Made by a program: the position numbers and the translations under genes
The notes under the pieces: generated by a model
What the model saw: only the letters and a program-made list of their open reading frames with translations
Told to the model about the DNA's origin: nothing
Databases searched by the model: none
Source of the DNA: Candidatus Poribacteria bacterium
Lineage (GTDB): Bacteria > Poribacteria > WGA-4E > WGA-3G
Assembly (NCBI GenBank): GCA_965205015.1
Contig: OZ242029.1
Coordinates: 3,392,001 to 3,456,000, forward strand
Length of the DNA: 64,000 nt
Direction of reading: 5' to 3'
Shown here: positions 1 to 64,000 of the stretch, piece after piece
How the letters are laid out: the number at the start of each line of letters is the position of its first letter
How positions within the stretch are numbered: position 1 is the stretch's first letter

Positions 1-20237: not shown

Positions 20238-20354
20238 AGAAGTTCTCTCCTTTTTTAATGGCTGTCGGCTATCGGGTCGGTTTTTTCTTCCGAAAAAACC
20301 TTTCAGCAATCGGTAAAGAGGTTTTCGTTTAAGGAGCCCTGTTGCCGACTGCTA

Positions 20355-20954
20355 TTATGGCTGTGTGGCACGTTGGGAGACGACTTGATCAACGAGGCCG
20401 TATTCAAGCGCCTGTTCCGCAGTCAGGTAATAGTCCCGGTCGGCATCAGTCGCGATCTTCTCAACATCTTGGCCCGTATGCGCTGCTAAAATAGAGTAAA
20501 GTCGGTCCCTTTCCTGCAGAATCTCTTTTGCATGGATGCTAATATCAGAGGCTTGACCGCCAATGCCACTCGCCATCGGTTGGTGAATGAGTGCTTTGGC
20601 ATGTGGTAGCGCGTAGCGCTTTCCAGGGGCTCCAGCGGCGAGAAGGATAGCGCCCATACTATAAGCTCTCCCTAAACACCAGGTCTGCACATCCGCTTTG
20701 ATGTATTGCATCGTGTCGTATATTGCCAAACCGGCGGAAACGGAACCACCGGGTGTGTTAATATAGAGCACTATATCTGCATCCGGGTCCTTCCCCTCAA
20801 GGAAAAGCATCTGTGCCGTTACAATATTGGCGATGATATCATCATCGATCGGTGTGCCGATCATGATAATTCGATCTTCAAGTAGACGAGAATAGATATC
20901 GTATGAGCGTTCGCCTCGGCTGGTTTGTTCAACGACGATAGGTACAAGGTTCAT
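20355..20954 (-). CDS. clpP: Clp protease proteolytic subunit
   Basis: [22 protein letters not shown] (Ser), IHQP, DRDYY. Confidence 0.97.
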
Positions 20955-21075
20955 AGTTTTTTAGTTATCAGTTATCGGTTAACAGTTATCAGTTAACTGC
21001 TGGTGGCAGTTACGGTTTCCATATCCATCAATCACTTTAACTGACAACTAACGCCTGACGACCGACAACCATTCT

Positions 21076-22380
21076 TCAGGTAATTATGAGCGACTGCTTG
21101 GCGGATGCCCGGTTAATCAGGAACTGATAAATTTTCTCGTGTTGTAATTGTCCTCGAAAATCCTCTAATCGGTTGCTTGACTTTAGCAGAGAAGCATATT
21201 TTTGTGCGTCTCGATTTTGTTGTTCTGCAGCGCGTCGAATCTCGGATTCTAATTCGTCATCGGATACAGAAATGCCTTCCTTCTCAGCAATTGTCTCGAA
21301 AATCCATGACTGTTTTGTTTGTTGAATAACGTCTCGACGTAACTCGTCGGGCAGGGTATCCATGTTAATCCCAGCATCTTCAGGACTTCTCTGCTCATTT
21401 GCCAGTTGTTGTTTGACGTTCTGAAGCGTTTGTTGTACATATTGATCGACTAACGGTTCTGGGATGGTAATCTCGATTTTTTCGATGAGTTGCTCCAGCA
21501 ATTCTACCTTCTGCTTATCAACATGTAGACTTGTTTCTTCCTCAACAAGATTATTCCATATCAACCCATAAAGGTGGGTGTAGCTTTCATAGCCAAGGTC
21601 TTTGGCAAACTCGTCATCTAAGGGTGGAAGTTGTTTTTGCGTAATAGCGTGCAGCGTTATTTCGTATTGCGCGGATTTGCCTGCGAGTTCAACGACGCTA
21701 TGATCTGGTGGAAATTCGATATCCACGTTATTTGTATTCCCGATCTCCATTCCGATTAACGCCTGCTCAAGTTTTTCGTGTATAGCCCCAACGCCGAGTT
21801 CTATATCGACATCTTGCCGCGATTCAGCATCAATTCGATTTTCGTCGAGTAAGCATTCCCAATCTATCCGAACACAGTCATTTTCTTGGACTGGACGTTC
21901 AACGTCAAGCGGTTCATAAGTTGCAGATTGTGCTTGCAATCGCGTGATATAGGCATCAACATCTTCCCGGGGCACGTTAACAGGATTTTTATCGGTTACG
22001 AGTTCATCATAACTCGGGAGGCTGATAGTGGGTCGGATATCTACAGTGGCTGAGAACGTGAAAGGTTCATTTTCTTTGATTTGTAGTTCATTAAGTGGCG
22101 GTGTGAAGGTGGGTTGCGTCAGAGGATTGAGTCGCTCGTTATAGATTGCATCTTCGTAGGCGGGAGCGACAAGATACCGAACGGCTTCACTGTTGACGTA
22201 CTCAGGAAATCGTGATTTGAGGATTGCTATCGGGACACGCCCTCTCCGGAACCCCGGAATAGAGACTTGGGTCCGTAACGACTCACAAGTTTCCGCCAAT
22301 GCTGTGTTGACATCTTCAGCAGGAATTTCTATGTCCAAACGGACTCTCGTGGGGTCTAACCTTTCAATTTGAACTTTCAA
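21076..22380 (-). CDS. tig: Trigger factor (TTG start)
   Basis: IPGFRRGRVP ribosome-binding motif, FP.D....LAGK, LPPLDDEFAK; lies directly upstream of clpP. Confidence 0.93.
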   Translation of the reverse strand: MKVQIERLDPTRVRLDIEIPAEDVNTALAETCESLRTQVSIPGFRRGRVPIAILKSRFPEYVNSEAVRYLVAPAYEDAIYNERLNPLTQPTFTPPLNELQIKENEPFTFSATVDIRPTISLPSYDELVTDKNPVNVPREDVDAYITRLQAQSATYEPLDVERPVQENDCVRIDWECLLDENRIDAESRQDVDIELGVGAIHEKLEQALIGMEIGNTNNVDIEFPPDHSVVELAGKSAQYEITLHAITQKQLPPLDDEFAKDLGYESYTHLYGLIWNNLVEEETSLHVDKQKVELLEQLIEKIEITIPEPLVDQYVQQTLQNVKQQLANEQRSPEDAGINMDTLPDELRRDVIQQTKQSWIFETIAEKEGISVSDDELESEIRRAAEQQNRDAQKYASLLKSSNRLEDFRGQLQHEKIYQFLINRASAKQSLIIT

Positions 22381-22479
22381 TTTTTTAATTGTTCCTTGCG
22401 GTTCGATTGGAGGCAAAACGGAATTTGACGTTCTTTTTGATAGTGCTGAAGAAACACCCAAGCAAAACTTTTACGATGA

Positions 22480-22564
22480 TGGGCGAGGAGGGACTTGAAC
22501 CCTCACGAGGCGTAACCCCAATAGATCCTAAGTCTATCCTGTCTACCAATTCCAGCACCCGCCC
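22480..22564 (-). tRNA. tRNA-Leu(TAG)
   Basis: GGGCGGGTGCTGGAATTGGTAGACA..CT-TAG-GA, long variable arm, GGTTCAAGTCC. Confidence 0.95.
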
Positions 22565-22588
22565 GAACGTGCTTTAAGGCACTCAAGA

Positions 22589-22661
22589 TGCGCCGTGAAG
22601 GAATCGAACCTTCAACCGCCTGATTAAGAGTCAGATGCTCTGCCAATTGAGCTAACGGCGC
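22589..22661 (-). tRNA. tRNA-Lys(CTT)
   Basis: GCGCCGTTAGCTCAATTGG..CTGACT-CTT-AATCAG..GGTTCGATTCC. Confidence 0.95.
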
Positions 22662-22769
22662 GCCTGTTCCCACTGCGAAGCATTTCTTTCTGACCGTAGA
22701 CGCTCTAAGGACCACTCGCTAATTGTTAGGTGCACTTTCAAAGCGCACACCCGGCACCCAAAAAATATC

Positions 22770-22842
22770 CGCGTCCGGAGGGATTCGAACCCCCAACTTA
22801 TAGTTCCGAAGACTATTGCTCTATCCATTGAACTACGGACGC
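22770..22842 (-). tRNA. tRNA-Arg(TCG)
   Basis: GCGTCCGTAGTTCAATGGATAGAGC..CT-TCG-GA..GGTTCGAATCC. Confidence 0.95.
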
Positions 22843-22850
22843 ATATTAAA

Positions 22851-22923
22851 GGTGGATGATGGGATTTGAACCCACGCCCACTTGATCCACAGTCAAGTGC
22901 TCTACCCCTGAGCTACATCCACC
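22851..22923 (-). tRNA. tRNA-His(GTG)
   Basis: G-1 is encoded; GGTGGATGTAGCTCAG..CT-GTG-GA..GGTTCAAATCC. Confidence 0.95.
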
Positions 22924-22956
22924 ATGCTTCGATTTTTCATCGAGCTGTCTGAAAAG

Positions 22957-23030
<74 letters not shown>

Positions 23031-23058
23031 TCGTGCTATGAATTTTGATCGTTTCTGA

Positions 23059-23134
<76 letters not shown>

Positions 23135-23239
23135 AGATTCCTTATAATACAAACTTGCCAACAACAAAAATGCTGTTAGCAACTACGAGGGCAATATATG
23201 CTTAAAATCACGCCGATATTTCTTATCGGTATTGTTTAA

Positions 23240-23268
23240 ATTATACAACATCCTCTCGCGTTTGTCAA
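23240..23268 (-). promoter_or_regulatory. Consensus sigma70 promoter of the tRNA/tig operon
   Basis: TTGACA-17 nt-TATAAT on the minus strand. Confidence 0.85.
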
Positions 23269-23557
23269 ATTATAATGAAAAATTCTTGTCTTTTTGCCAA
23301 CCCATTTTGCCTTGATAGACACCTCTCGCTGAAGCACGGAGTTTTATCAGGTAAATTTAGAGAGGCGTGTAGCATTTCGCTTTACCAATCCGAAAATGAA
23401 TCCAATTTCCAGAAGTTGAATCATTATGTAACCGAAAATAACCGATTAAAAATCTTTTTACATGAAACTTGTATAAACCTATTTACGATAATTATGTCAA
23501 ACATTCTCAATAAACACTTTTATGACAACAAACACCCAAGAAAGTTCAGGAGGAACC

Positions 23558-24859
23558 ATGCGCTTAATTGAAGGGATATCCATTGGAATCTCCGCAATTC
23601 GTTCAAATAAAATGCGCTCGCTGCTGACGATGCTTGGTATTATCATCGGTATCGCGGCCGTGCTGGCAATGATCGCTATCGGGGATGGGGCTAAGCAAAT
23701 TGTGATAGAAGATGCAAAAAAAATGGGAGGGGCAACCCGAATCACACTCTACCAGACCTCCTACAAACGAGAAAATAACAGATGGGTGCGTATTCGTAGC
23801 AACGAATACATGGAATATGAAGATGTATTGGCGATTGAGGCAGAATGCCCATCTGTGAGTGCTGTCACACCGAGAATTGCGGATTGGAGGGGGGTTCTGT
23901 TTCAGGGTCCGGGCGGCACGGAAGCCCGCGCTGGTTATAACGGCGTAAATGCTACCTATACAACCGCAATGGATTGGGATATTAAGGCGGGACGCTTCAT
24001 TACAGACGAAGATGTCCAAAACGCAACAAAAATCTGTGTGCTCGGAGACGAATTAGCAACCGAGTTATTCGGCAATGCATCCCCTTTAGGACAAGAAATC
24101 AAAATTGCCAGAGATGTCCGATATTACGATCCGTGGGGCAGAAGACGGCGAGACAGATTGACCGAACGTTTCACGGTTGTGGGTACACTCATGCCGAGAG
24201 GTACGAGTTTCCAGTTTGGGTGGACTTACGATAACATCGCCTTTATCCCTGTGTCAACCGTCCAAGAACGTTTCACCGGCGACGACCAGGTTCGGAATAT
24301 TATGGTCTTCGCGAATAACGTTGACGATGTTCCCAAAGCGATCGAAGAGGTGAAGACAGTCATCAGAAAACGGCACAGAAACCAAGATGAATTCGTCAGA
24401 ATCTTTGAAATGCGTGCGGGTATGGCACAATTACAGAAAATCAGTAAGATGATCAAGATCGCATTGGGGAGTATCGCAGGCTTCTCACTGCTCGTCGGCG
24501 GTATCGGCATTATGAATATGATGTTAGTCGCTGTCACGGAGCGAACCCGTGAAATTGGGCTTCGAAAGGCACTCGGTGCCAAATCCTTAGATATCTTGGC
24601 TCAATTTCTCATAGAGGCAGTGATCATGTGTGCTGTCGCTGGGGCAATCGGTATCGGTTTGGGTATCTTTGCTGGTGAAGGTATGGCAATGCTTGCTGTT
24701 AAAATCGCCAAAATTGTTCCCGAATGGCCCTCGGTTGTTTCTATGCAGTGGGTCATGATTTCTGTATCATTCTCCGCGGCAATTGGTATATTTTTTGGCA
24801 TGTATCCTGCAATCAAAGCTTCCAGCCTTCCACCGGTTGAAGCATTACGCAAAGAATAA
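23558..24859 (+). CDS. MacB/FtsX-like ABC permease (no ATPase domain)
   Basis: NKMRSLLTMLGIIIG, GGIGIMNMML..VTERTREIGLRKALGA, FFGMYPA; AGGAGG RBS. Confidence 0.92.
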   Translation: MRLIEGISIGISAIRSNKMRSLLTMLGIIIGIAAVLAMIAIGDGAKQIVIEDAKKMGGATRITLYQTSYKRENNRWVRIRSNEYMEYEDVLAIEAECPSVSAVTPRIADWRGVLFQGPGGTEARAGYNGVNATYTTAMDWDIKAGRFITDEDVQNATKICVLGDELATELFGNASPLGQEIKIARDVRYYDPWGRRRRDRLTERFTVVGTLMPRGTSFQFGWTYDNIAFIPVSTVQERFTGDDQVRNIMVFANNVDDVPKAIEEVKTVIRKRHRNQDEFVRIFEMRAGMAQLQKISKMIKIALGSIAGFSLLVGGIGIMNMMLVAVTERTREIGLRKALGAKSLDILAQFLIEAVIMCAVAGAIGIGLGIFAGEGMAMLAVKIAKIVPEWPSVVSMQWVMISVSFSAAIGIFFGMYPAIKASSLPPVEALRKE

Positions 24860-24862
24860 AGT

Positions 24863-25115
24863 AATATGCGGGCAGGCACAAGACCTGCCTCTACAATAAT
24901 ATGCGGGCAGGCACAAGACCTGCCCCTACAATAATATGCGGGCAGGCACAAGACCTGCCCCTACAATATGCGGGCAGGCACAAGACCTAGGGAAACACCC
25001 AAGCAAAAACCCCCTACAATGTCTTTTTGCTTTGATGAAGATTAATTTTTTAATTCGGTAATATGCGGGCAGGCACAAGACCTGGGGAAACACCCAAGCA
25101 AAAATCCCCTACAAT
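24863..25115 (-). repeat. Tandem GTAG-family REP array (5 copies of GTAGGGGCAGGTCTTGTGCCTGCCCGC); two copies are interrupted by a GGGAAACACCCAAGCAAAA module
   Basis: aatatgcgggcaggcacaagacctgcccctac repeats with a 32-35 nt period in the first four copies and no unique spacers. Confidence 0.85.
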
Positions 25116-25375
25116 GTCTTTTTTGGGATAGGATTACCGAAATATTTATTTAAACTTCATGGAAGTGCGCCTTTCCTCATTAAAATTTTCAATCCCTATT
25201 TCCCAACCAACAAACAATAAACCTATTTGACTTAATTGCGTCTAAATTCTATAGGTGCTATAATTTGGCAATCACTTGGATAAAAAAGAAATTGCTACGA
25301 AAAAATCGAACTTTATTCCCCCTTTTTTGTCTAACGCATTAAGGTTAGGAATACTTTAGAATCTGGAGGCATGAA

Positions 25376-26680
25376 ATGCGTATAGTTGAAGGCGTATCGG
25401 TTGGCATTTCCGCGATTCGTAGCAATAAACTGCGTTCTTTGTTGACGATGCTTGGGATTATTATCGGTGTTGCCTCGGTGCTGGCGATGATAGCCATCGG
25501 TGATGGTGCAAAGGCGATTGTCCTGCAAGACGCCCAGAAACTCGGGGGTGTGAACCAATTTACGATGTACCGAAGTAGCCATAAACGAGTGCGTGGGCGG
25601 TGGATGCCAAATCGTAGTAATGAATATTTTGAGTATGAAGACGTATTGGCGATTGAGGCGGAATGTCCATCTGTAAAGTTAGTCGTTCCAAGAATTCCAG
25701 AATGGCGGGGTGTGCTTGTCCAAGCCGCCGGTGGCGCAGAACACCGGACGGGTTATAACGGTGTAAATGCATCCTTTTCGGAAGCAATGGATTGGGACAT
25801 CCAGCAGGGGCGTTTTATTACAAACGAAGATATTGATAATGAAGCGAAGGTCTGTGTGCTTGGTGCTGAAGTGACGGCAGCCTTATTCGGGAATACATCT
25901 CCTTTAGGAAAAGAGATTAAGATCGGCAAAGGTCCCGGGGGTCGTTTTGATCGGTATGGCAGAAAAGACCAGAAACGGATCACTGAACGTTTCACTGTCG
26001 TCGGCACAATGGAAACCAGAGGACGCAGCTTGCGGTTTGGCTGGAACTTGGATGACATGATATTCATCCCGCTCACGACAACGCAGGAACGCTTCACTGG
26101 CAACGATAGGATTGTGATGCTCTCAGTTCATGCGAATACTGTTGAAGAGGTCCCGCAAGCAATTGAAGAGGTGAAAACTGTTCTCCGAAAGATGCATAGC
26201 GGTCAAGACGATTTCTTCTCAATCTGGGATATGCGGGAAGGTATGGCGCAGTTGGATAAAATCAGCAAAGTCATAAAAATCGCATTGGGGAGTATTGCAG
26301 GATTTTCGCTACTTGTGGGTGGTATTGGGATTATGAATATGATGCTGGTCGCCGTCACCGAACGCACTCGCGAGATCGGTTTACGAAAAGCGATCGGTGC
26401 GAAACGTATGGACATTATGTTACAGTTTTTAATAGAAGCGGTTGCAATGTGTAGTGTAGGCGGTGCGTTGGGTGTTCTATTGGGAATTTTTGCTGGCGAA
26501 GGGATGGCGATGCTCGCTGTCAACATTGTCAAAATCGTTCCCGAATGGCCCTCGGTTATCTCTATGGAGTGGATATTAATTTCAGTCTCCTTTTCAGCGG
26601 TAATCGGTATCTCTTTTGGGCTCTATCCAGCAATAAAAGCCTCTGCACTCTCACCGATTGATGCACTCAGGGCTGATTAG
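25376..26680 (+). CDS. MacB/FtsX-like ABC permease (paralog of 23558..24859)
   Basis: Same motifs and long shared peptides, e.g. YEDVLAIEAECPSV. Confidence 0.92.
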   Translation: MRIVEGVSVGISAIRSNKLRSLLTMLGIIIGVASVLAMIAIGDGAKAIVLQDAQKLGGVNQFTMYRSSHKRVRGRWMPNRSNEYFEYEDVLAIEAECPSVKLVVPRIPEWRGVLVQAAGGAEHRTGYNGVNASFSEAMDWDIQQGRFITNEDIDNEAKVCVLGAEVTAALFGNTSPLGKEIKIGKGPGGRFDRYGRKDQKRITERFTVVGTMETRGRSLRFGWNLDDMIFIPLTTTQERFTGNDRIVMLSVHANTVEEVPQAIEEVKTVLRKMHSGQDDFFSIWDMREGMAQLDKISKVIKIALGSIAGFSLLVGGIGIMNMMLVAVTERTREIGLRKAIGAKRMDIMLQFLIEAVAMCSVGGALGVLLGIFAGEGMAMLAVNIVKIVPEWPSVISMEWILISVSFSAVIGISFGLYPAIKASALSPIDALRAD

Positions 26681-26692
26681 GAGGCAATCCAC

Positions 26693-28009
26693 ATGAATTT
26701 GATGGAATGTATTATACTCGGTATCTCGAACTTGCGGCGGAACCCCCTTCGATCCGCACTGACGATTTTAGGGATTATCGTTGGTGTAGGTTCCGTTGTC
26801 AGCATGGTATCTGTCGGCGACGGGTCGAGTGCCATGGTTTTGCGAGAAATTGAACGGACTGGTGGCACGAAAATGATCGAGATCTATAAAGATGCCTGGG
26901 ACAAACAGTCGGGGACCTTGAGCCGTGCGGCTGGATCGGCTGTGCGTGGGAAAAGCCGCTGGCAAAGGAATCGTGCCGAAGATTTGGAAACCGAAGACGC
27001 GTTTGCAATCCTTGAGAGAGCCAGAGGAATTGTCAATGTCGTTGCCGAAGATGACATGCCCGGGTGGAGTGTGAGTTACAAGGGGCGGACGAAGGAATCG
27101 CGTATCGTTGCTTCAACCGCTGGATATGATCGGTCGCACAATTGGTACCCATCAGACGGTCGGTTTTTTACAGTCGAAGAAGTGGAAGCTGCCAGTAGTG
27201 TTGCAGTTATCGGTTCCAAAATCAAGGAAGAGGTTTTTCTTGACGAAGATCCCGTCGGCAAAGAGATTAAAGCCTCGCGTCCGTCTTACTGGCGGGGCAA
27301 AAGAGGGCTTTATGAGGTCCGTCTAAAGGTGATTGGTGTTATGGAAGAAAAAGGCGATGCGATGGACACCTCCGGCTGGGATGACCGATTCGTTATCCCG
27401 ATAACAACGCTACAACAACGCTTTAAGGGCAGAGACGACGTTGAACGCCTTCGCGTAGAAGCAGTAGACGTGGAGACGATTCCACTGGCTATAGCCGATG
27501 CCAAACGGATCTTAGGAAGACAACACAATAACACGGGTGAAGAATATAACTATTGGACGGCTACGGAGGAGTTGGCAACTGCCAGGAAAGTCGGGTTAGT
27601 CATGAAAGCGCTGATGGGCGGTATCGCTGGCATCGCGCTTATGGTGGCGGGGATCGGCGTAATGAACATCATGCTTGTCTCTGTAACCGACCGAACGAAG
27701 GAAATCGGACTCCGAAAGGCGCTCGGCGCAACCCGTAACGATATTCTGGCGCAATTTCTGGTTGAGGCAGCTGTGCTGACCCTCTCCGGCGGAATTATCG
27801 GCGCAATTGCGGGCGTGTTCATGGGACAAGGAACAGCCGCTCTTATTTCCAGGTTCGTTTGGGAAGGAAGCAATTGGCCCTCAGTGATTTCATTCGGAAC
27901 GATGGTGATCGCATTACTCGTTTCTGTAGCTATTGGTGTTTTCTTCGGGTTGTATCCTGCCAATAAGGCAGCCAAACTTACACCCGTTGAAGCCCTCCGT
28001 TCCGATTAG
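26693..28009 (+). CDS. MacB/FtsX-like ABC permease
   Basis: NPLRSALTILGIIVG, GIGVMNIMLVSVTDRTKEIGLRKALGA. Confidence 0.92.
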   Translation: MNLMECIILGISNLRRNPLRSALTILGIIVGVGSVVSMVSVGDGSSAMVLREIERTGGTKMIEIYKDAWDKQSGTLSRAAGSAVRGKSRWQRNRAEDLETEDAFAILERARGIVNVVAEDDMPGWSVSYKGRTKESRIVASTAGYDRSHNWYPSDGRFFTVEEVEAASSVAVIGSKIKEEVFLDEDPVGKEIKASRPSYWRGKRGLYEVRLKVIGVMEEKGDAMDTSGWDDRFVIPITTLQQRFKGRDDVERLRVEAVDVETIPLAIADAKRILGRQHNNTGEEYNYWTATEELATARKVGLVMKALMGGIAGIALMVAGIGVMNIMLVSVTDRTKEIGLRKALGATRNDILAQFLVEAAVLTLSGGIIGAIAGVFMGQGTAALISRFVWEGSNWPSVISFGTMVIALLVSVAIGVFFGLYPANKAAKLTPVEALRSD

Positions 28010-28145
28010 GTTATTTCATTAGTTATCAGTTATCAGTTATCAGTTATCGGTTGTCAGTCTACAAGAGGTCTTCGGATTACCAAAACCCTCTTTTAACTGA
28101 TAACTGACGGCTGACGGCTGACGACTCCTATAGGAGGAATTACCC

Positions 28146-30029
28146 TTGAAGAAAGTAATTATTGCTGCCGCCGTTGTTTTGGTCCTCGTCGTTGCCATCG
28201 GTTGGGTCGTCCTGGGCCGCGGGAGAAACGGGGCAGACCCATCTCTGGATAAAAAAATTGAAGTCGTTGAACGTGGCGATTTCCAAATGCGCATCAGTGC
28301 AACCGGCAACTTGGAACCGCTCATCGACGTAGAAATAAAATCCAACGTTGAAGGTGAAATCATCAGACTCCACGTTCAAAACAGCGATAAGGTTGAAAAA
28401 GGTCAAATATTACTGGAACTGGATCCCGAACTCTATGAAGAGGGAAAAAAACAGGCGCAAGCAGATGTAGCAGCTGCCAAAGCACAAGTCAGACAAGCAG
28501 AACTAAACATAGAACTCAAAAACGAGCGGCTTGACAGCCAACTCACGCAGTCTGACGCGGATCTGAAAATCGCTCAAGCCAACCTTGAGACCACCAAAGC
28601 CACAACTATCACACAAGTCAGTCAGGCGGAAACAAATGTCCAGACTACTCGCAACTCGCTTGCCCAGGATAGAATTGCTCTGGATCAAGCCGAGATCGCG
28701 CTTGCCCAGGCAAAAATTACGTTATCTGAAAATGAAGCGTCGCTCAGATCCGCAAAGGTTTCCTTGGATAACGCCAAGTCAGAACTGGATCGGAACACGG
28801 AACTCTTTGACAAGGGACTGGTTTCCAAAAAGGCGTTGGAAGATGCCCAGGCGCAGCACGCCACTTCAGAAGTCCAACACGAAAATGCTCAGAAGCGTGT
28901 AGATTCACAGGAACAAGCGATCACATCGCAAGAGCGAACCATAAGCACACGCGAGACTGCGATCGTAACACGTGAGGCAATATTAGCAAATGAGGAACGG
29001 AACCTTGAAAATCTGAAAAAAATGCGGCAGAAAGCGGAGGAAGAGGCACAACTTCGTGTCGACAACTCCGAAACGCAATTACACGAACTGATATCGACTT
29101 TCGACAATGAAAAATTGTTAACGCAGCAATCCAGGGTGAGTGCTGAAGCAAACAAACTTCGTAGAGAAAGTAATCTAAAAAATGAGGAAGAACGACTGGA
29201 TTGGACTACCATCAGGGCACCGATGGCTGGGATTGTCACGCTCCTTGAATTGGAGGAGGGGGAAATTGTGACTTCTGGACGCTCTGCCTTCTCGCAAAGT
29301 CCGCCCATTATGACGATTGTTGATCCTTCCAAAATGGTCGTCAAAACCTTCATCAACGAAGTCGATATGGAACGCCTACGCCTCGGCCAGCGCGCAGAAA
29401 TCAAGGTGGATGCTTACCAAACAAAAACTTATGACGGAAAAGTCTATGAAATTTCACCGAGTGGACAGGAACAGGATAACATCATCTCATTTGAAGTGAT
29501 GGTAGAAGTCAGTGGTTCCCCGGAGGAACTCCGCCCCGGCATGAGCGCGGATGTCGACATCATTACCTATGAGGAAAAGGGGGTCCTGCTGCTACCGATT
29601 GACGCCTTGGTAAACGAGCCTTCAGCGACCGTCACTGCACAGGTTGATGATACCAAACCGTATAAAGTAAATCAACCGATTGAAGTCCAGACGATCAGTG
29701 AGAAAATTTTCAGAGGCACTGTGACAAATGTGGGTTCCAACGATGTCACCATTAGTCTTGATAGTTCGCAACGCGGGATTCGTCCTGGCTCGACAACGTT
29801 ATCGCTTTTGGTGAAAGGGAAAAAGAAGGCAGACGGGGTACGTGCCACGATTAATATGTCGAAGGGAAAATCCGTTATGATCGATGACGGTGGCAGCAAA
29901 GGCAAACGGACAGAGGTTGAAACCGGCATGCAGAACGAAACACACGTAATTATCAAGAGCGGACTCAAGGCAGGGGACCGCGTCGTTCTACAGCAACGGA
30001 AACCGCCACAAGGTGGATTCGGTAGATAG
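28146..30029 (+). CDS. MacA/HlyD-like periplasmic adaptor with a very long coiled coil
   Basis: N-terminal TM helix, lipoyl-like GEII.L.V..D.V.KGQ.L, IRAPMAGIV, INEVD, LRPGMSA. Confidence 0.9.
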   Translation: MKKVIIAAAVVLVLVVAIGWVVLGRGRNGADPSLDKKIEVVERGDFQMRISATGNLEPLIDVEIKSNVEGEIIRLHVQNSDKVEKGQILLELDPELYEEGKKQAQADVAAAKAQVRQAELNIELKNERLDSQLTQSDADLKIAQANLETTKATTITQVSQAETNVQTTRNSLAQDRIALDQAEIALAQAKITLSENEASLRSAKVSLDNAKSELDRNTELFDKGLVSKKALEDAQAQHATSEVQHENAQKRVDSQEQAITSQERTISTRETAIVTREAILANEERNLENLKKMRQKAEEEAQLRVDNSETQLHELISTFDNEKLLTQQSRVSAEANKLRRESNLKNEEERLDWTTIRAPMAGIVTLLELEEGEIVTSGRSAFSQSPPIMTIVDPSKMVVKTFINEVDMERLRLGQRAEIKVDAYQTKTYDGKVYEISPSGQEQDNIISFEVMVEVSGSPEELRPGMSADVDIITYEEKGVLLLPIDALVNEPSATVTAQVDDTKPYKVNQPIEVQTISEKIFRGTVTNVGSNDVTISLDSSQRGIRPGSTTLSLLVKGKKKADGVRATINMSKGKSVMIDDGGSKGKRTEVETGMQNETHVIIKSGLKAGDRVVLQQRKPPQGGFGR

Positions 30030-30059
30030 AGAAAACCGACCAGTGATTTATCTGATTTA

Positions 30060-30135
30060 TGCTGATAGAAGGAGAGAATGGGAGGCTGGTAGATTGGGAG
30101 TAACCATCCTTCCAACTTTCCAACCTTCCAAGCAA
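30060..30135. terminator. GGAAG/CTTCC octamer palindromic repeat between convergent genes
   Basis: gaaggagagaatgggaggctggtagattggg...ccatccttccaactttccaaccttcc. Confidence 0.5.
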
Positions 30136-30182
30136 TATAATTAGCATGGTAAATCACATAATCATATAAGTCAGAGTTCAGA

Positions 30183-30983
30183 CTATAGTTGAATTACCTG
30201 TCCATCATAGGCGAGGTAGGCATTGTCCGGGAGTTCAATGTCCATCTCTTCGCACTGCTCTGGGAAATAGCGATGATCCAGTCGGTGCATAATATGCGTA
30301 AAATAGGTTTCCCTCGGTTTTAGGGCAGCACTGATTTCCAATGCTTCACCAACTGAAAGATGTGTTGGATGTCTTGGGTTAAAACTCAACGCATCAATTA
30401 CCAACACCTCAATCCCATTCAGTAGATCTTGGGATGCCTTCGGCAATCGCTTCACATCTGGTAGATATCCGAAGTCGTTGATGCGATAGCCGTAAGTGGG
30501 AACGTTCCCGTGTTCGACTGGAATTGACAGAATATCGAAGCCATGCAACGCCAGTTGTTCCTTTTCTTCAATTACATTCGGTAGCAGATGTCCGACACCA
30601 CCCCCTTGGAAGGTCTCTTTTGTAAACATATAATCGAAGTTGCGTTGTAAGATGCGAATCGTCTGCTCAGGACCGTAGATAGGCATATCCATCTGCTGTT
30701 TTCGACACGGCATCACAATGTCGTTCGTTCCACTGACATGGTCGGCATGTGAGTGTGTGAAGATAACGGCATCTATCCGCTCAATCCGATTCCGGACAAT
30801 TTGGTCCATGAAATTGGGGCCGAGGTCGAATTGGAGGTGCTTCCCATCTTTCTCAATATGGACGGATGAACGGGTCCGGTAGTTTTTCGAGTTGACATCC
30901 CGCGCGTCTTCACAGGTTTCGCAGTCGCATTTGTACTCAGGAACGCCTGTTGAGGTGCCTGAACCCAAAATCGTAATCTTCAT
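30183..30983 (-). CDS. PhnP-like MBL-fold phosphodiesterase
   Basis: LGSGTSTGVP..C.C..C, THSHADH, THL, THI.H, AYDG. Confidence 0.9.
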   Translation of the reverse strand: MKITILGSGTSTGVPEYKCDCETCEDARDVNSKNYRTRSSVHIEKDGKHLQFDLGPNFMDQIVRNRIERIDAVIFTHSHADHVSGTNDIVMPCRKQQMDMPIYGPEQTIRILQRNFDYMFTKETFQGGGVGHLLPNVIEEKEQLALHGFDILSIPVEHGNVPTYGYRINDFGYLPDVKRLPKASQDLLNGIEVLVIDALSFNPRHPTHLSVGEALEISAALKPRETYFTHIMHRLDHRYFPEQCEEMDIELPDNAYLAYDGQVIQL

Positions 30984-31083
30984 GTTTTTCCTACTTTAAG
31001 ATGCCTCACTGTGGGAGCAGTTGCCAGTTACAAGAGGATTTTGTTAAACAAAATCCTCTTCACTGAAAACTGTTAACTATCAA

Positions 31084-31848
31084 ATGACTAAACTTACACC
31101 CCAAGAATGTCTCACACTGGCTGATCTTCTTGGCGACACTCCAATGACGGTTATCGCTGTGTCCCGCTTGAAACAGGAAGCGTGCGATGCCTATATCGCT
31201 GGATCGCTATCAAATAATGTTGATGCCGCTATCGTTTTTGATGCGTACTGCTCGGACGAACCCGCGGGTTTCGGCACCGATGCCGGGGCACTGTGGCAAC
31301 TTTTGAAAGCGCTCGATGGATGGGGTTGTATCAACGTTGACAACGCCTGTGCTGCATCTCTCGGTGGACTCATTGAAGCCGACAGAGGTGCATCCATCCG
31401 TTATTATGGTGATGTCTATCATGCACTCTTAGTGCCTGTCCACTCCTATCCAAACGAGGCGGTTCGTCTTTTGACCTTAGGAGATACTGAGCGTTTGGCA
31501 AAGGCGCCGACGGAAGTCCAAGGCAACGGTTACAAAACGCCCGAAGCGATGCTAACATATGGTATTGCCGCTGGCGCCATTGTAGATGACAACATTGTCG
31601 CCATCGCGCATACCTATGCAGAGACTGAGCTACATGCTGACATCGGTGTTTCGACGGTCGAGCAGTGGCGCGAAGACGGATTTGCTACCGCCGCGGCATC
31701 CCTCGTCGCCGAAGAGATTCAGGCAAAAGGTAAGGTGCCCGCCTGGAGTTGTGGTGAAGACAACTTCGCCTCGCTTCGTGTGGCAGAGAAACTCGGATTC
31801 ATTGAAGTTGGTCGGCGCACGTATGTCATCCCCGTTTCACCAGAATAG
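31084..31848 (+). CDS. GNAT family acetyltransferase
   Basis: IGVST...WR..GFA and N.ASLRVAEKLGF. Confidence 0.85.
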   Translation: MTKLTPQECLTLADLLGDTPMTVIAVSRLKQEACDAYIAGSLSNNVDAAIVFDAYCSDEPAGFGTDAGALWQLLKALDGWGCINVDNACAASLGGLIEADRGASIRYYGDVYHALLVPVHSYPNEAVRLLTLGDTERLAKAPTEVQGNGYKTPEAMLTYGIAAGAIVDDNIVAIAHTYAETELHADIGVSTVEQWREDGFATAAASLVAEEIQAKGKVPAWSCGEDNFASLRVAEKLGFIEVGRRTYVIPVSPE

Positions 31849-31855
31849 GGATTCC

Positions 31856-33115
31856 TTATCCGAGGGCATCGTCCACTTTATTGATTGCGGCTGCCATCAA
31901 TCGCGCATGCTCTTCCTGCATATTCACGTTAAACCCAAATCGCAGCGCACGCCCGAGAATTGACAAGGTCTGTGGGCACATATCCCGAGAGTACTCAACA
32001 TCTCCTGTGTAGCGCGGATCCTTCCACGGATACCCAGAAGCGTCAGGCGAATGCTTGAAGAGAATGGAATCCCAATAGGTATAGATATGCCGATCGGGGA
32101 ACCCTTCATTGTAAGCGGTGCCTGCGTTCAGTCCTTCTGCTTTGAGCGCATCAGCGTACTTTTTGGCGAGTTCCACATCACGCACGATAATCGCGGCACT
32201 AATACCGCACTCACCGGTCGGATCATCCACGTGTTGCGGGATATAACCTTTCGGTTTTTCATTGAGTTCCGCTGTGAACGCTTTTTTGAGTCGGCGTGTA
32301 TGTCCCAAGATATCCTCTAATTTTGAGAGTTGCACGCGTGCAATCGCCCCCAAAATTTCGCTCGTTCGGTAGCACTGCCGGGAAAAAGGTTTGTTTTGCC
32401 ACTCAGAATCGCTCATCCACATCGGTAAACCGGGTTCCGCTGCGAAGGCTGCGCGTTCATAGACATCATAGTCATCGGTAAAAACGAGTCCGCCTTCCCC
32501 ACAAGAGATGACCTTGTAGTAATTGAGGCTCCACGCGCCTGCATGTCCCCACATTCCAGCGTATTTCCCTTTATATTGTCCGCCGACACACTGACAGCAA
32601 TCCTCAACAACCAGGAGATTGTGCTGCTGGGCGAGGTCGACAATCGCCTCAAGCCGGCAGGGTACGCCTTGCATGTGTACTGGTAAGATCGCTTTCGTAT
32701 GGGGTGTAATTTTCCGTTCCACATCAGCGATATCTAAGCCGAGTGAATCGTCGATTTCTGCTATGACGGGAATCGCACCGACGCCAACAATAGCAGCTGC
32801 GGTCGCGATAAAGGTGTAGCCTGGAACTATCACCTCGTCTCCGGGTCCGATACCGACCGCAGTCAGGGCGCAGATGATTGCGGAGGTGCCGGAGTTCACC
32901 ATCAAGGCGTGTTTTGCCCCGAGGTGCGCCGCTGCCTCCTTTTCAAAACTGGCTACATTTGAATCCTCAACGAACCGAAAAAGTTTCCCACTTCGCAAGA
33001 CCTCAGTCACAGCAGTGATCTCACGCTCATCTATCACACTGGGCCCGTGCATTCCGCCGGGTATAGCATCGGCAATAACCGGCGTTCCGCCCTCTATTGC
33101 TAAACGTTCTGGCAT
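31856..33115 (-). CDS. DegT/DnrJ/EryC1/StrS PLP aminotransferase
   Basis: NSGTSA, GPGDEVIVP..TF.AT, VHMQG, EDCCQ, SLNYYK...GEGG. Confidence 0.92.
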   Translation of the reverse strand: MPERLAIEGGTPVIADAIPGGMHGPSVIDEREITAVTEVLRSGKLFRFVEDSNVASFEKEAAAHLGAKHALMVNSGTSAIICALTAVGIGPGDEVIVPGYTFIATAAAIVGVGAIPVIAEIDDSLGLDIADVERKITPHTKAILPVHMQGVPCRLEAIVDLAQQHNLLVVEDCCQCVGGQYKGKYAGMWGHAGAWSLNYYKVISCGEGGLVFTDDYDVYERAAFAAEPGLPMWMSDSEWQNKPFSRQCYRTSEILGAIARVQLSKLEDILGHTRRLKKAFTAELNEKPKGYIPQHVDDPTGECGISAAIIVRDVELAKKYADALKAEGLNAGTAYNEGFPDRHIYTYWDSILFKHSPDASGYPWKDPRYTGDVEYSRDMCPQTLSILGRALRFGFNVNMQEEHARLMAAAINKVDDALG

Positions 33116-33183
33116 TTTTTCTCCTCCACAGCTCTTCGGACGTAGTTTGAAACCTCACCAAGAAAAATGCGAAATATGGTGAT

Positions 33184-33212
33184 ACTGTACCAGATGCATC
33201 CGTTTTTGTCAA
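33184..33212 (-). promoter_or_regulatory. sigma70-like promoter for the DegT-family gene
   Basis: TTGACA-17 nt-TACAGT. Confidence 0.55.
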
Positions 33213-33354
33213 GTATTCTTTTACAACATAGGTCATTTAAGGATGACTCGCCAATCCCACTATGACTTCCCTGGACCAACACTCACCGCTACTCTACACC
33301 AGTATTCTCACCGCGGATATGAAAATTTTTCGTCTCAGATGCACCCTTTTCCAT

Positions 33355-33530
33355 GTAACGAACAAGCGCACGGGTGTGACCGCTACTGATGTCGTCCAGC
33401 GTGATTATTTCGCCGCTGCTTTCGGTGATTTGACCCGGAAGTCAGTCGTTCAGGATGGCGATGTTATCGCAGTTAGCATTCTTGACGCAGCCGGTCGTAT
33501 CATCGGTGAACCGACGACGTATACCGTTTT
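33355..33530 (+). pseudogene. Fragment of a secreted-protein beta-sandwich domain, truncated at an IS-like hairpin
   Basis: Protein-like stretch VTNKRTGVTATDVVQRDYFAAAFGDLTRKSVVQDGDVIAV embedded in otherwise non-coding-like sequence. Confidence 0.45.
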
Positions 33531-33542
33531 CATCAAAATCTT

Positions 33543-33584
33543 CTGCGTGGAAACCTCGTGCTTTAGCCCGGGGTGGAAACGCAG
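33543..33584 (+). mobile_element. Orphan IS200/IS605-type subterminal hairpin
   Basis: ctgcgtggaaacctcgtgctttagcccggggtggaaacgcag has the same layout as ggattggaaacccaagtctttagacttgggaggaaaatcc at the tnpB left end. Confidence 0.55.
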
Positions 33585-34267
33585 TTTTCTTTTGTCAATT
33601 ACCGTAGGTTTTGTAAATATAATTTGCTTTTTACCTGGAAATTTTGTATAATAGTTACCTATGCCATTTATATTTTATATGATGAATAATGAAAAAGTGA
33701 CCTAAGTAACTATAGAGTATTAGAAAGAGGATACGTTTGAGTTGCGATTTTCGCAACCGACACAACGACAAAAGAGAAAACATTGAGATATTTCATGGAT
33801 TTACAACTACTGACTTAAAAGCGATGGTGCCGTTTGAAAAACAACACCTTCGCCAACCGAAAAAAACCTTGATAGACTTGAACATTTTACCTGAGGAACG
33901 CTCATGACGAAGTGCAGTTTACCCTTTGAATTAAAAAGATCCCTGAAGATGCGTGCGGATGTGCGCGCCCCGATGAGAGGGAGTGGCTGCTGCGTTCTGA
34001 GACGTTCTGTCGATCCTCAAATAGCTAAAAACCCCCCCCGAATTCTCCACAAACGATAAGTGTTTTATTTCATAAGACGATCCTGACGGTCCTGCATCGG
34101 ACTGTCTTCGCGCCCGCAGGTGGTTCTGTTTTACACAGAGTCCCCATTGCGGGCTATTTTTGTTGCATCGGGTCTCTCCCGATGTGTTGGACACTCCAAT
34201 ACAACCACAGGCACGACCTCTTGTCAATATGGCTGTGTAAGTCGTGTTAAAAAGGAGATTTAGAAAA

Positions 34268-35566
34268 ATGTTTTCAAGAATACTGACTTTTAGCATCTTA
34301 TCCGTTTTTTGCGTATTCACTGCCATTTCTTATGTATACGCGCACGAGGCTACTGGTGAGGGTAGTAGTAATCCTCATTGGCACAATCTTTGTCATGATC
34401 ATGGTGGATATAGCCATTGTCATTTGGCTGTAGTGCACGGAAAAGTAGAGAATGGTGTTTATTCTGAGGTTTACAAGCCTGGCTTTAACCACGCTGATGA
34501 ACATAACAATAATCCCAGTAAGATTCTGCGGGTCGGTAGGCCACCCGAAGAAAACGTGCATACGCATACCTTTGTTGAGTCCCACCAACATGACAACTAC
34601 GAGTGGCACGCACATGAAGATACACACGATCACCCAGATTCGGAGCACCCGCACCCGCCTAACCACCCTTTTCATGTCACCCACGCTGATGTAGGTATTC
34701 GCACAGATACTACTGTGGATGAGCAACCTGTGAACCAGCCTACAGGGAATCAACCTACAGGGAATCAACCTACAGGGAATCAACCTACAGGGAATCAACC
34801 TACGGGTACTCAACCCACAACGGTAGTGGAGAGTGGAACATCTGAAGGGACATCCGAAGCAGGTGATAGCGGAACCCCTGTTGACACAAGCACAGAACAA
34901 AATTTCCTCAGAGCCCAACAAAAATACGGAACACCACTTGAGGGGACACCAGAAACACAACCCAAGCCTCAACCTTTATTACCCATACGCATCACAGAGT
35001 ATATGGTCAGAGATTGGTCTGCTGGAATTGGTGGATTACCACAGTGGATTGAGGTGTATAACCCCAACACCGAGGCAGTCAACCTCAAAGGTTGGACGTT
35101 CCAATATGCCACCCGACGGTCAGCCAACGCTCCCCATAAAGTCCACACACTGACGCTCGCTGGAACACAGGACGGGTTCAGCATAGCGGGAGGCGGCGTC
35201 GCGATCCTATCAACCCGAAAAGTTCCGGCATGGCGATTTTCCGGTATTGGAGCCTCCCAGGTCTACAACTTGAGCATAGACAACGTCCTCAAACGCGGGT
35301 GGGTGTTGACGGATGCCGATGGCAAGGAGATTCAGCGTCTCGGTAGGGAGGCTTTTAGTGCGTTCGGGGATCCGGTGGCACCGCTCCATCAGAACAAGGC
35401 GCGTGTCTCGCATCAGGTGCTCCCGAGCGAGTCGCCTCCGGAGGTTTATTACTATGGACATCGGGAAGACATCGGGTCTCCCGGGTTCTACGAGCAACCG
35501 GCGCCGGCGGCACCAAGCGCGGTCAGACGGAAACAGATCGGCACTTGGGCAGCCTTGAAAAAATAA
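34268..35566 (+). CDS. Secreted His-rich protein with a (NQPTG)n linker, lamin-tail-like domain and C-terminal TWAALK motif
   Basis: AGGAG RBS, signal peptide, His-rich N-terminus, ITEYM...QWIEVYN....VNLKGW. Confidence 0.8.
   Translation: MFSRILTFSILSVFCVFTAISYVYAHEATGEGSSNPHWHNLCHDHGGYSHCHLAVVHGKVENGVYSEVYKPGFNHADEHNNNPSKILRVGRPPEENVHTHTFVESHQHDNYEWHAHEDTHDHPDSEHPHPPNHPFHVTHADVGIRTDTTVDEQPVNQPTGNQPTGNQPTGNQPTGNQPTGTQPTTVVESGTSEGTSEAGDSGTPVDTSTEQNFLRAQQKYGTPLEGTPETQPKPQPLLPIRITEYMVRDWSAGIGGLPQWIEVYNPNTEAVNLKGWTFQYATRRSANAPHKVHTLTLAGTQDGFSIAGGGVAILSTRKVPAWRFSGIGASQVYNLSIDNVLKRGWVLTDADGKEIQRLGREAFSAFGDPVAPLHQNKARVSHQVLPSESPPEVYYYGHREDIGSPGFYEQPAPAAPSAVRRKQIGTWAALKK
34724..34820 (+). repeat. 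15-bp coding tandem repeat (CAACCTACAGGGAAT, NQPTG, about 6 units)
   Basis: Directly visible in the sequence. Confidence 0.9.
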
Positions 35567-35917
35567 GGTTTCATTATCATCAACTTCTGGGGGTGTGGTA
35601 AGAAGCCCGACACCCCCCACAAGCGTGATTCAGCCGCTTTGCGTGTGTTCTCGTTCAACCTTGGGGACACACCAAAGCAAAACCCCTCACAAGAAACCGT
35701 TTCTTTTATCAAACTCACATTATTTCAGCGCATAAATCAGTAGATTTGGCATAAACCGATAGACATCCGTGGAACGGCGGAGTCGTAACATCGTGCGGCT
35801 CTCAATCTCTGCGGTTTCCATTGCACATAGGTAATCCTTACGGTTGTAAACCACTGCCAATCGGTGAAAACAAACCCTGTAAGTCCTACGTAATTATAGG
35901 AGCTACCATAAGTAATC

Positions 35918-36865
35918 CTACCGACGCCACCAACTTTTTTTACCCTGATATGACGCAAGCAGTTTTGAAATGTCTCTTGCCTTTTTGTCCAGACGCAATA
36001 CTGTCTCGCACGCTTCGATCACTTTTTGTTTGGTATCTTCATCTTGGGTTGCCTGATAGGCATGGTGATAACTCTGTGCGACAGCGGAATGGTACGCTAC
36101 AAGGTCTATGCCTTCTGGGACATCTGTCGGAAGGTGCGCAAGCATCCCGAGTGCCGTGTCCCATGCCGCTGCTTCGGTGTGACAGATAACCTGTTGGTAG
36201 CGTAGGTGATGTTGCGACGGATCTAACCCATACGCCTCCTCATAACACGTCACCGCCTCCGAGTAAGCGGCATTGGCGACGTGCAGCTGCGCAAGTTCCG
36301 TATAAAAGGCAGACAATCCACTTTCCGCTATTGTGTAAAGCGATACGCCGGTACTGATGAGCCAATCTCTCTCCAACAGGAAATCGATCGCTGAGTTCCG
36401 TTCTTCCTCTGTGATCTGGATATCGGTGAGGAGATGCTTTGCGACGGCGGCGTTCGGAAAAATCTTGGTGCGGCTCTTCAGTAACGGATACGCCTGAACC
36501 GCCTTATCCATCGTGATGAGCTTAATCCCGGTCGCAATACGGAAGAGAGATACAATCTGATCGCTATTTTTACGGGACATCTCGTCAGCAATTACCTCTC
36601 GATTCTCTGAAAAATGCTGATTCAGTTCTTCGATCGCCTCTCGGATCTCGGGATCGCTTGGCGCGAGCTGATGTGCTTTGGCTAAAAACCGTTGTGCCGT
36701 GAAGAGTTCCGTCCACGTCCGATAGATGGTTCCTAACCGAAAATTCGCAAGTGCCAGGGTCGATGTATCATCTGTTGTGCTGAGGATATCATCGTAGACT
36801 TGGATGGCTTCGGCAAGTTTGCCTGCGGTTTCCAGTGCTTGTGCATCGGCGATTGGATTTGACAT
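35918..36865 (-). CDS. Tetratricopeptide repeat protein
   Basis: TPR-like helices (ANFRLGTIY, YSEAVTCYEEAYGLDP). Confidence 0.8.
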   Translation of the reverse strand: MSNPIADAQALETAGKLAEAIQVYDDILSTTDDTSTLALANFRLGTIYRTWTELFTAQRFLAKAHQLAPSDPEIREAIEELNQHFSENREVIADEMSRKNSDQIVSLFRIATGIKLITMDKAVQAYPLLKSRTKIFPNAAVAKHLLTDIQITEEERNSAIDFLLERDWLISTGVSLYTIAESGLSAFYTELAQLHVANAAYSEAVTCYEEAYGLDPSQHHLRYQQVICHTEAAAWDTALGMLAHLPTDVPEGIDLVAYHSAVAQSYHHAYQATQDEDTKQKVIEACETVLRLDKKARDISKLLASYQGKKSWWRR

Positions 36866-36983
36866 AAGGGGCGTGGTTTCCTTGTATGGCTTTATCGATT
36901 GTTTTTCGGAGATGAGCATACAATGCCTGTCAGGAAAAGTCAAGAAAAAGATTCTGCTGTAGGAGTGAGTTTCACTTTCTCTT

Positions 36984-37012
36984 TTGACAAAAAGCCCGAA
37001 AACGACTATACT
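36984..37012 (+). promoter_or_regulatory. sigma70 promoter
   Basis: TTGACA-17 nt-TATACT immediately before the leader RNA. Confidence 0.8.
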
Positions 37013-37017
37013 ATCTC

Positions 37018-37100
37018 TATCGCGTTGGCAGACATATCGAGCGTAGGCGCTTGGAAACCACGTGTCTGCCTCCCACTCGATAGGGGATAAAAGCGTGATG
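37018..37100 (+). ncRNA. Pseudoknotted 5' leader RNA, copy 1
   Basis: P0 ATCGCGTT/AGCGTGAT, P1 GGCAGACA/TGTCTGCC, bulge TATCGAG pairing with CTCGATA; covaries with the copy at 57990-58072. Confidence 0.75.
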
Positions 37101-37114
37101 GCGTGAGGTTTCCC

Positions 37115-37525
37115 ATGAAAGCGATTTTTCTTTTTTCAATACTATTGTGTGGTATCGCGCTTCCGGTACTCGGTGAAACTTCCGAGAATGCTATTGAAAC
37201 GGACATTGCAGTCATAAAAACAGAAATTAAAAATCTAAATGAAAAGATTGACAGCAAATTTGAGGGCATTAACAACAAATTTGAGAGCATCGAAAAGAAT
37301 TTTGACAGACAAAATAACACCATCATCATCGCTTGCATCGGTATACCTTTGGGGATTCTTGCAATATGTGTAACTGTGTGGGGCATATTCGTAAACAGAC
37401 GAAGGCCTAACGTCAACGAACAGCGGGAACAGATTGAACAACTCATACGCGACCAAGAACAAAAAATCGAAGCACTTACCCAAGAAATCGAAGCACTCAA
37501 ACAACAACGAACCGTCACTCCATAA
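37115..37525 (+). CDS. Small membrane protein with coiled coils
   Basis: Signal peptide, heptad repeats (IDSKFEGINNKFESI), one TM helix, C-terminal coiled coil. Confidence 0.75.
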   Translation: MKAIFLFSILLCGIALPVLGETSENAIETDIAVIKTEIKNLNEKIDSKFEGINNKFESIEKNFDRQNNTIIIACIGIPLGILAICVTVWGIFVNRRRPNVNEQREQIEQLIRDQEQKIEALTQEIEALKQQRTVTP

Positions 37526-37576
37526 CGCCTTGTTATTATGTTCACCGCCCCTATTTCGGAAGGAGAAAATTCCAGG

Positions 37577-40546
37577 ATGAAGAGCACGTTGTTAGCGATT
37601 ATTTTGACCCTACTTTTTGTTTCAACCCTTTATCTACCCAACACCTTTGCCCAAGATTCCCCGCAATGGAACTTGCCAGAGGGTGCCAAAGCCCGTTTAG
37701 GCATAGTCAAAGGTCGTTTAACTGGGATAGCGTATTCCCCGGATGGCAGTCGGCTTGCGGTGGGAAGTAGCGTCGGTGTTTGGATGTATGATGCGCGAAC
37801 CGGTGCGGAAGGGACACTGATTGGCGGATACACCGATTGGGTCTATAGTGTTGCGTTTAGTCCCGATGGAAACACGCTCGCAGGTGGGGGTAGAGACTAT
37901 GCAGAGACTACACTGTTCGGTGTTCGGTTATGGGACCCAGAAACTGGAAACATCAGAAACATACTCACGGGACACACCGACCAGGTCCATAGTGTTGCGT
38001 TTAGTCCCAATGGCACCACGCTCGCAACTGGGGGTAGAGACCACACTGTTCGGCTATGGGACCCAGCAACGGGAAACAGCATAAATACACTCACGGGACA
38101 CACCGACCAGGTCCATAGTGTTGCGTTTAGTCCCAATGGAAATACGCTCGCAACTGGGGGTAGAGACCACACTGTTCGGCTATGGGACCCAGCAACGGGA
38201 AACAGCATAAATACACTCACGGGACACACCGACTTTGTCAATAGTATAGCGTTTAGTCCCAATGGAAATACGCTCGCAAGTGCGAGTAATGGGGAAGTGC
38301 GGTTATGGGACCTAGCAACGGGAAACAGCATAAACACACTTAGACACACCTCCTGGGTTTATAGTGTTGCGTTTAGTCCCGATGGCACCACGCTCGCAAG
38401 TGGGAGTGGCGACGAGACCGTACGGCTATGGGACACAGAAACAGGAAAACTCATAAACACACTCACCGAACACACCGACCTTGTTCGTAGTGTTGCGTTT
38501 AGCCCCGATGGCACCATGCTCGCAAGTGGGAGTGATGACAACACCATTCGGGTATGGGACCCAGAAACTGGAAACAGCATAAACACACTTAGACACACCA
38601 GGGGGGTCTATAGTGTCGCGTTTGGTCCCGATGGAAATACACTCGCAAGTGGGAGTCTCTCAGCAGAGGTGCGGCTATGGGACACAGAAACAAGAAACAG
38701 CATAAACACATTCACGGGACACACCAGGGAGGTCTATAGTGTCGCGTTTGGTCCCGATGGAAATACACTCGCAAGTGGGAGTGGCGACGAGACCGTTCGG
38801 ATATGGGACACAGAAACAGGAGACAGCATACATACACTCACAGGACACACCCAGGAGGTCTTTAGGGTCGCGTATAGTCCGAATGGCACCACACTCGCAA
38901 GTGGGAGTGGCGACAAGACCGTGCGGGTATGGGATACAGAAACAGGAGACAGCATACATACACTCACGGGACACACCAGGGGGGTCTATAGTGTCGCGTT
39001 TGGTCCCGATGGAAATACAATCGCAAGTACGGGTCTGGACAACACCGTTCGGGTATGGGACACAAAAACTGGAAACAGCATACATACACTCACAGGACGC
39101 ATCAACTTTTTCAAGAGTGTCGCGTTTAGCCCCGATGGAAACACACTCGCAGCTGGGGGTTACTCAGCAGAGGTATGGTTATGGGACACAGCTACAGGAA
39201 AACTCATAAACACACTCCTAATCCAGGGCTTTGTCAATAGTGTCGCGTATAGTCCAGATGGAAATACACTCGCAATTGGGCATGATGGTCGTAAGGGATG
39301 GGCCGTTGAGTTATGGGACACAAAAACTGGAAACAGCATACATACATTCGCGGGACAACACACCCGTGGGATCGCGAGTGTCGCGTATAGTCCGGATGGA
39401 AATACACTCGCAGCTGGGTATGGGGCCGGCACGATCCTTCTATGGGATGCCACACCTTACACCTTACAACCGTTCGCCGCTGAGACAGATAGCATAACAA
39501 AGGAGCCGGAGGTGCCTGTTGATGGAAATGTTGCGCGCGTGAGTCTCTCCCCCGCATCCGTATGGTCTGGGAATGTAGGGGATCAGTTGACGGTAAACAC
39601 CATCATCGCAGATGGCGTAGATGTTCGGGGATATCAGGTGGAACTCACTTTTGATACGGCTGCGTTGCGGTTCGACTCAGTTGCAGATGGTGGGTACCTG
39701 CCAGTGGATGCTTTCCAATTGGCACCTGTGGAGAACGGCAATCGCGTCACGGTTGGTGCGACATCGCTGCAAGCAAGCAGCGAAGGCGATGGGACACTTG
39801 CAGCGTTCACATTTGAAGTGCTGACTGCTTCGCCTGCGATGCCGACCTTATCCGATGTGAAACTGACTGACAGCGATGCAAACTTTTTAGCCGTACGGAT
39901 TGAGACCGAGGCGGGAACGGATCCCCCGCCCCTCGCTGGAGACGTAAACGAAGATGGTGTGGTGAGTCTTGAGGATTTGGAGGCGGCTGTGGCGCGTCGG
40001 GGGCAAACGGGTGAGAACACAGCGGATATGAACGGCGATGGTGTTGTGGATGCCGCGGATATCGTGTTAATCGCAGCAGCGATAGAAGCCGCGGCAGCCG
40101 CTCCATCCCTGCATCCATCAGTTATTATTGAAATGTTCACTGCAACAGAGGTGCGTCAGTGGCTGTCGTTTGCGCGGGCAGAGGGTCTCACAGGTCCGAT
40201 GTATCAGCGAGGCTTTCTGCTTCTGGAGCAACTCCTTGCGGTGCTAACGCCAGAGGAAACACTGCTCTTAGCGAACTATCCCAACCCGTTCAACCCGGAG
40301 ACGTGGATCCCATATCACCTCTCTGAACCTGCGGATGTCTGCATTTCGATTTATGCTGCGGACGGTCGCTTGGTTCGGGTGCTAACCTTAGGGCATCAGG
40401 GTGCGGGTATCTACGAGTCTCGTGGGCGTGCGGCGTATTGGGATGGTAGGAACGCCTTCGGGGAGCCTGTGGCAAGCGGTGTGTATTTCTATACGTTCAC
40501 CACAGGCGACTTCACGGCAACCCGGAAAATGCTCATCAGGAAGTAA
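37577..40546 (+). CDS. Secreted WD40-repeat protein with cohesin, dockerin and FlgD/T9SS-type C-terminal domains
   Basis: About 14 GHT..V.SVAFSPDG.TLASG..D.TVRLWD repeats; cohesin-like beta domain; DVNEDGVV/DMNGDGVV dockerin loops; LLANYPNPFNPETWIPY. Confidence 0.92.
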   Translation: MKSTLLAIILTLLFVSTLYLPNTFAQDSPQWNLPEGAKARLGIVKGRLTGIAYSPDGSRLAVGSSVGVWMYDARTGAEGTLIGGYTDWVYSVAFSPDGNTLAGGGRDYAETTLFGVRLWDPETGNIRNILTGHTDQVHSVAFSPNGTTLATGGRDHTVRLWDPATGNSINTLTGHTDQVHSVAFSPNGNTLATGGRDHTVRLWDPATGNSINTLTGHTDFVNSIAFSPNGNTLASASNGEVRLWDLATGNSINTLRHTSWVYSVAFSPDGTTLASGSGDETVRLWDTETGKLINTLTEHTDLVRSVAFSPDGTMLASGSDDNTIRVWDPETGNSINTLRHTRGVYSVAFGPDGNTLASGSLSAEVRLWDTETRNSINTFTGHTREVYSVAFGPDGNTLASGSGDETVRIWDTETGDSIHTLTGHTQEVFRVAYSPNGTTLASGSGDKTVRVWDTETGDSIHTLTGHTRGVYSVAFGPDGNTIASTGLDNTVRVWDTKTGNSIHTLTGRINFFKSVAFSPDGNTLAAGGYSAEVWLWDTATGKLINTLLIQGFVNSVAYSPDGNTLAIGHDGRKGWAVELWDTKTGNSIHTFAGQHTRGIASVAYSPDGNTLAAGYGAGTILLWDATPYTLQPFAAETDSITKEPEVPVDGNVARVSLSPASVWSGNVGDQLTVNTIIADGVDVRGYQVELTFDTAALRFDSVADGGYLPVDAFQLAPVENGNRVTVGATSLQASSEGDGTLAAFTFEVLTASPAMPTLSDVKLTDSDANFLAVRIETEAGTDPPPLAGDVNEDGVVSLEDLEAAVARRGQTGENTADMNGDGVVDAADIVLIAAAIEAAAAAPSLHPSVIIEMFTATEVRQWLSFARAEGLTGPMYQRGFLLLEQLLAVLTPEETLLLANYPNPFNPETWIPYHLSEPADVCISIYAADGRLVRVLTLGHQGAGIYESRGRAAYWDGRNAFGEPVASGVYFYTFTTGDFTATRKMLIRK

Positions 40547-40644
40547 CCCCAGTTGCTACTCACAAGATTTAGCGATGAGATTTCCTGCGTTTTTGGACTG
40601 TAGTTTGTTCGTTCAAAAAACTCGTCTTTTAACGGAGAAAAGCC

Positions 40645-41828
40645 ATGCAAGAACTGATCCAAGGGACTGTGGATACCTATTACAACAGCGATTTTACCGA
40701 CATGAAAAGAGAAAACGCTGCAGCGGTACATAACACCCAAGGCATCGCTTATAGCAAAACGGTGCGTATACGCGGGCAATTGTAGCCTTCAGCAAGGCAA
40801 TAGAACTGGATCCGTATTTTGCTGAAGCCTATTACAATCGCGGCACTGATTCCCTCAAAGAGGGTTCCTATTATAGGGCAATTGAAGACTATGGTAAAGC
40901 AATAGAATGCGATCCAAAGTGTCCCCAGTTCTATAATGCTCGCGGTGTAACTTACGAAAAGTACAGCGAAATTCTGGCTGTTCTTTCACGCCATAAGATA
41001 GCGGTAGGACTGGAGGCAAAAGTCCCGAAAGTCTCTACGTATTGCGGAGAAGGACACTACAGTGAAGCGGAACTCTGTAAGGCTGTTGAAAACTATAGCA
41101 CAGCGATTGATTTGAAATCCGATTATGCTGAGGCGTATAGCAATCGTGGCAGAGCACACTTCAAAAAAGGCGAGAACGGCCCCGCTATCAAAGACTATAG
41201 CACAGCGATTGATTTGAAATCCGATTACACTGAGGCCTATCTCAACCTTGGTGTGGTTTATCACAGCAGAGGCGAGTTTGGCGCTGCACTCGAAAACTAT
41301 AATATAACCATATCCCTCACATCCGATCTCCCTATTGTCTATAGTCATCGGGGGACTATTTATCTTTCTAAGGAGAAAGTCAAACCAGCGATTGAAGACT
41401 ATAACACAGTGTTATCCCTCGACCCCGATTACACAGAGGTATATTACAAACGCGGGATAGCATGGTTCTATGCAAGCGAGTGGAAAAAAGCCAAAACCGA
41501 CCTGATTGCCGCCAAAGATATGGGGATGGCTATCATGCAGGCGTTTCGTGACGACTACAGAAATGTTGAAGTGTTTAAACAGAAAACGGATATTCGTTTG
41601 CCCGAAGATGTAGCAGGATTGCTGATGCCACAAAAAGGACTTGCCGAACTTGAAAAGGAAACTCGACTGGCGTTGGCGTTGAAATATTACAAAAGTGGTG
41701 CGATTAGTACGGGACTCGCTGCCCAATTGGTGGGTATATCCCGCGAAGCGTTCTGGTATCTTATGGGGGATTACGGGCTCTCTCTGTTTGAGCTAACTGA
41801 AGATCTTTTAGCAGATGAGATGTCGTAG
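40645..41828 (+). pseudogene. TPR protein with a C-terminal UPF0175 domain, frameshifted near 40756-40760
   Basis: GGAG+ATG at 40645; the TPR pattern continues only after a frame change at gcaaaacggt, then stays open into the 41112..41828 ORF; ends LALKYYKSGAISTGLAAQLVGISR. Confidence 0.7.
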
Positions 41829-41869
41829 CGAGCCCGCTTGCAAAGCAAACCAGCGAAAAACAGCCGACC

Positions 41870-42076
41870 CTAACCCTCCGCACGCCAGTCCTCCGTCGCT
41901 GCCGCGAATGCTTTGGAGAGTTCCTCAGAAATTGTTTGCTCTAAGAGTTCAATCAGATCTTCACGGAATTTAACCCAATCGTCGCCGCGACGGGTAAACC
42001 GGTGCCGATCCTCAATTTCAACAAACATGGTATCGTTCGGTTCAGACAGGGATTCAAAATAACGTCTAACGTTCAT
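41870..42076 (-). CDS. Small hypothetical protein
   Basis: GGAG RBS, 68 aa, protein-like composition, co-oriented with the upstream operon. Confidence 0.7.
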   Translation of the reverse strand: MNVRRYFESLSEPNDTMFVEIEDRHRFTRRGDDWVKFREDLIELLEQTISEELSKAFAAATEDWRAEG

Positions 42077-42165
42077 AATTATTCTCCATTGTATAGTTGT
42101 CGGTTAAAAGAGGGTTTTGTTTAACGCAGTGTCTCTTTAAGTGACAATTGATAACTGATAACCAT

Positions 42166-42846
42166 TCAAAGCCATTCGTGCATTTCCCAGCCGGATGCGA
42201 GTGCCTTCTCACGAAGTGCTTTCCCCGGATTCACAACAACCGGATTCCCAACACATTCCAACATCGGTAGATCGGATTGACTGTCGCCGTAAGCGTAACT
42301 CTCTTCCAGTGAAATGCCGTGTTGCTCGGCATACGCTTGCACGGCTTTTGCCTTTTCCTCGCCAATGAGGGGTAGGGTTGTAAGTTTACCCGTGAACTGC
42401 CCGTTTTGTTCATGAAGTTGCGGTGCCAATACAGAATCAACAGCGAGATGGTTCGCTATCGGTTGGGCAATAAAATCGAGCGATCCGGTTACGAGAACTA
42501 TGGTTATGCCTTGCTCCTTGTGTTCCTGAATTTGGGACATCGCGGCAGGGAAGATCTTCGGACGAAGATACGTCTCGAACATTTCGGTAGCCAAGTCCTT
42601 AGTATCGGCAACACCCATCCCGCGGTAGTTACGATAAAACACCTCATTGAAACGGGGACGACTGACGCTGTCCAAAATTAGGTAGTAAACAATCTTTGGC
42701 AGAAACCCAACAAGCCACAAGTGTTTTAGGAGGAAGGGTATCTGGGCAGCGCGCATCCAGATGTAGTAATGTACAATCGTGGACTTCAATAAGGTGCCAT
42801 CCACATCAAAAAATGCAGCGGCTTTTTTCATGGTCGGATCCGACAT
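42166..42846 (-). CDS. HAD-IB family hydrolase (ElbB/SerB-like)
   Basis: FFDVDGTL, LVTGS, GEEKA, YAYGDS.SDLPML..VGNP. Confidence 0.92.
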   Translation of the reverse strand: MSDPTMKKAAAFFDVDGTLLKSTIVHYYIWMRAAQIPFLLKHLWLVGFLPKIVYYLILDSVSRPRFNEVFYRNYRGMGVADTKDLATEMFETYLRPKIFPAAMSQIQEHKEQGITIVLVTGSLDFIAQPIANHLAVDSVLAPQLHEQNGQFTGKLTTLPLIGEEKAKAVQAYAEQHGISLEESYAYGDSQSDLPMLECVGNPVVVNPGKALREKALASGWEMHEWL

Positions 42847-42855
42847 GATAGTATC

Positions 42856-45800
42856 CTAAGAACCTTCCTGTTGTCTCAGTATGTCTCCAAGTTCTGCCAC
42901 CCGATTTTGTGCTAATTCCAAGAATTCTTGGTATTTGTCAGGGTCAATCGGTGTTTTGTCCTGTTTCCCCCAATCCTCGGGTGGGAAGGTAAACGGTTCA
43001 CCAAAAATGATACGAACGGGGTGTTTCTTAGGGAAGTTCTGTCCCTTCGGCAAGGCGTGGTAGGTCCCTTCAATGTAAGCCGGTATAACCGGGACGTTAG
43101 GCGTGTAGATGAGCAAACTCAGCACCCCCGGTTTGAAGGGTTGAAGTTTACCATCAAGTGAGCGTGTCCCTTCAGAAAAGATGAGCAAGCCGTTATTTTC
43201 TGACATCACCTCGTTTGCTGCCCTGAGATCCTGTAGAAACTCCGTAAAATTACCCTCCCGCTCTATCGGCAGTGCGTTAAGGCACGTCCGAGCAAACCAA
43301 CCTTGAAAACGTGTGGCAAACCAATAGTCCCGTGCAGCGAGCGTCCAGAGTCGGTACGCCTTCGTACCGAGCGCAGTGATCACCGTTAACGTATCAAGGT
43401 GGCTCGTGTGATTCGGCATAATAATGTAAGGTTTGTCCTGCGGAATATGCTCAAGCCCATAGCATTTCAATGAAAAGTAGTTTCGGTAGATGCCGGTAAT
43501 CACCGTGCGGAAGGCGCGCGCGTACCACGGCGGGACCTGCCTGAACGCAAGCTTCCCATCCTTGCGAAGTTCATCTTTCTCTTTCACAGTGTCTGTGGGA
43601 AACGTCTCGATTAATGTGACAACATCACCGACCGTCTCCAAATTAGCGAGTAGCGCATCGGGAATAGTTTCACCGAGTCTGGATTCAAGAACCAACAGGA
43701 GATCAAGGCGCGTGAGTGAATCAAGCCCTAAATCGGTATCCAAACGACTCTCCCGTTGGATTTGCTGTGCGGGCATGCGCGCCAATCGTGCGAGGGTAGA
43801 AAGGATTTCTGCGGGTATGTCCGATTTTGGTGCGACACTATCCACAGCCGCGGTAGAGCCCTTCTGAAGGTCTACCATATTTTTAATATGTGTCTCCACA
43901 CTACGCCTTAGACTTTGTCGATCTACGCTCCCATCCGCAGTCTTTGGTAGCGGATCCTCCCAGAAATGGGATTTGTGGAATTGTTGGTAACTCGGTAGTT
44001 GCTTTGCTCGTGTTTGAAGGTAGTGCTGAATCTCCGCTTTCGTTGCTTCATCTGGCGATTTCGGCACGATCACGGCATGTATAGCCGTATCCGATCCGTC
44101 TTCGTAGGGAATGCCGAGGACACACATTTCAGAGATGGTTTCCGAGCTGTCCCGATAGAGTGCTTCCAATTCAACGGGATAGATATTTTTCCCTGATGCG
44201 GGGACAATAATGTTCTTGCAATGCCCAGTGAGATAGAGGTAGCCCTCCGCGTCCATGTAGCCTAAATCCCCTGTGTAGAGCCATCCATTGCGAATAGCCT
44301 TTTCTGTAGCATCCGCGTTCTGATAGTAGCCCTTCATTGTACTCGGTCCCTTCGCGATAATCTCCCCGACCCCATGGCTATCCGGATTCTCAATCTGAAG
44401 TTCCACGCCTTCCACCGCTGGACCCACCGAGCCCCGTTTACTTTTTCGATACGGATTGACACTGAGAACGGGTGCTGTTTCGGTCATACCGTAGCCTTGG
44501 TAAAGCGTCATACCGAATTTTTGGAATCCGTCGTAAATCGCATCCGACAGCGGCGCACCTCCACTCACAAGGACGCGTATTTCACCACCCATGACGGCTT
44601 GGGCTTTTTCTACCAATGTTTCACCGGGGGTGTCTGCTCGCGATGCTTGTCGTTCGATGGTGCCTTGGAGCATCTGAAAAAGGCGGGGAACACCGATAAA
44701 AGCCGTGGTCTTTGCCTCACGCATTGTCTTCAGAAGCGTTGTCGGACGAAGTGCATTGACGTAAGTCGCAGTCGTGCCGCTGTAAAGTGCCATTAATAAA
44801 CTACACGAAAAACTCAATGCGTGATACAACGGAAGTGCTGACAGGATCCGCTCTGTGTCTGTCGGTGGGAGTGCTTTTGCCACTGCTTGGACATTAGAAA
44901 TAAAACCCCCGTGTGTAAGCATCGCGCCTTTCGCTTCAACAGTGGTCCCCATCGTAAAGATAATCGAGGCAACCGTGTCTGGAGAAACTGTCACATTCGG
45001 AAAATCGGCGGGAATCTCGGCGGTAGCGGTTTTGCCCTCCGTCCCATCGGACGCCCCCACAATTTCGCAGTTCTTGTTGATGTTTTGTAACATCGTCCCT
45101 GGTAGTGATAGGGTCTCAACATCGGATTTTTCTAATACACTTTCGGAGGCTAAAATTGATTTCGCAGCGGTGAACTCGGCGATTGCCAAGATTTCATGAG
45201 CAGGCGTTTGCGCGTCAAGCGGAACAACAGCGATACCTATCTGAACAGCCGCGAGGTAAGCGATACACCATTCCGGTTGGTTTTCAGAAACCAACACCAC
45301 CCGGTCGTCTTTTCGCAAACCGCTTTCCCATAGCTGCCATGCGACGTGGCGCGACAAGGTATACGTCTCGGCATAGGTATACGCTTCCCACCCGCTTTCG
45401 TTTGCCATCTGCAGCGCGATTCTATCTGGGATTCGCGCGGCTTGTATTTTAATCAGGTCTACGATCGTTTTTGGGACAATCCATTCGGGGACCGTAGCGG
45501 ACTCCTCGGACTCATCTTGTGAACTTGCTTTCTCCTGTTTGGCAGCGGAAGATGCTTCTGTATCGTTTGCTGTGTTATCTTCAATCTTCAATACATGTCT
45601 CTTTATACCGGGGATATGAATCTCTTGGAAATACTGCTTCCAGTGGATCCGTGAAACATCGAAGTTAAAGCGCTGCTGTTCTGTAGGGGAAAGTGCCTCA
45701 TAAAGTCCTTGTGTCTTCTCCGTTTCAAATTCAAAGTTGGTTCGCGTATAAGGCGCATAGATTCTGATGTAATGCAGGAGTGCTTTGATACCGCTCTGCT

Positions 45801-47166
45801 TCAGGACAAGTTGGCGGCGTTTGCGTTTGGCGGCACGTATCGGAAGTTTACCGAGTGTCTGAACGGCAAGGTCAACCAGACGCATACGACTATCCAATTT
45901 CTGCTGAAATTCTTCTAAACTCGGATATTTCCAGATGGGTACCGTAACGGGTTTTCCATCCTCTATCATTGGATATTTCATAAAATATTCGTAGGTTGCC
46001 TCAAAGATACCTCGAAAATAGAGCGGATTCTGCGTCCCCGTCGCGACATGATACACTTCAATGCCGCCGCGTCTTGCCGTCGCCTCAGCGGCTGCCAAGA
46101 TAGCGTTCACTACGAAATCGACGGGAATAATATCAAGAATTATATTCGGGTCTGCCGGGAAATCCGGAAGGCGCCCTTTCCCAAAACCGACGATCAGAGG
46201 TTCGCACATCCGAAATCCGCCGAGCCATCCGGGTTCAGGCTCATCAAAACTACTCTCAATAATTGAGGGACGTACGATAGCAGTCGGGAGTTCGCCGCGC
46301 AATTCCATAACCATCTGCTCAGCGAGAAATTTCATATAGGTGTAAGTGTCATTCCATCCGCGTGAGCGAGCGTGCTTCAACCCTTCCTCAACCAAGCGTT
46401 CCTCAAGCCATTCTGCCTTCAACTCCTCGATCTGTGCCTCGAGTCCCTTACGCGTTCCTTTTATTTGCGCCGCCGCTTCTTGCTGAAGGTTCGCGAGATT
46501 TTCAGGCGATTCGGTTTCAGCACGGATAGCAGCACTCCGGGACAGCAACTCTTCGATTTCCTCAGAGAGCGTTTCGGGGATAGCCATTCCTGTCTTTTCG
46601 CGGTGTTGTATTGCGTAGTCTTCATAGGGCGGTGGAAGTTCTTCAAGCACACGTCCGGGTTTATCGCCGCAGACGTATGCTGTTGAGATATGGAGGAACA
46701 CGGCATCCTGGCAGCCTCTTGCGAAGTTGACAACGTGTTTAGCGGCGAGGGCATTTCCCCACAAAGAATCATCGACGGGTGGATCAAAATCCACAAGACC
46801 CGCTATATTAATAAAAACGTCGACTTCGTGCTGGAGTCTTTGGTATTCCGTATCGCTAAATCCAAGATGCTCGTGGGTGAGATCCCCTTCAACAGCCGTC
46901 AGTTTCTGCTGCGCCCATGCCTCAAAATTTTCGCCGTGTAGTCGACGAAGAGATGCGAAAACATCTGAGGCGAGAAGTTCATTTTCTAAGCGTTCTTGGG
47001 CGGAAGTGTGCTTCCCAGTGGTATCGGTGCGACTCCGAATGAGGAGATAAATCTTTTGGATATCGGGAAGTGCAGTTAAAATTTTTGCGACCATCGGTTG
47101 CCCCAAAAAAGCGGTGCCACCGGTAATGAGCAGAATTTTTCCCCGAAAAAAATCAGTTATTGACAT
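42856..47166 (-). CDS. Multidomain acyl-CoA reductase (FAR) - adenylation - ACP - acyltransferase (ElbD-like)
   Basis: TGGTAFLG, YTYMK, IVRPSII, IPVD (FAR); QGYGMTE, WLYTGDLG, GKNIYP (adenylation); DLGLDSL (ACP Ser); PNHTSHLD, FSEGTRS (PlsC-type acyltransferase). Confidence 0.9.
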   Translation of the reverse strand: MSITDFFRGKILLITGGTAFLGQPMVAKILTALPDIQKIYLLIRSRTDTTGKHTSAQERLENELLASDVFASLRRLHGENFEAWAQQKLTAVEGDLTHEHLGFSDTEYQRLQHEVDVFINIAGLVDFDPPVDDSLWGNALAAKHVVNFARGCQDAVFLHISTAYVCGDKPGRVLEELPPPYEDYAIQHREKTGMAIPETLSEEIEELLSRSAAIRAETESPENLANLQQEAAAQIKGTRKGLEAQIEELKAEWLEERLVEEGLKHARSRGWNDTYTYMKFLAEQMVMELRGELPTAIVRPSIIESSFDEPEPGWLGGFRMCEPLIVGFGKGRLPDFPADPNIILDIIPVDFVVNAILAAAEATARRGGIEVYHVATGTQNPLYFRGIFEATYEYFMKYPMIEDGKPVTVPIWKYPSLEEFQQKLDSRMRLVDLAVQTLGKLPIRAAKRKRRQLVLKQSGIKALLHYIRIYAPYTRTNFEFETEKTQGLYEALSPTEQQRFNFDVSRIHWKQYFQEIHIPGIKRHVLKIEDNTANDTEASSAAKQEKASSQDESEESATVPEWIVPKTIVDLIKIQAARIPDRIALQMANESGWEAYTYAETYTLSRHVAWQLWESGLRKDDRVVLVSENQPEWCIAYLAAVQIGIAVVPLDAQTPAHEILAIAEFTAAKSILASESVLEKSDVETLSLPGTMLQNINKNCEIVGASDGTEGKTATAEIPADFPNVTVSPDTVASIIFTMGTTVEAKGAMLTHGGFISNVQAVAKALPPTDTERILSALPLYHALSFSCSLLMALYSGTTATYVNALRPTTLLKTMREAKTTAFIGVPRLFQMLQGTIERQASRADTPGETLVEKAQAVMGGEIRVLVSGGAPLSDAIYDGFQKFGMTLYQGYGMTETAPVLSVNPYRKSKRGSVGPAVEGVELQIENPDSHGVGEIIAKGPSTMKGYYQNADATEKAIRNGWLYTGDLGYMDAEGYLYLTGHCKNIIVPASGKNIYPVELEALYRDSSETISEMCVLGIPYEDGSDTAIHAVIVPKSPDEATKAEIQHYLQTRAKQLPSYQQFHKSHFWEDPLPKTADGSVDRQSLRRSVETHIKNMVDLQKGSTAAVDSVAPKSDIPAEILSTLARLARMPAQQIQRESRLDTDLGLDSLTRLDLLLVLESRLGETIPDALLANLETVGDVVTLIETFPTDTVKEKDELRKDGKLAFRQVPPWYARAFRTVITGIYRNYFSLKCYGLEHIPQDKPYIIMPNHTSHLDTLTVITALGTKAYRLWTLAARDYWFATRFQGWFARTCLNALPIEREGNFTEFLQDLRAANEVMSENNGLLIFSEGTRSLDGKLQPFKPGVLSLLIYTPNVPVIPAYIEGTYHALPKGQNFPKKHPVRIIFGEPFTFPPEDWGKQDKTPIDPDKYQEFLELAQNRVAELGDILRQQEGS

Positions 47167-47366
47167 AATTTTCTTTTCTTGTCATGATAGATATGTAAAC
47201 ATTTTTAATTGTACCTGGCGATTAAAAGCCTTGCATTGTTCTCAACTTATATTCGTAAATTGCGTCTAATCTTTCGGTAAATCGCCCACAACGCAGCTTA
47301 CAAGCCAAAACATCCTATTAAAAATAACACATTTTCTATAAAAAGTCAAAGGGAACCGAATAGAGA

Positions 47367-48566
47367 ATGCTACCAGAAGAAGAGAAGTTACAATTTTTAC
47401 AAAAGACGGAACTTTTCGCAGAACTCCCGCAAACCGAATTAAAAGCGATCTGTCATATTGCAAACGAAGTCGCGTACCCAGCCCATTCAACGCTTTTTGA
47501 GGAGGGGGATGAAGGCGATTCGCTCTACTTATTGGTTGATGGTGAAGTCAGCATCATCAAGGCGGGAACGGAAGTATTGTTCTTCAATGAGAAGGGATAC
47601 TGCCTTGGGGAAATCGCCCTGATTGACAATAAACCGCGGAGTGCCACAGTTAAGACGGTGAAACCCACACAATTTTTAAGGATCACGAGAAGCGATTTTT
47701 ACAACGCTATGGCACGAGAACCGCGAATTGGGAGTGGGATGTTCCGAGTCTTGAACGAGAAGATCCGACGCGACCTCGAGATTCAGATGAGTGCTATCCG
47801 TAAGGAAATCGCCCAGGAAGAATCAATGCGGCTTGCCGCTGAAGTCCAAAAGTCTCTCCTCCCAAATGAAGAAATCGCGCATCCATGTGTGAGTTCCGCC
47901 GGATATTGCAGACCCGCAAATAGCGTCGGCGGCGATTATTACGACTATCTGGAACTTGCCGACAACAGCGTCGCCATTTTCCTCGGCGATGTCATGGGGC
48001 ACGGCTATCACTCGGCAATGGTTGCAGCGATGACGAAAAGTTGCTTACAAACACAGATCCGCTTTGATGCTTCTGTACCGGAAGTCATGAACGCCATTAC
48101 CCGTGTCACGGAAGAGGATGCCCAAACTTTTATCTACATGACCTGCTGCTATCTTATCATTCACCCGGACAATCGGTTAGAATTCGCCAATGCCGGTCAT
48201 CCGCAGATGCTCCTCTATCGTGCCGAACAGGACCGCACCAACGGTGAAAATGGGAGTTTCATTGAGTTAAAATCCTCCTTTCTGCCGGTCGGTATCTCGA
48301 TGTCCGACACACCGACGCAATACTACAGCACTGAAGTCAAGTGGTATCCGGGTGACCTGTTGGTACTTTATTCAGATGGGATCACAGAAGCGTTCAATCC
48401 TAACCAAGAAATGTATGGATTCGACAGGTTCAAAACACTCATTTCACAAAAACAGCATCTGTCCCCAGAAGAGATAAAGGCAGAGATTCTGTCCGACCTT
48501 CAGGTGCATCAACAGGATGAAAGCACCAATGATGACATTACATTGGTTGTGGCAAAGTTTCTGTAA
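47367..48566 (+). CDS. cNMP-binding domain fused to a PP2C (SpoIIE/RsbU) phosphatase
   Basis: LFEEGDEGD.LY, GEIALID.KPRSA; VGGDYYD, GDVMGHG, NAGH, LYSDG, DDIT. Confidence 0.92.
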   Translation: MLPEEEKLQFLQKTELFAELPQTELKAICHIANEVAYPAHSTLFEEGDEGDSLYLLVDGEVSIIKAGTEVLFFNEKGYCLGEIALIDNKPRSATVKTVKPTQFLRITRSDFYNAMAREPRIGSGMFRVLNEKIRRDLEIQMSAIRKEIAQEESMRLAAEVQKSLLPNEEIAHPCVSSAGYCRPANSVGGDYYDYLELADNSVAIFLGDVMGHGYHSAMVAAMTKSCLQTQIRFDASVPEVMNAITRVTEEDAQTFIYMTCCYLIIHPDNRLEFANAGHPQMLLYRAEQDRTNGENGSFIELKSSFLPVGISMSDTPTQYYSTEVKWYPGDLLVLYSDGITEAFNPNQEMYGFDRFKTLISQKQHLSPEEIKAEILSDLQVHQQDESTNDDITLVVAKFL

Positions 48567-48571
48567 GTACT

Positions 48572-49768
48572 CTACTTGAGTTGGCTGACGGCATAATACA
48601 TGATATTTTCCATGAGGGCTTTGTTCACGGAAGTGGTGTATTGGCTATCGTTACGAAGGCTGGTAATAATGTATAATCCCTTGCCATACCTTCTTGCCCC
48701 GGCAACGAGTTCCTTATTGTCCTCGGTCGTCGCAAAAATTTCATCGCCTCGGCTCCAGTCTACCCATGCGTCATCAACAAAGATTTTGCCAGACTCAATT
48801 TTGTTGGGGGTCGAGAAAAGGGAAATGCCTTTTTCTTTAACAGCGAAATGTTGGGTGGGTGGGCTTTCAACGCCTTTCAACTTACCTTGTAGCCACCCGA
48901 CACCGCACGGCTTCTCAACACTACTGTCCTGCCCCGTAACGACGACAATGCCACCCTTTTTCACAAATGTTTTAATCTTCTTTTCTACTTCACTGGAAAG
49001 GAGGTAGTGTCCATAACTCGAAATTTCTTCGTATCCGATCCATAGAATATCGGCTTTTTCTAATTGCGGCAACTTCTGTTCTCTGGTGGATTCATGTGCA
49101 ATGGAACGTTTGCCGACTTTTTTCACAGCGCGCAGTGCCATATATTCGTACGTGGCAGCATTCGTATAAACTGGGACTTGACTCCATGTTGGGTGCGTGC
49201 TATTTCCTGTGAGCACCAGAACTTTGACGGCATCTTTCGGCGCGGCAACCCACATTTTACCCTTTAACATGTCGAGAACTATCGATTGGAATGCCTTTGT
49301 CTTGCCATCATAAGTCCGGGACATCATCGGATCAATGTGCGTGAATGTCCACCATGAGCCACTGTAGCCACCGCGATAGGCGCGCATCTGAAACCATGTA
49401 TTGTCAATGAAACACATACTATCTATGCCGTAATGCTCACGATAGAAAACGATGATAGGCATGCCCTGTTTGAGCAGTTTTACCATCTTCTCCGGCGAGG
49501 TGCCTCGCTTGTAATGACCCGTGGCAAAGTTCATCTTAATTTCCTTGAGTCCGCTTTTCCCTTTGACATCTTTTTTGACGGTAACAACGCCTCGCAAACG
49601 TTTTTGATCAACACTCTTTACTTCGCCAAAGACGATGTTCGTACAAGCATCAAGGACTTCCCGAATCGTATACTCGCGCTCAATAAACGCTGGTGCCGTT
49701 GGCACGAAAAGTAACCCGAGAAAACAGAATCCTAACGATAAAGCAATGAGATTATATGTAAAGCGCAT
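48572..49768 (-). CDS. Secreted hypothetical protein with a C-terminal glutamine amidotransferase-like fold
   Basis: Signal peptide; IKTFVKKGGIVVV and YGKGLY patterns. Confidence 0.7.
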   Translation of the reverse strand: MRFTYNLIALSLGFCFLGLLFVPTAPAFIEREYTIREVLDACTNIVFGEVKSVDQKRLRGVVTVKKDVKGKSGLKEIKMNFATGHYKRGTSPEKMVKLLKQGMPIIVFYREHYGIDSMCFIDNTWFQMRAYRGGYSGSWWTFTHIDPMMSRTYDGKTKAFQSIVLDMLKGKMWVAAPKDAVKVLVLTGNSTHPTWSQVPVYTNAATYEYMALRAVKKVGKRSIAHESTREQKLPQLEKADILWIGYEEISSYGHYLLSSEVEKKIKTFVKKGGIVVVTGQDSSVEKPCGVGWLQGKLKGVESPPTQHFAVKEKGISLFSTPNKIESGKIFVDDAWVDWSRGDEIFATTEDNKELVAGARRYGKGLYIITSLRNDSQYTTSVNKALMENIMYYAVSQLK

Positions 49769-49867
49769 GGTGGAATCCCCTTCTATACATGCCAGATTTT
49801 CTAATTAATGGATATTGTATTATATCTGCGTTGAATTTTCAACTATTTTCCGTCTCGTTCACAAGTT

Positions 49868-51514
49868 ATGCCAGAATTAAGACTTTCTCTTTTAATGGAG
49901 CGCGCGATCCAAAATCTCCAGCCAAAAGACACACGGTTTACGTCAGCACACATCTATGACGCTGCCACTTACATCGGATTCCTAATTTTTGTCCTCGCCT
50001 TACCGTTTGGCTATTCGACAGCGTTCCTCAACATCGGACTTTCGTTTGTGTTATTCGGATGGGTAGGACGCATCATTGTAGAGGTGAGGTCACCTCGCCC
50101 CTACAATTGGCAGCGCACGCCCCTTGACGTTCCTATTTTGCTGTTTCTCGGATTGGGTTTAATCGCCTCACTTCTTGCGCCGCACCCTGCCACCAGTAGC
50201 CTCGGCTATTTTTGGAAACATCTCCGGGCAATTTTGCTATTTTATGCGGTTATTCACAGTCGATTCGGCACTCGATGGCGACATATTGTCATTGCCTTCA
50301 TCGCCGCGGCTGGGGTCTCTTCTGCACTTGGACTCTATTATTACGCGAATGACACCCGGTTAGCGATTGATTTTATGGGGAGGATTGGGTTACAATTTCA
50401 GGAGGAACTCTCTGTGGGTGAGGGCCCAAATTTACAAATGTCGGATGAATTACGCGCTGAGTTGCGAAGTTGTAATGTACCGCTCTCTCAAACCGCAACG
50501 TTTGTAACTTCAAAGCACCCCGACGAGTGGCGCATTGACGATCCAGCAAGAGATAGACGCTATACCGTCCGTAAGAGTGAGACGCATCTGATGGTGTACA
50601 TGATCGAGCAACGGCTCACCGGAACCTTCAAGATGCCGAATGACTTGGGGGCATATCTCGCCCTTGCCCTTCCGTTTGTTATGGGCTACTTTGTGGTTGG
50701 GTGTAGTGGTTTGGCTTGGGCAGGTACAAGACCTGCCCCTACACCGGAACAGAGGGAAGCCCATCGAAAATCACAACGCGTCTTGATGTGGGCGACCGTG
50801 GGGCTCGGTGTCGTTTTAGTGCTAATGGGGGCAAATTTGGCATTGACGCTGACGCGCGCCGCATGGGTGAGCGTCGCTGTAGCAGCATCTTGCATCGGCG
50901 GCTATTGTGTTGTCAGGACCTTATTAACGCGTGTATCATGGAAAAAAAGCGTGCTCGGGGTAGCGTTCATAAGTATTGTGTGCTGTGTGTTAATTGTGAA
51001 TACGAGTTCTCGTCAGGCGATAATTGGTATCGTCCCTGGACACATCACGGAACGCTTACAAACGCTGATTGCGCAACCGGCGGGGTTCATGAGTGAACGT
51101 CCACAATGGTGGCGTACCTCGCTTCAAATGATCCAGAAATATCCACTGACCGGCATTGGCTTGGGTAGGTTTCGTTATGCGTATCAACACAACGGACCGG
51201 ATGAGCAGTACTATACACCCTATCACGCCCACAACATCTACCTACACATTGCCGTTGAACAAGGCATCCCATCGCTCTTTGTATTCTTGTGGATAGTGGC
51301 AATTATCTGTCGGCAGGTTTTCGGCATGCGAAAGACGAACGATCTTTGGAAAATGGGAACCTTCATCGGGGCAAGCGGGTTTCTAATCTCTGCGCTTGTT
51401 TATGGACTCGCAGATAATATTCTACATCAGCGTACAGTGTTGCTTTTCTATTTTATTCTCGGCATAATTTTTTATACACAACAGGATGGACATAGCAGCA
51501 ATCGATATCTGTAG
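49868..51514 (+). CDS. O-antigen ligase (Wzy_C) family membrane protein
   Basis: Multiple TM helices, RLTGTF..PN.LG, LTLTRAAW, P.TGIGLG, HAHNIYL..AVEQG. Confidence 0.88.
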   Translation: MPELRLSLLMERAIQNLQPKDTRFTSAHIYDAATYIGFLIFVLALPFGYSTAFLNIGLSFVLFGWVGRIIVEVRSPRPYNWQRTPLDVPILLFLGLGLIASLLAPHPATSSLGYFWKHLRAILLFYAVIHSRFGTRWRHIVIAFIAAAGVSSALGLYYYANDTRLAIDFMGRIGLQFQEELSVGEGPNLQMSDELRAELRSCNVPLSQTATFVTSKHPDEWRIDDPARDRRYTVRKSETHLMVYMIEQRLTGTFKMPNDLGAYLALALPFVMGYFVVGCSGLAWAGTRPAPTPEQREAHRKSQRVLMWATVGLGVVLVLMGANLALTLTRAAWVSVAVAASCIGGYCVVRTLLTRVSWKKSVLGVAFISIVCCVLIVNTSSRQAIIGIVPGHITERLQTLIAQPAGFMSERPQWWRTSLQMIQKYPLTGIGLGRFRYAYQHNGPDEQYYTPYHAHNIYLHIAVEQGIPSLFVFLWIVAIICRQVFGMRKTNDLWKMGTFIGASGFLISALVYGLADNILHQRTVLLFYFILGIIFYTQQDGHSSNRYL

Positions 51515-51613
51515 GAATGAAACGCAAGCCTGCAACAACGGAGCAGGCGACTCTTGAGGAAAGCAAGTCAAAGTTCTAACTCACGTTACTCATCCGCAAG
51601 GAAAATTAGAAAA

Positions 51614-52561
51614 ATGAAACGTCGGAACCCGATTGACATATCATCTGTGACAACCTATCCACTTCAGGACCGTGTTAGCAAGGTCTCCGTCCGCGATTTC
51701 GCGACGCTACCGGAATTAGAAGTAGACCTATCCCCATTTTTAGCAACGCTGCCGAACATCCTCAAAGGACAGGATTTTTTGGCACTCGTCGACGATATTG
51801 TTGGTGCCTATCAGAACAAAAAACCTGTCATCGTGATGATGGGCGGACATGTCATCAAATGCGGATTGAGTCCGTTCTTAATTGACTTAGCAAAGCGTGG
51901 CGTGGTTACTGGGTTCGCCTTTAACGGCGCAAGCAGCATTCACGATTTCGAGATCGCGCTTATTGGAGAGACCTCAGAGGATGTCGCTGTCTATCTACAG
52001 AGTGGTCAATTCGGGATGTGGGAGGAAACAGGACGCTTGATGAACGCAGCGACGCAGCACGCCGCAGATACAGGGATCGGAATGGGCGAAGCACTCGGCA
52101 GGCAACTGATTGAGCTGGACGCGCCCTATAACGCGTATAGTCTTCTGGCTTCCGCGGGTATCCGATGCGATGTCCCAATCACAGTGCATGTCGCGATCGG
52201 CACGGATATTATCCATCAGCATCCGTCTGCGAACGGCGCCGCTATCGGTGCCGCGAGTTTCACCGATTTCCGACTCTTAACGACGTTAGTGACGGATCTG
52301 GAAGGCGGTGGTGTTGTCTTGAATTTGGGTTCGGCGGTCATATTGCCTGAGGTGTTTCTGAAGGCGTTGACAATCGCCCGAAATTTAGGGCATACGGTGT
52401 CCCAGTTTACCGCCGCTAACTTCGACATGAATCAACAATACCGTCCCGTAGAGAATGTCGTCAAACGTCCAACAGAGACGGGCGGTAAAGGGTATACATT
52501 CACAGGACATCATGAGTTGATGATTCCGCTTTTAGTGCAAGCGGTTTTGTCTCGGTTGTAG
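51614..52561 (+). CDS. Conserved hypothetical protein (deoxyhypusine synthase-like fold)
   Basis: GGHVIKCGL, IHDFEIA..G.TSEDV, VHVAIGTDI, GSAVILPEVFLKAL, GHHELM. Confidence 0.75.
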   Translation: MKRRNPIDISSVTTYPLQDRVSKVSVRDFATLPELEVDLSPFLATLPNILKGQDFLALVDDIVGAYQNKKPVIVMMGGHVIKCGLSPFLIDLAKRGVVTGFAFNGASSIHDFEIALIGETSEDVAVYLQSGQFGMWEETGRLMNAATQHAADTGIGMGEALGRQLIELDAPYNAYSLLASAGIRCDVPITVHVAIGTDIIHQHPSANGAAIGAASFTDFRLLTTLVTDLEGGGVVLNLGSAVILPEVFLKALTIARNLGHTVSQFTAANFDMNQQYRPVENVVKRPTETGGKGYTFTGHHELMIPLLVQAVLSRL

Positions 52562-52736
52562 ATGGTACGGTGTGTTTTTATTACTGTCTTCGAGAATGAA
52601 AAACAGTTTACATTTGGGATAAAAATATGGTACAATTAGAGGGGTGTGTAAAGTTTTTGGCATTAGACCTCCGCCGCCTTTTCTGGGTAGGGAAACACCC
52701 AGGCAAAAATACACGATTTTGACATGTTTCGTCTTC

Positions 52737-52807
52737 AACCCCGTAGGGGTGACATCTCTGTAGAACGTTTATAGACCTTAACAGCAAACCCCGTAGGGGT
52801 GACATCT
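52737..52807 (+). repeat. Two-copy REP-like repeat AACCCCGTAGGGGTGACATCT (50-nt period)
   Basis: Identical 21-mers at 52737 and 52787. Confidence 0.8.
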
Positions 52808-52812
52808 ACAGT

Positions 52813-52992
52813 CTCGCTCTCAAAGAAGAAAGAAAAATCAAAGAACAGGGTCGCCAAGAAGCTTACCAAGAAGTGTCCGACTGGAACAGTCGCCGTCTTG
52901 AAGCCGAAGCCCGTGGCGAAACTTTTACAGAGCCACCACCGGGACACGATTCCCTAAAACCCAGAAAGAAAAAACGCTTCATCTTTTTCTGA
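52813..52992 (+). pseudogene. C-terminal fragment of a small protein (..WNSRRLEAEARGETFTEPPP..) without a start codon
   Basis: 59 protein-like codons; the upstream frame hits a stop inside the repeat with no ATG. Confidence 0.5.
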
Positions 52993-53018
52993 TTTCTCTT
53001 GATCATCGGAACATCGCA

Positions 53019-54434
53019 ATGACTTCAAATATTAAGCCCAAGACGATATTTACGGGTGATAATCTGCCTATCATGCGCGGGATGAACAGTGCATCGGTGG
53101 ATTTAATCTACCTTGACCCCCCTTTTAATAGCAATGCCAACTATGCAGCACCCATCGGTTCTGAGGCTGCAGGTGCTGAGTTCAAAGACACTTGGACGCT
53201 CCGAGATGTTGACATCGCATGGCTTGACCTCATTGAGGCAAAACATCCTGCCCTGAACCGAGTAATCCACGCTGCGATGACAAATAGTGATAAATCTTAC
53301 CTTGTTTACATGGCGGTTCGGTTGTTGGAGATGAAGCGTATTCTCAAGTCAACGGGTTCTATCTATCTGCATTGTGACCCTACTATGTCTCACTATTTAA
53401 AGCTCGTTATGGATGCTATTTTTGGCAAAGAGAACTATCGTGCGGAGATTATATGGAATAGACAGAGTTCTCATAACGATAAATTGTATGGTGCCACTCA
53501 TGAGACAATCTTCTACTATAGTTATGGTGAGAAAGCTATCCCTGATGAAGTACTAATTCCTTTAACTGATAAACGCAAAAAAAACTTTAATAAAAGCGAC
53601 AAACATGGCAAATATGAAGGTGATAATCTAACGGCTTCAGGGAGCAGTGGTGGAGAATCAGGACAACCTTGGCAAGGTATTTCTCCAGGAAATAGGCACT
53701 GGTCACCTCCACGGGTAGGTAGAGGTAGATATGCTGAATACATTGTTAAAAAATTCATTCCAAATTATGGGGAGATAGAAGGTGTGCATGCCCGTTTAGA
53801 TGCTTTAGATGAGGCAGGACTAATTTTTTGGAACAGTCGTGGAAATCCACGTCTCAAGCGTTATCTCACACCAGATGCTGGAATGCCTCCTCAAAGTCTT
53901 TGGAATGATATTTCATACGAAGAAGGTGAAGATACTGGTTATCCTACACAAAAACCTCTGGCACTCCTTGATCGCATCATCAAAGCATCATTAAGCAAAG
54001 ATGGGGTTGTTCTCGATCCGTTTTGTGGGTGTGCTACAACCCTTGTCGCAGCAGATAGGCTTCAACGTCATTGGATTGGTATTGACGTATCTGCCAAAGC
54101 CATTGAATTGGTTGTTGAACGTATCAAAGAGGATCAGGGCTTATTTCGGGACATCATCGCACGCACAGACATTCCAAAACGCACAGATTTAGGAGACATA
54201 TCCCCATACAACGCACCTGAAAACAAAACTCAGTTATATGGAGAACAAAGTGGATATTGTAATGGGTGTGGCACACATTTTCAGAAACAACACCTTGAAG
54301 TTGACCATATTATCGCAGAAAATGTTGGAGGAACTGACCATATTGAGAATCTTCAACTGCTTTGTAGTAACTGCAACAGAATTAAAGGTGACCGCGGGCA
54401 AGAATATCTTGTCTCAAGACTGAACAAAGATTGA
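53019..54434 (+). CDS. N6/N4 DNA methyltransferase fused to a C-terminal HNH endonuclease
   Basis: DLIYLDPPFNS, YPTQKP..LL.RII, DPFCGCAT; CNGC..EVDHI..GGTD..NLQLLC..CNR.K. Confidence 0.92.
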   Translation: MTSNIKPKTIFTGDNLPIMRGMNSASVDLIYLDPPFNSNANYAAPIGSEAAGAEFKDTWTLRDVDIAWLDLIEAKHPALNRVIHAAMTNSDKSYLVYMAVRLLEMKRILKSTGSIYLHCDPTMSHYLKLVMDAIFGKENYRAEIIWNRQSSHNDKLYGATHETIFYYSYGEKAIPDEVLIPLTDKRKKNFNKSDKHGKYEGDNLTASGSSGGESGQPWQGISPGNRHWSPPRVGRGRYAEYIVKKFIPNYGEIEGVHARLDALDEAGLIFWNSRGNPRLKRYLTPDAGMPPQSLWNDISYEEGEDTGYPTQKPLALLDRIIKASLSKDGVVLDPFCGCATTLVAADRLQRHWIGIDVSAKAIELVVERIKEDQGLFRDIIARTDIPKRTDLGDISPYNAPENKTQLYGEQSGYCNGCGTHFQKQHLEVDHIIAENVGGTDHIENLQLLCSNCNRIKGDRGQEYLVSRLNKD

Positions 54435-54473
54435 AATGTGAAAACTACTAATTGCGAATAAGAAAAATACGAG

Positions 54474-55457
54474 GTGATATTTATGATACTTGATGATAAA
54501 TCTTACATAAGAACTCCTAAAAAGAATGTGTCACTGATGCATTATTTAGGATTAACTGAATTAATCTCAATATTCAAAAACAAGTCTATATTCTTCTCAA
54601 CCTGCCAACTATATCAAGACCAACGCGAGGGTGCTTTGACCGAGCCTTCCTACAATGAAACATTAAAAAATTTGCTATGGGAAGATAATACGCCAGTAAA
54701 AAAAGATGATAGTTATTCTAATTACAAAGAAGATGTCATTAATAAAATGTATAGTGCTGGCGAGATACGCTGGATAGACAGTTTTGGATATTTAATACAA
54801 GAGTTCGTCAGATATTTTATGTTCACACATTGCTGGTCACTTTCAGATGAAGAAGATATATTAATGTGGGATAGATATAAATTTCATAAACCCACATTAG
54901 CAATAAAAACAACATTAGAGAGTCTTCAAGATGCTATCAATATACCAATATATATTGGAGAAATAAACTATGTAGATTACGAAAATGAACACATAATAGG
55001 GTATGAAAGGTTTACTGAAAAGAATCTTACAGATAAAGAAACCATAGAAGAACTCTTTTATCAACCCTTTTTTCACAAACAAAAGTGTTACCAGAACGAA
55101 AATGAAGTCCGTTTAATAATATCCTATGAAACCATAACAAAACATTTCACAGAAGAAACATATATAACGGATATTCCATTCTATAATAAAAATGGGTTTA
55201 GTTACAGGGATTTTGGTTTCGACGCAATTTTCCATCTGAAGTCAACTAATCCTAAGAGGTTTACCAAAGAGGACGGGAAAGATATAGATATACCACAAAG
55301 AGTATGTGTAGAAATCAATACTGATATTCTTATAGAACAAATCATAATTTCACCCTATGCCGAAAACTACAATTTTAGTATTGTACGAGATATAGCAGAG
55401 AAGTACGATTTTGATCCAAATAAAATCGTGGACTCTCCAATTAATATCAAGGCATAA
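54474..55457 (+). CDS. Low-GC DUF2971-like protein
   Basis: FTHCWS, LMWDRY, F.K..Y..ENEVRLII, IEQIIISP; markedly AT-rich. Confidence 0.7.
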   Translation: MIFMILDDKSYIRTPKKNVSLMHYLGLTELISIFKNKSIFFSTCQLYQDQREGALTEPSYNETLKNLLWEDNTPVKKDDSYSNYKEDVINKMYSAGEIRWIDSFGYLIQEFVRYFMFTHCWSLSDEEDILMWDRYKFHKPTLAIKTTLESLQDAINIPIYIGEINYVDYENEHIIGYERFTEKNLTDKETIEELFYQPFFHKQKCYQNENEVRLIISYETITKHFTEETYITDIPFYNKNGFSYRDFGFDAIFHLKSTNPKRFTKEDGKDIDIPQRVCVEINTDILIEQIIISPYAENYNFSIVRDIAEKYDFDPNKIVDSPINIKA

Positions 55458-55574
55458 TGACATATCATGAATCTCCTATATTTTTACGAACCGCACAAAT
55501 AATGTGAAATGTACTGCCCCCCTAAATTCGGGCCACTCCCTAAACCAAGATTGTGGTATAATCTCCACGACTTG

Positions 55575-56302
55575 GTGCGTTTCAGCGAATAATGATGGAA
55601 TGTAAGTTCAATTCTTACTCGGTAAACCCAACATCCGCATATCTTACTCTAACTGCGTTGCTGGAAACAGCAAGGTGGAAAGCAAGAGGAAATGGCGCAT
55701 GTCTGCGGACAGAGGCGAAACTCATAAGAGCGTCCAAAAGTGACACGTCCGATAGAGGACGGACATGGATAAACGAAAGTTGAATATCCGTAAGCCTCGT
55801 TAGGATAGACATAGATACCGCCTTGAAAAACTATGGTATTCTAAGATACCTCTTTATAGTAGGTGTCTGAAAGTTGCTATTCAAGTCTTAGCAACTCTAT
55901 TGGGTTCATAGAATACAGGAGTGGGTGGTTTCCCACTGTATCGGGGTATAGGATACTTCTAAATCCGTCTGAGAAGTCTATCATTAGGGAGTTGAAAAGA
56001 ACCTAAGTAGACTCCCCGAGTCTATAAGGTTGAGGAGATTAGGTAGCGTCATTGACGCGAGCATAATCAGGTTGAGTGCTTTGAAACATTTCTGAAAACA
56101 TTTTATCTATAGTCTTGAAATCGTGTGAAAACATGCAGTCTATAGAAGTCGATGACTTATGAATAAGGAAGAAAGTAAAAGTGGTTATCATGACCTAAAG
56201 CGTTTATCGCCACACTCAACTGGAAGGTCTCCATGTGCGGTGAAAGTCGCACGCATGGTTTGGAGGGGGCTGTTAGAGGGCGACCTCTAATGGCTACCCT
56301 AC
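55575..56302 (+). ncRNA. ORF-less group II intron
   Basis: 5' GTGCG; domain V CCATGTGCGGTGAAAGTCGCACGCATGG; domain VI ending CCCTAC; loop TTCAAGTC (55880-55887) in stem AGTTGCTA/TAGCAACT is complementary to the ligated exons GACTTG|AA. Confidence 0.88.
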
Positions 56303-56315
56303 AAAGGAGGTCCCG

Positions 56316-56616
56316 ATGGAGGACCCAACGAAAACAAAGAACCTTCACCCCTGAGTTTAAAGGCCAAATTGTTCTTGAGGCACTTAGCGGTGAAACTTCG
56401 CAAGCGGAACTGGGTCGTCGACACAACCTGAGTGAAGATCAACTCTCGAAGTGGAAGCAGCAAGTCGTTGAAAACGTAGGATCTTTGTTTGCTTCCACAG
56501 AGCAGCAGTCCAGCGAGGCAGCTGAGCGGATCGCACACCTTGAACAGCTCGTTGGGCGGTTGACTGTGGCACTCGACATTCAAAAAAAAGCAGCGACGTG
56601 GTTAGACCAAAACTGA
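56316..56616 (+). pseudogene. IS3-family transposase OrfA (ATG out of frame with the HTH coding frame)
   Basis: AAAGGAGG RBS plus ATG at 56316 reaches TGA after 12 codons; the HTH is in another frame. Confidence 0.7.
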
Positions 56617-56757
56617 CGGAGCAGCAAGAAATAGTTGAGGCACTCCGGACGGATTATTCGGTTCGACAGATATGTAAGGAGGATATACGCGTCAAGGCAC
56701 CCAAACCTAAAGGATTGGGCTTGTGCTTCGTAGCAGTCAGCCTTCCGAGGAAGGGAC

Positions 56758-57978
56758 TTACATCTGCTCCACAGAGGGACCCAAGGCAGCCCTCAAGATG
56801 TTTATCGCAGCGTTTACGTCCCTATCGTGGTGTGAACCACACTCACGACACGTCCACTGCCGATCCGAAAGTGAAAGATTTTCGGTGTGATGCCCGCAAT
56901 CGGAGCAAGGTTTTGTAGTAGGCGTCCACTGCCCAACTTGAGAGAACTCACGATTATGTTTAAAACACTTGAACCTCAGTATCTCAACAAACTGGTAAAA
57001 AGCAAGGTCAGAGACTTTGCGTCCCCACAGACGTTTCATCCCATCAAGGTTCAGCGTCTCGGTGACAATGTGGTCAAACCGACGGCAGAGGTCGGTCGCA
57101 CGTTTGTAGTGCCAATCCCTGCGTTGGTTGGCGATCTTACGATAAAGCCGTGCGAGTTCACGGACAGCACGCCACCAATTGTTAGAACCTTTCTGCTTTC
57201 GGCTGACTGCCTTGTTAAGTTTTCGGAGTTGGTTCAAGGCGTTTTTCAAAGGTTGCGGATGGTGGATCTTCTCACCGGTGCTCAGGGTCAGATAGGTGTC
57301 CATACCGAAGTCTATCCCTACGCTCTTACCTGTAGCGGACATCACTTCTTTGGATTTACTATCTGTCACAACATAGAGCCACAATGTTCCGACAGCATCC
57401 TGACCGATTTGAATATACTTGACGTTCCCCTCCCACTCGCGATGGTGGTGATACAAGATATTTCTGCGGACAAACACAAACTTCTGTTTCTCTATATCCC
57501 ACTCTTTGAAGGAGAGACAGACAGTGCCTCTCGGAACTTTAGACGGTTTATCGTCATCCTTAGGGGGGACTTCAAAGACCTTGTACCCTGTTTGGAACTT
57601 CGCAGAGCGGTATTTGCTACGTTTTTTGAACTTCGGAGGTCCCACGCGCCTGCCACGTCTGCCGTTTTCAATCCAATCAAAGAACCGCTCATACCCGATA
57701 TGGATACGGATAATCACAGCGTCAAGCGTATCACGGGGGATCCATGCCCAATGCTTATGGGTGCGTTCGAGCAACTTCGTCAGATGCGGTTGCAGGCGAA
57801 AACGACCCGCGTATTTTCCATAGATACGGTAATATCGCTTCTCCAAAGCAAGGAAGTGGTTATGCACATCACCCAAGTCATCAAGCATGTTGCCGACGCG
57901 CATGTTTTGCGAGTGTTCGCGTATTTGGTATTTGTAGGTGCGACGCACACGCTTTTGTTTTCGCTTTCGTTTTTTCAT
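56758..57978 (-). CDS. tnpB: RNA-guided endonuclease TnpB
   Basis: TYKY HTH-like start, GIDFG (D), VTETL (E), CSDC/CREC zinc finger, DRDVNAA (D). Confidence 0.93.
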   Translation of the reverse strand: MKKRKRKQKRVRRTYKYQIREHSQNMRVGNMLDDLGDVHNHFLALEKRYYRIYGKYAGRFRLQPHLTKLLERTHKHWAWIPRDTLDAVIIRIHIGYERFFDWIENGRRGRRVGPPKFKKRSKYRSAKFQTGYKVFEVPPKDDDKPSKVPRGTVCLSFKEWDIEKQKFVFVRRNILYHHHREWEGNVKYIQIGQDAVGTLWLYVVTDSKSKEVMSATGKSVGIDFGMDTYLTLSTGEKIHHPQPLKNALNQLRKLNKAVSRKQKGSNNWWRAVRELARLYRKIANQRRDWHYKRATDLCRRFDHIVTETLNLDGMKRLWGRKVSDLAFYQFVEILRFKCFKHNREFSQVGQWTPTTKPCSDCGHHTENLSLSDRQWTCRECGSHHDRDVNAAINILRAALGPSVEQM

Positions 57979-57989
57979 AGGATGTCACG

Positions 57990-58072
57990 TATCACGCCTT
58001 TAACCCCTGATAAGTGGGTGGGACCGACACGTAACCTTGCGGTTACGCTTATCATGTCGGTCCAACGTGATA
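57990..58072 (-). ncRNA. Pseudoknotted 5' leader RNA, copy 2 (tnpB leader)
   Basis: TATCACGTT/GGCGTGATA, GGACCGACA/TGTCGGTCC, TGATAAG/CTTATCA pseudoknot, CGTAACC-GCAA-GGTTACG. Confidence 0.75.
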
Positions 58073-58077
58073 CATCT

Positions 58078-58106
58078 ATCAAACCATAATTTATTGAAAA
58101 TGTCAA
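58078..58106 (-). promoter_or_regulatory. sigma70-like promoter for the tnpB leader
   Basis: TTGACA-17 nt-TTTGAT with a TG extension. Confidence 0.55.
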
Positions 58107-58196
58107 GTGTTTTTTCAAAAAAAAACGCTATGGTCTAACACATGAGGGCGGATTTTCCTCCCAAGTCTAAAGACTTGGGTTTCCAATCCGTAAACT

Positions 58197-58799
58197 TTGA
58201 TGAAATATGTGCGGTTGTTATTGATTCAATGTGTACTGCTTGTATTGGGATTGGTCGGTTATTGCATTGCTACTGAGATTGGCTTTGAAGCCGAAGACGC
58301 AGATGAAATTGTAGCAATCATGGAAATTTATGAAGATAAGAAAGCTTCAGGCGGTATGTATATATCGGCGGGAAAGGGCGGGGGAGGGCGCCACCCCGGT
58401 AAAGCCGATTTCGTGATTAACGTTAGAACACCCGGTCAGTACACGATGTGGGGGCGGGTGATTGCCCAAGATACGGCGAAGGACTCTTTCCATGTCACAG
58501 TCGATCAGAAGAAAAGTCCACAACCGGGTGATGCCAACATGATCTGGGATACAGGTCAGCATCAGGAGTGGACGTGGTCAAAAGTAAAATGGCGCGAAAA
58601 GAATCCGTTGACCTTTGATCTGAAACCGGGGAAACATACCGTTACATTTTGGTCTAGGGAAGGCGATACCCGTTTGGATGCCGTTTACATGGCAATAGAT
58701 CCCGGCGCTGTCCCCAAACTACCGAATGAAATTGAGGGTTTTGCTGTGCATCCCCGGAATCGCTTAACGACAACTTGGGCGGCGCTAAAAAATCGGTGA
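58197..58799 (+). CDS. Secreted carbohydrate-binding-like protein with C-terminal LTTTWAALK motif
   Basis: Signal peptide, FEAED, ASGG.YI, Y.MWGRV, DSF, GKHTV...RE..TRLD. Confidence 0.82.
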   Translation: MMKYVRLLLIQCVLLVLGLVGYCIATEIGFEAEDADEIVAIMEIYEDKKASGGMYISAGKGGGGRHPGKADFVINVRTPGQYTMWGRVIAQDTAKDSFHVTVDQKKSPQPGDANMIWDTGQHQEWTWSKVKWREKNPLTFDLKPGKHTVTFWSREGDTRLDAVYMAIDPGAVPKLPNEIEGFAVHPRNRLTTTWAALKNR

Positions 58800-58979
58800 T
58801 GAAGGTCAACACATGATAGGTTACCATTGGTTCGCCTATCCTAACGCGGCAGAAGGGCTATACGCCAAAGTGTTCGCACGTGTCAACATGTTCGGTAGCG
58901 ACGAGGAGACCTGTCTGGTGTGTATCAAGCAAGGCAGGCTTTCGGTAACGCGCCAAGTCTGGGACGATGTCGTCTCGGT

Positions 58980-59183
58980 TCATGATAAACAGTTGCTGGT
59001 GTGTTTATAGTGGGAACCATTTCTGAGTCTCGATGTTCTTTTCAGCTCTACCAACGATGCCTGTATAGCCCGCAATTTCGGCAGGGACGGGATGTGCAAA
59101 TAGATCCGTAGGAGTTTACCTCGCCTGACGCTATCCACGTCCTCACAACCTTCCAAAATTTCTCGATATGTCAAGTAAGTCAT
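58980..59183 (-). CDS. Small hypothetical protein or fragment
   Basis: AGGA RBS-like sequence, 67 aa, no recognisable motif. Confidence 0.3.
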   Translation of the reverse strand: MTYLTYREILEGCEDVDSVRRGKLLRIYLHIPSLPKLRAIQASLVELKRTSRLRNGSHYKHTSNCLS

Positions 59184-59228
59184 GTTGAATTTTCCTAATC
59201 TGTATGAGGTAAGTATCCCTGAAACCGG

Positions 59229-59777
59229 TTATGGCTTTTGCATAACGAGATCGCTGTAGGAAACAGCAATTGGGGCCACAACATCTAAATGAAGTACGTC
59301 TTTGACGTGTTGATGCTCATCTATCGCCTCGGCTTCGGTTTGTCCCTGAAACACCGTCTCCAATTCGATAAATTGTCCTAAATTAGCAACCGTATCGAGG
59401 TGGATGCGGGTGTGATTGAACATCCAGACGTCCCGTTGTTTTTTTACAATTGTTTTGACCCCGAGTGCAACAGTTAGCAAGCCTTTGAGGGACCCCGGAT
59501 CGGCAATTTCACAGAGTTGGTATTGACTGTAGCGGGAGCCATCTTGGTTTGGACGCTCATAATAAATGAGCCATCCCTCAGACCATCCTTTCGCTTCGCG
59601 CAACTTGAGCCGCGGCTCAGATGTTTCTGATCCCAAAGCGTCTTTTACGTGCGTCACATGGAAATACGTATCAATTTGGTGTACGGTTTCATGATGTGTC
59701 GCATTTAAGGTAGCCAACCGTGGGTACAGTCCGTCAAGCGACTGAAACTGTGCTTTGAATTCTAAATTTTTTGCCAT
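59229..59777 (-). CDS. CYTH-domain protein (class IV adenylate cyclase-like)
   Basis: NLEFKA, Q.DTYF, RLKLRE, VKK.R, IHLD.V..LG.FIELE, SYSDL. Confidence 0.9.
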   Translation of the reverse strand: MAKNLEFKAQFQSLDGLYPRLATLNATHHETVHQIDTYFHVTHVKDALGSETSEPRLKLREAKGWSEGWLIYYERPNQDGSRYSQYQLCEIADPGSLKGLLTVALGVKTIVKKQRDVWMFNHTRIHLDTVANLGQFIELETVFQGQTEAEAIDEHQHVKDVLHLDVVAPIAVSYSDLVMQKP

Positions 59778-59778
59778 G

Positions 59779-60378
59779 TCATTCGATTTCTCCGAAGTCT
59801 TCATCGGACTGGAAACTATCGACACACGATCGGTTGCAGGGCTCTCCATGTGCTAACAACCAGCAGACGCTATGCTTCAATTTAAGCGAGCTGATGAGAC
59901 AGGTGCGCAACTGTTCTGGATCAAAATCGCGCCCTACCAAAAAACTGTAACTGCCCCAACGCATTGCTTCTCGGCCCCTGCTATTGTTCGGAAGAATCGG
60001 AACGATCTTAACGTAAGGTTGATATCTGTTAACATATTCAAATAGTCGCGACCGCGAACGACGGGTGCAGTCCGCAATGATCATCCGATATTTGCGGAGC
60101 TTCAGTAAACCGATGGCTTCCGAGGTCCGCTCAGGAATATCGCACCCGTAGCCTTCGGAGCGGAGCAGATTTCTCACCTTGTCGTGTAAATCGTCGTTCC
60201 GCGAAACGAGCATCACATCGCCTTCCAGTTCAGAGACAGTGAAATCCTCCTGAATATCAAGAGGGATGAGTGCCTCTTCTACTTGTCGGTCAAGCCGCCT
60301 ACGTGCCTGTCGCATCCGATCCTCTACGCGATCAAGTCTATCATCTAAGTCTGGGAGTGGATTAAAAAATTTTCTCAT
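59779..60378 (-). CDS. Hypothetical protein with a degenerate receiver-like domain
   Basis: N-terminal coiled coil; LLRSEGY, EAIGLL, MIIAD, REAMRWG pattern. Confidence 0.65.
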   Translation of the reverse strand: MRKFFNPLPDLDDRLDRVEDRMRQARRRLDRQVEEALIPLDIQEDFTVSELEGDVMLVSRNDDLHDKVRNLLRSEGYGCDIPERTSEAIGLLKLRKYRMIIADCTRRSRSRLFEYVNRYQPYVKIVPILPNNSRGREAMRWGSYSFLVGRDFDPEQLRTCLISSLKLKHSVCWLLAHGEPCNRSCVDSFQSDEDFGEIE

Positions 60379-60662
60379 TTCATTTATTTTTCATTTTTCG
60401 TTGGGACCAATATCTACACGCAAAAGATACTAATTGGAAAACATATAAGTAATTTTAGCGCACTTTATGCCATATATCAAGGGATTTTTGTTGATAAAAA
60501 CTGCGGGATCCTCTAAAATCTCAATAACAGTTGTCAGTTATCGGCAGTCAGTCTTTCTTCTTAGCCAAAGATCGCAAGCCTGAAACGTAGTGGAAGGCGA
60601 CTCTATGGAAATAACTATCAATGCTCAAACCGACTTCATTAAACCGCAAGGAAAATTAAAAA

Positions 60663-61712
60663 GTGTCTATACCACAACTGCCCGTTCCTTCACATTTCGA
60701 TGTTGATCAGGTGAGCCAAGTCTGGCGGATTCCGTATCAAGAACGCCAAGGTGAGGCACAGGCATGGGCACAGGAGCATGCAATCCGTCCCGCATTCGAG
60801 GATAACTTTCGGACCTGCTTGCTGCTTGTTGATGTCCAAAATACATTCTGTATCCCCGATTATGAGCTCTTCGTCGGGGGTAGGTCAGGAAATGGTGCGG
60901 TAGAAGACAATATCCGTTTGTGTCAATTTATCTATCGTAACCTCTCGCGTATCACCAAAATCGCTTGCACGCTGGACACACATACAGCGATGCAGATATT
61001 CCACGAGGTCTTCTGGATTAACGATGCCGGTGAGCACCCAGCCCCTCTACAGACACTGATGACACAGGCTGATATTGAGGCAGGCAAATGGCGCGTCAAT
61101 CCGGCTGTCGTCGGTAGTCTAAATCTCCCGCCCCAAGTTCCGGAATCCAATCCATACGCATGGTTAAAGGCGTACGGTGAACACTACGTTAAAACCCTCA
61201 CCGCCGATGGCAAGTATCCACTCGCGATATGGCCCTACCATGCAATGCTCGGCGGGATTGGGCATGCGGTTGTCTCTGCGGTTGACGAAGCCTGCTTTTT
61301 CCACGCCATCGCTCGCAGGACGCAAATACATTATGAGATCAAAGGGCAGAATCCATTGACTGAAAACTATTCCGTCTTGCGTCCGGAAGTCTTGGATGAT
61401 CCTGATGGAATGCCGATTGATCGAAAAAACAGTGCCTTTCTCCAAACGCTTCTCGGATACGACCGCGTAATTATCGCTGGACAGGCAAAGAGCCACTGTG
61501 TCGCTTGGACGGTTAGCGATCTGCTTACAGAAATTCAGCAAACGGACACGGAATTAGCCAAGAAAATCTATCTGGTAGAGGACCTGACTTCACCCGTTGT
61601 TGTGCCTGGGATCGTGGACTACACAGAACCTGCAGACGAAGTTTTCGCCAAGGTTTCAGATGCCGGAATGCACGTGGTGCAATCAACTGAACCGATTGAG
61701 CGTTGGACTTAG
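60663..61712 (+). CDS. Isochorismatase/nicotinamidase-like cysteine hydrolase
   Basis: LLLVDVQNTFC, TLDTH, IWPYH, KG, IAGQAKSHCV. Confidence 0.88.
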   Translation: MSIPQLPVPSHFDVDQVSQVWRIPYQERQGEAQAWAQEHAIRPAFEDNFRTCLLLVDVQNTFCIPDYELFVGGRSGNGAVEDNIRLCQFIYRNLSRITKIACTLDTHTAMQIFHEVFWINDAGEHPAPLQTLMTQADIEAGKWRVNPAVVGSLNLPPQVPESNPYAWLKAYGEHYVKTLTADGKYPLAIWPYHAMLGGIGHAVVSAVDEACFFHAIARRTQIHYEIKGQNPLTENYSVLRPEVLDDPDGMPIDRKNSAFLQTLLGYDRVIIAGQAKSHCVAWTVSDLLTEIQQTDTELAKKIYLVEDLTSPVVVPGIVDYTEPADEVFAKVSDAGMHVVQSTEPIERWT

Positions 61713-61770
61713 ACAAACAGTCGCGAAGCACCACGCGCGACGCCAGAACAAAATAGGGAGGAGATCCGCT

Positions 61771-63033
61771 ATGGAGAATAGACAGACAGAATTGGGAACC
61801 TTCGCGCGATTGTCAGGGATGATGTTTCTGCAGTTCGCGATATGGGGCGCGTGGGCAGTGCTCATTGCGGGGCACATGCAAAATCTTGGATTCTCCGGTA
61901 AACAGATTAGTTACGTCTTCGGGACGACTGCTATCGGTTCGATAATTTCTCCGATCATCGCGGGCTGGGTTGCCGATCGACTCATGCCGGCGCAAGTCTT
62001 TGCCGCGATCTCGCACCTCCTTGGCGGTGTCTGCTTGCTTTTCGCGTGGAAGCAGACAAGTTTCCCGATGATGTGGGGCGCAATTTTCCTGCACGCCGTT
62101 CTCTATATGCCAACGATCGCGCTGACGAACGCAATCGCTTTCCATCACATGGGACAGTCGGATAAGTTCGGAAACATACGCGTCTTCGGGACCCTCGGCT
62201 GGATCGCGATTAATTGGATATTGAGTCTATATCTCCGATTCTGGGAAGGACAAGAGACAACGCTGCCGCACGTTGGGGATTGCCTTCTCTTTGGAGCCGT
62301 CCTTTCGTTTATTATGGGCGCCTACTGCCTGACGCTGCCGAATACGCCGCCGAGCAAAGCGGCAAAAAATCCTTACGCCTTTCTTGAAGCGTTCTCCCTT
62401 GTTTCAAACCGAAACTTCGCCGTGCTACTGATTATCTCCTTTGTTGTTGCTATTGAACTCCCCTTCTATTACAATTTGACGTATCTGTTTCTAATCGAGG
62501 TAGAACACGGGGTTGGGTTAGCAGATAGTACTGCCAATTTAGCGATGAGCCTCGGTCAAGTCGCCGAAGTTCTCCTGATGATCCTTCTATTTCCGTGTCT
62601 GCGGCGGTTTGGCATGCGGTTCACTATCTTTCTGGGTATCCTCGCGTGGCCCGTTCGTTATGCCATCTTCGCCATTGGGCATCCGGTATGGTTGGTCGTC
62701 GGGGCGCAAACATTACACGGTATCTGTTACTCATTCTTCTTCGTCGGTGGGATGATCGCTGTGGAGCGGCTAAGTCCAAAAGATATCCGGGCGAGTTCGC
62801 AATCACTACTCCTCTTCGTCACGAATGGATTCGGGATGTTAGTAGGACATATTGTCAGCGGACGTGTTCATGACTTCTTTGCGTATGCCGAAGGTGGACA
62901 CGCGTGGGCAAAAATCTTTATGGTGCCGATCGTCGTAACAGTGCTTGCTGCAATCGTCTTCATTCTGCTATTCAACGAACAGAAATATCAGTCGGATGCA
63001 GATGCAATCGAACAAGACACTGCCAGCACGTAA
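61771..63033 (+). CDS. MFS nucleoside:H+ symporter family transporter (NupG/XapB-like)
   Basis: MMFLQFAIWGAW, YMPTIALTN, IRVFGTLGWI, LTLPNTPP, GQVAE; GGAGG RBS. Confidence 0.9.
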   Translation: MENRQTELGTFARLSGMMFLQFAIWGAWAVLIAGHMQNLGFSGKQISYVFGTTAIGSIISPIIAGWVADRLMPAQVFAAISHLLGGVCLLFAWKQTSFPMMWGAIFLHAVLYMPTIALTNAIAFHHMGQSDKFGNIRVFGTLGWIAINWILSLYLRFWEGQETTLPHVGDCLLFGAVLSFIMGAYCLTLPNTPPSKAAKNPYAFLEAFSLVSNRNFAVLLIISFVVAIELPFYYNLTYLFLIEVEHGVGLADSTANLAMSLGQVAEVLLMILLFPCLRRFGMRFTIFLGILAWPVRYAIFAIGHPVWLVVGAQTLHGICYSFFFVGGMIAVERLSPKDIRASSQSLLLFVTNGFGMLVGHIVSGRVHDFFAYAEGGHAWAKIFMVPIVVTVLAAIVFILLFNEQKYQSDADAIEQDTAST

Positions 63034-63046
63034 TTGAGGTGACGTT

Positions 63047-64000
63047 ATGACAACTCACAAAACGCTCGAGTTTCATCCCACTGGGAGCCGCTTAACGGTG
63101 TCAGCACATCAGAATTGGCGCATCACCGTCTCCACTCATGCTACCGCTTCTGAAAAATACGCCGCCGAAGAGTTCCAAAAATGGTTTAACCAAGCAACCC
63201 GGTTGGCGTTACCTTTAGATACCACGGACAAGGGCGGGCAAATCACAATCGGCGCCTCCCCTACGCTGGGCGCTGAAGCCCTCGAAATCACTGTGGATGA
63301 CAGTCGGATTCAGATTAGGGGGGGCAAACCGCGGGGGGTACTCTACGCTGTGTATCAGTTTCTTGAAGAATTGGTCGGCATCCGGTTCTTAACTGCTGAT
63401 CATGCTTATATCCCCGATGCATCTACCCTGCGAATACCGTGTGGAAGTTACGTCTACTCCCCACCTTTTTCGTTCCGGTGGAGTTACTACCGAGAGAACT
63501 CGGAAGTCCCGGCATTCGCGGCGAAACGAAAAATTAACACCGTCACGGATGCAGAGAACCTCGGTGGGAAAACCCAACAGCAGCTGATCAACCATTCATT
63601 TCATGCATTAGTGCCTTACAACACGTATGGCAAAAGTCATCCTGAGTATTACGCCCTCGTAGACGGAAAACGGGATACGGATACACACGGCGGCGGACCC
63701 CAGTTGTGCGTAACGAATCCGGATGTTATTGAAATTGCTGCGGAATCCGCAATTCAGCAACTCACAGAACGTCCGGAAGCCACGAATATCAGTGTGAGTC
63801 AAGCCGATACGGCGGCCTATTGTCGGTGTGAACCGTGTGAGGCACTCAATGAAGCGGAAGGCTCGCCAATGGGATCACAGTTGACATTTGTCAATGCCGT
63901 CGCAGCGCGGATTGAGAAAGTGCATCCGCAGGTCAAGGTCGGTACCTTGGCGTATTGGTACACCCGCAAACCCCCGAAGACGGTGACACCCCGACACAAC
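63047..64000 (+). CDS. DUF4838-type protein with a GH67/GH20-like N-terminal domain (3' end outside window)
   Basis: GAGG RBS and ATG; EKYAAEEF, GGKPRGVLYAVYQFLE, HPEYYAL..GKR, QLCVTNP, C.CE.C; frame open to the window end. Confidence 0.82.
   Translation, partial: MTTHKTLEFHPTGSRLTVSAHQNWRITVSTHATASEKYAAEEFQKWFNQATRLALPLDTTDKGGQITIGASPTLGAEALEITVDDSRIQIRGGKPRGVLYAVYQFLEELVGIRFLTADHAYIPDASTLRIPCGSYVYSPPFSFRWSYYRENSEVPAFAAKRKINTVTDAENLGGKTQQQLINHSFHALVPYNTYGKSHPEYYALVDGKRDTDTHGGGPQLCVTNPDVIEIAAESAIQQLTERPEATNISVSQADTAAYCRCEPCEALNEAEGSPMGSQLTFVNAVAARIEKVHPQVKVGTLAYWYTRKPPKTVTPRHN

What the first reader, a model, noticed from the sequence alone, without database searches (positions are those of the whole stretch)
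37018..37100. Covarying pseudoknotted leader RNA shared by tnpB and an unrelated membrane/WD40 gene pair
Seen: two 83-nt segments, 37018-37100 (+) and 57990-58072 (-), differ in sequence but keep the same helices through compensatory changes. The outer stem is ATCGCGTT/AGCGTGAT vs ATCACGTT/GGCGTGAT. P1 is GGCAGACA/TGTCTGCC vs GGACCGACA/TGTCGGTCC. A 7-nt bulge pairs perfectly downstream (TATCGAG/CTCGATA vs TGATAAG/CTTATCA), and the linkers CCCA and GGGGWTAAA are shared. Both begin at the expected +1 of a TTGACA-17 promoter and end 11-14 nt before an ATG, with a CGTGA repeat in between. Inference: a structured cis-regulatory RNA (riboswitch-, ribozyme- or translation-element-like) that controls an RNA-guided nuclease and a host gene, possibly spread by IS605 elements. 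I cannot match it to a classic riboswitch. It should be compared with the orphan 'Poribacteria-1' Rfam motif, whose structure I cannot recall precisely.
Basis: partly seen in the sequence, partly recalled or inferred. Interest (0 to 1): 0.88.

Follow-up and report, generated by a model that had tools for sequence, protein, structure and literature searches.

The report
Pseudoknotted bistable leader RNA of tnpB
The two look-alike segments belong to a previously undescribed, abundant structured RNA found mostly at the start of tnpB (RNA-guided nuclease) messages of Poribacteria insertion sequences, and its design suggests it switches translation of the nuclease on and off.

Summary
Both segments fold as described, and no Rfam 15 family matches them. 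A covariance model built from them finds 21-54 copies in each of five Poribacteria genomes. It matches 78 of 150 sampled genomes of that phylum and 0 of 302 in two other phyla.

About 94% of located copies (117 of 125) lie between a sigma-70-type promoter and the ATG of a tnpB gene, inside IS200/IS605-type elements. The window's copy A belongs to a rare second context, in front of a small membrane-protein gene.

All helices covary. The 7-nt long-range pairing has 42 different words in 81 sequences, and 77 of them are perfectly complementary.

New here: the "CGTGA repeat" is a second copy of the 3' strand of the outer stem, and it covaries with the 5' strand as well. Two further leader classes with unrelated sequence repeat the same design. 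So the RNA has two mutually exclusive closing helices, and the second ends about 4 nt before the ATG.

Best reading (inferred): a translational switch on tnpB mRNA. The trigger is unknown. A ribozyme, a protein operator or a pure stabiliser are not excluded.

The parts
36984..37012 (+). Copy A promoter, TTGACA-17-TATACT.
   Evidence: 11 of 12 matches. It ends 5 nt before the first base of the outer stem.
37018..37026 (+). Copy A, 5' strand of the outer helix P1. The same strand can form the alternative helix P1'.
37027..37070 (+). Copy A, P2 arm. P2a is 37027-37034 with 37063-37070. The 7-nt bulge (5' strand of the long-range pairing) is 37035-37041. The P2b hairpin is 37042-37062.
   Evidence: The P2b of copy A is atypical, with a 3-nt insertion.
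37072..37086 (+). Copy A, short P3 hairpin. CCC 37072-37074 pairs with GGG 37084-37086. Its loop holds the 3' strand of the long-range pairing, 37076-37082.
   Evidence: Classes II and III have CCG/CGG and CCU/AGG at this stem.
37087..37100 (+). Copy A, A-rich junction (37087-37091) and 3' strand of P1, called copy 1 (37092-37100).
37101..37117 (+). Copy A, second copy of the P1 3' strand (copy 2, 37101-37108). It overlaps a GAGG Shine-Dalgarno-like word (37105-37108) and is followed by the ATG at 37115.
37115..40546 (+). Genes behind copy A: a 136-aa membrane/coiled-coil ORF (37115-37525) and a WD40 protein (37538-40546).
   Evidence: A similar small ORF follows the leader in L165.
58078..58106 (-). 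Copy B promoter, TTGACA (58106-58101), 17 nt, TTTGAT (58083-58078).
   Evidence: It is not called by the scan. Homologous copies have TGG-TTTAAT or TATAAT in this register.
57983..58072 (-). Copy B leader. P1 5' strand 58072-58064. P2a 58063-58055 with 58029-58021. Bulge 58054-58048. P2b 58047-58030. P3 58018-58016 with 58006-58004. Loop word 58014-58008. Junction 58003-57999. Copy 1 57998-57990. Copy 2 57990-57983.
56758..57978 (-). tnpB (406 aa) directly behind copy B.
   Evidence: OrfB_IS605 at 9.2e-25 and Cas12f1-like TNB at 6.5e-20.
56691..58205 (-). The whole insertion sequence that carries copy B. Left end about 58205, with subterminal hairpin 58179-58160. Right end about 56691, with a similar hairpin 56719-56700.
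   Evidence: Similarity to other copies starts at 58203-58206 and stops at about 56691. Hairpins read. RNA-library contigs of relatives break at 58205.

Best explanation
The element is the structured 5' leader of tnpB mRNA in TnpB-only IS200/IS605 elements of Candidatus Poribacteria. It has occasionally been reused in front of a small membrane-protein gene, and that is the window's copy A.

It is transcribed from a sigma-70-type promoter whose predicted start is the first base of the outer helix.

The fold has an outer helix P1 enclosing two arms. One is a long arm (P2a, a 7-nt bulge, P2b). The other is a 3-bp hairpin, P3. The 7-nt loop of P3 pairs with the bulge.

The 3' strand of P1 is present twice in tandem (copy 1 and copy 2, period 7). 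The 5' strand can therefore close the domain in two mutually exclusive ways:
- P1, with copy 1. This leaves copy 2 and the roughly 12 nt before the ATG single-stranded, so translation can start.
- P1', with copy 2. This puts an 8-bp helix about 4 nt from the ATG, where a Shine-Dalgarno duplex would sit, so 30S binding is blocked.

Copy 1 thus acts as a decoy for a sequestering 5' strand.

Shown: the fold, both alternative helices, the position next to the start codon, and the link to tnpB.

Inferred: that the balance between P1 and P1' sets tnpB translation.

Unknown: what shifts the balance. Candidates are folding order during transcription, Mg2+ or temperature, a protein, or a ligand.
For: (1) Family size and range. 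Model R1 finds 54, 21, 26, 23 and 41 matches in five Poribacteria genomes. It matches 78 of 150 sampled genomes of the phylum.

(2) Link to tnpB. I intersected by hand the coordinates. 117 of 125 listed matches lie 1.0-1.15 kb upstream of a TnpB TNB domain on the same strand.

(3) Covariation on 81 sequences.
- 98.6% of 2689 cells are paired, against 27-46% when the partners are slid.
- 20 of 34 pairs change on both sides.
- No shuffle of 500 reaches the observed score.
- The long-range pairing is not part of the model's base pairs. It has 42 distinct words, and 77 of 81 are perfect 7 of 7 complements.

(4) P1'. Copy 2 is also outside the model's pairs. 89.7% of 640 cells are paired against 20-52% when slid, and 6 of 8 pairs change on both sides. 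Six core variants change in the 5' strand, copy 1 and copy 2 together.

(5) Independent repeats of the design. Class II and class III leaders have different sequences. Both again have a 5' strand, a loop-loop or bulge-loop pairing and a duplicated 3' strand, and the three parts covary.

(6) Position. Copy 2 ends 4 nt before the ATG in 58 of 73 sequences, and 3-7 nt before it in 72 of 73. A canonical SD tetramer is present in 2 of 73. About half of the other genes I listed in the window have one.

(7) The two states are close in energy. P1 is favoured by 2-4 kcal/mol in most class I leaders tested. P1' is favoured by 3-5 kcal/mol in class III.

(8) Strand. U-G pairs are the majority state at two P1 positions (46 and 47 of 80). 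These would be mismatches on the other strand. Copy A folds poorly as the reverse strand (z = -1.83).

(9) The copies are partly complementary to the 16S 3' tail read. Class I has GUGAU against AUCAC. Class III has AAGG against CCUU. The 5' strands resemble that tail.

(10) tnpA-tnpB operon elements lack the leader, and there tnpB starts at an ATGA overlap with the tnpA stop.
Against: - No transcript ends, probing or expression data exist. The RNA-library contigs only show that relatives of the element occur in such libraries.
- Copy 2 could covary only because it must stay identical to copy 1 for another reason. The data cannot fully separate "pairs with the 5' strand" from "equals copy 1". 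At one position, though, copy 1 mostly has G or A while copy 2 has A, and both pair with the same U.
- One intact-looking element (L230) has only one copy, 5 nt from the ATG.
- Nearest-neighbour energies ignore the long-range pairing and disagree between classes on which state is the ground state.
- Full 7-bp pairing of a bulge with no linkers looks sterically tight. This is my own reasoning, not a computation. Only the central five pairs may form, or the pairing may alternate with other helices.
- In the CACGA variant, complementarity to 16S falls to 3 bp.
Confidence: 0.55

Rival explanations
1. Small-molecule or ion riboswitch. The pseudoknotted domain is an aptamer whose ligand locks P1, and P1' is the expression platform.
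For: - The layout matches translational riboswitches: P1 competes with a helix that sequesters the start region.
- Junction bases are invariant within class I. These include GG/CC at the base of P2, the CCC-A and G-GGG words, the UAAA junction and the tandem U-G pairs.
Against: - The three classes share the design but not the junction bases. Class III has no A-rich junction at all, so a common binding pocket is not evident.
- No Rfam riboswitch matches.
- The regulated genes are a transposon nuclease and a small membrane protein, which point to no metabolite.
Confidence: 0.12
2. Kinetic timer. P1 forms first during transcription and allows a short burst of translation. The RNA then refolds into P1' and is silenced. 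This would keep TnpB dose low and tie it to nascent transcripts.
For: - Copy 1 is transcribed before copy 2.
- Copy 2 gives the all-Watson-Crick helix, while P1 carries two U-G pairs.
- In class III, P1' is more stable by 3-5 kcal/mol.
- A register shift of 7 nt needs P1 to melt almost completely, which is a high barrier. That last step is my inference.
Against: - In most class I and class II leaders tested, the computed ground state is P1.
- There are no kinetic data.
Confidence: 0.15
3. Operator for a protein. A host factor or TnpB itself binds the folded domain and represses or traps the initiation complex, as ribosomal-protein leaders do.
For: - TnpB is an RNA-binding protein that recognises pseudoknotted guide-RNA scaffolds (established knowledge).
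- The leader is far more conserved than the proteins behind it. There are seven TnpB clusters, 28-51% identical where they align over at least 70% of length. This could reflect a common trans factor.
Against: - I saw no resemblance between the leader and the 3' guide-RNA region of the same element (by eye only).
- TnpBs only 28% identical are unlikely to share one operator.
- The non-tnpB copies keep the fold.
- The idea does not by itself explain the duplicated strand.
Confidence: 0.08
4. Passive 5' stabiliser or insulator. A compact 5'-terminal structure protects the mRNA from 5'-end-dependent decay, and copy 2 is just a weak ribosome-binding word.
For: - The helix starts at the predicted +1.
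- The fold is very stable, -34 to -38 kcal/mol for 83 nt.
- Copy 2 has partial 16S complementarity.
Against: - A stabiliser needs neither the long-range pairing nor a 5' strand that stays complementary to the ribosome-binding word in three unrelated sequence classes.
- Six coordinated three-way changes are hard to explain without P1'.
Confidence: 0.06
5. Self-cleaving ribozyme or RNase processing signal that trims the 5' end of tnpB transcripts.
For: - Small pseudoknotted ribozymes are often found in mobile elements (established knowledge).
- Many helix positions are conserved in sequence.
- The duplicated strand could serve as alternative substrate helices (speculation).
Against: - No match to any Rfam ribozyme model at E <= 10.
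- The classes share no conserved core.
- The element sits at the predicted transcript start, where there is nothing upstream to remove.
Confidence: 0.03
6. DNA-level element: a transposase binding site, transposon end or REP-like repeat, rather than an RNA.
For: - It is a repeat with inverted termini that lies inside an insertion sequence.
- Copy B also folds well as the reverse strand (z = -5.05).
Against: - The element's ends lie about 133 nt upstream and about 1.3 kb downstream, and they have their own matching subterminal hairpins.
- At least four different left-end types share the same leader.
- U-G pairs are frequent.
- The position is fixed between a promoter and the ATG.
Confidence: 0.01

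Closest known systems
Transposase-mRNA leader controls: the IS200 tnpA 5'UTR stem-loop that hides the ribosome-binding site, and IS10 fold-back inhibition of RNA-IN (recalled knowledge, not tested here)
   Same: A structure in the 5' leader of an insertion-sequence gene that limits translation by pairing with the ribosome-binding region.
   Different: - The gene here is tnpB, not the transposase.
- The fold is a roughly 90-nt pseudoknotted domain.
- The sequestering strand has a built-in decoy, because the 3' strand is duplicated.
- No antisense RNA is implied.
Translational riboswitches with P1 / anti-SD expression platforms (for example the add adenine riboswitch, preQ1-II, SAM-II; recalled)
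   Same: Closure of a compact, pseudoknot-containing domain by P1 competes with a helix that occludes the start region.
   Different: - No ligand is known.
- The three classes share no conserved pocket.
- No Rfam family matches.
TnpB guide RNA (omega RNA / reRNA) and the Rfam motif IS605-orfB-I (RF03065)
   Same: A structured, pseudoknot-bearing RNA encoded by the same class of elements.
   Different: - Guide RNAs lie at the 3' end of tnpB and run into the right end. This element lies at the 5' end, upstream of the ATG.
- RF03065 finds nothing in a genome with 54 leader copies, though that search rang in no control genome either.
Non-equilibrium leaders: hok mRNA and the MS2 maturation-gene 5' UTR (recalled)
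   Same: Possible use of folding order to open a short window for translation.
   Different: Purely hypothetical here. Those leaders have no tandem duplicated strand.
IStrons (group I intron fused to IS605-family tnpB; recalled)
   Same: A structured RNA at the 5' side of tnpB in an IS200/IS605 relative.
   Different: - This element is about 90 nt and has no group I features.
- No Rfam intron model matches it.
- The group II intron hit in the window (56222-56302) is a separate feature outside the element.

Membership tests
Any Rfam 15 family (including twister, pistol, hatchet, known riboswitches, IS605-orfB motifs) | A match to the family covariance model. | tested here: not met
   - Nothing at gathering score in the window.
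- Nothing at gathering score in 20 loci that hold the three leader classes.
- At E <= 10: nothing for copy A. For copy B only a chance Histone3 hit in the promoter region.
Poribacteria-1 RNA motif | A match to its model or consensus. | tested here: inconclusive
   - No Rfam family matched.
- I could not verify that this motif is among the 4227 models. Its accession is not known to me.
- A full-text search for the name found 0 papers.
TnpB omega/reRNA | Lies at the 3' end of tnpB, overlaps the right transposon end and continues into a guide outside the element. | tested here: not met
   The element lies between the promoter and the tnpB ATG, about 133 nt inside the left end.
IS200/IS605 transposon end (TnpA-bound subterminal hairpin) | Subterminal position, with a similar hairpin at both ends. 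| tested here: not met
   The matching hairpins are at 58179-58160 and 56719-56700. The leader is a separate, internal feature.
Riboswitch | A conserved ligand-binding core and ligand-dependent structure change. | not testable with these tools
   - The architecture is compatible.
- A core shared across the three classes was not seen.
- Ligand binding needs bench work.
Structured cis-regulatory 5' leader (generic) | Covariation-supported structure at a fixed distance from promoter and start codon, on the sense strand. | tested here: met
   The regulatory effect itself was not tested.
Self-cleaving ribozyme | Site-specific self-scission. | not testable with these tools
   No ribozyme model matches. 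The available RNA data are contigs without ends.

The most novel reading that the evidence does not exclude
The leader may be a new class of regulatory RNA that gates an RNA-guided nuclease across about a thousand transposon copies. It would use a three-part "sequestor / decoy / ribosome-site" switch.

Its hypervariable but always complementary 7-nt pairing (42 words in 81 sequences) would then not be neutral drift. It would be a lineage-specific address. Transcripts of one insertion-sequence lineage would recognise each other in trans, loop to bulge, and tip the switch to OFF as copy number rises. That would be a copy-number sensor analogous to the kissing-loop control of plasmid replication.
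Probability: 0.08. Interest if true: 0.9.

Novelty: new variant of a known kind. Interest (0 to 1): 0.74.

Why it matters
TnpB is the ancestor of Cas12, one of the most abundant prokaryotic genes, and a compact genome-editing tool. How its expression is controlled in its native transposons is little explored.

My full-text searches found no paper on a tnpB 5' leader of this kind. The TnpB survey I checked by term search mentions none.

This family gives a well-defined, covariation-rich RNA of about 90 nt with a simple, testable switch design. It also shows an unusual evolutionary pattern:
- the leader is much better conserved than the seven TnpB lineages behind it;
- one internal pairing changes its word almost freely.

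If the switch works as proposed, it would be a natural, portable module for dosing TnpB. It would also be a rare case of a built-in decoy strand as an expression platform.

Tried and rejected
- **Chance resemblance:** rejected.

- **Known RNA family:** rejected for all Rfam 15 models. RF03065 also found nothing, but that search rang in no control genome, so it is weak.

- **Transposon end:** rejected from the element boundaries.

- **Upstream ORF in the leader:** considered by eye on the alignment and dropped.
  - An AUG is present only when the second bulge base is G.
  - The frame is not kept between sequences with 1-nt and 2-nt linkers.

- **A third copy of the P1 word elsewhere in the element** (5'-3' circularisation, guide-RNA pairing): no consistent extra site.

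- **Pairing word set by the insertion site:** rejected. Two copies of one element at different loci (L200, L205) share the same word.

- **Transposon target motif equal to the repeated word:** rejected. Left-end flanks show a TCAT-like word instead.

- **Generality of the design outside the phylum:** 1 of 19 usable tnpB loci of another phylum passed a crude exact 6-mer test, against 23 of 44 Poribacteria loci. The sample is small and the start codons were assigned naively.

- **Expression evidence:** one sequencing-run search and one lay of four RNA-library runs kept as contigs.
  - Relatives of the element are covered along its whole length.
  - The leader is replaced by a 77-letter variant in some contigs.
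  - Contigs show no starts, ends or strand, so nothing can be said about transcription start or cleavage.

- **Metagenome pattern scan:** Of 117 stretches, only 10 loci (6 distinct sequences) were true homologues by my extended pattern. The rest lacked the structure.

- **Locus L235** (a model hit): my text pattern did not find the element, and I did not follow it up.

- **Closed or missing resources:**
  - No whole genome is held for the window.
  - Supplementary files of papers were not consulted. The motif lists of the Weinberg surveys, which may define Poribacteria-1, are in such files as far as I recall.

Full report
**1. Observation**

The two segments are exactly as described. Copy A is 37018-37100 (+) and copy B is 57990-58072 (-). 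They share:
- an outer stem;
- a second stem (8 bp in A, 9 bp in B, with different sequence);
- a 7-nt bulge that is perfectly complementary to a 7-mer further downstream, with different words in A and B;
- the linkers CCCA and GGGGWTAAA;
- a repeat of the CGTGA word before the ATG.

Each folds much better than its shuffles: z = -3.93 and -5.38, with 0 of 200 shuffles as good. The joint linker motif occurs twice in the window against 0.00 expected.

Copy A has a near-consensus promoter that ends 5 nt before the stem. Copy B has TTGACA-17-TTTGAT, which the scan does not call.

The downstream genes are tnpB (copy B), and a 136-aa membrane/coiled-coil ORF followed by a WD40 protein (copy A).

**2. 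Not a known family**

- Rfam 15 gives nothing at these places at gathering score.
- At E <= 10 there is nothing for copy A. Copy B has only a chance Histone3 hit in the promoter region.
- Twenty further loci that hold all three leader classes give no hit at gathering score.
- RF03065 (IS605-orfB-I; its name and accession come from passages of PMC11701678) finds nothing in a genome with 54 copies. That search rang in no control genome either, so it is weak.
- Full-text searches for "Poribacteria-1" and for Poribacteria plus tnpB found 0 papers.
- A search on TnpB, untranslated region, structured RNA and IS605 listed 15 of 40 papers. In one of them (PMC10691335) I ran a term search and read the three returned passages. 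None concerns a 5' leader.

**3. Organism and relatives**

No genome is held for the window. ClpX of the window is 75-90% identical to ClpX in 11 genomes titled Candidatus or uncultured Poribacteria.

Ten loci (six distinct sequences) were true homologues.

From these six and the window's two copies I built alignment A3 and model R1.
- R1 finds 54, 21, 26, 23 and 41 matches in five Poribacteria genomes.
- It matches 0 of 5, 0 of 151 and 0 of 151 genomes drawn from other phyla. So it was not found in those searched.
- In the window itself R1 finds only the two copies.

**4. What it belongs to**

I compared by hand the coordinates of the R1 matches with those of the TnpB TNB domain. The leader lies 1.0-1.15 kb upstream of the domain on the same strand in 117 of 125 listed matches:

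| Genome | Matches upstream of tnpB |
|---|---|
| G001 | 44 of 47 |
| G002 | 18 of 19 |
| G004 | 21 of 22 |
| G005 | 34 of 37 |

I fetched the eight exceptions and read them:
- four are truncated tnpB genes (L236, L248, L249, L252);
- one is degenerate (L251);
- in one I did not locate the element (L235);
- two (L234, L250) precede a small membrane-protein gene.

That second context recurs in L165, L175 and L202. There the small gene is followed by an N6_N4 methylase-HNH fusion, and DUF932 lies nearby. So it may itself be a mobile module. Copy A of the window is of this kind, since its small ORF resembles that of L165.

The element that carries copy B runs from about 58205 to about 56691. It has similar subterminal hairpins at both ends (58179-58160 and 56719-56700), which is the hallmark of IS200/IS605. 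So the leader is internal, between the promoter and the ATG, and is not a transposon end.

At least four different left-end types share the class I leader. So do seven TnpB clusters that are only 28-51% identical where they align.

In a fixed register, TTGACA or TTGACT stands at -35 in 54 of 81 sequences. TGG-TTTAAT (27) or TATAAT-type hexamers end 5 nt before the first stem base.

**5. Structure**

On 81 sequences from about 50 genomes and metagenome contigs (alignment A5):
- 98.6% of 2689 cells are paired, against 27-46% when the partners are slid by 1-3 columns;
- 20 of 34 pairs change on both sides;
- no shuffle of 500 reaches the observed score.

The alignment was fitted to the model, so the nested helices lean towards it. 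The bulge-loop pairing is not in the model, and yet:
- 6 of its 7 pairs change on both sides;
- there are 42 distinct words;
- 77 of 81 are perfect 7 of 7 complements.

The two end pairs of this pairing are almost invariant, and the central five vary freely.

U-G pairs are the majority at two P1 positions. Copy A folds poorly as the reverse strand. So the structure belongs to the sense RNA.

The short P3 stem never varies within class I. It is CCG/CGG in class II and CCU/AGG in class III.

**6. The key feature**

The "CGTGA repeat" is a second, tandem copy of the 3' strand of P1 (period 7). It is outside the model's pairs, yet it covaries with the 5' strand:
- 89.7% of 640 cells are paired, against 20-52% when slid;
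- 6 of 8 pairs change on both sides.

Six core variants change in all three places together.

tnpB genes in G001 that R1 missed carry two other leader classes.
- Class II keeps the P1 words but has a different inner domain, with an 8-bp bulge-loop pairing that covaries.
- Class III has unrelated sequence throughout. It has two hairpins with complementary 7-nt loops, enclosed by a P1 whose 3' strand is again present twice, here 10 nt apart. A variant (L269) changes the 5' strand and both copies together.

So the design arose or was kept in three sequence classes.

The two closing helices are close in energy:
- class I: P1 is favoured by 2-4 kcal/mol in most leaders tested;
- class II: by about 1-5 kcal/mol;
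- class III: P1' is favoured by 3-5 kcal/mol.

All these figures leave out the long-range pairing.

**7. Mechanism proposed**

Copy 2 ends 4 nt before the ATG in 58 of 73 sequences. A canonical SD tetramer is present in only 2 of 73. About half of the other window genes I listed have one.

The 16S 3' tail of a related genome reads GGAUCACCUCCUUUCU.
- Class I copies can pair with its AUCAC.
- Class III copies can pair with its CCUU.
- The 5' strands resemble the tail itself.

I therefore read the three parts as follows:
- the 5' strand is a sequestor;
- copy 2 is the ribosome-binding word;
- copy 1 is a decoy.

P1 (5' strand with copy 1) leaves the start region free. P1' (5' strand with copy 2) buries it.

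Elements with a tnpA-tnpB operon lack the leader. There tnpA has a short leader with an AAGG word, and tnpB starts at an ATGA overlap with the tnpA stop. This fits a leader that is needed only when tnpB is translated on its own.

What shifts the balance is unknown. The three classes share no junction bases, so I rate a specific ligand lower than folding order, general conditions or a protein.

**8. Limits**

- There is no measured transcript start, no probing and no expression data.
- The only RNA data are contigs, which show that relatives of the element occur in RNA libraries and nothing more.
- "Copy 2 pairs with the 5' strand" and "copy 2 must equal copy 1" cannot be fully separated by sequence alone.
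- One element (L230) has a single copy.
- Whether all seven pairs of the long-range pairing can form together with P2a and P2b is doubtful on steric grounds. That is my reasoning, not a computation.

**9. Verdict**

This is a real, abundant RNA family that I could not find described. In the genomes searched it is specific to Poribacteria, and it is tied to tnpB. Its architecture points to translational switching.

It is a new variant of a known kind of system: leader control of insertion-sequence genes, with riboswitch-like expression platforms. Two traits are unusual:
- a built-in decoy strand;
- a pairing word that changes almost freely while staying complementary.

Noticed in passing
window 2193-2287, 4628-4687, 4785-4828, 6246-6305, 51526-51617, 60576-60663 (+) and 22360-22500 (-): A second recurrent leader of about 100 nt stands in front of at least seven unrelated genes, among them xylonate dehydratase and trigger factor. 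It has a GC hairpin and an invariant CCGCAAGG word about 12 nt before the ATG. No Rfam match.
   Followed up: partly
window 56222-56302 (+): A group II intron domain V/VI match (48.3 bits) lies about 390 nt beyond the right end of the tnpB element. It overlaps the start of an ORF with an HTH_Tnp_1 domain (56233-56616).
   Followed up: no
window 53019-54434 (+): A DNA methylase whose C-terminus gives HNH-like hits to IscB and Cas9d models. It looks like the same kind of protein as the N6_N4 methylase-HNH fusion that follows the non-tnpB leader copies in L165 (Pfam). L175 and L202 carry ORFs with a similar N-terminus at that position. In the window it has no leader.
   Followed up: no
window 7339-7394, 20954-21002, 28012-28066, 42138-42170, 60525-60554: Short arrays of a TTATCAG-type heptamer lie in intergenic regions (families D9 and D10). 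The same heptamer is among the commonest words of the leader's long-range pairing (6 of 81). This may be coincidence.
   Followed up: no
loci L236 and L251; also model hits 117-125 nt long: Some class I leaders carry an extra GC-rich hairpin of about 25 nt inserted in the apical loop of P2b.
   Followed up: no
locus L230 (G119, the only copy in that genome): This leader has only one copy of the P1 3' strand, 5 nt from the ATG of an intact-looking 413-aa tnpB. It is a natural test case for the switch model.
   Followed up: no
left-end flanks of about 20 loci, e.g. window 58206-58210: The DNA just outside or at the left end reads T-rich followed by TCAT(C) in most copies. This is probably the target or TAM word of these elements.
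   Followed up: partly
window 22480-23134 (-) and 24857-25124 (+): A cluster of six tRNA genes. Nearby is a tandem array of a roughly 35-nt unit containing a GC hairpin (families D7 and D17).
   Followed up: no

Follow-up and report, generated by a model that had tools for sequence, protein, structure and literature searches.

The window, by which we mean the whole 64-kb stretch of Candidatus Poribacteria DNA that was analyzed, contains a group II intron whose domain V departs from the expected form. Group II introns bind metal at their core through the AGC triad of domain V, the counterpart of the AGC of U6 in the spliceosome, and this triad is treated as nearly invariant. The catalytic metals bind where the departure lies, and established structures predict harm from it. 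The locus raises the question whether an intron with such a domain V is a dead relic or a working variant of the ribozyme. Three answers had been offered in the first-pass annotation: a disabled intron that silences its host IS element, a variant ribozyme and a sequence error. The intron and its domains are located as follows.

55575..56302, + strand: ORF-less group II intron, 728 nt (Rfam match and consensus fold)
55580-55997, + strand: domain I (consensus fold)
56000-56031, + strand: domain II (consensus fold)
56037-56068, + strand: domain III (consensus fold)
56070-56221, + strand: domain IV (consensus fold)
56225..56261, + strand: domain V, 37 nt, A-G-G-[UCU]-CCAUGU GCGGU GAAA GUCGC ACG CAUGG UUU (Rfam alignment and canonical sister copies)
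56228..56230, + strand: UCU bulge between the G and the C of the catalytic triad, 3 nt (alignment to sister copies)
56264..56300, + strand: domain VI, with a bulged branch-point A at 56296 (Rfam alignment)

The stretch 55575-56302 on the forward strand is an ORF-less group II intron of 728 nt, as had been proposed from the letters of the sequence. The Rfam family Intron_gpII (RF00029, domains V/VI) matched 56222-56302 with 48.3 bits against a threshold of 40, and it was the sole non-tRNA Rfam family in the 64-kb window. Of the two Rfam scans that had been suggested as a check, only this one gave a match above threshold; in a looser scan a D1-D4 match at 55632-55760 reached 26.5 bits and stayed below its threshold of 34. 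The ends read GTGCG at 55575 (5') and CCTAC at 56302 (3') and conform to the GUGYG and AY termini. The G+C content of the intron is 43.1%, compared with 48.3% for the window. In the open reading frame listing, all frames internal to the intron encode 65 amino acids or fewer. Two longer frames of 89 and 127 amino acids merely overlap the 3' end of the intron, and the 127-amino acid frame is the frame of the transposase gene orfA extending back into the intron. A tblastn search of the 64-kb window with the RT of a relative as the query (E ≤ 1) returned no RT gene, and no second intron copy was found in the window. The window intron lacks the intron-encoded RT/maturase that characterizes a mobile (retrohoming) intron.

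A consensus fold was derived from 16 copies that are 66-91% alike. It comprises 189 pairs in a six-domain layout, and the fold into domains I-VI on which the assignment had been made to depend was therefore recovered. Paired cells amounted to 97.6%, compared with 89.0% in shuffles and 36-41% in slid controls. Changes on both sides were seen in 78 of the pairs; shuffles gave 42.7 ± 3.5 such pairs and slid controls 15-20, and none of 500 shuffles reached the observed value. In the domain VI helix, 11 of the 15 pairs showed compensatory change. A56296 was unpaired in both the Rfam and the consensus fold and is the seventh base from the intron end, within the 7-8 nt expected of a branch point. The window copy breaks 4 of the 189 consensus pairs (family range 1-12, canonical copies 1-9). 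Between the window intron and L003, a sister copy with the same domain V form, 18 of 22 differing pairs still pair, and 11 of 15 do so outside the recombining domain VI. Judged by its predicted pairing, the RNA of the window intron is structurally well preserved.

The host of the intron is an element of the IS3 family, the remains of which are distributed around the insertion as listed here.

55510..55574, + strand: IS3-family left end and leader (5' exon), starting TGTACTG (98.5% identical to L031 338-402)
55554..55562, + strand: TGGTATAAT, an extended -10-like motif (sequence reading)
56303..56310, + strand: RBS AAAGGAGG, the first bases of the 3' exon (sequence reading)
56316..56616, + strand: IS3 orfA (HTH_Tnp_1), frameshifted (Pfam E 1.1e-12)
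56617..56679, + strand: start of IS3 orfB (IS homology ends at 56679 in a blastn comparison of L031 with the window)

Membership in the IS3 family is indicated by the HTH_Tnp_1 domain of OrfA, a slippery run of eight A residues within orfA (56582-56589) and the TG-starting end. An intact orfA-orfB (DDE) pair and a right end were not found. Alignment to L031 and L007 placed 4 extra nucleotides right after the ATG of orfA, which put the gene out of frame, and the point at which the IS homology ends (56679) adjoins a TnpB-like gene on the other strand. From the frameshift and the loss of homology at 56679 we conclude that this IS copy is dead, and splicing would consequently be without present consequence for transposase expression.

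The intron lies between the -10-like box and the RBS of orfA, where it had been placed. The further claim that splicing joins the IS promoter to the orfA RBS held in part: TGGTATAAT stands upstream and AAAGGAGG downstream of the intron, but the former is only a -10-like motif and the orfA that would be served is frameshifted. A two-hexamer promoter scan reported no promoter at TGGTATAAT and no -35 match. Because the intron is situated in the 5' leader upstream of the RBS, an unspliced RNA would keep both the RBS and orfA, and silencing of the IS would not follow from a failure to splice. Since the IS is moreover already dead, the first of the three original options, a disabled intron that silences its host, found no support.

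L031, which has this IS3 leader without an intron, carries CACGACTTG joined directly to AAAGGAGG (over a wider stretch, GTATAATATCCACGACTTG joined to AAAGGAGGCCCCGATGGCG). Because this empty site is joined at GACTTG and AAAGGAGG, both intron boundaries are fixed, at the positions originally assigned to them. Intron-less IS copies joined at different positions had been named as the finding that would speak against this assignment; the L031 junction agrees with it. In total, three intron-free IS leaders display exact empty sites. In addition to L031 these are L007, which is the empty site for the intron copy L003, and L001, which is the empty site of a second, upstream insertion position (GATTGTGC joined to TACAAT). 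The latter position is used by L009, L038, L040, L065 and others. Four RNA-library runs, in the form of Logan contigs, were also compared with 55450-56650; depth and uncovered parts were uninformative in this comparison, and nothing about habitat can be concluded from the low word shares of the RNA runs. Contigs of X15, X16 and X17 contained a joint from 55574 to 56327 with 20 letters between. This joint was rejected as evidence of splicing, as the 20 letters match intron-free IS copies such as L031; it attests the existence of the intron-less form.

Recognition of the exons was examined by means of the following elements.

55569..55574, + strand: IBS1 GACTTG (6 of 6 bases complementary to EBS1)
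55882..55887, + strand: EBS1 CAAGTC, in the loop of the hairpin 55873-55895 (complementary to GACTTG)
55562..55566, + strand: IBS2 TCTCC (one mismatch to EBS2 in the window copy)
55803..55807, + strand: EBS2 GGATA (loop region pairing with exon positions -15..-7)
55949..55949, + strand: EBS3 U (T55949, pairs with A56303)

The IBS2 of the intron-free L031 reads TATCC and is the full complement of GGATA. EBS1 and IBS1 co-vary across all 16 aligned copies, with at least 6 contiguous paired bases in 16 of 16; the mean was 6.6 contiguous bases with the own exon compared with 4.7 with the exons of other copies. Examples of the EBS1/IBS1 pairs are AGTGAG/CTCACT in L003, CTGATT/AATCAG in the copies of genome G001, CATTTG/CAAATG in L010 and GCACAAT/ATTGTGC in L009. 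For the EBS2 region, at least 5 contiguous paired bases were present in 12 of the 16 copies. The first-pass annotation had read the hairpin loop as EBS1 together with delta. The loop CAAGTC indeed complements GACTTG, but the delta-like TT/AA pairing is not kept in the sister copies. The delta-delta' reading was dropped in favor of EBS3 at T55949: the corresponding alignment column 394 pairs with the first base of the 3' exon in 15 of 16 copies, 14 of them by Watson-Crick pairs. An EBS3-IBS3 pairing site that is separate from EBS1 is the mark of subgroup IIB, or chloroplast-like, introns.

The domain V of the window copy is truly non-canonical, as had been noticed at the outset, but the change is not the one that had been described. 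There is no G-to-T substitution at 56230. Relative to the sister copies, TCT is inserted after the triad G (56228-56230) and A is changed to G at 56226, and the Rfam alignment, too, puts the insertion at 56228-56230. Canonical sisters read CUGGA-AAG-CC or CUGGA-GAG-CC, and the window reads CUGGA-AGG-UCU-CC. A contiguous AGC or CGC triad is not present (GG-[UCU]-C), and the domain has a length of 37 nt compared with the usual 34. When set against the canonical domain V (34 nt, as given in the part of the review PMC4424553 used here), the upper stem, the GAAA loop, the 2-nt bulge of the 3' strand and the lower CC/GG are identical to those of the canonical sisters. The window copy also keeps the triad G and its G.U wobble; it differs in that the triad is split by UCU and the triad A is replaced by G, which gives a tandem G.U. 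Two other readings of this region were rejected. An ungapped domain V with UCU as the triad yields three pyrimidine-pyrimidine mismatches, and a pairing of CUCC with GGAG of J5/6-DVI was seen only when domain V was folded by itself and has no conserved counterpart in the G001 copies.

Rarity is the one point that speaks for a sequencing or assembly error as the cause of the odd domain V. Against it, the string GGAAGGTCTCC occurs identically in independent assemblies (17 times in G001 and also in G139 and G173), and one RNA-library contig matches 56196-56265 of the window letter for letter, including the bulge. A second such contig is without the three bases and derives, for that reason, from a canonical relative. 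With the same bulge present 31 times in 9 other genomes, the sequence-error option is excluded for practical purposes, and we assign it a negligible probability.

The distribution of the intron family was determined in several collections. A scan of the species-genome collection with the domain V core gave 7 loci, 6 of which lie in Candidatus Poribacteria records; the seventh, in an Oscillospiraceae MAG, shares the core only. When the complete intron served as the query against the genomes from which these loci come, G001 returned 24 matches, G002 4 and G003 1. Across the phylum, matches were obtained in 68 of 175 genomes, a figure that is not a census, only three candidates having been scored for each genome. 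The bulge was counted in the 175 Poribacteria genomes with patterns that have a fixed upper stem and permit only purines before the bulge; other variants, for example AAGUC in L087, are invisible to them. A bulged domain V with 1-3 extra bases was matched 31 times in 9 of the 175 genomes, and a canonical domain V 57 times in 35 of the 175, both numbers being counts of copies and not of independent events. Eighteen of the bulged matches belong to G001, and outside of it bulged copies occur 1-2 per genome. Reversed-pattern controls on the same 175 genomes gave 0 matches. The base before the triad G was G in 29 of the 31 bulged matches and A in all 57 canonical ones. In the metagenome collection the bulge pattern found 13 loci, none of them truly bulged; they were actually canonical domains V of the GGGCC or CGCC type that had been matched in a shifted register. 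The stretch of the window is itself present in sponge metagenome runs, and a poribacterial symbiont of sponges is therefore its most likely source.

Among the individual copies, the UCU bulge is absent in L030, L010 and L009, and it is present in L003, in L011 and 15 other G001 copies, and in L040, L065, L066 and L045b. The bulged forms of domain V make up a graded series, as follows.

AAG-UCU-CC: L040, L066
AGG-UCU-CC: window, L003, 16 G001 copies, L065, L045b
AGG-UUU-CC: L096
GGG-UUU-CC: L007, L097
AGG-UU-CC: L041, L057, L068
GGG-U-CC: L067
AGG-U-CC: L042, L044, L047

The general form is R-G-G-[1-3 pyrimidine-rich bases]-C-C, in which the three bases preceding the bulge are still paired to the 3' UU(U/C). 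The 3' strand ends in UUC in two bulged copies (L097 and L067), both of which have G at position 1; copies ending in UUU have A or G there. The combination of G at position 1 with UUC supports a register in which the three pre-bulge bases are paired to the 3' strand. The Rfam scores were 43-50 bits for the bulged copies compared with 63-70 bits for the canonical ones, a difference of ~20 bits. In the tree, bulged copies are intermixed with canonical ones, and domain VI has a mosaic make-up; the ancestry of the bulge is for these reasons not traceable.

Bulged copies are most numerous in G001. This genome contains 16 copies of a 692-nt intron with the AGG-UCU-CC form, 12 of which are identical while the others differ by 1-2 nt. 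Beyond the target, the flanks of the 16 copies are just 55-58% alike in global alignment, that is, unrelated, and each copy sits behind the same 13-base target matched by EBS2 and EBS1. Repeated reverse splicing of an RNA in which the bulge was already present would be expected to leave such a pattern. Among the loci examined (15 intron-bearing contexts), no empty target sites for the burst were found. Only a handful of differences separate the canonical sister L030 from the consensus of the burst: position 424, an extra A at 484, domain V (616 and the 3-nt TCT), position 628 and the final base. The comparison of L030 with the burst revealed no change in the rest of the intron that would compensate for the bulge, and in the other copies no differing position was linked to the bulge.

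These copies bear directly on the possibility that the bulge is an inactivating lesion and that the copies are dead relics spread by gene conversion, recombination, duplication or a mutational hot spot. Bacteria commonly carry inactive copies of introns, according to the portion of PMC2882425 drawn on here. The mosaicism of domain VI shows that 3' segments are exchanged between copies, the window copy lies inside a decayed IS, and a position in a leader imposes little selection on efficient splicing. Nevertheless, the unrelated flanks and the precise EBS1/EBS2-matched targets of the 16 G001 copies are a signature of reverse splicing and not of duplication, and the identity of 12 copies points to a burst that is recent and later than the origin of the bulge. 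Decay at random would hardly have hit the same inter-nucleotide position, with 1-3 pyrimidines each time, in introns of at least 5 target specificities, and in the bulged copies the remainder of the ribozyme is paired as well as in the canonical ones. We consider it unlikely that the bulged copies are dead relics.

If bulged copies move, an RT has to be supplied, and RT-encoding relatives were found in G001 and G115. A single intact RT gene of this kind is present in G001, where it is carried by a canonical intron (L037, 69.9 bits) with the domains RVT_1, GIIM, RVT_N and HNH; this RT-encoding intron sits in tRNA-Sec. In G115, L097 is a full 2.4-kb intron with an open RT ORF of 614 amino acids that includes YADD and is terminated by the UGA in the loop of domain V. 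Its domain V has the bulged form GGG-UUU-CC. The RT of L097 is the only such RT in G115, where a canonical domain V also occurs once. For an RT-encoding relative that is 68% alike in domain I, the RT, with the domains RVT_1, GIIM and HNH, had chain C of 6ME0 as its best match among solved structures (E 7.8e-97), an entry that we take to be the T. elongatus RT.

The presence of canonical introns beside bulged ones allows a different explanation, in which the bulged domain V is dead in cis and a canonical intron in the same cell supplies domain V RNA or a tolerant RNP in trans; bulged copies would then be parasites of the canonical intron at the level of both ribozyme and protein. Domain V is able to act in trans in vitro. 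G001 has the canonical RT intron L037 and the canonical ORF-less sister L030 beside its 16 bulged copies, and RNAfold did not form the three weak triad pairs across the 3-nt bulge, leaving the triad unpaired in the +3 forms, whereas they were formed across a 1-nt bulge. On the other hand, we know of no case in vivo in which a resident cis domain V is displaced by a trans copy. The sole RT-encoding intron of G115 is itself bulged, though with one canonical domain V copy in that genome, and selection on the bulged helix itself is suggested by the covariation at position 1 and by the A-to-G change that accompanies the bulge (found in 29 of 31 bulged matches but in none of the 57 canonical ones). 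Supply in trans, with the parasitism that it entails, appears quite unlikely to us.

Of the three original options, a variant ribozyme thus appears the best supported, in view of the 16 bulged G001 copies at unrelated sites and of the bulge in L097, an intron with an intact RT. We regard it as probable that the window intron belongs to a family of IIB/chloroplast-like introns that is mobilized in trans and tolerates a bulge in the triad helix. The window intron would have been reverse-spliced into the IS3 leader between the -10-like box and the orfA RBS, with targeting by EBS1, EBS2 and EBS3. Being without an RT, it presumably relies on the RT of a related intron elsewhere in the genome. The bulged domain V would permit both splicing and retromobility in vivo, perhaps less efficiently, and the tandem G.U pairs may compensate for the bulge. 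For the more specific proposition, a lineage of bacterial IIB introns that is splicing-competent and retromobile with 1-3 extra pyrimidine-rich bases in the triad and an A-to-G change making a tandem G.U, the sequence evidence leaves the chances about evenly balanced.

The closest known system is that of the introns TeI3/TeI4 of Thermosynechococcus elongatus (Mohr et al. 2010, PMC2882425), which are described in the part of that work consulted here as ORF-less IIB introns that are mobilized by driver RTs and form twintrons, one of them in a tRNA gene. The poribacterial family shares with them the IIB/chloroplast-like type, short ORF-less derivatives that outnumber the RT-encoding copies, and a presumed mobilization of the ORF-less copies by a driver RT in trans (same part of PMC2882425). 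An RT-encoding member is located in a tRNA gene in both systems, tRNA-Sec in G001 and tRNA-Ile in T. elongatus (PMC2882425). In the same portion of that work, T. elongatus copies with mispairs in the upper domain V stem are thought to be impaired (PMC2882425). The poribacterial introns differ from TeI3/TeI4 in the host phylum, in the IS3 leader as the favored target and in the large share of copies with a 1-3-nt bulge in the triad helix.

Landing in a multicopy IS is a feature that the family has in common with RmInt1, which reportedly homes into ISRm2011-2. Unlike RmInt1, the poribacterial intron is ORF-less, and its site is not the transposase gene but the untranslated IS leader, with two positions ~17-20 nt apart. 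A resemblance also exists to the degenerate organellar introns as outlined in the portion of the 2015 review at hand (PMC4424553): domain V is off consensus, and splicing would need factors in trans. The organellar introns are immobile, pass by vertical inheritance and have decayed to various degrees (PMC4424553, same portion), whereas the rest of the ribozyme is intact here and the multiplication is recent and bacterial. In the literature searched, with most subscription journals and supplements lying outside, no account turned up of group II introns from Poribacteria or of a domain V triad that is bulged or otherwise atypical; an earlier description of either is possible.

In the parts of the 2015 review used here, the domain V triad is called AGC or CGC, ORF-less introns are rated as rare in bacteria, and surveys are said to be liable to miss introns with unusual domain V structures (PMC4424553). 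In searches built on a canonical domain V the bulged copies lose ~20 bits, and those that are shorter or more divergent may escape detection. Poribacteria would join the few bacteria known to have a proliferating family of ORF-less introns. If the variant-ribozyme reading is true, what is supposedly the most rigid part of the group II and spliceosomal active site tolerates an interrupted triad helix, and the bulge might tune activity, for example as RT dependence or as attenuation in harmless leader sites. Bulged and canonical sisters that are a handful of bases apart, such as the G001 burst and L030, would constitute a natural experiment on the distortion of the catalytic core and its compensation.

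The IS3 remnant that carries the window intron in its leader is altered at the start of its transposase gene. At window positions 56316-56330, four extra bases stand behind the ATG of orfA (ATGGAGGACCCAACG, compared with ATGGCGAAACG in the intron-free IS copy L031), and the transposase frame is therefore left without a start. The following features were recorded elsewhere in the window.

22480-23134: cluster of six tRNA genes
53019-55457: 471-aa fusion of an N6/N4 DNA methylase with an HNH nuclease, then a 327-aa ORF; close upstream of the IS remnant
56680-58140: stretch with a TnpB-like gene (ORF 56758-57978, minus strand, 406 aa) with OrfB_IS605 and a Cas12f1-like TNB domain

No Pfam match was obtained for the 327-aa ORF. 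The TnpB-like stretch is probably an IS200/IS605-type element that interrupted the IS3 element. The end of IS3 homology coincides exactly with this stretch. The candidate site for a guide RNA would be 56680-56757, downstream of the TnpB-like stop codon.

A second, commoner insertion position in IS3 leaders was found after ...CCAAGATTGTG(C/A) and before TA(C/T)AAT... (L009, L038, L040, L049, L052, L065, and other loci), where the intron divides the −10-like box itself. Intron-bearing copies at this position could not be transcribed from the split box. The near-identical 692-nt bulged introns of the related genome G001 have extra bases between the G and C of the domain V triad; all 16 lie between ...TTGTCTGAATCAG and GATT(T/C)NCAGGATT... 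(e.g. in the flanks of L013-L029), within short diverged repeats of that genome. No empty copy of this target was found among the loci compared.

Two introns that encode a reverse transcriptase (RT) were delimited as follows.

G001:C1:410290-414623, 1001-3334, minus strand: L037, canonical RT-encoding intron (no extra triad bases) inside a tRNA-Sec gene
G115:C178:54500-57500, 248-2684, minus strand: L097, full RT-encoding intron with a 614-aa ORF and a UUU bulge in domain V

The tRNA-Sec at L037 was placed at 3326-3413 with Rfam; the 5' exon finishes with ...GGTTCGACTCCCA and the 3' exon opens with CCCTCTCCCGCCA. Splicing would be needed for this locus to yield tRNA-Sec. The L097 ORF extends across J4/5 and enters domain V, where the UGA in the GGUGAAAG loop serves as its stop codon, and the truncated L096 of genome G152 has the same ORF ending (...EGFRVR*).

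In the soil-type metagenome introns L128-L140, the upper domain V stem is the same and the GGC triad is unbroken (GGGCC...GGUCC); a triad that begins with G is therefore a natural form in other group II lineages. In domain VI (columns 719-755 of A1, the alignment of intron copies of the same family), the sequence types disagree with the whole-intron tree: they differ, for example, between the sisters L040 and L065, and one type is common to the distant L042 and L066. This disagreement points to an exchange of 3' segments between intron copies.

Locus L045 (G173:C3:2338608-2342267) is a twintron, in which an intron is nested in another of the same family; one member, outer or inner, is canonical and the other bulged. 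The inverse of the window arrangement, an IS3 copy within an intron of this family, was present at two loci.

L001, 593-2532: IS3 copy within an intron
L007, 2557-4853, minus strand: IS3 copy within an intron

IS3 elements and introns of the window intron's family have inserted into each other repeatedly.
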